A stretch of 34,158 nucleotides of DNA, taken from contig CAYMGK010000001.1 in assembly GCA_964389965.1 (NCBI GenBank), positions 2,964 through 37,121 of the forward strand, in the 5' to 3' direction. The position numbers were made by a program, and so were the translations under genes. The stretch is from an uncultured Clostridia bacterium. Its GTDB lineage: Bacteria; Bacillota; Thermosediminibacteria; Thermosediminibacterales; Tepidanaerobacteraceae. The notes under the pieces were generated by a model. That model saw nothing but the letters and a program-made list of their open reading frames with translations, searched no databases and had not been told where the DNA came from. Shown here piece after piece: positions 1-34,158 of this stretch. Position 1 is the first letter of the stretch. Every line of letters starts with the position of its first letter.

Positions 1-1
1 A

Positions 2-385
2 TTTAAAATTGTAAGAGTGAGAATAGCAAATGACGAACCTCTATTACTTGAAACAACCTATATCCCCGTCCACATATATCCTCAATTGAATCAATGGGAT
101 CTTAATAGAAAGTCCTTGTACTATATATTAAAAGTTGAAGGGGGAGTTTCCCTTGATTCCGCTATTGAAACATATGAACCCACAATTTTTGATAAAAACG
201 AGGCGGATTTATTAAAATGTAAGCATGGAACAACGGGGTTTTTCGTTGAGAGAATTGCATATACGGATATCAGGGAAGTATTTGAATATACCCAATCCAT
301 TATAAGGGGCGACAGGTGCAAGTTTAAAGTTACACTTAATAAAGATAGAGTAGGTTTTTCTAGGAGAATTCGGAATCTTGACTGA
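2..385 (+). CDS. GntR/HutC-family transcriptional regulator, C-terminal UTRA effector-binding domain (5' end outside window)
   Basis: The frame is open from base 2 (FKIVRVRIANDEPLLLETTYIP...GFFVERIAYTD...IIRGDRCKF). This resembles UTRA domains of HutC-type GntR regulators. The stop is at 383-385, immediately upstream of the kinase gene. Confidence 0.6.
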   Translation, partial: FKIVRVRIANDEPLLLETTYIPVHIYPQLNQWDLNRKSLYYILKVEGGVSLDSAIETYEPTIFDKNEADLLKCKHGTTGFFVERIAYTDIREVFEYTQSIIRGDRCKFKVTLNKDRVGFSRRIRNLD

Positions 386-418
386 CGACCTTTTGGTTTT
401 ATGCAAGGAGGCGCCTTC

Positions 419-1561
419 ATGGAAAAGGGTATACATAGATCCAATTTACTGGATACAGTGGAAAAAATGAAAGGACTAAGTCCAACTAATATTCATTCAA
501 CTATAGGATTCGATGGATTTATTGATGAAATACTCCATCTAGTTAACAAAAGGGAGAGTTTCGATAAATATTCTAGAATAAAATATATTAAAGATCTTGG
601 TGAAAGAGTGCTCAAGGCCTCTGGCCTGAGCACGAATATTGAAATGGTCCCAGTTCAAACAAAAATAGGTGGCAATGGACCAATAATGAGCAATGCATGT
701 GTTGAATTGGGATTTAAGGTTTCATGTATAGGGGCTTTTGGGTATCCCGATTTAAACCCGGTTTTCAATGATTTATCAAAAAAATGCCGTGTTTACACTA
801 TTTCCGATCCGGGGTACACAAATGCAATGGAATTCAATGATGGTAAGTTACTTCTAACTAAAAATCAGGTCTTCAATGAAATTACTTGGGAGAATTTAAA
901 GAAGAGGTTAGGAATAAAAAAACTCGCAAAGATAATTGGACAATCGGACCTTATAGGCATGGTGAACTGGACCATGATACCCCACATGACACATATTTGG
1001 GTGAAATTACAAAAACATGTTCTTCCCAAAACGGAACTTAATACGAAAAGGCCATTTGTTCTTGTAGATTTTGCCGATCCCGAAAAAAGAGAACGTAAGG
1101 ATATTCTAGAAGCTTTAGATGTTTTAAAAGGTTTTTCAGCATATTCCAAAGTTATTTTTGGCATGAATCTAAAAGAAGCCCACGAAATCATCAATGTGCT
1201 AGGATTATACAAGAATGATATACCCACGGATATAGATTTGGAAACACTGACTAGATTAATAGCAGAAAAAATGGGTATCTACTGTGTCCTTATACATCCG
1301 GTTGATCGTGCCGCTGCGGTAGTAGGCGGGAAATACTATGAAAGTCCCGGACCGTACACTCCAACTCCAATTTTGACTACTGGGGCCGGGGATAATTTTA
1401 ATGCTGGCTTTTGTCTAGGTCAAGTCCTAGGACTGACGATAAAACAGTCTTTAATAATAGGTAATGGGACTTCGGGCTTTTATGTGAGAAATGGGAGATC
1501 CCCTAATTATACGGAGTTAGTCGATTTTATAAAATATTGGTCCGAGTGTATTGACAAATAA
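419..1561 (+). CDS. PfkB/ribokinase-superfamily carbohydrate kinase
   Basis: The C-terminal motif PILTTGAGDNFNAGFCLG matches the PfkB (D)TxGAGD anion-hole signature. AAGGAGG at 405-411 lies 7 nt before ATG 419, so the ORF-track start at 401 is probably too early. Confidence 0.7.
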   Translation: MEKGIHRSNLLDTVEKMKGLSPTNIHSTIGFDGFIDEILHLVNKRESFDKYSRIKYIKDLGERVLKASGLSTNIEMVPVQTKIGGNGPIMSNACVELGFKVSCIGAFGYPDLNPVFNDLSKKCRVYTISDPGYTNAMEFNDGKLLLTKNQVFNEITWENLKKRLGIKKLAKIIGQSDLIGMVNWTMIPHMTHIWVKLQKHVLPKTELNTKRPFVLVDFADPEKRERKDILEALDVLKGFSAYSKVIFGMNLKEAHEIINVLGLYKNDIPTDIDLETLTRLIAEKMGIYCVLIHPVDRAAAVVGGKYYESPGPYTPTPILTTGAGDNFNAGFCLGQVLGLTIKQSLIIGNGTSGFYVRNGRSPNYTELVDFIKYWSECIDK

Positions 1562-1585
1562 TTTCATAAAAGGTGGATGCTTATA

Positions 1586-2647
1586 ATGAGCACAAATAGC
1601 AAAGAAATAACGGAAAATACTATTTTATGTCTTGTGTCGTTTATCGGAAATAGCTCAGGCTATAAACATATGGGTGAGTGCATGAAAGACGAGTCGATAA
1701 AACAAATCATTAGAAATACAGTGGATGAACTATGTAGTAGTGTGGAAACTGTGCGAGAACCGTGTCAGGACAATACTGATATTGCCCAATATATTGAAGA
1801 CTTAGGAAAAGGACAAAATATACAGAAAATATGCACTGAATGTTTGCACAGTCTTGGATCAAAGGGCGGTATTGTTGAAGCTACATTGAAGTATAGAAGC
1901 CAAGGGAAACTGCCCTATTATCTAGCTAAAGCCATTGCTCATGCTTTTCTGTTTCAAAATGATGAAGACGAGTTTTGTAAGGCTGTCCAGAATTATATAA
2001 AAAAATATGGCATATCGTCAGCTGTTAGAAAATATTGCAATCTTAGTAAAGAATGTGATTTGATCTACTTAATAACTCGCCACTACAATAGGTATTTGGC
2101 CGACAAAAGCATAAGTGAGGATTACCGTAAAGTTTCCATTATCAAAACCGCATATGAGGCAGGTTTTGCCGCTGAACGCAAATACCATGGATGTGCTCAA
2201 TGCACTTTATACGGCATGTATGGCATTACGGGGAAAGTAGATGAAGCTCTGTTCAGGGCCGCAAGTGGACTGTCAGGTGGTATAGCCCAATGTGGGGACG
2301 GCACATGTGGAGCCTATACTGGAGCTGCACTGTTCTTGGGAATGTTTGCGGGAAGAAGGCTAAAGTATTTTGATCATGACAAAGAAGAACAATACAGACT
2401 TGATGCTATCATTCAGAAAGTGCACGAGAGATTTATACAGACCTATGGGACAGTTATATGTAAAGAAGTACATAAAGCAATTTTTGGGCAGGCGTACGAT
2501 TTAAGGGATGATGAGGAGAAAGAGCAATTCAAAATTGCCGGTGGTCATGATGATAAATGTACTTCTGTTGTTGGGACTGCGGCAAGTTGGACCGCCGAAA
2601 TACTGCTTGAGGAAAAATTACTGGATCCTGGCGATTTTAAAATATAA
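1586..2647 (+). CDS. C_GCAxxG_C_C-family (putative redox-active) protein with an N-terminal extension of about 190 aa of unknown function
   Basis: The C-terminal half carries YHGCAQCTLYG ... GDGTCGAYTGAALFLG ... CKEV ... DKCTSVVG, typical of the C_GCAxxG_C_C family. AAGGTGG at 1570-1576 favours ATG 1586 over ATG 1577. Confidence 0.65.
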   Translation: MSTNSKEITENTILCLVSFIGNSSGYKHMGECMKDESIKQIIRNTVDELCSSVETVREPCQDNTDIAQYIEDLGKGQNIQKICTECLHSLGSKGGIVEATLKYRSQGKLPYYLAKAIAHAFLFQNDEDEFCKAVQNYIKKYGISSAVRKYCNLSKECDLIYLITRHYNRYLADKSISEDYRKVSIIKTAYEAGFAAERKYHGCAQCTLYGMYGITGKVDEALFRAASGLSGGIAQCGDGTCGAYTGAALFLGMFAGRRLKYFDHDKEEQYRLDAIIQKVHERFIQTYGTVICKEVHKAIFGQAYDLRDDEEKEQFKIAGGHDDKCTSVVGTAASWTAEILLEEKLLDPGDFKI

Positions 2648-2657
2648 CAGTGATTCC

Positions 2658-2796
2658 AGTGTGGAAACTCTTCCAAGGTAAAACTTATGTCAAAATGATT
2701 CTTTCAAGTAAGGCCGTCTTTATTCTTGGGATCAAGTCTTAGAATAATAAGTCTGGATTCAATGACTAGAATCACGAGTGTAATAATAAACAGGTG
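2658..2796 (+). repeat. Intergenic repeat element, copy A (paralogue of 20393-20566)
   Basis: The 83-nt core 2674-2756 aligns without gaps to 20409-20491 at about 80% identity by eye (66/83). The left flank (agtgtNgaaa) and right end (agtgtNaNaataaacNgg..gtg) are also shared. Confidence 0.6.
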
Positions 2797-2881
2797 TACT
2801 ACACTGGTGGCATATGACATTTACTGAGCTACATATGCAATGCTATCGGTGAAAAATATAATTAAGGGGGAATACAAACAA

Positions 2882-3964
2882 ATGAAAAGGCTTGTCTCGG
2901 TTTTGCTTATCACATGTTTAGCTATTACTTTACTTGTGGGCTGTGGTCAAAGTCCTACACCTTCAGATGAGGGTGAAGGCGAACCGGATGCACAGGAAGA
3001 AAAACAAATAACCATAGGGTTTTCTTTCCCAACGCTTCAGGAAGAAAGATGGCAGACTGAAAAGGACTTAGCTGAAGAGAAATCAAAAGAACTCGGTGCT
3101 AATTTCATCTATCAAGATGCAAATACCGATGCTACAACACAGAATTCTCAGATAGAAAATCTAATCACACAGGGAATCGATGTCTTAATAATAGGTGCGG
3201 CAGATACAAAAGCCGCAGCTACAGGTGTGGCGGCGGCACAAGAAGCAGGTATACCGGTAATAGCGTATTTGAGAATGGTGGATAGTGACAAACTCGATTG
3301 TTTTGTTGGATATGATTTTGTTAGAATTGGAGAAATTATGGCTGAAGCTGCTTTGGAAAGTGTGCCAAAGGGTAATTATGTTTTACTCAATGGAAGTGAG
3401 GCAGACAGTGTCGCACATCAATTAAGAGAAGGTTATCACAATATACTGGATGCAAAAGTAGATAGTGGTGACATCAATGTCATATTTGATCAATTTGTAT
3501 TAAATTGGGAACCTGCAAATGCAATGTCTGACATGGAAAACTGTCTAACTCAAAACAACAATGATGTGCAAGCTGTACTAGTAAATAATGATGGCATGGC
3601 AGGTGGTGCTATTCAGGCTCTAGGTGCACAGAATTTGATAGGAGAAGTTTTCGTTACTGGGATGGATGGTGATTTAGCCGCATGTCAAAGAATAGTAGAA
3701 GGGAAGCAGAACACAACTATAGTATTCCAGCATGACAAACTAATTGATGCTACCATGGAAGCGGCAATGGAACTAGCCCAAGGCAAACAACCGGCTGGTA
3801 TCAATGAGGAAGTTGAAAATGCCTTAACAATGGTCCCCGCTATATTGCTTGCTGCAGATTTAGTCCACAAGGATAATGTCAAAGAATTAATGATTGACAG
3901 CGGAATACACAAACTTGAAGATGTTTATAAAAATATACCTGAAGATCAATGGCCAGAAAACTAG
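2882..3964 (+). CDS. Sugar ABC transporter substrate-binding lipoprotein, XylF-like (CUT2 family)
   Basis: MKRLVSVLLITCLAITLLVGCGQ is a signal peptide with a lipobox. ITIGFSFPTLQEERWQTEKD...QNSQIENLITQGIDVLII...GIPVIAYLRMV closely parallels the E. coli D-xylose-binding protein. GGGGGA precedes ATG 2882. Confidence 0.85.
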   Translation: MKRLVSVLLITCLAITLLVGCGQSPTPSDEGEGEPDAQEEKQITIGFSFPTLQEERWQTEKDLAEEKSKELGANFIYQDANTDATTQNSQIENLITQGIDVLIIGAADTKAAATGVAAAQEAGIPVIAYLRMVDSDKLDCFVGYDFVRIGEIMAEAALESVPKGNYVLLNGSEADSVAHQLREGYHNILDAKVDSGDINVIFDQFVLNWEPANAMSDMENCLTQNNNDVQAVLVNNDGMAGGAIQALGAQNLIGEVFVTGMDGDLAACQRIVEGKQNTTIVFQHDKLIDATMEAAMELAQGKQPAGINEEVENALTMVPAILLAADLVHKDNVKELMIDSGIHKLEDVYKNIPEDQWPEN

Positions 3965-3979
3965 AATAAGTGGATCGAA

Positions 3980-4026
3980 GTTCATGTCTTGAGCATTGTT
4001 AGGGCTCAAGACATGGACCTTTTTTA
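3980..4026 (+). terminator. Intra-operon rho-independent terminator/attenuator after the binding-protein gene
   Basis: A 15-bp stem pairs 3980-3994 (gttcatgtcttgagc) with 4004-4018 (gctcaagacatggac), with one G-U pair. It is followed by c + tttttt at 4020-4025. The next gene starts at 4040. Confidence 0.6.
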
Positions 4027-4039
4027 AGGGGGCGGGATT

Positions 4040-5560
4040 GTGAATAATGAATATATACTAAAAATGAACGGAATAATAAAAGAATTTACGGGAGTTAGAG
4101 TACTTCACAATGTAAACTTTAAAGTTAAAAAAGGCGAAATTCATGCTATAGTTGGAGAAAATGGTGCGGGAAAATCTACTTTGATGAAAATATTAAGCGG
4201 TATATATCCATATGGACAGTATGAAGGGAGTATAATTTTAGAGGAAAGTGAAGTAAGATTTAACAGTGTAAAGTCATCGGAAGAGGCTGGCATTGAAATA
4301 ATACATCAGGAACTTGAATTAGTGCCCTATATGAGCGTGGGGGAAAATATTTTTCTGGGAAATGAACCTAAAAAGGGAATATTGATTGATTATAATGCAC
4401 TTAATAAAAGGTCTTTAGAAATCTTAAAAAGAGTTAATCTTCATGTTAAGCCCAATGTAATGATTCACAGTCTCGGTGTTGGAAAAAGGCAGCTTGTGGC
4501 TATTGCAAAAGCCCTTTCAAAAGAAGTGAAAATACTTATTCTTGATGAGCCTACCTCTGCACTGACAGAAGAGGAAACGGATAATCTTTTGAATATATTA
4601 AGAGAACTCAAAAGACAGGGTGTCACATGTATATACATTTCACATAAGCTTCAAGAGGTTTTAAAAATTGCAGATACTGTGACTGTCTTACGAGATGGTA
4701 GAAGCATTATAACAGAACCCGTAAAAGACATGACTGAAGATAAGATGATAAAATACATGGTTGGTAGAGAAATCACCAACAGATTTCCCAGAGAAGCCTG
4801 TGACATAGGTGATACCGTACTAAGTGTAAAAAACTTTTCAGTAATAGATCCGGAAACAAATGAAAAGATCATTGATGATATTAGCTTTGATGTAAGGAAA
4901 GGTGAGATACTAGGTGTCTCAGGTTTGATGGGGGCCGGTAGTACAGAACTTGTAATGAGTATTTTCGGAGCGGCACCGTATGTAACAAAAGGCGATATTT
5001 ATATTAATGGAGAAAAAGTTGAAATAAATTCACCCCTTGATGCCATCAAAATGGGTATTGGCCTTGTTACGGAAGATAGAAAGGATTATGGTCTTGTTCA
5101 ATGTCTAGACATTATCAAAAACACAACATTGTCAAGTCTTGATAATATTTCATCAAAAGGTATTATAAATAAGAATATGGAGATAAAAAAAGCATGTGAT
5201 TTTGTTGAAAGTCTTTCTATAAGAGCACCAAGTCTGGAATTGGAGGCAGAAAGATTAAGTGGAGGTAATCAGCAAAAGGTTGTACTTGCAAAGACGCTTA
5301 TGACTAATCCCAGTATACTTATCATGGATGAACCCACAAGAGGCATTGATGTAGGTGCAAAATATGAGATTTACATGATAATGAACAGGCTAATTCAAAA
5401 AGGTGTTGCAATAATCATGATTTCATCTGAATTACCCGAAATACTAGGTATGTCCGATAGGGTTATGGTAATAAATTGTGGTAAAAAAGCCGGTGAGCTT
5501 GACCGCGAAAATGCAGATCAGGAAACAATAATGACTTATGCTACATCGGAGGTTGTTTAA
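4040..5560 (+). CDS. Sugar ABC transporter ATP-binding protein with duplicated ATPase domains, XylG-like
   Basis: Walker A GENGAGKST, LSGGNQQK signature, ILILDEPT/LIMDEPT Walker B. The N-terminus ...GIYPYGQYEGSIILE...IIHQELELV...ENIFLGNE parallels XylG. GTG start with GGGGG upstream. Confidence 0.9.
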   Translation: MNNEYILKMNGIIKEFTGVRVLHNVNFKVKKGEIHAIVGENGAGKSTLMKILSGIYPYGQYEGSIILEESEVRFNSVKSSEEAGIEIIHQELELVPYMSVGENIFLGNEPKKGILIDYNALNKRSLEILKRVNLHVKPNVMIHSLGVGKRQLVAIAKALSKEVKILILDEPTSALTEEETDNLLNILRELKRQGVTCIYISHKLQEVLKIADTVTVLRDGRSIITEPVKDMTEDKMIKYMVGREITNRFPREACDIGDTVLSVKNFSVIDPETNEKIIDDISFDVRKGEILGVSGLMGAGSTELVMSIFGAAPYVTKGDIYINGEKVEINSPLDAIKMGIGLVTEDRKDYGLVQCLDIIKNTTLSSLDNISSKGIINKNMEIKKACDFVESLSIRAPSLELEAERLSGGNQQKVVLAKTLMTNPSILIMDEPTRGIDVGAKYEIYMIMNRLIQKGVAIIMISSELPEILGMSDRVMVINCGKKAGELDRENADQETIMTYATSEVV

Positions 5561-6730
5561 ATGGGATTACAAGAAAGTAAAATTGCTACAGAAAAAAAGG
5601 AAGGTTCCACGAATTTTAGATTTAATATTACTGCATATGCAATGGTTATAGCCTTAGCTGTGATTTGGATCATGTTTCAATTTTTGACAAAAGGGACGTT
5701 CTTATCAGTTAGAAACCTTTCAAATTTATTTAGACAGATGTCCATAACCGGTATCTTGGCAATAGGCATGGTTATGTGTATCATATCGGGTAATTTTGAC
5801 TTATCCGTGGGGTCTGTAGTCGGAATTACAGGTGCTTTGGCGGCTGTGGCTCAAACCCATTGGGACCTTGCCCCGTATTTATCAGTGCTAATTGTAATTT
5901 TAGTTGGAGTTGTTATTGGATTATGGCAGGGTTTTTGGATAGCATACAGAAATGTTCCGGCATTCATAGTGACACTTGGTGGTATGATGATATTTAGGGG
6001 GATGACTTTATGGGTAACAAAGGGCAACGCAATACCTATTTCCAATGAGGGTTTTATCTTTATAGGTCAACATTATCTACCGAAACTCTTAGGTTACCTT
6101 TTAGCAGTTGTCAGCATCGTTGCATACTTATATCTAGATATTAGAAATAAAAAAACGAGGATCAGTTATGGTTTTGATGTTCCCAGTGCCATCAGGTCTT
6201 TGCTAAATTACGCCATTGCAACTGTTTTGATAGGTGTATTTATTGTCATAATGAACCTATACCAAGGTGTTCCGATAACTGTGATAATACTTCTTTCCTT
6301 GTTTATGTTGTTTTCATTTATTTTAAGCAATACACAGTTTGGTCGTTATATATATGCTATTGGGGGCAATATCAATGCTGCAAAGATTTCTGGTATAAAT
6401 ACAAAAAGAATAACCTTATTAGTTTTCACATTGATGTCTGTATTAGCCTCTATATCAGGTTTAATACTTGCTGCTAGGCTTGCGGCGGCTACCCCCACAG
6501 CCGGTAATATGTATGAAATGGATGCAATTGCTTCATGTGTTATAGGCGGAGTGAGCCTAAAAGGTGGAAGAGGCACGGTTTTTGGGGCAATTGTCGGTGC
6601 ACTGGTAATGGCAAGTTTGAACAATGGCATGAGTCTTATGAATATAGCCTCATCAATACAGTATATGGTAAATGGCTTAGTACTCTTGATGGCAGTATGG
6701 TTTGATATATCAACTAATGTAGGAGAGTAA
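5561..6730 (+). CDS. Sugar ABC transporter permease, XylH-like
   Basis: Polytopic membrane protein with CUT2 permease motifs (FDLSVGS, IYAIGGN..AA..SGI, GGVSLKGGRGTV). The ATG directly abuts the ATPase stop codon (TAAATG). Confidence 0.85.
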   Translation: MGLQESKIATEKKEGSTNFRFNITAYAMVIALAVIWIMFQFLTKGTFLSVRNLSNLFRQMSITGILAIGMVMCIISGNFDLSVGSVVGITGALAAVAQTHWDLAPYLSVLIVILVGVVIGLWQGFWIAYRNVPAFIVTLGGMMIFRGMTLWVTKGNAIPISNEGFIFIGQHYLPKLLGYLLAVVSIVAYLYLDIRNKKTRISYGFDVPSAIRSLLNYAIATVLIGVFIVIMNLYQGVPITVIILLSLFMLFSFILSNTQFGRYIYAIGGNINAAKISGINTKRITLLVFTLMSVLASISGLILAARLAAATPTAGNMYEMDAIASCVIGGVSLKGGRGTVFGAIVGALVMASLNNGMSLMNIASSIQYMVNGLVLLMAVWFDISTNVGE

Positions 6731-6797
6731 AAGAATTATTTATATACAAAAGACCGGTAGATGGTTTTAAATATAGCATGTGAGGTGCAATGAACAT

Positions 6798-7556
6798 ATG
6801 AAAACCACGGATCCTAAAAAACGGGCCTTATTGGAAAGTTTTAAAAATGGCCTTATTGTTTCTTGTCAGGTACAAAAAGATGACCCGATTTATACAGAGG
6901 ATATTGTAGTTAAAATGGCTCAAGCTGCACAATGGGCTGGTGCAGTTGGAATCAGAGCCAATTCCCCGGAACAGATTAGCGCTATAAAAGCAGAAGTGGA
7001 TTTGCCTGTTATTGGGCTTTATAAAATATGGCATGAAGGCACTGATGTGTTTATAACCCCTACATTGGAAGCGGCAAAAGAAGTGTGGAAAGCGGGAGCG
7101 GAGGTAATAGCACTTGATTGCACTGAGCAAGTCACACACATGGGTACTAGGGCTTATGAATTACTGCCAATTGTGAAGGCAGAGATTCCAGAAGCAATTG
7201 TTTTCGCCGATGTTTCAAATTACGATGAGGGCAAAAGAGCTATTGACTTAGGTGCAGATATTGTTGCACCTACACTTTATGGATATACAAAAGAAACTGC
7301 ACATATTGAAAATCCCGATTTTAGGGAGTTTGCAAGAATGTGTAGGGATTTTAAAGAGCATGTGTATGTGATGATGGAGGGACATATTTACACCCCGGAA
7401 GATGCCATGAAATGCCTTTACTTAGGGGCTCATGCTGTAGTAGTAGGAAGTGCAATCACAAGGCCTCATTTAACTGCAAAGCGCTTTGTTGATTTGTTAA
7501 GTGGCTATCAGGAAAACTGGAGAGAAGCGGAAAGGAAAAGGCATATAAATGAGTAA
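6798..7556 (+). CDS. nanE: NanE-family (N-acylmannosamine-6-phosphate 2-epimerase-like) enzyme
   Basis: GLIVSCQVQKDDPIY...MAQAAQWAGAVGIRANSPEQISAIKAEVDLPVIGLYK...DVFITPT...GAEVIALDCT follows the NanE core. GAGGTG at 6782-6787 precedes ATG 6798. The 3' end overlaps the GRE start by 8 nt. Confidence 0.8.
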   Translation: MKTTDPKKRALLESFKNGLIVSCQVQKDDPIYTEDIVVKMAQAAQWAGAVGIRANSPEQISAIKAEVDLPVIGLYKIWHEGTDVFITPTLEAAKEVWKAGAEVIALDCTEQVTHMGTRAYELLPIVKAEIPEAIVFADVSNYDEGKRAIDLGADIVAPTLYGYTKETAHIENPDFREFARMCRDFKEHVYVMMEGHIYTPEDAMKCLYLGAHAVVVGSAITRPHLTAKRFVDLLSGYQENWREAERKRHINE

Positions 7557-9828
7557 GTTTAATGTGGAAGTCTCACAAAATGTAGAGGTCAGTGCTAAGA
7601 TACCCAGTGAGAAAACTCCTTCACAGCAGCTCGAAATAATGAAAGACTATACCAGGGTACACAAAGATACTAAAGACTTACCAAAGGCAAAACGGGAAAT
7701 CGAGTGCCTAAAAGTACTTTACCCCACACTATTTAGGCAAATTCAAAATGATGATAAAATCGCCGGAAGATTAGATTTTTTGCCTATTGGTTTTGGATGT
7801 GTCACTTCTGTTGGAGGTGTAGGTCATTACTGTGTTTTTAGTAAACTTAAAGCACTTGAAAATCAACTGGGGACTGCAGAAGAAAAACAAGATTTGAAAG
7901 AACTCTACAATTATTGGTTAAAACACGATCTAAAGACATTGTATTGTAATGAAATAATTACGGATGGTACTATTGGGCCTTTCATTGACTGCGAATATCC
8001 TTTAATAGCAACAGCTCGGCTCAGTGGTATGATGCTCAACTACCATAAACTCATGGAACTGGGGATAAAAGGTTTGCGTGAGGAAATCTCGACAAAGCTC
8101 AAGGAAAAACCAAATAACAACTTTTTAGAGGCTTGCCTTGAGGCTTTGGATTTATTTGTAATTTGTGCTCGGCATTTGCAAAACATGGTGGAGAATCAAA
8201 GACTTACAGCAAGTCACAAGAGAAAGGCTGAATTAGATATTATCTGGAATAGCCTTGAACATATAAAGCATGAAAAACCTACAACCTTCCACCAAGCGTT
8301 ACAACTCTTCTGGTTATTTGCATTGCTAGCCGGTGTTATTAATTATGGAAGAATGGACGATGTCCTAGGGCCTTTTCTTAAACACGATTTAGAAAATAAG
8401 ATAATAACGGAACATGAGGCATTTGGTTATCTTAAAAGCCTATGGACATTAATAGAGAACCGGCGCACAACGGTTAATGGCCGGATTATTGTCGGGGGTA
8501 AAGGGCGAAGACATCCAGAAGCCGCCGATGTGTTTCTAAAACTTGCCATGAAAGTAACCCAAGAATGTCGATATGTGGAGCCCCAATTCACATTGCGTGT
8601 AAGTGATGAGACATCTGAGGAGATTTTTGATATAGCATTAGAGCTCTTGGGCCAAGGTGTTACATATCCTACATTATATAATGATGAAGTAAATATTCCT
8701 GCAGTCATGCATGCCATGAGAGTTGATGAGCAAACCGCCCAACAGTATGTGCCTTTTGGTTGTGGAGAATTTGTAATTCAGGGTCAAAGTACTGGGACTC
8801 CAAATACCTGTATAAATCTCCTGAAACTTCTTACAATCACCCTTAATCAAGGGGTGGATCCGGTGGACAATTTGAAAAAGTGTGGCCCTATAAGAATTAA
8901 ACCACTGACAGAATATAGAACCTTCCAAGAACTCTACGATAAATATAAAGAACTCCTAAATTACTATTTCGATCTGTCTGTAAAGGCACAATACCATTCT
9001 TATAAAGTTATGAATAGTGAAGTGTCCTTTTTATTTACCAGTATTTTAATGGATGATTGTATAGAACGGGGTAGGGCAGTTTTAGATGGGGGTATCCGCT
9101 ATCTTGGCGGGACTAACGAGACTTATGGTAATATCAACACATCTGATGCACTTTACGCCATTAAAAAACTGGTTTTTGATACTGGAAAATATTCCTTAGC
9201 TCAATTGCATAAGGCGGCCTTGGCTAATTTTGAAGGGTATGAGAGGATTCGCAAGGATTTGCTTGAATGCGCCAAATACGGAAACGATATTGATGAAGTT
9301 GATGAATTAGCCGATGATCTCTTCCGCTTTGTAGCAAATGGCATCAGGGATCGGGGTATAAAAATAGGTATGGATTACTATTTGATTGTCATAAGCAATA
9401 ACCAACTCAATACAGAATGGGGTAGGCGCACAGGTGCATCTTTAGATGGTAGGCCTTTCGGTTTTTATATGAATCCTGCAAATAATCCCCAAGGAGGAGC
9501 CGACAAATCAGGCCCCACAGCCATGCTAAATTCAATTTCAAAATTTGAGGCCAAATATCATGGAGGTTCTGTTCAAAATATAAAATTTTCTCCAAAACTC
9601 TTTAATGAACAGCGGGAAAAAATAAAAGCCATGATAAAGGGGTATTTCAAAAGAGGTGGCTGCCAACTAATGGTTACTGTAGTAGATAGGGGAGTTTTGG
9701 AAGATGCAGTAAAGCACCCGGAACTCTATCCAAACCTACTCGTAAGGGTCAGTGGGTTCAGTGCAGTGTTCGTAAATCTAGAGCCTGATGTACAAAAGGA
9801 GATTATGAGTAGGGTTTTATATGAGTGA
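7549..9828 (+). CDS. Glycyl radical enzyme (PFL2/dehydratase-like clade), substrate unknown
   Basis: C-terminal glycyl radical motif LLVRVSGFSAVF (Gly736, codon 9754-9756). Thiyl loop PFGCGEF (Cys405 at 8761-8763, Glu407). Other GRE blocks are present: TFHQALQLFW, NYGRMDD, IIVGGKG, PQFTLRV, TYPTLYNDE, GASLDGRP, GADKSGPTAMLNS. Confidence 0.9.
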   Translation: MSKFNVEVSQNVEVSAKIPSEKTPSQQLEIMKDYTRVHKDTKDLPKAKREIECLKVLYPTLFRQIQNDDKIAGRLDFLPIGFGCVTSVGGVGHYCVFSKLKALENQLGTAEEKQDLKELYNYWLKHDLKTLYCNEIITDGTIGPFIDCEYPLIATARLSGMMLNYHKLMELGIKGLREEISTKLKEKPNNNFLEACLEALDLFVICARHLQNMVENQRLTASHKRKAELDIIWNSLEHIKHEKPTTFHQALQLFWLFALLAGVINYGRMDDVLGPFLKHDLENKIITEHEAFGYLKSLWTLIENRRTTVNGRIIVGGKGRRHPEAADVFLKLAMKVTQECRYVEPQFTLRVSDETSEEIFDIALELLGQGVTYPTLYNDEVNIPAVMHAMRVDEQTAQQYVPFGCGEFVIQGQSTGTPNTCINLLKLLTITLNQGVDPVDNLKKCGPIRIKPLTEYRTFQELYDKYKELLNYYFDLSVKAQYHSYKVMNSEVSFLFTSILMDDCIERGRAVLDGGIRYLGGTNETYGNINTSDALYAIKKLVFDTGKYSLAQLHKAALANFEGYERIRKDLLECAKYGNDIDEVDELADDLFRFVANGIRDRGIKIGMDYYLIVISNNQLNTEWGRRTGASLDGRPFGFYMNPANNPQGGADKSGPTAMLNSISKFEAKYHGGSVQNIKFSPKLFNEQREKIKAMIKGYFKRGGCQLMVTVVDRGVLEDAVKHPELYPNLLVRVSGFSAVFVNLEPDVQKEIMSRVLYE

Positions 9829-9857
9829 GACATGTATTCGAGAAGGAGAGCAAACCT

Positions 9858-10751
9858 GTGACCCAATTAAATATTTTTGATATTCAACGATGCTGTTTTC
9901 ATGATGGTCCCGGAATACGCACAGTGGTGTTTTTTCAGGGATGTCCCCTACACTGTCCTTGGTGTGCTAATCCTGAATCACAAAAGACAAAAAAGCATCT
10001 TCTACATTTTAAGAGCAAATGCACTTTATGTGGAGAATGTATCAAAGCCTGTCCTGAAAATATAATTGTGGTTAAACACGGCAAATGGCAGGTTGACAGG
10101 AAGAAATGCACTGGATGTGAACAATGTGCAAAAGTCTGTCTACAAAGTGCAGTAAAATTTTCAGGAGAAAAAAGAACCGTCGGGGAAATACTTGAAGTGG
10201 TGGAAAGAGATTGGGACTATTATGAAACCTCCCAAGGTGGGTTGACGATTTCAGGGGGAGAGCCTTTTGCCCAACCGGAAGGATTGGTTGAATTACTTAG
10301 AGCAGCAAAAGAGCAGGGTCTACACACCGCTGTGGAAACCTGTGGCCACACTTCCACTAAAAATATTTTGACTGCAGAGCCCCATATAGATTTATTTTTA
10401 TATGATATAAAACATCATGATATTGGGACTTTTCGTAGAATAACCGGTGGAGATTTGCCCTTGATCTTAGGTAATTTGGATCTTTTAGCTCAGAAATCAC
10501 CGGAGAAAGTGGTACTTAGAGTGCCGGTTATTCCCGGTTTCAATAATGACATAAAAACCCTTGAGGGTATTTTTACATTAGCCAAAGGGAAAAACCTCAA
10601 AAAAATAGAACTTTTGCCCTACCACACTTTAGGTAAAAGTAAGTACATACAAATGGGTTTAAAATATCAGATGGGAGAAGTATCGGATCTCACTTCCCAA
10701 GACTTGGAGCCTTATAGACAGCTCGGCATGAAAATGGGCTTAAACACTTAA
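9858..10751 (+). CDS. Glycyl-radical-enzyme activating enzyme (radical SAM, with two auxiliary ferredoxin-type clusters)
   Basis: IFDIQRCCFHDGPGIRTVVFFQGCPLHCPWCANPE gives the CX3CX2C radical-SAM motif. CTLCGECIKACP and CTGCEQCAKVCL are two CX2CX2CX3C motifs. GAAGGAGAG at 9842-9850 favours GTG 9858. GTG 9825, overlapping the GRE stop, is the alternative. Confidence 0.9.
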   Translation: MTQLNIFDIQRCCFHDGPGIRTVVFFQGCPLHCPWCANPESQKTKKHLLHFKSKCTLCGECIKACPENIIVVKHGKWQVDRKKCTGCEQCAKVCLQSAVKFSGEKRTVGEILEVVERDWDYYETSQGGLTISGGEPFAQPEGLVELLRAAKEQGLHTAVETCGHTSTKNILTAEPHIDLFLYDIKHHDIGTFRRITGGDLPLILGNLDLLAQKSPEKVVLRVPVIPGFNNDIKTLEGIFTLAKGKNLKKIELLPYHTLGKSKYIQMGLKYQMGEVSDLTSQDLEPYRQLGMKMGLNT

Positions 10752-10783
10752 ATATATTTTTGCTATTTGTTACAGAACAGGGC

Positions 10784-10816
10784 ATCGGACATCCGGCGAA
10801 TCGCCGAATGTCCGAT
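10784..10816. terminator. GC-rich nested hairpin at the convergent junction of the GRE operon and the TRAP operon
   Basis: atcggacat-c-cggcg-aat-cgccg-a-atgtccgat forms 9 + 5 bp. There is no clear U-tract on either strand, so terminator function is only inferred from its position. Confidence 0.4.
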
Positions 10817-10850
10817 ATCCCACGAAGCGTAGGGCAAAAACTACACTAGT

Positions 10851-11834
10851 TTACAAGACCCCGACTTCTTCATAATACTTTTTAGCACCATCATGTAATG
10901 GCAATCCCGCTAAATTTTTCACAGCATTTTCGATAGACATTTCCTTTAAAGCATTATGGGTATTCCTTAATGAATCTATGTTTTCCCACAACACCTTTGT
11001 CATTTCATAAACAGTATCTTCAGGTACACTTTCATCCACCATCAATGTGATTACAATACTTGTTGTTACAACATCTTCATCTTGACCATCATAAGTCCCC
11101 GCCGGAATAATCGCCCTGTTATACCAGGGATATTGTTCAACTAGTTTTTCAATTACATCTTCATCAAAGGAAATCAATTTACCATTAGCAGTTGCACACA
11201 TTTCCGACACTGCCGCTGTAGGAAGTCCTGCCTGTATCCATGCACCTTCAAGTTGTTTGTTGCGCATTAAATCAACTGCTTCAGTAAAGCCCACAAATTG
11301 AGCCTTGATATCATCAGGATAATTCATGCCTGCAATTTCAAAATAAATACCTGTTTCTACCTCAGGAGTACTGCCCGATGCACCAGGAGCAAAGCGTTTG
11401 CCTTTAAAGTCCTGCATGGAATTAACACCGGAATCTCTTGTGGAAACAACTTGGTTGTAGTTTGAATATAAAGCAGACAAAATCCTAACCCCATCATATG
11501 ACCTACCTTCAAACTTACCTATACCCTGCTTTTGTTCAGTGATAATGCTAGTAACAGCGACTGATACCTGAGCATCACCGGTGGACATCAACCCGAGATT
11601 TTGCACACCCCCATTTGATGCTTCGGCAGAAACTTCCACGCCATCAATGTTTTTATTCCACAATTCCGCAATAGCCGCCCCAATTGGATAAATAGCACCA
11701 GAAGTGGTAGCCGTTGGGAACTGTAAGTACATAGGCTTTCCTACCTGTTCATCACTTGTTTTGCCGGAAGAGCAACCGGCAAGTGTACATATAACTAAAA
11801 CTGCACACATAGCAAAAACCAACCACTTTTTCAT
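10851..11834 (-). CDS. TRAP transporter solute-binding lipoprotein, TAXI family
   Basis: MKKWLVFAMCAVLVICTLAGCSS is a lipobox signal peptide. FPTATTSGAIYPIGAAIAELWNK...VSAEASNGGVQNLGLMSTGDAQV is typical of TAXI receptors. Confidence 0.85.
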   Translation of the reverse strand: MKKWLVFAMCAVLVICTLAGCSSGKTSDEQVGKPMYLQFPTATTSGAIYPIGAAIAELWNKNIDGVEVSAEASNGGVQNLGLMSTGDAQVSVAVTSIITEQKQGIGKFEGRSYDGVRILSALYSNYNQVVSTRDSGVNSMQDFKGKRFAPGASGSTPEVETGIYFEIAGMNYPDDIKAQFVGFTEAVDLMRNKQLEGAWIQAGLPTAAVSEMCATANGKLISFDEDVIEKLVEQYPWYNRAIIPAGTYDGQDEDVVTTSIVITLMVDESVPEDTVYEMTKVLWENIDSLRNTHNALKEMSIENAVKNLAGLPLHDGAKKYYEEVGVL

Positions 11835-11891
11835 AATTTCTTTCCCCTTTCCCTTTTTATGATACTAATGTGGGTCTACAGTGATATACAC

Positions 11892-13931
11892 TTAACCTAC
11901 TACAATTTGCTTTTTTTCCCGTTGGTTTATAATATACTGGTAACCTACTAAAACCATAGCCATAACAGCACCGATTATGTCAGTAAAAGCTCGTGGATCT
12001 ATACTTAAAAACGCAATTGCCAAACATACCCCCCTTTCGATGATACTACATCTTCTTATCAACCAACCCTGAGTGAAAACTGCAAGAAAGTATATACCAA
12101 TTAACGCACCTATGGCAGTTCTAATTATTGTCAGTGCACTTGTGCCAACAGGTGCACACCCAAGTAGTAAAACAGGGTTGAGTAGAAAGAAAAACGGCAA
12201 TATAAAACCCGATAATCCAACTTTTACAGCTTGTAAACCACTTTTAGTAAAATTGGATTTTGCGATTCCGGCTGCAACATACACAGACATTGCAACAGGT
12301 GGTGTGATATTGGATAGTGATGCATAAATCAAACAAAACATATGTGCCGGGATAGGGGCAGAACCTACTTGTATCATGACTGGAATTGCTACAGCAGTTA
12401 TTATTACATATGCGGCGATACCGGGTACTCCCATGCCCAAAATCGAACTCATGAGTGCAACCATTATACCGGCTTTAAGCAGTTGACCCGGTCCCACAAA
12501 CCTCAACATTATATAGCCAAACTTTAAGCCAAGGCCTGTCAAGGAAACTGTTCCTACAATTATGCCGATAACAACACAGCACACTCCAACACTCACTGCA
12601 CCTCTTGCTCCTTCATCACAGGCAGTTACAATCTTTTTAAACCCCATTCGGGTTTCAGGCCTTATCCAAGATGTTATAACCGTTACAATAATAGAGGCAA
12701 CACATGCAAATAAGGGTGTATAACCCATAGCCATGATTGCAAGTAACGAAACAAGTGGTGCCAACATATGCCCTTCCTTTTTTAATACTTCTACGACATT
12801 TGGGATATGTTCTTTAGATAATCCTTTTAAACCCAGTTGTCTTGCTTCTAAATGTACTGCAAACAGTAAACCCATGTAATACAAAAATGCAGGAATGATT
12901 GCCGCTAACAACACTACAGAGTAAGAAACACCAAGGAATTCCGCCATTAGAAATGCTACTGCACCCATTATGGGAGGACAGAACTGTCCACCAGTGGCCG
13001 CTGCTGCCACTACCCCGGCGGAAAAATCTGAGTCATACCCGCTTTTTTTCATCATGGGAAGGGTGATGGATCCGGTTGTTGCTACATTGGCAATTGCAGA
13101 GCCGTTTATCATGCCCATCAGGCCACTTGCAACTACTCCCACTTTTGCAGGACCGCCGGGACTTTTTCCCACAAGTGTAAGAGATATATTGTTGATAAAG
13201 CTACTAAAACCACTGTGGTTTAAAAATGAACCAAAAAGTACAAATACAAATATATATGTTGCCGAAACCCCAATCCCTGCCCCGAAAATCCCTTGGCTAC
13301 TCCAAAACATATGTCCAATTAACCTAGAAACCGTAAAACCGCCATGACTGAGGGTACCTGGAATCCAGTGACCTGCAAAATTATACATAAGGAAGATTGC
13401 TGCAAGCCACACTAAGCCCCCTGCAGCTCTTTTTGCCGCAAAAAATACTAGAATAATCGCTATAACTCCTAAAAAATCCTCAAAAGGTGTGACAAAGCCA
13501 CCTGTAAGGGCAATTCTGGAATAATTCATAACAAAATAACTAAATACATATAATGTCGTGGCGATCAGTATTGCATCGAAGATAGTTGGCATTTTCCTTT
13601 TTCTGTTTTCTTTGTTGTGACCTGGATAAAGCATGAAACAAAATACCAATAAAAAGGTTGCATGTAATGCGCGCAATGTTATAGCTTCCATGGTCCCGAT
13701 AGTTGTATAATATAGTTGAAATATGACCCATACTATAGAAAATCCCAGCAAAACTTTTTTCCATAGACCTATATAAGTCCTCGTCTTACTTTCAGTGTCT
13801 ACTTTTTCTAAAATTTCTTGGGTTTGTCGTTCCATATCCTCAAGATCTTCTTTGGATATATCGCTTGCCGCTCTAATACGTTCTTTACTAGTATTGGTTT
13901 CCCCTGATTTTATTTGTTTCCTTTTGGTCAT
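11892..13931 (-). CDS. TRAP transporter fused permease (TAXI-associated, DctQ/DctM-like fusion)
   Basis: A 679-aa polytopic membrane protein lying directly upstream of the TAXI receptor gene on the same strand. GAAAGGGG precedes the ATG. Confidence 0.85.
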   Translation of the reverse strand: MTKRKQIKSGETNTSKERIRAASDISKEDLEDMERQTQEILEKVDTESKTRTYIGLWKKVLLGFSIVWVIFQLYYTTIGTMEAITLRALHATFLLVFCFMLYPGHNKENRKRKMPTIFDAILIATTLYVFSYFVMNYSRIALTGGFVTPFEDFLGVIAIILVFFAAKRAAGGLVWLAAIFLMYNFAGHWIPGTLSHGGFTVSRLIGHMFWSSQGIFGAGIGVSATYIFVFVLFGSFLNHSGFSSFINNISLTLVGKSPGGPAKVGVVASGLMGMINGSAIANVATTGSITLPMMKKSGYDSDFSAGVVAAAATGGQFCPPIMGAVAFLMAEFLGVSYSVVLLAAIIPAFLYYMGLLFAVHLEARQLGLKGLSKEHIPNVVEVLKKEGHMLAPLVSLLAIMAMGYTPLFACVASIIVTVITSWIRPETRMGFKKIVTACDEGARGAVSVGVCCVVIGIIVGTVSLTGLGLKFGYIMLRFVGPGQLLKAGIMVALMSSILGMGVPGIAAYVIITAVAIPVMIQVGSAPIPAHMFCLIYASLSNITPPVAMSVYVAAGIAKSNFTKSGLQAVKVGLSGFILPFFFLLNPVLLLGCAPVGTSALTIIRTAIGALIGIYFLAVFTQGWLIRRCSIIERGVCLAIAFLSIDPRAFTDIIGAVMAMVLVGYQYIINQREKKQIVVG

Positions 13932-14036
13932 TTATGTGCCCCTTTCAATAAAGTTTAAATAAACACCATTAGCGTGTTTATCTTATCTTCACTTGGTATT
14001 TCCACCTTTCCAAATAGTGGGCTCGTTATTAAAATA

Positions 14037-14873
14037 TCAGTCTATGGGGTAAGAACCTAGAAACTTATAAAAACTTGCCACAGATTTAAGTTCCCTCAAC
14101 GTGTTATCTATAGCTTTAGTACCTTTAGTGCCTTCAAATTCAATAAAAAAAATATATTCACCTAACATCCTTTTTGAGGGTCTAGACTCGATTTTTGTGA
14201 GATTTATTCCCCGGTTTGCAAATAGTTTTAGACTATTTGCAAGACTTCCCGGTTTATTTTCCATAGAAAAAGCCAATGTTGTCTTACCATCTGCAGAAGT
14301 AGGTAAATCTTCTGCAGAGATTACGTAAAATCGAGTCTTATTATTTTTTGTTCCCTGAATATTTTTTGCTAAAAGCTGTAGCCCGAAGTTCTTACCTAAT
14401 CTAATACTGCCGATGGCGGCAGTGTTTCCACCTCTCTCAGAAACAAGCCTCGCTGCCCCGGCAGTTGAAGATGTTTCTAAAAACTTAACCTTAGGTAGCT
14501 TTTTCTTCAAATAATCCCTACATTGAAAGATAGCCTGTGGATGAGAATAAATCACCTCAATATCTTTTAGAGAAACATTTTTACAAGCAAAAAGGTTTTG
14601 TTTAATGGGTAAAATCACTTCACCTATTATATTTGCTTTAATTTCATGAATGAGGAGGTCTATAGTAATGTTAACAGAGCCTTCCAAAGAATTTTCCGCT
14701 GGCACAACTGCAACATCAGTATCTTTTCCTATGGCATACATCAACTCAGAAATCGAAGGAAAAGCCTCCTTTTCCCAGTTATCCAAATTTAGATTTTGCC
14801 TGTTAAGCCATTTTTCCAAAGCTTCTTCGGTAAATGTACCCTTGGGTCCTAAAAAACCTATTCTTTTCAACAT
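14037..14873 (-). CDS. pheA: Prephenate dehydratase
   Basis: IGFLGPKGTFTEEA at the N-terminus. The catalytic domain is followed by an ACT domain (TLAFSMENKPGSLANSLKLFANRGINLTKIESRPSK...YIFFIEFEG). Confidence 0.9.
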   Translation of the reverse strand: MLKRIGFLGPKGTFTEEALEKWLNRQNLNLDNWEKEAFPSISELMYAIGKDTDVAVVPAENSLEGSVNITIDLLIHEIKANIIGEVILPIKQNLFACKNVSLKDIEVIYSHPQAIFQCRDYLKKKLPKVKFLETSSTAGAARLVSERGGNTAAIGSIRLGKNFGLQLLAKNIQGTKNNKTRFYVISAEDLPTSADGKTTLAFSMENKPGSLANSLKLFANRGINLTKIESRPSKRMLGEYIFFIEFEGTKGTKAIDNTLRELKSVASFYKFLGSYPID

Positions 14874-14940
14874 TTCACTTCCCCCTTCTTAATAATTATT
14901 AATCTCAGTGGTTTTGCAATTTAAAGTCGATTTTTCTTTA

Positions 14941-14987
14941 AAAAAAAATCAAAAAACCTCCCGCCCCTACATAGGGGCGAGAGGTTT
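14941..14987 (-). terminator. T-box leader terminator
   Basis: On the - strand, aaaccucucgccccuauguaggggcgggagguuuuuugauuuuuuuu has a GC-rich stem followed by a long U run, 68 nt upstream of the pheA ATG. Confidence 0.8.
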
Positions 14988-15228
14988 CCCGCGGTACCAC
15001 CCAGATTGATCCACTCGAACGCAGATCCACTTTTTGAAGGTACGGGACAAACAAATGTCCTTATACCTCCTTCCCTTTTACGGTGGAAGCTCCGGCTCAG
15101 CCTACTAACTTAATGCATTCAGCTGACAGCTCAAGGGGGAACTTCAAAGGATTCCTTCATACCGGCTCTCACCATCTCGGCTCGCTTTAAATCCAAATAT
15201 CCGTCTACTTTCCCCTATCACAGCTTTT
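14941..15228 (-). promoter_or_regulatory. T-box riboswitch leader controlling pheA
   Basis: Read on the - strand, the T-box motif caaucuGGGUGGUACCGCGggaaacc lies at plus coordinates 14985-15010. Stem I elements are present (AGUA, GAGAUGGUGAGAG, GAA). The specifier region is GAAGUUCC. A terminator overlaps the T-box 3' side. Confidence 0.85.
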
Positions 15229-15262
15229 ATCTATGAAGATTGGAATAATTATGTTAGTTCGC

Positions 15263-15291
15263 ATTTTAGCACATATTATATTATTTGTCAA
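15263..15291 (-). promoter_or_regulatory. Sigma-A-type promoter for the T-box/pheA transcript
   Basis: On the - strand: TTGACA (15291-15286), an exact 17-nt spacer, then TAAAAT (15268-15263). Confidence 0.55.
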
Positions 15292-15458
15292 ACAACAATT
15301 TTATTCGGGCAATTGTGGAAACTCATTGGGATTTAAAAAAAAGAGGAAAAATTGATGTTCTTATAGAATATACTAGTAGCAAGGTTCGATTTTCAAAGTT
15401 TTAAGGTGGTAGGGAACCTATTTAAAATAGGCCCTTGCCGATAATTGGGGGGATAAAA

Positions 15459-16850
15459 ATGCAGATGAATTTTAGTCTGACATTATCACAAACCCAAAAA
15501 CTTGTCATGACTCCTGAGCTCAGGCAAGCTATAACTATCTTACAACTTTCCGCACTTGAATTGGATCAGTATATAGAGAACCAGCTTTTGGAAAACCCAT
15601 TACTTGATGTAACTGATGAAGATATAAAGGAAGATGAGCCTATAGAAAAAGTCGAAGAAAAAGAATCCGACAGTATTGATTGGGAAGAGTATTTTCAAGA
15701 TAGGGCAAGTTCCGGTCCAATAAGGGGACAGTCGGAACAAAAAGAAGAAAGGGCGGGGTATGAAAATTTTGTGTCATCAACACCGTCACTACAGGAACAC
15801 CTGATGATGCAATTGCATTTTTTATCAATACCTAAGACAGCCCTAAAAATTGGAGAGTTTCTAATAGGCAATCTCGATAAAAACGGGTACCTCACTATAA
15901 CGACAAAAGAGGCCTCAAGGCTTCTCAAAGTATCGGAGGAAGATGTGGAAGCCTGTTTAAAAACTATCCAAACCTTCGATCCCTCGGGAGTTGGAGCCAG
16001 AAGTCTAACTGAATGTCTTCTAATACAAATAGAGCAAAAAGGTATTGATGAGCCAAAAATACGGGATTTAGTTAAAAATCATCTATCTGATTTAGGAGAA
16101 GCGCGGTTTTCTAAAATAGCCGAAGCCTTAAATATTGGCCTTGCAGAAGTTCAGAATTTAAAAGATATTTTAGTCACCCTTGATCCGAAACCTGGGCGAA
16201 ATTTTTCTTCCATCAACGATGTTCATTATATAACTCCAGATGCTACCATAGAAAAAGTGGGCAGTGAATATGTGATTATTATGAATGACACCATGTCTCC
16301 GCGACTGTCAATAAATCCTTATTACAGGTCTTTATTACGTTCAGAAGATAAGGAATCAAATATTTCCAAGTTTTTATCCTGTAGATTGGATTCGGCCCTT
16401 TGGCTCATAAAGAGTATTGAACAAAGGCGTATTACCCTTAATAAAGTTATCCAATCCATAGCAGAGGTACAGAGGGACTTTTTAGACAATGGCCTTATTC
16501 ATCTTAAACCTCTTACAATGAAGCATATTGCGGATAAAGTCGGAGTCCACGAATCCACTGTCTCCAGAGCCATCAGCGGTAAATATGTTCAGACTCCTAG
16601 GGGAGTATTTGAGCTAAAATTCTTCTTCCAAAGCGGTTTGAATAATGTTAATGGCACCTCTACTTCTTCAGAAAGTATTAAAAAAATGATAAGACAGATG
16701 ATAGATGAAGAAAACCCACATAAGCCATTAAGTGATAAGAGAATCGCAGATATGTTAAAAATAAAGGGTATATCCATTTCTCGAAGGACTATTGCAAAAT
16801 ATCGGGATGAAATTGGCATATTACCATCTACTAAAAGAAAAAGATATTAA
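15459..16850 (+). CDS. rpoN: RNA polymerase sigma-54 factor
   Basis: N-terminal region I MQMNFSLTLSQTQKLVMTPELRQAITILQLS. C-terminal HTH and RpoN box (GISISRRTIAKYRDEIGI). GGGGGGA precedes ATG 15459. The ORF-track TTG at 15435 is unlikely to be the start. Confidence 0.9.
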   Translation: MQMNFSLTLSQTQKLVMTPELRQAITILQLSALELDQYIENQLLENPLLDVTDEDIKEDEPIEKVEEKESDSIDWEEYFQDRASSGPIRGQSEQKEERAGYENFVSSTPSLQEHLMMQLHFLSIPKTALKIGEFLIGNLDKNGYLTITTKEASRLLKVSEEDVEACLKTIQTFDPSGVGARSLTECLLIQIEQKGIDEPKIRDLVKNHLSDLGEARFSKIAEALNIGLAEVQNLKDILVTLDPKPGRNFSSINDVHYITPDATIEKVGSEYVIIMNDTMSPRLSINPYYRSLLRSEDKESNISKFLSCRLDSALWLIKSIEQRRITLNKVIQSIAEVQRDFLDNGLIHLKPLTMKHIADKVGVHESTVSRAISGKYVQTPRGVFELKFFFQSGLNNVNGTSTSSESIKKMIRQMIDEENPHKPLSDKRIADMLKIKGISISRRTIAKYRDEIGILPSTKRKRY

Positions 16851-16870
16851 TTCTGTTTTTTTAAAAATCA

Positions 16871-16906
16871 TGGGACAATTTCAGACTACAAGGGACGTTA
16901 AATGGC
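16871..16906 (+). promoter_or_regulatory. Putative CggR operator (tandem direct repeat)
   Basis: tGGGAC-N6-aGaC-N4-aGGGAC-N6-TGgC has exactly the spacing of the B. subtilis CggR operator CGGGAC-N6-TGTC-N4-CGGGAC-N6-TGTC. It lies 126 nt upstream of gap. Confidence 0.65.
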
Positions 16907-17007
16907 CCTATGTAGGAAACTGAATAAAACCAGAGCCATTAAGTAAATTCTAAGTATAAAGAAGTGAAGTATCCCAGAGTACTAAAATGACTTTTAAAGT
17001 CAATTAA

Positions 17008-18045
<1,038 letters not shown>

Positions 18046-18061
18046 TAAGGGCAATGAGAGC

Positions 18062-18106
18062 GGCTGAAGAGCCCTTGTTTTATGAGGGCTTTTCAGCCAT
18101 TTGTTT
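18062..18106 (+). terminator. Hairpin between gap and cggR (partial terminator or RNA-stability element)
   Basis: ggctgaagagccc (18062-18074) pairs with gggcttttcagcc (18086-18098) over 13 bp, including one G-U. An interrupted T-rich tract (atttgtttcattt) follows. Confidence 0.45.
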
Positions 18107-18135
18107 CATTTATATTGCTTTTAAGGAGAATTGCA

Positions 18136-19176
18136 ATGCACGAAGTAGTCGGGTTATTAAAACAAATAGCCCCTGAGGTAGCAAGTACTATAGAAAATCG
18201 ATACACCATATTGCGCAATATATACTTTAGTCAACCTATCGGTAGAAGGGCACTGGCATCTCTGTTATCATGGTCCGAACGGCAGCTTAGGTCCGAAGCT
18301 AAACGTTTGGAAGGGCAAGAACTACTGAAAATCAACTCAAGGGGCATGGAGTTGACCGATAAAGGTAAAGAGATAATAGCCGGTTTGGAAAGCTTTATAT
18401 ATCATTTAAGGGATTTGGATTCCATTGCCCAAAATATAAAACGTCGATTTAACTGTGGCCATGTTTCAATAATTCCGGGAGACTCGGATAAAGACGAAAC
18501 CCTTAAAATACAGCTAGGGAAAAAAGCAGCTCAGTACCTTAAGAAAACTATAAACAATAAGGATGTTGTGGCAGTAACAGGAGGGACTACTACTGCACAA
18601 ATCCCCCATTCAATGGAAAAAATTGACGGAATAGATGATGTTGTAGTAGTGCCTGGAAGGGGTGGTTTAGGAGAAAAAGTTGAAATTGAATCAAATACCA
18701 TAGCAGCAGAATTAGCAAAAAAACTTCAAGCAAAATACAAACTATTATACATTCCTGATAATTTAAGTCCTGAAACTATGGAATCAGTTGTAAATGAACC
18801 CAAGATACGGGAAATACTTGCAATTGTTCACAAAACCAGTATTTTACTTCACGGCATAGGAGGTGCTGAGGAAATAGGTCGAAGGCGTGGCCTTTCGGAA
18901 AAGCAAATAACCAAAATAAAGGAGAAAGGTGCAGTTGCAGAGGCATTTGGATATTATTTTGACAAGAAAGGCAGAGTAGTTCATATTACTACAAGTGTTG
19001 GTCTTACCATAAATGATTTGAAAAATATTAGGGTTGTAATCGCAATTGCCGGTGGGACCAAAAAAGCCCCTGCCATACAGGCATTTTTAAGATATCATAA
19101 TCCTACGGCTTTTATTACTGATGAAGGTGCAGCTAGAAGATTACTAGAACTTGAGGGAGGTGCAAATGATGAATAA
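18136..19176 (+). CDS. cggR: Central glycolytic genes regulator (SorC family)
   Basis: N-terminal winged-helix region plus a SorC-type sugar-phosphate-binding domain (VAVTGGTT..., [27 protein letters not shown]). AAGGAG at 18123-18128 precedes ATG 18136. The length matches B. subtilis CggR (about 340 aa). Confidence 0.85.
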
Positions 19177-20353
19177 AAAAACTCTTAAGGATTTTAAATT
19201 GGGAAATAAGAGGGTTTTAGTAAGAGTTGATTTCAATGTTCCTTTAGACGAAAATCAAAATATAACTGATGACACAAGAATAAAAGCAGCCCTACCTACA
19301 ATACATCATTTAATGGATGAGGGCGCAAAAATTATTCTCATGTCGCATCTTGGCAGACCGAAGGGCAAGGCAAATCTAAAATACAGCCTTATTTCTGTGG
19401 CAAAGCGACTTTCAGAATTACTTGAGAAAGAAGTGGTTTTTCAGGCCGATTGCATAGGAAAATCTGTTGAAAAGGCAATAGCCAACATGAAGCCCAGTGA
19501 TGTACTATTATTGGAGAACACCAGATTTCATGAAGGTGAAGAGAAAAACGATCCGGAATTTGCTAAAAACCTTGCGGCAAATGGGGATATATTTATAAAC
19601 GATGCCTTTGGGACATCCCATAGGGCCCATGCTTCTAATGTGGGTGTTGCACAAATATTGCCTGCAGGCGCCGGATATTTAGTGCAAAAAGAACTGGAGA
19701 TAATGGGGAATGCCTTAAATAACCCCAAAAGACCCTTTGTGGCGATTTTAGGTGGTGCTAAAGTCGGAGATAAAATAGGAGTTATACAAAACCTACTCAA
19801 CAAAGTCGATACACTTTTAATAGGTGGGGGTATGGCCTATACTTTCTTAAAAAGTCAAGGCTATGAAATAGGTAAATCCCTACTAGAACCTGATAAAATT
19901 CAGCTTGCCACATCCCTTTTGGAAAAAGCGAAAGAAAAAGATGTGGAAATACTGTTACCTGAAGATGTTTTAATCACATCACAGCTTGAAGAAGGATTTC
20001 CCTATGAGACTGTTGCTATTACACATATACCTAAAGATAAAATGGGTGTGGATATAGGAGAAAAAACCCGAAGTAAATTCTCTGATATTGTAAGGAAAGC
20101 CGGGACCGTTGTTTGGAATGGCCCAATGGGTGTTTTTGAAATAAAAGAATATGCTAAGGGGACTTTCGCCATAGCAAATGCCATGTCAAAATCAAAGGCA
20201 GTGACTATAATAGGCGGTGGTGACTCAGCGGCAGCAGTTAAACAACTGGGATTTGCCAAAGCCATGACGCATATTTCTACAGGTGGAGGTGCCTCCCTAG
20301 AGTTTCTTGAAGGCAAAGAATTGCCCGGAATTGCAGTTTTAGACAATTTGTAG
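19166..20353 (+). CDS. pgk: Phosphoglycerate kinase
   Basis: MNKKTLKD...RVDFNVPL...SHLGRPKG...FGTSHRAH...[19 protein letters not shown]. Either ATG 19166 or ATG 19169 is possible, and both overlap the cggR stop (19174-19176). Confidence 0.95.
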
Positions 20354-20392
20354 TAATCTATTTTGTAAATGGATTACATTAAGTGTTGTTTT

Positions 20393-20566
20393 AGTGTTGA
20401 AATCCTGTCAAGGTAAAACTTACGACAAACTGTGTCTTTCAAGCAATGTTGTCTTTATTCTTGGGCTCGTGTCTTAGGATAACAGACCTGGCTTTAGAGG
20501 GAGTTCTCTGAGTTTTGTCAAAGGGACTATCTACAATGAAATCAGTGTTAGAATAAACCGGAGGTG
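20393..20566 (+). repeat. Intergenic repeat element, copy B (paralogue of 2658-2796), within the pgk-tpiA spacer
   Basis: The core 20409-20491 is about 80% identical to 2674-2756. The flanking ends are also shared. The central variable segment is about 30 nt longer than in copy A. The right end runs into the tpiA RBS. Confidence 0.6.
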
Positions 20567-20572
20567 GTTATT

Positions 20573-21328
20573 GTGTCTAGAAAACCCTTGATAGCAGGTA
20601 ACTGGAAAATGAATAACAATCAAAAGGAAACTTTGAATTTTCTCGAAACATTTTTACAAAAGATTCAAAACCATAAAGTTGAAACAGTGATATGTCCACC
20701 CTTTACAGGTCTTCATGTGGCAGCCAAAAAGTTGCAAAACTCAACAGTAAAATTAGGTGCCCAAAATATGCACTGGGAGGAAAAAGGGGCATTTACCGGG
20801 GAGATTTCACCGGAAATGTTAAAAGAAATTCCCTGCGATTATGTGATTATCGGTCATTCAGAGCGAAGACAATATTTTGGAGAAACTGATGATACAGTAA
20901 ATAAAAAAATAAAGTCTGCCTTTGAGTTTGATATACTCCCTATAGTGTGTGTTGGGGAGAGCCTTGAACAACGTGAAAAAGGCACTACTATGTTATGGGT
21001 ATTGTCACAAGTGGAAAATGCCTTGAAAGATATAACAGCAAAACAAATGGCTAAAGTAGTGTTCGCATATGAACCTATATGGGCTATTGGGACAGGAAAA
21101 ACAGCTTCTGCTACAGATGCCCAAGAAGTTATAGTAGCAATCAGAAATAAAATTGCAGAGCTCTACGATGAAAATATAGCACAAAAGGTTAGAATACTTT
21201 ACGGAGGAAGTGTAAAACCAGAAAATATAAAAGAACTGATGAAGGAGCCCGATATTGATGGGGCTTTGGTAGGTGGTGCAAGTCTTAAACCGGATAGTTT
21301 TCATGCCCTTTGTTCCTTTAATCTATAG
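20573..21328 (+). CDS. tpiA: Triose-phosphate isomerase
   Basis: PLIAGNWKMN, IIGHSERR, AYEPIWAIGTG, YGGSV. GGAGG at 20560-20564 lies 8 nt before GTG 20573. The ORF-track GTG at 20564 sits inside the RBS. Confidence 0.95.
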   Translation: MSRKPLIAGNWKMNNNQKETLNFLETFLQKIQNHKVETVICPPFTGLHVAAKKLQNSTVKLGAQNMHWEEKGAFTGEISPEMLKEIPCDYVIIGHSERRQYFGETDDTVNKKIKSAFEFDILPIVCVGESLEQREKGTTMLWVLSQVENALKDITAKQMAKVVFAYEPIWAIGTGKTASATDAQEVIVAIRNKIAELYDENIAQKVRILYGGSVKPENIKELMKEPDIDGALVGGASLKPDSFHALCSFNL

Positions 21329-21343
21329 TAGGAGTTGAAAATA

Positions 21344-22894
21344 GTGCCAAAAAAACCGTTGATGCTGATGATTCTGGACGGCTGGGGTCTAAATTCTAAA
21401 AAACAAGCAAATGCCATAGCAAATGCCAAAACGCCTAACTATGATGAGTTAATAAAGCAGTATCCATCTACCACGTTGAAGGCTTCGGGTCTGGCCGTAG
21501 GACTGCCCGAAGGGCAGATGGGCAATTCCGAGGTGGGCCATTTAAACCTGGGTGCAGGTAGAATTGTGTATCAGGATTTTACCAGAGTTAGTAAAGATAT
21601 AAAAAGTGGCGGTTTTTTTAAAAATCCTGCTTTTGCATGGGCAATGGACAATGTCTTACACAACAATAGGGCCCTCCATCTGATGGGCTTACTATCAGAT
21701 GGAGGTGTTCACAGCCATATAAAACATCTTGAAGCACTACTTGATATGGCCAAACAAAAAGGAGTTAAAAGGGTTTATTTGCATGCTTTTTTAGATGGTA
21801 GGGATGTTCCTCCGACTAATGCGTTGGAATACATATCTGAAATTGAGGAGTACATGAAGAAAATAGGAGTAGGAGAAATCGCAACAATTTCCGGTCGCTA
21901 CTATGCAATGGACCGAGATCGAAGGTGGGAGAGGACTCAGAGGGCTTATGATGCAATAGTTTTGGGTGAAGGGCCCAAGGCAACAAGTGGAAAGCAGGCA
22001 TTACTTGAAAACTATCGACGTAAGACAACAGATGAATTTGTAGTTCCCACTGTAATTACAAAAAAGGGTAAGACACCTGTTGCCACAGTGAATGAAGGCG
22101 ATTCTATAATTTTCTTTAATTTTCGGCCTGATAGAGCTCGCCAGCTGACTTACGCCTTTTGTAGAGAAGATTTCAGGGGATTTGTGCGGAAAAAAGGATA
22201 TTTTTTCACATACTATGTATGCTTAACAGAATATGATAGGGAAATTAACAACGCAAAGATAGCCTATAAACCTGAATCCTTAAAAAACATTTTAGCAGAA
22301 GTGCTTGCAAAGGTAGGCATGACACAGCTTAGAATTGCAGAAACTGAAAAATACGCCCATGTAACTTTTTTCTTCAATGGAGGTGTGGAAAAGGCCTATC
22401 CAGGTGAAGACAGGATATTAATACCCTCACCGAAAGTGGCAACATATGACTTGAAACCGGAAATGAGTGCATATAAAGTAGCTGATACAGTTGTGGAAAA
22501 GATTCAGTCAGATATATATGATGTAATAATATTGAACTTTGCCAACCCTGATATGGTAGGGCATACTGGTGTCTATGATGCGGCTGTCAAGGCCGTTGAA
22601 GCAGTGGATGACTGCATAGGAAAAGTGGCAAAGGCAATACTTGAAAGGGGAGGGACATTGCTTTTGACAGCAGACCATGGCAATGCGGAACAAATGGTTG
22701 ACTATAAAACAGGTGAACCCCACACCGCACATACCTGCAATTTGGTTCCCTTGATTTTGGTAAATGATAGACCTTTTAAACTAAGATCCGGGAAATTAGC
22801 TGATATAGCCCCAACAATGCTGAAATTATTGGGTATAGAGAAGCCGCAGGAAATGACAGGTCAGCCACTTATAACAGACGATGACCAAGTATAA
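21344..22894 (+). CDS. gpmI: 2,3-bisphosphoglycerate-independent phosphoglycerate mutase
   Basis: [46 protein letters not shown] at 21331-21334 favours GTG 21344 over TTG 21335. Confidence 0.95.
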
Positions 22895-22966
22895 CATTAG
22901 CGGATTGCCAGAAGTTTTACAAGGGGGGTTTTCTGCATTAGAACCAATCACAATTTAGGAAGGTGA

Positions 22967-24259
<1,293 letters not shown>

Positions 24260-24329
24260 TTATTTTTGATTATATTTCTAAAATATATGTTCAAAGACCA
24301 CATATGTATAACCCTATATACGTATACGT

Positions 24330-24415
24330 AGGGGCAAAGGTTTACGGGCAATTCTGTGGCCTACTAAGTCGCCCATGTAGGTATGTGCCCAACACACTGC
24401 CCCTGTTTCATTTGT
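24330..24415 (+). other. Nested stem-loop structure downstream of eno (unclassified: terminator-like or small structured RNA)
   Basis: There are three nested helices: AGGGGCA 24330-24336 with TGCCCCT 24398-24404, GGGCA 24346-24350 with TGCCC 24386-24390, and CCTAC 24360-24364 with GTAGG 24377-24381. The structure is followed by gtttcatttgt. Confidence 0.4.
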
Positions 24416-24419
24416 CCTT

Positions 24420-24451
24420 CCTATACCTAAATCAATATATGGTATAGGTTT
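24420..24451 (+). terminator. Second hairpin downstream of eno (weak terminator candidate)
   Basis: cctatacc (24420-24427) pairs with ggtatagg (24441-24448) around a 13-nt loop, and is followed by ttt. Confidence 0.35.
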
Positions 24452-24487
24452 AAAAAACGGCATATACTGCCGATAAGGGGGCTTTTT

Positions 24488-26947
24488 ATGAAAGAACTGA
24501 TTGTATACCCCACACCTCATTTAGTTAAACAGCACAATAGGTTGCAACTCATGGGCAAAAAAGGTATTTTCGAGAAACCGCCGATTACCTACGAAATTTT
24601 TGTAGAAAAAACCATAAGAGAATTCATTGCTTCGAAAAAAATTCTAGGAGATTTCAAAAAAGATTTAGTTCTCAATCGTATTTTTAAAAGACTGGTGCGA
24701 AGGAAAAGGCTGGCGTTTTTTAATATTCCCAGACAAGGATATATTCGCCGCATTGGTGAGGTGATAGGGGAACTCAAACAGCAGGACATGGATATTAATA
24801 TCTTTAGAAATCTTACAAAGGGAAAACCCAAATATGCGGATTTGGCTCTAATTTATCAAATCTATCAAGATTTCCTTAAAAAAAACAATCTATATGATAG
24901 GGAAGATCGCTATATACTGTGCAAAAGAGCCCTCGCTGAAAGTGAATTTCTATCTAATAAGGAAACAATATATTTCAATGAGTTTTATGCTTTTACTCCA
25001 ATTCAGCAAAAGATTTTATCCGCTTTAGGGGAAAAGGCTAAAATTACGAACCGTGGTTTGCAACCGAGGGTTCAGGAGATAAAAATAGTTAAAGCGCAAA
25101 ATCACAGGACCGAAATCATGAATTTGGCTCATGTAATAACAGAAGATTTGGAAGATGGATTATTGCCGGAGGATATGTGTATAGTCCTGAGAAATCCCAA
25201 TGATTACGCGCATCTTTTACACGAGGTTTTCGAGGAAGTAGGTATTCCTATCAACTTGGAAAATCAGGTGTCCCTTATACAAAACCCTTTCATTAAGGCT
25301 TTACAGCGAATTTTCTTAGAAGAACTTTCAGATTATTTCCCTAAAGAATTGACTCTAATGGATCTGGAAAACCAAACAATGAGTGAATGGGCTACAAACT
25401 TAACAACTTTTTTAGAAGACAGTGGTTATCCCCAGGTCCTTTGTCATATACATGGTGAAGACCTTAGTTTGATAAAGCGTGATTTAGAGGCTTATGAAGC
25501 CTTGATCAATCTCTTAAATGAATTGGGCGAGATAGATGGGTTTTTCACCGATGAGACTATGGATTTCAAAGACTTTGTCGAACTTCTAGGCTTTTATCTT
25601 CAGAGTAGGGTTTATAATTATAGCATAGCAAAAGACGGAATTTGGGTACTACAACCGGCACTGTTAAGGGGATTGCAGTTTAAAAGAGTCTATACTCCAG
25701 GTATGGTCGAAGGGGAATTCCCCCGTGACTTTAGACCGGACTGGCTTTTAAGCGAACAAGATAGGAAGGACTTAAACGAAAAAGGATACGAATTTGATAC
25801 CTTGGATATTTTAATTGAAAAAGAGAAACTGTCTTTTGATTTTATAAAAGCATCAAGTCATTCGAACTACTTTTCCTATCCAAAAGTGTCTAAAGACAAT
25901 ACTTCATCTCTTATATCATCATATCTTGAGGAATTGCCCCAATCCGCAATAGATGCTGTGGAAAATGTAAATTTTGACTCAGTTTACTGTCCCGATTGTG
26001 AGAAAGGTGTGTCTACTGCCCCCGGTGTCCTTTCCGCAAGAACCAAGCGGAGGCTTAAATGGATTTTTTCAAAAAGGGCCTTCAGTGCATCTGCATTTAA
26101 TATGTACGGAGAGTGTCCCTATAAGTTCTTCCTGGCAAGAGTCCTAAAATTATCACCACTGGAAGAGGAAGGAGATTATACGGCACTGGTAAAGGGAACG
26201 GTTCTACATAAAATACTCGAACTATTTTTCAAAAATCACAGTGAAGGATTGGAATCTGAGAGACTGAAGGAGTATATGGAGGAAATAAAAACCCTTACAG
26301 ATGAAGTTTTTGAAAGTGCTAATGTGAAAGAAAGTTTTTTACACCCACTTTTATACGAACTGGAAAAAGAAGAAATCGCCAAAAGTATTATAAATTACGT
26401 TGCTTGGCATATGGCACAAAGCGGAGACTTTAAGCCGATTCGCTATGAAACAGAATTTGGATATGGAGAAAATTTTTATCTAGACTTTGCTCCGGATATC
26501 CGACTTTCAGGAAAAATCGACAGAATTGATCAGGATTCGTCAGGTCGGTTGATAATCTTTGATTATAAAAGTAGTTGGACCCCTGATATAAAACAGGTGA
26601 AAGAAGGCACAAATCTTCAAATGCCTCTGTATATCATGGCATCGGAGAAAATATTGAAAAAACCTACAGTGGGTGGTGCTTTTATTTCCATCAAAAAAGG
26701 ATCTGCAGACAATATTTTAACTAAAGAAAGGGATTTGCCTTTTGTGTCCAAGCGCCGAAGAAAAGGGATTTTAAGTCAGAAGGAATGGAATGATTTGATG
26801 GAAACGGTGAAAACCACCATTAGGCAGTATGCGGACAATATAAGAGCAGCCAACTTTCCTTTAGAGCCAAAAAGCTGCCCTAAAATACAAATGTACGGGA
26901 GTTTTTGTGATTTTACTCAAATCTGTCCATGGGAGGCGGAAAGCTAA
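24488..26947 (+). CDS. PD-(D/E)XK nuclease-family protein, AddB-like subunit lacking a P-loop
   Basis: The C-terminal nuclease core is GKIDRID...LIIFDYKSS...Q.PLY. The cysteine set is GECPYKFF plus SCPKIQMYGSFCDFTQIC (AddB/Cas4-type Fe-S ligand pattern). No GK[ST] motif occurs anywhere in the 819 aa. AAGGGGG RBS. The stop overlaps the next start (TAATG). Confidence 0.75.
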   Translation: MKELIVYPTPHLVKQHNRLQLMGKKGIFEKPPITYEIFVEKTIREFIASKKILGDFKKDLVLNRIFKRLVRRKRLAFFNIPRQGYIRRIGEVIGELKQQDMDINIFRNLTKGKPKYADLALIYQIYQDFLKKNNLYDREDRYILCKRALAESEFLSNKETIYFNEFYAFTPIQQKILSALGEKAKITNRGLQPRVQEIKIVKAQNHRTEIMNLAHVITEDLEDGLLPEDMCIVLRNPNDYAHLLHEVFEEVGIPINLENQVSLIQNPFIKALQRIFLEELSDYFPKELTLMDLENQTMSEWATNLTTFLEDSGYPQVLCHIHGEDLSLIKRDLEAYEALINLLNELGEIDGFFTDETMDFKDFVELLGFYLQSRVYNYSIAKDGIWVLQPALLRGLQFKRVYTPGMVEGEFPRDFRPDWLLSEQDRKDLNEKGYEFDTLDILIEKEKLSFDFIKASSHSNYFSYPKVSKDNTSSLISSYLEELPQSAIDAVENVNFDSVYCPDCEKGVSTAPGVLSARTKRRLKWIFSKRAFSASAFNMYGECPYKFFLARVLKLSPLEEEGDYTALVKGTVLHKILELFFKNHSEGLESERLKEYMEEIKTLTDEVFESANVKESFLHPLLYELEKEEIAKSIINYVAWHMAQSGDFKPIRYETEFGYGENFYLDFAPDIRLSGKIDRIDQDSSGRLIIFDYKSSWTPDIKQVKEGTNLQMPLYIMASEKILKKPTVGGAFISIKKGSADNILTKERDLPFVSKRRRKGILSQKEWNDLMETVKTTIRQYADNIRAANFPLEPKSCPKIQMYGSFCDFTQICPWEAES

Positions 26948-29856
26948 TGGAATATACCTTTGAACAGAGAAAAGCTATTAAGACGGTGGATAAAGATCTT
27001 GTAGTGACGGCCGGAGCAGGTACTGGCAAGACCTTAGTGTTGGTCGACCGCATCCTAAATATTCTGGAACAGGGTTTAGCCCGTATTGACGAAATTGTGG
27101 CTATTACGTATACGAAAAAGGCCGCATTGGAAATAAGGGAAAGGCTATGCAAAGAAATGCGCAAACAAAAAGGTGATAAGGGGAATATCTCGGAGCATCT
27201 TGAAAAACTTGGCATAGCATATATCGGCACGGTACACAGTTTCTGCCTACGACTTTTAAAGGAAAATCCCGTAGAAGCTCACATAGATCCTGATGTGAAA
27301 GTTTTGGAAGAGGGTAGGGCCAATGCTTGGTTGAAAGAAAGTGTCAAACATGCTATTGTGGACAACCTTGAAGATAAGCCTGTTCTACAACTTGTGTCGG
27401 AAATGGGTTTTTCAAAACTTACAAACGAACTTTATGAAAGCATGCTAAAAATGCGAAATCAGGGTCTCACACCTTCTGACATACATAAGTTAGTCGAGAG
27501 TGAAACCGAAAAGATTCTTGGTATGCTAATAAATAGGGCCTATAGTATGTATAATAACAAAAAAGCACAACAAAGTTTTTTAGATTATGAAGATATCTTG
27601 CAAAGGACTTTTAATCTACTTGTAAGAAATAAAAAGGTCCTCAATGAATGTAGGAGAAAATTTAAATTTATTTTAATTGATGAGTATCAAGATTTAAATT
27701 TTGTTCAGGACAAGATTTTGCGACTCTTAGGTGAAGATAATAATTTTTTCGTAGTAGGTGATAAAAAACAGTCCATATATGGTTTTCGTGGAGCACGAGT
27801 AGAACTCTTTGAAAAACTACGAAGGGATTTGGAAAACCGGGGTCAAGCCCTAAATTTAAAAGATAATTTTCGAAGTGATGGACGTATAGTCGAATATGTG
27901 AATCAAAAATTTAAAGGACTTATGAAAGAATATGAACCTATTAATGCCTACAGACCAAGTAGCAGTCAAAAAAACATTTACTTTTTAACACTGGAAAGTA
28001 AAGGGCTTATGGATGAGCGAAGACGGCGAGAAGGGGAATTTATAGCAAGGACAATTTTGAAAATGATGACGGATGATTCCGTAAAAATCCATGATAGAGA
28101 AACAAAAGAATATAGAAAACCTACCTTTCGAGATTTTTCTGTATTACTCAGAAGGAGGACTCATTTAAAGCATTATACGAAAGCCCTTAAAAACTACAAG
28201 ATACCCTTCTATGTGGCCGATGCGGGAAGTTTAATGGAGAGCACCAGTGTAAAACATCTCCTATGTGCATTAAATACGATTGAATACGGGGATGATATAA
28301 ATTTATATGGAACCCTTTCACATCTTTTTAAAATAAGTGATAATACCCTTGCTGAATATGTGCTCAAAGGGCAGGAGCTAATATTAGGTCTTAAAGAAGG
28401 TGCAGTTGATGTTAAAGATTCCAAAAGCCTTACAGATGCCTTTCAATTAATCCGCAAGTGGTGTAAAATGAAAGAAAGAGTCACAATAAGAGAACTGGCG
28501 GGCAAAATAATTGAAGAAACTAAGCTTTTATCTTTTGCTGTACAAAGGGATTCCCCTGAGGCAGAGAGTCTGCTTAAATTTTTAGATCTGTGTATGGACT
28601 ATGACGAGCAAGGCTATGTTTTAAAAGAGTTTCTTGAAGAACTATCAGACTTAGGTCAAGAACAGCAAGAGGCCACTGATGCTTCTGAGGGGGAAGATGT
28701 AGTAAGATTTATTACCATACATTCTTCCAAAGGTTTGGAGTTTCCTATAGTAATTTTAGCGGATAGCGGTCAAAGAATACCTAGTATTTCCTCAGAAATC
28801 CTGTTTGAGGCCGGGAATGGTATAGCCCTAAAAAAAGATAGAGATAAATGGGAAATGCTCAAGGAAACCTTAGAACAAAAGGAAATTGAAGAGGCCACAA
28901 GATTACTTTATGTTGCACTTACACGGGCAAGGGACTATCTATTGATTTCAGGTGAAATGCAATCCGGCAAAAGGGAGAGCTTTTTGAAATGGCTAAACCA
29001 GGAAACAGGTGAAGTGCAGATAAACAAAATTTGCGAATTACCGGATGTCAATATGGCGGATGTGAGGCTTTTAAGTCCGAAAGTTATAAAAACAGAACCT
29101 AAAAAAGCAGGGATTTTGCAAGAACCTATCCCTGTTTCAAAAAACTATTCAGTAACTTCTTTAGGGGAATACTTAAGATGTCCTAGGAAATATTATCTAA
29201 ATAATATAATAGGAATTCCCGAGAGGCTTTTTTATAAAAGAGAAAGCACCCAGTTAGGGCTTTCGCCTTGGGAAAAGGGGACAATCGTCCATGAGTTGAT
29301 AGAAAAGATACACAGGGAAAATATTTGTAAAAATAATGCGGAAAAACTATCCCATACCGTAAAGCAGCAAATGACCTTTGAGGATAGGGAATTCATTCAA
29401 AGGTGTCTTCAAAATTACCTTGAAAGTGATATATATAACAATAATATCTCAAAAACGATTTACTCCGAAACTCCTTTTTCTTATTACTTGGAAAAGGGCC
29501 GATATATAACGGGAATAGTTGATCAAATAATTTTTGAAAAAGACAGTCTTACAATAGTGGATTTTAAAACAGATGTCTCACTCAATTCAACTTTATTAGA
29601 AAGTTACATCTTTCAAGTGAAGGCATATTCAATGGCGGCATCAGAGGTATATAATGTAAAACCAAAGCGTGCAATTATATTATCACTCTCCAGTGGTGAA
29701 AGTATTGAGGTAGATACTTGCCCTCCCGCTTTGCAGGAATTTAAAACAGGAATATGCCGCTTAATAGATAATATAGATAATAATGTTTTCAATGAAAAAG
29801 CGCAGGATAAAGCAAACTGCAAATATTGTGCATATAAGGACATATTATGTGAATAA
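26947..29856 (+). CDS. UvrD/Rep-type helicase with C-terminal nuclease domain, AddA-like subunit
   Basis: Walker A AGAGTGKT, LIDEYQD, GDKKQSIYGFRGA, TIHSSKGLEFP, YVALTRAR. The C-terminal nuclease is GIVDQI...TIVDFKTD. It also has LRCPRKYYL plus CKYCAYKDILC (C...CX2CX5C). GGGAGG at 26931-26936 precedes ATG 26947. Confidence 0.85.
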   Translation: MEYTFEQRKAIKTVDKDLVVTAGAGTGKTLVLVDRILNILEQGLARIDEIVAITYTKKAALEIRERLCKEMRKQKGDKGNISEHLEKLGIAYIGTVHSFCLRLLKENPVEAHIDPDVKVLEEGRANAWLKESVKHAIVDNLEDKPVLQLVSEMGFSKLTNELYESMLKMRNQGLTPSDIHKLVESETEKILGMLINRAYSMYNNKKAQQSFLDYEDILQRTFNLLVRNKKVLNECRRKFKFILIDEYQDLNFVQDKILRLLGEDNNFFVVGDKKQSIYGFRGARVELFEKLRRDLENRGQALNLKDNFRSDGRIVEYVNQKFKGLMKEYEPINAYRPSSSQKNIYFLTLESKGLMDERRRREGEFIARTILKMMTDDSVKIHDRETKEYRKPTFRDFSVLLRRRTHLKHYTKALKNYKIPFYVADAGSLMESTSVKHLLCALNTIEYGDDINLYGTLSHLFKISDNTLAEYVLKGQELILGLKEGAVDVKDSKSLTDAFQLIRKWCKMKERVTIRELAGKIIEETKLLSFAVQRDSPEAESLLKFLDLCMDYDEQGYVLKEFLEELSDLGQEQQEATDASEGEDVVRFITIHSSKGLEFPIVILADSGQRIPSISSEILFEAGNGIALKKDRDKWEMLKETLEQKEIEEATRLLYVALTRARDYLLISGEMQSGKRESFLKWLNQETGEVQINKICELPDVNMADVRLLSPKVIKTEPKKAGILQEPIPVSKNYSVTSLGEYLRCPRKYYLNNIIGIPERLFYKRESTQLGLSPWEKGTIVHELIEKIHRENICKNNAEKLSHTVKQQMTFEDREFIQRCLQNYLESDIYNNNISKTIYSETPFSYYLEKGRYITGIVDQIIFEKDSLTIVDFKTDVSLNSTLLESYIFQVKAYSMAASEVYNVKPKRAIILSLSSGESIEVDTCPPALQEFKTGICRLIDNIDNNVFNEKAQDKANCKYCAYKDILCE

Positions 29857-30040
29857 CTATGAAAGGAAGGTGATTTTTGAACAAATAATGCACATCATTA
29901 CAATTTAAAAAGAGGAATATATCACCAGGTACTACAATTTAACAGCAAATACCACGTCATTATGTGATATAGCAAACTAAAAACTAAACACGCTTAGCAG
30001 AATATCTCCAATAGTGTATCACATTAATGGACAAAATGTG

Positions 30041-30069
30041 TTGTTTTTCAGAAGGCCATATGATATAAT
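30041..30069 (+). promoter_or_regulatory. Candidate sigma-A promoter for secG (extended -10)
   Basis: TTGTTT (30041-30046), a 17-nt spacer ending in TGa, then TATAAT (30064-30069). Confidence 0.45.
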
Positions 30070-30107
30070 CAACTATGTTAGTTCGGTCGGTACAGGAGGT
30101 GGGCGAC

Positions 30108-30335
30108 ATGGAATTGTTTTTGACGATTGTCTATCTATTGGTTTGTGTAGGCCTTATTGTTTCGGTGCTTTTACAGTCAGGCAAATCCGCCGGTATTTCG
30201 GGGAGTATAGCCGGAGGTGCTGAAACATTATTTGGTAAGAAGAAAGGTTTTGACGATAAACTTGCTCGATATACACAGATTTTGGCACTTGTATTTCTAG
30301 CTATGTCAATTGTGATGATTATTTTCTTACGTTAA
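30108..30335 (+). CDS. secG: Preprotein translocase subunit SecG
   Basis: A 75-aa two-TM protein: MELFLTIVYLLVCVGLIVSVLLQSGKSAGISGSIAGGAE.LFG... AGGAGGTG lies 7 nt before ATG 30108. The ORF-track start at 30075 is too early. Confidence 0.85.
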   Translation: MELFLTIVYLLVCVGLIVSVLLQSGKSAGISGSIAGGAETLFGKKKGFDDKLARYTQILALVFLAMSIVMIIFLR

Positions 30336-30362
30336 GATTTAGTAATCTGGAGGGAGTTTCAA

Positions 30363-32366
30363 ATGGAGAACCTGGTGGTATTTGCCCCAATTATGGGGAT
30401 TGTAGCCTTAGCCTTTGCCATGATCTTGGCTATTAAAGTGATCAAAAGTCCTGCTGGTAATGATAGAATGCGGGAAATATCTGATGCTATTCATGAAGGG
30501 GCTATGGCGTTTCTTTTTAGAGAGTATAAGATACTTTCTCTTTTTGTAATTTTGATGTTTATTTTTATAGGTATATTTATTAACTGGCCTACAGCCATAA
30601 GCTATATAACTGGGAGTATTGCCTCAGTATTAGCTGGTTTTATAGGTATGAATGTAGCAACAAGGGCCAATGTGAGGACAGCTCATGCGGCTCAGGAAAG
30701 CCAAAACAAGGCTTTAAGTATTGCCTTCTCTGGTGGGGCAGTTATGGGTATGTCGGTAGTTGGTCTTGGCCTTTTAGGTCTTGGGATTCTCTATTATTTA
30801 TTTGGAAATCCCCAGGATATCAAAAGCTTTGATGTGATAAATGGCTTTGCTTTAGGTGCTAGTTCCATAGCCCTTTTTGCTAGAGTGGGAGGAGGCATAT
30901 ATACTAAAGCAGCTGATGTAGGTGCTGATTTAGTTGGGAAGATAGAGGCAGGTATACCCGAAGATGACCCTAGAAATCCGGCAGTCATTGCAGATAATGT
31001 TGGAGATAATGTCGGTGATGTAGCGGGTATGGGGGCGGACCTTTTTGAGTCCTATGTTGGCTCGATTGTTTCAGGTATGGCCATTGGGGCCGTGGCAGTA
31101 TCACCTTTTACAGGTGTGGCCTTTGGTATTAACGGAATTATATTTCCCCTTTTGGTTGCGGCTATAGGTATTCTAAGTTCAATTATTGGCACTTTTTTTG
31201 TCAATGTTTTCGGTGGAGCCAATCCCCAAAAAGCTCTCACAAATGGAACACTTATTAGCAGTCTACTGACTATTATTGCATCTTATTTTCTCAGCCAATC
31301 CATTTTAGGGGAAGTAAGCGAATTTTATGCTGTAACATCCGGTATAATTGCAGGAACAATTATAGGAATGGCCACCGAATATTACACATCTGACGAAAGA
31401 CCGCCCGTAAAGGAAATCGCCCAATCTTCTAGGACTGGTGCGGCTACAAATATAATAAGTGGGTTTGCTGTAGGAATGAAGAGCACTGCTTTACCAATAC
31501 TATTTATTGCAGCTTCTATACTCATTTCCTATAGATTCTCTGGTTTGTATGGAATAGCATTAGCGGCAATAGGCATGCTTTCCACTACAGGTATGACCGT
31601 TGCTGTGGATGCCTATGGCCCTATTGCGGATAATGCCGGTGGCATTGCGGAAATGGCAGATTTGCCTTCTGAAGTCAGGGAAATAACTGATAGATTGGAT
31701 TCAGTCGGTAATACGACTGCAGCTATTGGCAAGGGTTTTGCAATAGGTTCGGCGGCCTTGACTGCATTGGCACTATTCTCCGCTTATACCACTGCTGTAG
31801 GCTTGAAAGAGGGCATTAATTTGCTCAATGCAAGAGTCATTGTTGGTCTTCTCATTGGCGGGATGTTGCCGTACCTTTTTTCGGCGTTGACCATGGAAGC
31901 AGTTGGAAATGCGGCGTTTCAAATGATAGAAGAAGTCAGGCGGCAGTTTGAAGAAATCCCGGGGATTATGGAAGAAAGGGCCAAACCCAATTATACTAGA
32001 TGTGTTGATATTAGTACAACAGCGGCACTAAAAGAAATGATTGTGCCTGGGTTAATGGCAGTTGTGGCACCCCTTGCCGTAGGCTTTTTATTTGGGCCTG
32101 AAGCCCTTGGCGGCCTTTTGGCCGGGGCCTTAGTGACAGGAGTTATGATTGCCATACAAATGTCAAATTCGGGTGGTGCTTGGGATAATGCCAAAAAATA
32201 CATAGAATCAGGGCATTTAGGTGGGAAAGGCACTAACACCCATGCAGCAGCAGTTGTAGGGGATACGGTAGGGGACCCCTTTAAAGATACATCAGGCCCC
32301 TCTATAAATATTTTAATAAAACTAATGACCATAGTTGCCTTGGTCTTCGCGCCACTTTTCATTTAA
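30363..32366 (+). CDS. hppA: Membrane-integral ion-translocating pyrophosphatase
   Basis: [71 protein letters not shown]. Confidence 0.95.
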
Positions 32367-32384
32367 AAAACCGGCGATTTATAT

Positions 32385-32413
32385 TTGACAGATACACCGA
32401 TTCGTTGTAAACT
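32385..32413 (+). promoter_or_regulatory. Candidate sigma-A promoter for the L-box leader
   Basis: TTGACA (32385-32390), a 17-nt spacer, then TAAACT (32408-32413). Confidence 0.5.
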
Positions 32414-32454
32414 TATACTACAATTTCATAAAGCTATGCCTCACTTTTCGCAAG

Positions 32455-32600
32455 TGAGGTAGAGGTGCAATACTTAACAATCCTCAGTGAAGCCAGAGAG
32501 TAAGGTGATGAAACTTTGGAAAAGGAAGTGTTGCCGAAGCAAATAATATTCTCTCATATTATTTGCTGGGCCTGCAGTTAAGAGCTGTAGGACTGTCTCA
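32455..32600 (+). promoter_or_regulatory. Lysine riboswitch (L-box) aptamer
   Basis: The conserved L-box blocks occur in order: uAGAGGUGC, CCAGAGAG, GGUGAUGAAA, GGAAAAGGAAGUGUUGCCGAAGCAAAUAA...UUAUUUGCUGG, GGACUGUC. This matches my recollection of the B. subtilis lysC leader. P1 pairs UGAGGU with GUCUCA. Confidence 0.85.
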
Positions 32601-32673
32601 ATAAACATCCCGGTTTATTGAGTTGAGCTATCTCAATTGGGTAAAGTGGAGGGATTTAGGTAATTTTGAATAT

Positions 32674-32703
32674 AAGACCTGAGTTCATCTCGGGTCTTTT
32701 TGT
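32674..32703 (+). terminator. L-box expression-platform terminator
   Basis: aaGACCUGAG-uucau-CUCGGGUCuu followed by uuuug, 41 nt upstream of the transporter start codon. Confidence 0.8.
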
Positions 32704-32743
32704 ATATATAAAATCCAAGTAAAAAATTAAGGAGGAATTGGCA

Positions 32744-33598
32744 ATGAGCAAAAAGACATTATTAACAGCAGTATCATTTCTAATAATTATCATGTTGATG
32801 GCAGGATGTGGGTCAAGCCAAGACCCTGTAAGCCAAAACACACAAAAAGAAGGGGAAAATCAGGTAGAAGAAACATTTAAAGTCGGCCTTGAATGTGATT
32901 ATCCTCCATTTAACTGGACACAACTGGATGATTCGAATGGAGCTGTTCCTATAGACGGTTGTGCCGAGTATGCAGGTGGGTATGATGTAGAGATTGCTAA
33001 GAGGATTGCAGAAGGGTTAGGCAAAGAACTTGTCATTATCAAGACCGAGTGGGCCGGCCTCTTACCTGCTTTGACTTCTGGTAAGATTGATGCAATTATT
33101 GCAGGTATGTCACCTACAGACGAGCGCAAGGAGACCATTGATTTTTCATCAAATTATTATAAATCCGATTTAGTAATGGTTGTAAAAAAAGGCAGTGAAT
33201 ACGAAAAAGCCACATCAATCCAAGATTTCAAAAATGCAAAGGTAACTGCACAAATAAGCACATTTCACTACACTGTAATTGACCAAATCCAAGATGTAAT
33301 CAAAGAACCGGCAATGGACGACTTTTCTGCCATGAGAGTTGCCTTGGAGTCAGGAATGATTGATGGATATATTTCCGAGCGACCTGAGGCAGTTAGTGCA
33401 AAAGCTGCAAACGAGAACTTTACATTTATAGATTTTGAAGACGGTTTTATTACCTCTGATGATGATACGGCCATTGCAGTCGGTCTTGTGAAAGAAAGCG
33501 AATTAATTGAAAAAATAAACAAGATAATAGAAAGTATTTCCGAAGACGAAAAAGCAAGGCTCATGGATGAAGCTATTGAAAACCAACCAGAGGAATAG
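32744..33598 (+). CDS. Amino-acid ABC transporter substrate-binding lipoprotein (lysine candidate by riboswitch context)
   Basis: Lipobox signal peptide (IIIMLMAGCGSS). Family-3 binding-protein blocks are present (FKVGLECDYPPFNW, GYDVEIAKRIA, W..L.PAL.SGKIDAIIAGMSPT.ER). AAGGAGG lies 8 nt before ATG 32744. Confidence 0.85.
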   Translation: MSKKTLLTAVSFLIIIMLMAGCGSSQDPVSQNTQKEGENQVEETFKVGLECDYPPFNWTQLDDSNGAVPIDGCAEYAGGYDVEIAKRIAEGLGKELVIIKTEWAGLLPALTSGKIDAIIAGMSPTDERKETIDFSSNYYKSDLVMVVKKGSEYEKATSIQDFKNAKVTAQISTFHYTVIDQIQDVIKEPAMDDFSAMRVALESGMIDGYISERPEAVSAKAANENFTFIDFEDGFITSDDDTAIAVGLVKESELIEKINKIIESISEDEKARLMDEAIENQPEE

Positions 33599-33700
33599 CA
33601 TTTTTAAATTGTGATATTGCTAAGATAGGTGGCAGCATCTTGCCAAATTATACCCTATGTTGAAAAATTAAAAAACAGTGCCGAAAAAGGGGGAAATCAT

Positions 33701-34158
33701 ATGGACTTTTTCAGATGGGTGATTAGAATTACATTAAAATATTGGCCTATGTTTCTACGAGGGGCTGGCATAACACTTTTGATTTCTATTACGGGCACTG
33801 TTATAGGATTTATAATCGGTTTATTAGCAGGTGTTTTGCGAACAATTCCAGTGCCTAAATCAGGAATAAAAAGACCGATTTTAAAACTAATGAATATAAT
33901 CTTAAGTATTTATATCGAGGTATTTCGTGGGACTCCTATGATTGTGCAGGCCACTGTAATATATTATGGCTCTGCACAGGCCCTGGGCCTTGATATGAAC
34001 AGGTTAACAGCGGCAGTCCTAATAGTATCCATAAACACAGGGGCATATATGGCAGAGATTGTCCGAGGTGGTATCGTATCTATAGATAAAGGACAGTTTG
34101 AGGCCGCCCATGCCGTCGGCATGAACCATATTCAGACAATGTCAAATGTAATACTACC
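33701..34158 (+). CDS. Amino-acid ABC transporter permease (3' end outside window)
   Basis: My translation from ATG 33701 is MDFFRWVIRITLKYWPMFLRGAGITLLISITGTVIGFIIG...YIEVFRGTPMIVQ...NTGAYMAEIVRGGI.SIDKGQFEAA.A.GM, a HisM/GlnP-type permease with the EAA-like loop. It is open to the window end and absent from the ORF track because no stop codon is reached. Confidence 0.85.
   Translation, partial: MDFFRWVIRITLKYWPMFLRGAGITLLISITGTVIGFIIGLLAGVLRTIPVPKSGIKRPILKLMNIILSIYIEVFRGTPMIVQATVIYYGSAQALGLDMNRLTAAVLIVSINTGAYMAEIVRGGIVSIDKGQFEAAHAVGMNHIQTMSNVIL

Follow-up and report, generated by a model that had tools for sequence, protein, structure and literature searches.

A conserved NanE-like/glycyl radical enzyme/activase core in a Clostridia sugar operon suggests an undescribed anaerobic breakdown route for a phosphorylated sugar

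Genes and boundaries of the operon

The window, meaning the whole stretch of DNA analysed (34,158 nucleotides), opens with nine tightly spaced or overlapping genes that are all encoded on the + strand, in agreement with the first-pass annotation, and matches to domain and NCBIfam profiles also bore out the domain content described there. The first gene (2..385, +) is the 3′ part of a GntR/HutC-family regulator; only its UTRA effector domain (PF07702, 85 bits) lies in the window, with weak GntR-family NCBIfam matches, and the HTH is lost at the 5′ edge. It is followed by a Khk-type PfkB sugar kinase (401..1561, +), which matches the 'prokaryotic ketohexokinase' family PF25270 over its full length (203.7 bits). 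The third gene (1577..2647, +) had been read as a C_GCAxxG_C_C protein. That domain (PF09719) is present, but the product is not a plain C_GCAxxG protein: it is a fusion with a Mannitol_dh_C domain (PF08125) and has no Rossmann domain.

The sole larger intergenic gap (193 nt) precedes the binding-protein gene of a CUT2 ABC importer. This consists of a XylF-like sugar-binding protein of the periplasmic type (2840..3964, +; PF13407, 191 bits), an ATPase with duplicated ABC domains (4040..5560, +; NF010069, xylose ABC ATPase) and a GguB/XylH-like permease (5561..6730, +; PF02653 and NF040906). All three scored below the equivalog cut-offs: the binding protein reached 291 against 389.55 for xylF (TIGR02634), the ATPase 697.9 against 699, and the permease 398.9 against 450 for GguB, its best match. 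The transporter is a CUT2 monosaccharide importer of somewhat xylose-like appearance, which does not point to a particular sugar.

The last three genes form the core of the locus: a NanE-like TIM-barrel enzyme (6780..7556, +; PF04131, 168 bits), for which the ATG at 6798 is likely the true start; a 759-aa glycyl radical enzyme (GRE) (7549..9828, +; PF02901 and PF01228, PFL-like and Gly_radical); and a GRE-activating radical SAM enzyme, or activase (9825..10751, +; TIGR02494, 334 bits versus a cut-off of 174). The NanE-like and GRE genes overlap by 8 nt, and the GRE and activase genes by 4 nt. Between the activase gene and a convergent TAXI-TRAP operon lies a strong hairpin (10780..10821; −29.2 kcal/mol, z = −4.66), which none of 200 shuffled sequences equalled in folding and which likely marks the 3′ end of the operon. 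The best explanation of the region is one catabolic operon around a horizontally spread NanE-like/GRE/activase module.

Conservation of the core and exchange of its neighbours

Relatives of the GRE were found in 272 species genomes, and neighbourhoods were counted in the best 80 loci; 74 loci were scored for kinase, PTS and other neighbours, 87 loci for FSA, and 59 NanE-like sequences were compared. Relatives with 62–79% identity are spread over four phyla, namely Bacillota, Bacteroidota, Spirochaetes and Actinomycetota; carriers include P. distasonis, Clostridium vincentii, Propionispora vibrioides, Listeria immobilis and Enterococcus hulanensis. Within 10 kb of the GRE gene, 72 of the best 80 loci had a NanE-like gene (66–81% identical) and 77 had an activase gene, and the NanE-like and GRE genes were typically 0–30 nt apart or overlapping. 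Because the three genes occur together in this large majority of genomes across four phyla, their co-occurrence is not due to chance; the earlier question of whether NanE-like genes accompany this GRE clade can be answered with a strongly conserved linkage. Some loci carried the GRE and activase genes with no NanE-like gene nearby.

As a set, the nine genes are not conserved: none of the 80 related loci had the Khk-type kinase or the C_GCAxxG fusion, and only a few had a CUT2 transporter. Homologues of the Khk-type kinase in other genomes are stand-alone genes, and the full-length relatives of the fusion are MtlD(N+C)-C_GCAxxG proteins of ~570 aa that sit in an AKR-PfkB-fusion-OMPdecase-SIS module. 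The GntR/UTRA regulator was also found in related loci L049, L077, L080 and L085. A ROK kinase without a mannose-type PTS was present in 34/74 loci and the PTS without the kinase in 7/74, and no locus had both; this mutual exclusion supports the phosphorylation step that had been proposed. The closest GRE relative (79% identity) has a ROK kinase where the window has the Khk-type enzyme. The pattern implies that the module is always supplied through sugar uptake and phosphorylation, whereas the enzyme for this step is interchangeable: a ROK kinase, a mannose-type PTS or, here, a XylFGH-like importer with a Khk-type kinase. The ROK kinase of the related loci is glucokinase-like (233 bits versus 108–124 bits for NanK-like models), and the best model matches of PTS IIC and IIA were the GalNAc/GalN components AgaW and AgaF, both below cut-off. 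Minimal loci contained PTS, NanE-like, GRE and activase genes only, or DeoR, NanE-like, GRE and activase genes.

Several other neighbours bear on the substrate. GFO-family oxidoreductases were found in 30/74 loci and xylose-isomerase-like TIM proteins in 15/74, and several related loci carried HAD sugar/hexitol phosphatase genes, as ybiV lies beside ybiW; the one in L082 is hexitol/mannitol-1-P-phosphatase-like. A common AraC regulator serves the module and a 3-keto-glycoside operon of the BT2156-2159 type in P. distasonis and further Bacteroidota, and one gene of that operon is a BT_2158-family equivalog (843 bits versus a cut-off of 750). The B. thetaiotaomicron counterpart requires a sugar, itself unidentified, as hydride acceptor. 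The modules of Parabacteroides, Dysgonomonas and Tannerella resemble B. thetaiotaomicron BT2156-BT2160 in that the common AraC regulator is accompanied by a pair of GFO dehydrogenases (one of them a BT_2158-family equivalog), a DUF1080 lyase/hydrolase and a TIM protein resembling sugar-phosphate isomerases. In contrast, B. thetaiotaomicron has no GRE there and the window has none of those genes, the link being one of neighbourhood only.

O2-dependent oxygenase genes were located within two GRE operons: in L082 a MocD/MocE-like pair with PMI behind it, and in an operon of a sister clade a PhyH-family dioxygenase gene. Such partners fit a pair of solutions, one aerobic and one anaerobic, to the same problem of inert C-O/C-H bonds. 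In L049, the module adjoins an island made up of a PflD orthologue (57% identity), the activase of that orthologue and an FSA aldolase; this was the only one of 87 loci with an FSA-type homologue, which there belongs to the neighbouring PflD operon. In L066 and L069, DeoR-GRE-AE immediately follows a fructose-type PTS, an arrangement that resembles E. coli frw-pflDC. Bona fide deoC (231 bits versus a cut-off of 117) was present in 8–10 loci (~12%), Fe-ADH in 3 and PMI in 6–8, and these are plausible downstream pathway genes; Fe-ADH or Zn-ADH genes lay near the module in some loci. A NagB/AgaI-like gene was found in 5 loci, and GH18-LysM and GH20 genes adjoined some operons. A non-exhaustive search of the annotated conserved neighbour clusters yielded no NagA-type deacetylase. 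Taken over the other genomes, the 3-keto-glycoside genes, the oxygenase partners and the abutting PflD and FSA island point more towards ether or anhydro sugars, and a hexosamine 6-phosphate is a possible substrate. Epimerisation ahead of radical cleavage, as proposed earlier, is likewise only a possible order of steps. The context on which the ether/anhydro assignment leans varies among lineages and comes partly from single loci (L049, L082 and a Persicobacter plasmid).

Features of the three core enzymes

The GRE carries the glycine-radical motif RVSG736FS (PF01228, 92.9 bits; Gly736 codon at 9754–9756) and the thiyl loop C405-G-E407 ('FGCGEF', encoded at ~8761–8769). The catalytic Cys405, on the Cys loop inside the ten-stranded barrel, was unchanged across 54 aligned sequences, and the Cys-x-Glu loop was kept throughout the family and the wider clade. 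PFL has an adjacent Cys-Cys pair; the window protein, with its single Cys in FGCGEF and a score of 87.8 bits against the PFL cut-off of 994 (TIGR01255), was rejected as a PFL. A review defines GRE eliminases and isomerases by the Cys-x-Glu (CXE) loop and also sets out how YbiW and PflD open the rings of their substrates. In 1,2-eliminase and isomerase GREs, H is abstracted from the C-OH carbon and a group is expelled from the neighbouring carbon.

The protein scored below every NCBIfam cut-off, and its scores against PDB GREs were about 230 bits each (231 for B12-independent glycerol dehydratase, GD, and 216–226 for the others). Its AF2 model (pLDDT 93) aligned with TM 0.84–0.87 to solved GREs, including all the eliminases and isomerases, so that the enzyme is equidistant from all solved GREs. 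The fold, the CXE thiyl loop and an activase with extra Fe-S clusters are shared with GD, propanediol dehydratase, CutC and HypD; the GRE differs from these in sequence (21–25% identity to solved GREs), in falling short of the family cut-offs and in having no general-acid His or substrate-binding loops. Whereas YbiW and PflD are 37% identical to each other, the window GRE is 27–28% identical to them, and its scores (216–220 bits) were no higher than against GD or HypD. The best PDB matches of the N-terminal, active-site half were YbiW and PflD, at a weak 41–45 bits, and in a neighbour-joining tree the GRE fell outside their branch. NCBIfam cut-offs, PDB scores, fold and tree thus agree with the earlier suggestion of an orphan enzyme, outside the PFL, GD/PD, CutC, HypD, sulfolyase, decarboxylase, BSS and YbiW/PflD clades.

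The GRE has a deletion at the general-acid His, which is His164 in GD and aligns with His165 of YbiW and the GQGH motif of PflD; the sequence of its loop is ARLSG-MML(N/D)Y. Two further active-site loops of GD, YbiW and PflD are also missing. Because the 'GH' histidine and both loops are absent, the pocket is markedly different. Arg157, Arg312 and a GGKGR motif, which YbiW and PflD do not share, are invariant in the clade and suggest an anionic substrate. A wider, large clade of sugar-associated GREs of ~750 aa, comprising dozens of 50%-identity clusters, has the same traits: the general-acid His is absent, three active-site loops are shortened, Arg157 and Arg312 are invariant, and a GGxGR motif accompanies the loop GCGE[YF]. 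No characterisation of the NanE-linked family was found in the literature that could be searched. The NanE-like/GRE/activase core fits no characterised enzyme family and recurs in four phyla, which points to an undescribed oxygen-free breakdown route for an unusual phosphorylated sugar.

The third core enzyme is a GRE activase of the standard radical-SAM type, with the motif CPLHCPWC (CxxxCxxC type) and two ferredoxin-like Cys motifs. Its gene overlaps the GRE stop codon, and it is the cognate, adjacently encoded activase.

In sialic-acid catabolism, NanK and NanE convert ManNAc via ManNAc-6-P to GlcNAc-6-P. The NanE-like protein scored 243.9 bits against NF002231, above the cut-off of 189, and aligned over its full length with solved NanE structures (148–158 bits). 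The NanE active-site residues Q11, R40, K63, D124, Y149, E180 and R208 were invariant in 59/59 GRE-linked homologues, and the enzyme is predicted to keep the full Lys/Glu enolate machinery of NanE. Tyr149 of NanE packs on the acetamide methyl of the substrate, and the retained residues suit an open-chain aldohexose-6-P in respect of the acidic C2-H, the C5-OH and the N-acetyl contact. The GRE-linked subfamily is very tightly conserved and is set apart by a C-terminal extension and by nine substitutions, all invariant, that surround the active site. R64I, D65W, N182H, G204S and K210H flank the catalytic Lys, Glu and Arg, and new invariant His residues adjoin Glu180 and Arg208. The NanE signature x-P-x-I-G-I-x-K-[basic] is not matched in the window protein, which reads LPVIGLYKIW, the basic residue after Lys being replaced by Ile and followed by Trp. 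The related loci resemble the NanK/NanE system in pairing a ROK kinase gene with a NanE-family gene that keeps every catalytic residue; they differ from it in having no nanA, nanT, nagA and nagB set, in the glucokinase-like nature of the ROK kinase and in the constant coupling to a GRE.

Candidate reactions

The sugar-phosphate precedent put forward in the first-pass annotation is real: in 'anhydroglycolysis', YbiW and PflD are C-O lyases that act on 1,5-anhydroglucitol-6-P and 1,5-anhydromannitol-6-P (Ma et al. 2024, as reported in PMC13450708 and PMC12441222). Like YbiW/YbiY and PflD/PflC, the window GRE has a CXE loop and a dedicated activase, and its family lies in operons for sugar uptake and phosphorylation that also encode a regulator of the AraC or DeoR type and, in many cases, a HAD sugar phosphatase. 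Both systems have an invariable TIM-barrel partner, although this is NanE-like here and an FSA aldolase there. By this analogy, we tentatively favour, at less than even confidence, a radical C-O lyase whose substrate is a phosphorylated, anhydrohexitol-type ether analogue of a hexose and which is a distant analogue of YbiW and PflD. The substrate would resist opening by ordinary acid/base enzymes; the likeliest candidate is an ether-type sugar, for instance a 1,5-anhydrohexitol 6-phosphate, and a sugar of this type could come from anhydrofructose or from the 3-keto-glycoside elimination pathway. The GRE would cut the C-O bond by a thiyl-radical/ketyl mechanism, and the sugar phosphate so formed would be an open-chain carbonyl compound. 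Next, the NanE-like enzyme would work at the carbon beside the carbonyl, by epimerisation or, less likely, aldol-type cleavage, and the final product would be acceptable to common aldolases and glycolysis. Such a system would work like E. coli 'anhydroglycolysis' while standing outside the YbiW/PflD families.

The NanE-like step is not cleanly explained by the ether-sugar reading, because an anhydrohexitol itself cannot be a NanE substrate. The YbiW/PflD product, 1-deoxy-fructose-6-P, has no aldehyde and offers no matching register for the NanE residues, which also counts against this reading, as do the missing His and loops of the GRE, the rarity of FSA and the unspecific transporter. Since PflD is also resident in L049, the window-type GRE should do something other than AM6P cleavage. 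It is possible, if somewhat doubtful, that the NanE-linked GRE is the first enzyme of a wholly uncharacterised ~750-aa clade to be tractable, with a reaction new to the GRE repertoire. If the intact NanE machinery is taken at face value, this reaction would be a radical elimination or rearrangement whose substrate is an aldohexose 6-phosphate that can adopt the open-chain form and is substituted at C2 (e.g. N-acyl), rather than the opening of an anhydrohexitol ring as by YbiW and PflD.

An amino-sugar route is unlikely on balance. Here an N-acyl-hexosamine 6-phosphate would be made by the ROK kinase (or PTS) and epimerised by the NanE-like enzyme, as in a NanK/NanE-type pair, before the GRE carried out a radical C-N or C-O elimination on it. 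The invariant catalytic and substrate-contact residues of NanE (including Tyr149), the score above the NanE subfamily cut-off, the nanK-nanE-like gene pair, the AgaW/AgaF-like PTS components, the NagB/AgaI-like genes and the adjoining GH18-LysM and GH20 genes are all consistent with such a substrate, and the pocket enlarged by the deletion of three loops could accommodate an N-acetyl group. However, NagA and NagB already degrade GlcNAc-6-P and ManNAc-6-P hydrolytically, leaving the radical chemistry without obvious use, and we know of no GRE that performs a radical elimination on an amino sugar phosphate. The lack of a NagA-type deacetylase among the neighbour clusters searched and the glucokinase-like character of the ROK kinase also argue against the route, the five flanking substitutions argue for an altered NanE-like substrate, and the 3-keto-glycoside, PMI and DeoC neighbours would be left unexplained.

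We consider it improbable that a GD-like GRE dehydrates a hexitol phosphate or aldose phosphate at a vicinal diol to a 2-deoxy or 3-deoxy carbonyl sugar phosphate, which a DeoC-type aldolase would split into acetaldehyde or hydroxyacetone and a triose or tetrose phosphate. GD was nominally the top PDB match in sequence and fold, but by a negligible margin, and the diol-binding set, which we take to be His164, the Ser282 loop and the Tyr339 loop, is absent or deleted in the GRE. True deoC genes and the nearby alcohol dehydrogenase genes would suit this chemistry, although DeoC occurs in so few of the loci. The Mannitol_dh_C domain in the window and the HAD phosphatase in L082 hint at hexitol phosphates, whereas ROK kinases and mannose-type PTS handle pyranose sugars rather than hexitols, and a 2-deoxy product would have no C2 stereocentre for a NanE-like epimerase.

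A quite improbable variant retains the C-O lyase chemistry favoured above for the GRE and makes the NanE-like enzyme the functional counterpart of FsaA and FsaB, the aldolases beside ybiW and pflD. Its Lys, placed over substrate C2, would cleave a 1-deoxy-2-ketohexose-6-P to hydroxyacetone and glyceraldehyde-3-P. Each E. coli sugar-phosphate GRE has an adjoining TIM-barrel Lys aldolase; here the NanE-like enzyme is the invariable TIM-barrel partner, FSA is missing in 86/87 loci, and the minimal loci would then encode a complete route into central metabolism. When substrate C2 to C6-P is overlaid, the chain length would equal that of ManNAc-6-P, and the new invariant His residues beside Glu180 and Arg208 would suit this variant. 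The complete epimerase residue set argues instead that the chemistry is unchanged; moreover, a NanE-family aldolase has no known precedent, L049 has FSA as well as the NanE-like enzyme, and GRE and activase genes stand in some loci apart from any NanE-like gene.

That the GRE is a pyruvate formate-lyase or other known enzyme lying beside sugar genes by accident, as the public annotation 'pyruvate formate lyase family protein' might suggest, is highly improbable and effectively refuted by the NanE-like linkage across four phyla and by the catabolic regulators and transporters that always flank the GRE.

A conserved glycyl radical enzyme module

Profile searches with Pfam and NCBIfam resolved the locus at 2-10751 into nine head-to-tail open reading frames on the + strand, as the first-pass annotation had described. 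The series begins with the UTRA domain of a GntR/HutC regulator whose N-terminus lies outside the window (2-385; PF07702, 85 bits), a PfkB kinase of the 'prokaryotic ketohexokinase' (Khk) type (401-1561; PF25270, 204 bits) and a 356-aa fusion of Mannitol_dh_C and C_GCAxxG_C_C domains without a Rossmann domain (1577-2647; PF08125, PF09719). A XylF-like binding protein (2840-3964; 291 against a cut-off of 389), a CUT2 ATPase (4040-5560; 697.9 against the xylose cut-off of 699) and a GguB-like permease (5561-6730; 398.9 against 450) follow. The last three genes encode a NanE-like protein (6780-7556; NF002231, 243.9 against 189), the 759-aa glycyl radical enzyme (GRE) with PFL-like and Gly_radical domains (7549-9828), and its activase (9825-10751; TIGR02494, 334 bits), which carries the motif CPLHCPWC and two ferredoxin-type Cys clusters. 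The NanE-like and GRE genes overlap by 8 nt, and the GRE and activase genes by 4 nt. The promoter/terminator scan and Rfam gave no regulatory element within the operon.

To survey the neighbourhood in other organisms, one genome per species was scanned, yielding 272 genomes with GRE relatives, and neighbourhoods were scored in the best 80 of the 272. These 80 GREs were 62-70% identical to that of the window and came from Bacillota, Bacteroidota, Spirochaetota and Actinomycetota; the Bacillota carriers included Clostridia, Bacilli (among them Listeria, Enterococcus and Lacticaseibacillus) and Erysipelotrichia. The module was also present in Anaerostipes, Alistipes and Treponema. Metagenome relatives reached 79% identity, and Parabacteroides distasonis contributed very many metagenome GRE copies, with the module near-ubiquitous among its matches. 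A NanE-like gene (66-81% identical) lay within 10 kb of the GRE in 72/80 loci, mostly directly upstream, and the activase was present in 77/80; a few loci had the GRE and activase with no NanE-like gene nearby. The neighbourhood conservation on which the earlier proposal depended therefore held for this core and not for the rest, the Khk kinase and the Mannitol_dh_C-C_GCAxxG protein occurring in 0/80 related loci and a CUT2 transporter related to that of the window in few. In one locus (L065, Lacticaseibacillus baoqingensis), the NanE-like and activase genes were separated by an inserted IS605 OrfB/TnpB-like gene with a Cas12f-like TNB domain (6517-7701, - strand), which points to activity of mobile elements in the module.

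Other neighbours, counted as loci per de novo cluster, were glucokinase-like ROK kinases (36 loci), DeoR (32) and AraC (28) regulators, xylose-isomerase-like TIM proteins (~15), DUF1080 '3-keto-disaccharide hydrolases' (10), deoC as a true equivalog (10), a cytoplasmic GH94-superfamily-like protein of ~740 aa encoded inside the operon (9-10), manA (PMI; 7), a mannose-type PTS (7), NagB/AgaI-like proteins (5) and Fe-ADH (3). GFO/IDH/MocA oxidoreductases were counted in combination over 74 loci and occurred in 30/74; the two ways of counting differ slightly. ROK and PTS genes were mutually exclusive across the 74 loci (ROK only, 34; PTS only, 7; both, 0), and the closest relative had the gene order ROK-NanE-like-GRE-activase. 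The conserved core, this exclusivity and the ROK gene of the closest relative together define an invariant logic, in which a regulator is followed by sugar uptake and phosphorylation and then by the NanE-like protein, GRE and activase. The Khk-type kinase and ABC importer of the window are a local solution to the uptake and phosphorylation step.

We conclude that the three genes very probably form a conserved, uncharacterised sugar-phosphate GRE module. Sugar-phosphate GREs were first recognised in 2024, with two enzymes. E. coli YbiW and PflD are still the sole members of this category in a review of June 2026, which stresses that entire clades of GREs have no assigned function; the precedent that the first-pass annotation had named for these two enzymes was thereby confirmed. 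Within the full-text library that was searched, no paper linked a GRE with NanE, ManNAc or ROK, and none described a further variant of anhydroglycolysis. Many anaerobes, those of the gut included, carry the module. Because its conservation is very tight and it has spread across phyla, it probably serves a widespread but overlooked sugar, and its three-gene core and cultivable carriers make the question directly testable.

Relationship and active site of the GRE

The GRE scored far under every NCBIfam equivalog cut-off: 265 against 1100 for HypD, 239 against 1050 for CutC, 88 against 994 for PFL, ~220 against 1000 for the sulfopropanediol dehydratases and 316 against 678 for PFL2-3. Scores against PDB sequences fell in a narrow band (glycerol dehydratase, 231 bits; HypD, 226; YbiW, 219; PflD, 216; CutC, 201), and by sequence the enzyme is equidistant from all solved GRE families. 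Its identity to E. coli YbiW and PflD was 27-28%, compared with 37% between those two. An AF2 run on 11 close homologues gave a pLDDT of 60 and was set aside in favour of a 54-sequence alignment (pLDDT 93.3, pTM 0.93). With the latter model, Foldseek matched essentially all eliminases, isomerases and sulfolyases at TM scores of 0.84-0.87 and 21-25% identity, none of them standing out as a preferred neighbour. These comparisons bear out the proposal that the enzyme lies outside the clades of known function. It was excluded from PFL, GD/PD, CutC, HypD and the sulfolyases; sequence identity, the active-site loops and the aldolase partner also set it apart from the YbiW/PflD family.

The radical Gly is kept (RVSG736FS), as is a Cys-x-Glu loop with a single Cys (FGC405GE407F), a feature that identifies GREs of the 1,2-eliminase and isomerase classes. 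The enzyme lacks the 'GH' histidine, which aligns with GD His164, YbiW His165 and the PflD GQGH motif, together with the 'ESNxxS' loop and the 10-residue aromatic loop; invariant instead are Arg157, Arg312 and a GGKGR motif. An exhaustive HMMER search of 1.84 billion representatives recovered many GREs of ~750 aa that were 33-53% identical (350-909 bits), all of them nearer than any solved GRE. Common to them are the loop deletions, the missing His, a [YF]R..G motif, R...GG.GR and GCGE[YF], and they form a star-like radiation (protein representatives P0173-P0263) apart from YbiW and PflD. This wider clade is large and uncharacterised, with no member in the PDB or the NCBIfam equivalog models. 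None of 80 metagenomic loci from the sister branches (L091-L170) contained a NanE-like gene. These GREs sit in mannoside and other carbohydrate contexts, with AraC in 18 loci, GFO in 7, GH130 in 6, GH92 and AKR in 5 each, PfkB and gluconolactonase in 4 each, and CUT1 ABC genes.

Candidate substrate and chemistry

Gene context, several of its clues coming from single loci, favours a phosphorylated ether or anhydro hexose as the substrate, and we tentatively assign the GRE as a possible C-O lyase of an ether or anhydro sugar. The system resembles the anhydroglycolysis of YbiW and PflD in architecture and in likely chemistry; it differs in having a NanE-like protein where they have an aldolase partner, and in its remodelled pocket. 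What is new here is this partner enzyme and pocket within a putative GRE/activase sugar-phosphate lyase system.

An Erysipelotrichales locus (L049) is a two-GRE sugar island: genes for a PflD orthologue (57% identical to the E. coli enzyme), the activase of that orthologue and an FSA aldolase (46% to FsaA) at 13245-19167 on the - strand are convergent to, and ~1 kb from, the NanE-like/GRE/activase operon. The DeoR-GRE-activase genes follow a fructose-type PTS in Lacrimispora and Hungatella, just as pflDC follows frwCB in E. coli. HAD phosphatases of the Cof or beta-PGM type recur in GRE loci, a likeness to ybiV, which adjoins ybiW. On stereochemical grounds 1,5-anhydromannitol corresponds to 2-deoxy-fructopyranose, so that its phosphorylation by a ketohexokinase-type enzyme or by a fructose PTS would yield the 6-phosphate.

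The P. distasonis island joins ROK, NanE-like, GRE, activase and sugar O-acetyltransferase genes, through an AraC regulator, to DUF1080, GFO, EEP, a second GFO and a sugar-P isomerase-like gene. The second GFO is a BT_2158-family equivalog (843 against 750), and the DUF1080-GFO side is the BT2156-2160 3-keto-glycoside system, for whose periplasmic dehydrogenase 'another as yet unidentified sugar' has been proposed as the hydride acceptor. In another locus (L082), genes for a MocD-like di-iron desaturase/hydroxylase and a MocE-like Rieske ferredoxin (8867-10213) lie inside the GRE operon, with those for PMI and a hexitol-phosphatase-like HAD after them. On the Persicobacter plasmid pPP4 (L171, 11227-11982) a PhyH-family dioxygenase stands directly upstream of a sister-clade GRE. 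These O2-dependent oxygenases may do under aerobic conditions what the GRE does without O2, namely attack an inert C-H or C-O bond, as in the cleavage of an ether. The physical links to the 3-keto-glycoside pathway and to such 'aerobic twins' may show how anaerobes deal with anhydro or ether sugars derived from this pathway or the diet. The GH94-like protein (loci L010, L024, L028, L038, L054, L067, L074 at 8066-10300, L075, L076 and L085), sometimes beside a beta-PGM-like HAD, gave only a weak GH94-superfamily match and had no sequence homologue in the PDB; possibly it is a new kind of phosphorylase or hydrolase, acting on a disaccharide to set free the sugar of the pathway.

The NanE-like protein aligned over its full length to solved NanEs (148-158 bits). 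All residues defined in S. aureus NanE were invariant in 59 GRE-linked sequences: Gln11, Arg40 and the catalytic Lys63 round the C1 aldehyde, Asp124, Glu180 (C5-OH), Arg208 (C3-/C4-OH) and Tyr149 (acetamide methyl). The subfamily also has invariant substitutions beside the active site (L13Q, R/K64I, D65W, M122F, T144P, A179M, N182H, G204S and K210H) and a C-terminal extension, and it departs from the published NanE signature motif at the basic residue following the Lys. Because the NanE residues are invariant and those next to them are substituted, the protein almost certainly keeps enolate (alpha-carbonyl) chemistry with an altered specificity, as judged from the alignment.

The anhydro-sugar model is weakest at this step, because an anhydrohexitol is not a NanE-type substrate and because the ketone of 1-deoxy-fructose-6-P, the product of YbiW and PflD, is one carbon nearer the phosphate, with no C5-OH in register. 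One option is that the protein epimerises the carbon beside the new carbonyl of the GRE product. It could alternatively have turned into the pathway aldolase, its Lys placed above C2 if the atoms from C2 to C6-P are superimposed, or could act first, on a true 2-substituted aldohexose-6-P, which would make the route one of amino sugars. Two further ideas were dropped: phosphate as the leaving group, prompted by Arg157 near the leaving-group pocket, would waste the invested ATP/PEP, and C-S cleavage of sulfoquinovose was rejected on the lack of sulfoquinovosidase or sulfite-handling genes and on the implied 6-phosphorylating step.

Window-only genes and genomic setting

The C_GCAxxG_C_C domain named in the first-pass annotation is present, and the gene proved to be the Mannitol_dh_C fusion without a Rossmann domain. 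Its full-length relatives are MtlD(N+C)-C_GCAxxG proteins of ~570 aa (e.g. 10001-11710 in locus L089 and 3250-4950 in L090), which are encoded within a conserved AKR-PfkB-fusion-OMPdecase(HPS/KGPDC-like)-SIS module. The Rossmann domain is missing from the N-terminally shortened window copy and from two protein representatives (P0128 and P0145). These fusions of a mannitol-1-P-dehydrogenase-like part with C_GCAxxG_C_C are an uncharacterised family. The window kinase was considered as the counterpart of the PfkB beside the full-length fusions and discarded, the two not being homologous; its relatives are stand-alone genes in housekeeping-like contexts.

A hairpin at 10780-10821 (-29 kcal/mol, z = -4.7) separates the GRE operon from the convergent genes of a TAXI-type TRAP transporter (10851-13931, - strand), which encode an NMT1_3 binding protein (327 aa) and a fused DctM-type permease (679 aa). 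The genome is of Bacillota type with low GC (~38%). Because housekeeping genes (pheA, rpoN, gap-cggR-pgk-tpi-gpmI-eno, addAB and H+-PPase) follow downstream, the GRE locus is placed on the chromosome. A T-box leader (14970-15230, - strand; 110.6 bits against a gathering score of 93 bits) precedes a prephenate dehydratase/ACT gene (14037-14873, - strand). At 15435-24259 (+ strand), rpoN is followed by the glycolytic operon gap, cggR, pgk, tpi, gpmI and eno, in which gap precedes cggR, opposite to the cggR-gapA order of B. subtilis. A lysine riboswitch (32452-32638, + strand; 106 bits) was found upstream of the gene for an SBP_bac_3 amino-acid-binding protein (32738-33598).

Follow-up and report, generated by a model that had tools for sequence, protein, structure and literature searches.

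Gene content and organization of the locus

The window, i.e., the whole stretch of DNA that was analysed, comprised 34,158 nucleotides from an uncultured Clostridia bacterium (GCA_964389965.1, CAYMGK010000001.1:2964-37121). The features considered here are listed with their positions in the window and strand:

17..385, plus strand: UTRA (effector-binding) C-terminal part of a GntR/HutC-type regulator (Pfam UTRA, 76 bits)
401..1561, plus strand: sugar kinase of the 'prokaryotic ketohexokinase' (Khk, PfkB-related) family (PF25270, 204 bits; PfkB, 29 bits)
1577..2647, plus strand: fusion of a mannitol-1-P dehydrogenase C-terminal domain and a C_GCAxxG_C_C putative redox domain (Pfam, NCBIfam)
2840..3964, plus strand: monosaccharide binding protein (XylF/ChvE-like) of a CUT2 ABC importer (Peripla_BP_4, 191 bits)
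4040..5560, plus strand: sugar ABC transporter ATPase with two ABC domains (ABC_tran, 180 bits)
5561..6730, plus strand: sugar ABC permease, GguB/AraH-like (BPD_transp_2, 135 bits; GguB, 399 bits)
6780..7556, plus strand: NanE-like sugar-6-phosphate 2-epimerase of a GRE-linked subfamily (Pfam NanE, 168 bits)
7549..9828, plus strand: catalytic subunit of a glycyl radical enzyme (GRE), ATG start, 759 aa
8011..8028, plus strand: T155-A-R157-L-S-G160 of the GRE, Gly160 at the position of the general-acid His of glycerol dehydratase and YbiW/PflD
8761..8769, plus strand: Cys405-Gly406-Glu407, putative thiyl-radical Cys and general-base Glu, placed by alignments (PFGCGEF, residues 402-408)
9754..9756, plus strand: Gly736, predicted radical-bearing glycine (RVSGFS, residues 733-738; Gly_radical domain, 643-742)
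9825..10751, plus strand: GRE-activating radical SAM enzyme (TIGR02494, 334 bits against a cutoff of 174; Pfam Radical_SAM and Fer4)
10784..10816, no strand: GC-rich hairpin with 16-nt arms, 94% complementary, between the convergent activase and TAXI-TRAP genes

The GRE lies between the NanE-like and the activase gene in a cassette that is tightly conserved and translationally coupled, where the stop of the NanE-like gene overlapped the GRE start by 8 nt and the GRE stop overlapped the activase start by 4 nt. The cassette forms the distal part of a sugar-uptake operon with a GntR regulator, a Khk-like kinase, the MtlD_C/GCAxxG protein and a CUT2 importer; the GntR/HutC-type protein is likely the operon regulator and the hairpin is the probable operon end. 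To judge from homologues, which begin with MKT, the true start of the NanE-like gene is probably the ATG at 6798 (MKTTDP), and the GRE start codon was supported by an invariant M1 in its homologues (N-termini MAKFNVE or MSKFNVE). In the activase, CX3CX2C was present as CPLHCPWC (nt 9942-9965), together with a ferredoxin-like insert for two clusters. Neither GC nor GC3 showed an anomaly across the cassette that would point to recent transfer, and PADLOC gave no match to a defence system for either the GRE or the NanE-like protein.

The Khk-like kinase had no NCBIfam match and occupied the place held by ROK kinases or a PTS in other loci, and the MtlD_C/GCAxxG fusion protein was without a Rossmann domain. 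The binding protein, of periplasmic type, scored 291 bits with the xylF model, below its cutoff of 390, and the ATPase reached 697.9 with the xylose ABC ATPase model NF010069 (cutoff 699). The regulator gene was cut by the window edge and lay 15 nt upstream of the next gene on the same strand.

The glycyl radical enzyme and its clade

The open reading frame at 7549..9828 is a real and complete GRE of the Cys-x-Glu type. It matched the Pfam PFL-like (414 bits) and Gly_radical (93 bits) domains, and an AlphaFold2 model computed from a 134-sequence alignment (pLDDT 94.6, pTM 0.93) had the ten-stranded barrel fold and superposed on all solved GREs with TM 0.83-0.87. An earlier model from 24 close homologues (pLDDT 65.6, active-site core below 50) was discarded. 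The first-pass annotation had described the enzyme as intact, and both the domain matches and the fold model agreed with this: Gly736 lies in RVSGFS, and the GASLDGRP (residues 629-636) and GADKSGPTA (residues 650-658) blocks were located as claimed. The enzyme is predicted to form a glycyl radical and to be oxygen sensitive.

The domain and subfamily scoring proposed in that annotation placed the protein in the GRE superfamily, but below the cutoff of every curated GRE subfamily. The PFL2/glycerol dehydratase model TIGR01774 gave 316 bits (cutoff 678), the HypD and CutC equivalog models 265 (1100) and 239 (1050) bits, the HpfG/HpsG models 220-223 bits (1000), and the PflD-type model NF007437 226 bits (1109). 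The same held more broadly, since none of 48 representatives of the surrounding clade scored better than E 3e-106 on any model. Homologues are publicly named 'pyruvate formate lyase family protein' in their source annotations, and the Pfam PFL-like domain is present; pyruvate formate-lyase activity is nevertheless hardly conceivable, as the loop reads G-C-G-E in place of a Cys-Cys pair, TIGR01255 matched only the C-terminal part, at 88 bits (cutoff 994), and PFL structures matched only residues 574-756.

The position of the catalytic Cys loop was established in two ways. In phmmer searches against the PDB, Cys405 and Glu407 aligned with Cys433 and Glu435 of glycerol dehydratase (1r8w), and the GCGE loop with GCVE of HypD and GCIE of YbiW; a MAFFT alignment with Escherichia coli YbiW (AIGCIET) and PflD (VVGCVEL) gave the same register. 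The original assignment of Cys405 was therefore correct, and the loop has the C-x-E motif of the eliminase and isomerase classes rather than the C-C of PFL. Glu407 was invariant across the orthologous family and the clade; the role of this Glu in all C-x-E GREs has been described in a 2026 review (PMC13450708).

The middle residue of the loop had been singled out as unusual. Gly was indeed absent from this position in the aligned characterised enzymes, with Val in glycerol dehydratase, HypD and PflD and Ile in YbiW. Within the lineage, however, it is normal: among the best 150 cluster representatives at 50% identity, 141 covered the loop and 110 of these had x-C-G-E (GCGE specifically in 95). 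The suggestion that Gly406 alters the loop packing against the substrate fared less well, since Gly and Thr replace each other among orthologues (25 Gly and 95 Thr in the 120 closest clusters; 26 Gly and 30 Thr in 58 species loci), which makes a specific role of Gly406 unlikely; a small side chain seems, by these counts, to be the retained property. It had also been foreseen that GCGE might turn out to be widespread in a subfamily that had been characterised before: it is widespread, but the subfamily in question is uncharacterised. The Gly following the catalytic Cys is thus no anomaly but serves well to mark the clade, and it matters less than the epimerase partner described below.

The C-G-E clade, with C-G-E in at least 110 clusters at 50% identity, consists of short GREs (about 740-780 aa) and is a large branch without any solved or characterised member. 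The broader clade was situated in carbohydrate loci. Homologues of the GRE number about 5,400. A sister family (54-55% identity) paired with a fructose-type PTS and had no epimerase.

Deleted loops and the missing general acid

The small size of the protein (759 aa), noted in the first-pass annotation, proved genuine: it results from loop deletions common to the whole clade, including the loop that bears the general-acid His of glycerol dehydratase. That residue, His164, acts as the general acid (PMC13450708), and in the phmmer alignment it lay in an insertion absent from the GRE. The corresponding His of YbiW and PflD aligned by MAFFT with the invariant Gly160, and two further loops of the dehydratase and C-O lyase enzymes were also missing from the clade. 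As read from these alignments, the clade is without the general-acid His of dehydratase and C-O lyase enzymes. Arg157, three residues upstream, belonged to the invariant columns of the clade and was also kept in members whose loci contain no kinase; it therefore need not be a phosphate ligand.

Glycerol dehydratase of Clostridium butyricum (1r8w) and 1,2-propanediol dehydratase (5i2a/5i2g) were the best sequence and fold matches at 24-25% identity; besides the Cys and Glu of the loop, Asp447 of glycerol dehydratase aligned with Asn419 of the GRE. Glycerol dehydratase was the best PDB match overall (E 1.8e-67; Foldseek E 1e-43). Together with the shared C-x-E motif this might suggest a small-polyol dehydratase, which we regard as very improbable. 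The match was no better than those to CutC, HypD and YbiW (20-25% identity, TM 0.83-0.87). Three dehydratase loops are deleted in the GRE: the one with His164, the ESNGHS loop and the one that precedes the IIVGG strand. The genomic context is likewise unrelated, with sugar kinases, PTS and an epimerase as partners and no genes for a microcompartment, aldehyde dehydrogenase or 1,3-propanediol dehydrogenase. CutC and HypD, also C-x-E eliminases of the same fold (TM 0.83-0.87; 23-25% identity), differ in having microcompartment or proline-pathway neighbours. CutC demonstrates that C-N cleavage, with no oxygen leaving group, is within reach of this scaffold (PMC13450708).

Another of the close known systems is that of the 'GRE isomerases' YbiW and PflD (PDB 8id7, 8id0, 8yjo). 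They share with the GRE the fold (TM 0.83-0.85), the C-x-E Cys loop, the RVxG glycine loop and an adjoining activase that contains a ferredoxin insert; like it, they are encoded in operons for sugar-phosphate catabolism that a PTS or kinase supplies. They differ in the middle loop residue (Ile or Val against Gly or Thr), in keeping the beta1-loop His and two longer loops missing from the clade, and in their partner, which is an Fsa aldolase instead of a NanE-like epimerase.

The NanE-like partner

The NanE-like protein passed the cutoff of NF002231 (244 bits against 189). All residues shared by the solved NanEs were retained (Q11, R40, K63, D124, E180 and R208, S. aureus numbering), and 53 columns were identical across three solved NanEs and the GRE-linked group. 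The GRE-linked proteins had a median identity of 74.6% to each other across phyla, against 39-42% to solved NanEs, and carried seven substitutions fixed among them and, at the C terminus, a conserved extension (GYQxNWRxAExxKH). On this evidence they are a distinct, strongly conserved subfamily with predicted epimerase activity. Canonical NanE (PDB 1yxy, 6vva, 4utt, 5zkn), a ManNAc-6-P 2-epimerase, has the same shared residues, and the GRE-linked form differed in never adjoining nanA in the loci examined and in its constant association with the GRE.

The cassette was seen in relatives from 374 species. Among the 58 species loci flanked by at least 3 kb on either side, a NanE-like gene was present within 6 kb of the GRE in 48, mostly immediately upstream; it was absent from the vicinity in the other 10 (about 17%), and a cis-encoded epimerase is therefore not an absolute requirement. 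The activase was found in 74 of 78 related loci. The association also held in reverse: the GRE was present in all 67 informative metagenome loci found through the NanE-like protein alone (those with at least 1.5 kb downstream of it), and it directly adjoined the NanE-like gene on the same strand in 63 of 74 loci with a GRE match.

Of the 58 loci, 26 had a ROK kinase and 8 a mannose-type PTS as phosphorylating partner; the ROK proteins were nearer to glucokinases than to ManNAc kinases (233 vs 124 bits). Minimal operons consisted of the regulator, NanE, GRE, activase and PTS. No dedicated downstream enzyme recurred, with DeoC, ManA, NagB-like and GH94-like proteins present only in minorities of loci, and among 100 ungrouped operon mates scanned with Pfam nothing consistent was seen beyond transporters and AP_endonuc_2 proteins. 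Searches of the PDB did not yield a specific assignment for the GFO oxidoreductase, the AP_endonuc_2 protein or the GH94-like protein. Literature searches joining NanE, mannosamine or epimerase with glycyl radical enzymes, or Parabacteroides with glycyl radical, returned nothing relevant.

Proposed pathway and alternatives

The GRE is probably a radical lyase of the Cys-x-Glu type with a 2-epimerisable hexose-6-phosphate as its substrate, in a pathway fed by the NanE-like enzyme. A monosaccharide would be imported and phosphorylated, here by the ABC transporter and the kinase and elsewhere by a ROK kinase or a mannose-type PTS. The NanE-like protein, with the full acid/base machinery of NanE, would then invert C2 to give the epimer accepted by the GRE. 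The activase would place the radical on Gly736, from which it would be relayed to Cys405; the thiyl radical would take a hydrogen from a carbinol carbon of the sugar phosphate as Glu407 deprotonates that hydroxyl, and the resulting ketyl radical would expel the substituent of the adjacent carbon, breaking a C-N or C-O bond. With Gly160 at the place of the His, there would be no His general acid at this expulsion, and Arg157 may be placed to hold an anionic group. The product radical would finally regain hydrogen from Cys405.

The NanE-type partner narrows the substrate to 2-epimerisable sugar-6-phosphates. The acid/base chemistry of NanE needs an aldose-6-phosphate with a non-hydroxyl substituent at C2, and a hexosamine-type (2-N-substituted) hexose-6-phosphate is favoured. 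Against a hexosamine stand the ketohexokinase-like kinase, the xylose/glucose-like binding protein and the glucokinase-like ROK partners, likenesses with which a neutral sugar fits better. Against the proposed pathway as a whole weigh the 10 loci without a nearby NanE-like gene, the sister family without an epimerase and the conservation of Arg157 in clade members whose loci have no kinase.

The function of YbiW/PflD, which belong to a different GRE clade, is that of a C-O lyase converting 1,5-anhydroglucitol- or 1,5-anhydromannitol-6-phosphate to 1-deoxyfructose-6-phosphate. The same activity of the present GRE would agree with the C-x-E motif, with a sugar-kinase/PTS context resembling pflD/frw, with the fructose-type PTS of the sister family and with the recurrence nearby of GFO/IDH/MocA oxidoreductases, for which 1,5-anhydrofructose reductase was among the better PDB matches. 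We consider it improbable in view of the low identity to YbiW/PflD (23-24%), the NF007437 score far below cutoff and the replacement of their His by Gly; moreover, anhydrohexitols have no carbonyl and would leave an acid/base epimerase of the NanE type without a role. Of about 170 loci only 1 (L054) had an Fsa-type aldolase, and that gene was part of a genuine PflD-like operon (57% identity to E. coli PflD, GCVE), distinct from the NanE-GRE cassette and 5 kb away from it. The presence of both in one genome argues for non-redundant functions. A second NanE in L054, beside the PflD-like operon, was considered as a link between NanE and an anhydrohexitol lyase and was dropped because it is of the canonical type (53% identical to S. 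aureus NanE and 39% to the GRE-linked protein).

The order of the two enzymes might also be reversed, with the GRE making a 2-substituted aldose-6-phosphate similar to ManNAc-6-P and the NanE-like protein turning it into the gluco epimer for enzymes of the NagA/NagB type. The full NanE family membership of the partner and the ManA and NagB-like genes of a few loci speak for this order, as does the lack of a downstream enzyme in the minimal operons, so that the end product must be a common metabolite. It is unlikely for chemical and genomic reasons. Judged by the mechanisms in PMC13450708, known C-x-E GRE chemistry ends with a CH2 or CH3 beside the new carbonyl, and hence no substituted C2 stereocentre would arise from the GRE. 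The NanE-like gene is also missing from the 10 loci mentioned above and from the sister family, which suits the role of a feeder more than that of a compulsory final step. The NanE-like partner is the most informative feature of the locus, one that the first-pass annotation had not noticed, and a concrete experimental lead.

Implications and distribution

GREs let anaerobes use substrates that resist ordinary acid/base chemistry, and the newly assigned members CutC, HypD, IslA and YbiW/PflD each exposed a pathway relevant to the gut. The cassette suggests that anaerobes, in the gut and elsewhere, break down sugar with a radical step that has yet to be described. The chances are about even for the wider proposal that it represents an unrecognised, horizontally spread radical route for 2-substituted or 2-epimerisable hexose-6-phosphate, with a His-free C-N or C-O beta-elimination on an aldopyranose phosphate that would be new to the superfamily. 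If so, the surrounding C-G-E clade would be a whole carbohydrate-active class of GREs without a characterised member.

Identification of the substrate would extend the reaction repertoire of GREs and add a new sugar-utilisation trait to those of common commensals. The three-gene cassette is small enough for direct expression and is found in culturable gut species; its carriers among gut and sediment anaerobes included Parabacteroides distasonis, Enterococcus, Listeria and Anaerostipes.

The cassette and its operon

The main finding is a widespread, uncharacterised cassette of a NanE-like epimerase, a glycyl radical enzyme (GRE) and its activase, which is open to direct experiment. Its features in the window are as follows.

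Features of the operon and of the GRE
Upstream, clipped at the window edge, same strand as GRE: GntR/UTRA regulator
401-1561, upstream, same strand: ketohexokinase-family kinase (PF25270, 'prokaryotic ketohexokinase')
1577-2647, upstream, same strand: MtlD-C-terminal/C_GCAxxG_C_C fusion
Upstream, same strand: XylF/ChvE-like binding protein
Upstream, same strand: sugar ABC ATPase
Upstream, same strand: sugar ABC permease
6780-7556 (+): NanE-like epimerase
7549-9828 (+): GRE, 759 aa
GRE residues 402-408 (+): PFGCGEF, with Cys405/Gly406/Glu407 at 8761-8769
GRE residues 629-636 (+): GASLDGRP
GRE residues 650-658 (+): GADKSGPTA
GRE residues 733-738 (+): RVSGFS, with Gly736 at 9754-9756
9825-10751 (+): activase
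10784-10816: GC-rich hairpin, 3' of the activase and ahead of convergent TAXI-TRAP genes

The GRE start overlaps the NanE-like stop by 8 nt and the activase start overlaps the GRE stop by 4 nt. Base composition is even across the operon (38.8% GC in the window overall). The activase carries CX3CX2C and a ferredoxin insert (TIGR02494, 334 bits). The mechanically called GTG start of the NanE-like ORF at 6780 is probably too early, since all homologues begin with MKT, corresponding to the ATG at 6798.

The kinase, which matched no NCBIfam model, belongs to PF25270, in contrast to the ROK kinase or mannose-type PTS of most related loci. The fusion ORF joins a mannitol-1-phosphate dehydrogenase C-terminal domain to a putative redox domain (C_GCAxxG_C_C), lacks an NAD-binding Rossmann domain and was found in none of the other loci examined. 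The remainder of the window (10851-13931 (-), 14037-14873 (-), 15435-33598 (+)) holds housekeeping genes, including a TAXI-TRAP transporter pair, prephenate dehydratase, sigma-54, addB/addA, an H+-pyrophosphatase, an amino-acid binding protein and glycolytic genes clustered as gap-cggR-pgk-tpi-gpmI-eno, with the regulator after gap. The presence of AddAB and CggR points to a Bacillota host. No window protein had a relative of at least 90% identity in the public collection.

Integrity and affiliation of the GRE

The GRE ORF is genuine and uninterrupted, with its catalytic motifs intact at the residues where the first-pass annotation had placed them, and scored 414 bits on PFL-like and 93 bits on Gly_radical in Pfam. 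In phmmer alignments Cys405/Glu407 matched Cys433/Glu435 of glycerol dehydratase (GD), GCVE of HypD and GCIE of YbiW, and MAFFT alignment with E. coli K-12 YbiW (AIGCIET) and PflD (VVGCVEL) returned the same register. The earlier reading of ORF, motifs and Cys loop was correct. An initial AF2 model from a shallow alignment was of poor quality, while a second one, from 134 sequences, reached pLDDT 94.6 and pTM 0.93; this predicted structure superimposed on every solved GRE with TM 0.83-0.87 at just 20-25% identity.

The C-G-E clade to which the protein belongs is uncharacterised. No NCBIfam threshold was reached by the query (TIGR01774, 316 against a cut-off of 678; all equivalog models at most 265 bits against 1000-1100), none of 48 clade representatives matched an NCBIfam model better than E 3e-106, no PDB entry was nearer to the query than 25% identity, and no enzyme of the clade is described in the 2026 GRE review (PMC13450708). 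Identification as a glycerol/diol dehydratase or as PFL was rejected, the defining features of both being absent.

Frequency of the G-C-G-E loop

HMMER, run exhaustively over 1.84 billion representatives clustered at 50% identity, gave 5,428 relatives. Among the best 150 of these, x-C-G-E occurred in 110 of the 141 sequences covering the loop (GCGE 95, DCGE 7, NCGE 6, ACGE 1, SCGE 1), while GCVE, GCSQ, GCIE and others were confined to the remoter matches. The x-C-G-E proteins measure 740-780 aa; the small size remarked on earlier is thus real but a trait of the clade. Orthologues (62-79% identity) vary at the middle residue: of the 120 nearest clusters at 90% identity, 25 carried YVPFGCGEFV and 95 YVPFGCTEFV, and among 58 species-level loci it was G in 26 and T in 30, an alternation indicating that position 406 accepts either Gly or Thr; characterised, alignable enzymes have Val (GD, HypD, PflD) or Ile (YbiW) there. 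The first-pass annotation had taken G-C-G-E for an anomaly in a functional C-x-E GRE. This interpretation is partly supported: the protein is a C-x-E GRE and looks functional, but the loop, common in its own lineage, is a clade marker. A few C-G-E members have lost the Cys (cluster representatives P0208, P0215 and P0219, with GDGE, GNGG and GGGE); these could be either paralogues without activity or products of sequencing error.

Differences in the active-site pocket

His164 of GD, the acid protonating the departing hydroxyl (PMC13450708), lies within an insertion missing from the query according to phmmer, and its counterpart in YbiW (TSGDAH) and PflD (DKGQGH) aligned by MAFFT with Gly160, where the clade has [Y/A]-R-[L/M]-S-G with an invariant Arg157. 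The general acid His is therefore lost. Both methods also showed that the clade lacks the six-residue ESNGHS loop preceding the NYGR motif and 14-17 residues ahead of the IIVGG strand, and Asp447 of GD aligns with Asn419. Judged from these alignments, the catalytic Cys/Glu pair is retained, while the pocket has a different build on the side of the leaving group.

Distribution of the cassette

Relatives were present in 374 of the 185,579 species genomes scanned, with hosts including Christensenella, Parabacteroides, Alistipes, Dysgonomonas, Tannerella, Anaerostipes, Anaerotruncus, Enterococcus, Listeria immobilis, Lacticaseibacillus, Treponema, Spirochaetaceae and Actinomycetota. Clustering of ORFs from 84 loci placed GRE in 78, activase in 74, NanE-like in 65, ROK kinase in 37, GFO/IDH/MocA oxidoreductase in 33, AraC and DeoR regulators in 30 each, ABC ATPase in 21, AP_endonuc_2 in 13, DeoC in 10, a GH94-like protein in 9 and mannose-type PTS components in 6-8 loci. 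The leanest operons consist of regulator, NanE-like, GRE, activase and mannose-type PTS.

The coupling to the NanE-like protein holds in both directions. A NanE-like gene lay within 6 kb of the GRE in 48 of the 58 loci flanked by 3 kb or more on both sides. In the reverse test, on 80 metagenome loci retrieved by the NanE-like protein alone, GRE was present in all 67 loci with at least 1.5 kb downstream and directly adjacent on the same strand in 63 of the 74 with a GRE match; the six loci without a match were truncated contigs.

In Bacteroidota (L001/L002, Parabacteroides distasonis contigs, 13929-20266; L008, L016, L021, L035, L037, L039) the cassette adjoins an AraC regulator as well as an operon encoding a DUF1080 (3-keto-disaccharide hydrolase) protein, a pair of GFO/IDH/MocA oxidoreductases and a TIM barrel resembling xylose isomerase. 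We take this operon to resemble oxidative 3-keto-glycoside cleavage systems, and a functional tie to the GRE is possible. The GH94-like protein (~740 aa, with a weak GH94-superfamily catalytic domain; L059 7026-9260, L092 4146-6368 and seven further loci) had no NCBIfam match and nearly no similarity to PDB entries. Possibly it is a glycoside phosphorylase or hydrolase of an uncharacterised kind that frees the sugar of the pathway.

The sister family (54-55% identity) combines GRE and activase with a GntR/UTRA regulator and a fructose-type PTS EIIABC, without epimerase; the regulator and a 639-aa EIIABC are always present in its loci L086, L094 and L095, a layout recalling E. coli mngR-mngA with a GRE in place of the hydrolase. 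Remoter C-G-E members neighbour GH106, GH10, GH130 and GH2 plus AP_endonuc_2, ADH or PhyH. Because of these sugar PTS and glycoside hydrolase contexts, the whole clade looks carbohydrate-directed.

The partner epimerase

The NanE-like protein passes the NanE model (244 bits, cut-off 189) and, at 39-42% identity to solved NanEs, retains every residue common to them. The GRE-linked proteins are ~75% identical mutually across phyla, against 48-54% among solved NanEs, and share seven fixed substitutions (L13Q, D46Q, I61L, M122F, T144P, A179M, G204S; S. aureus numbering), which marks them by sequence as a dedicated subfamily. Their conserved C-terminal extension GYQxNWRxAExxKH (in the window ORF at 7503-7556, residues 242-258), absent from solved NanEs, might touch the GRE or the substrate.

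Putative function

The cassette rather probably pairs a feeder epimerase with a radical lyase whose substrate is a sugar phosphate. The sugar would be taken up, phosphorylated and epimerised at C2 by the NanE-like protein, after which Cys405 would abstract H, Glu407 deprotonate, the vicinal group leave and H be returned. The analysis demonstrates the intact motifs, the fold, the activase, the two-way coupling to the NanE-like protein, the tie to a kinase or PTS and the lost His; we infer the step order, the substrate phosphate and the type of bond cleaved. Action of the NanE-like protein ahead of the GRE is favoured, because the C-x-E reactions known so far leave the carbon beside the new carbonyl unsubstituted and because the epimerase is dispensed with in 10 of the 58 loci and in the sister family. 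NanE chemistry consists of deprotonation and reprotonation beside an aldehyde; the reaction requires an aldose-6-phosphate, and epimerisation is clean only without a hydroxyl on C2. A hexosamine-type substrate is preferred, though only tentatively, since the kinase and binding proteins resemble neutral-sugar ones.

It is improbable that the GRE has the function of the E. coli 1,5-anhydrohexitol-6-phosphate C-O lyases YbiW/PflD: their His is missing, an acid/base epimerase could have no role on anhydrohexitols, and Fsa aldolase occurred in only one of about 170 loci (L054, an Erysipelotrichales genome). There, the NanE-GRE cassette lies 5 kb from a second, separate operon made up of a genuine PflD-like GRE (GCVE; 57% identical to E. 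coli PflD), its activase and Fsa, so this genome retains both systems. The two lie at 9250-13157 and 15366-20766, and next to the PflD-like operon are genes for a DeoR regulator and for a NanE of the canonical type.
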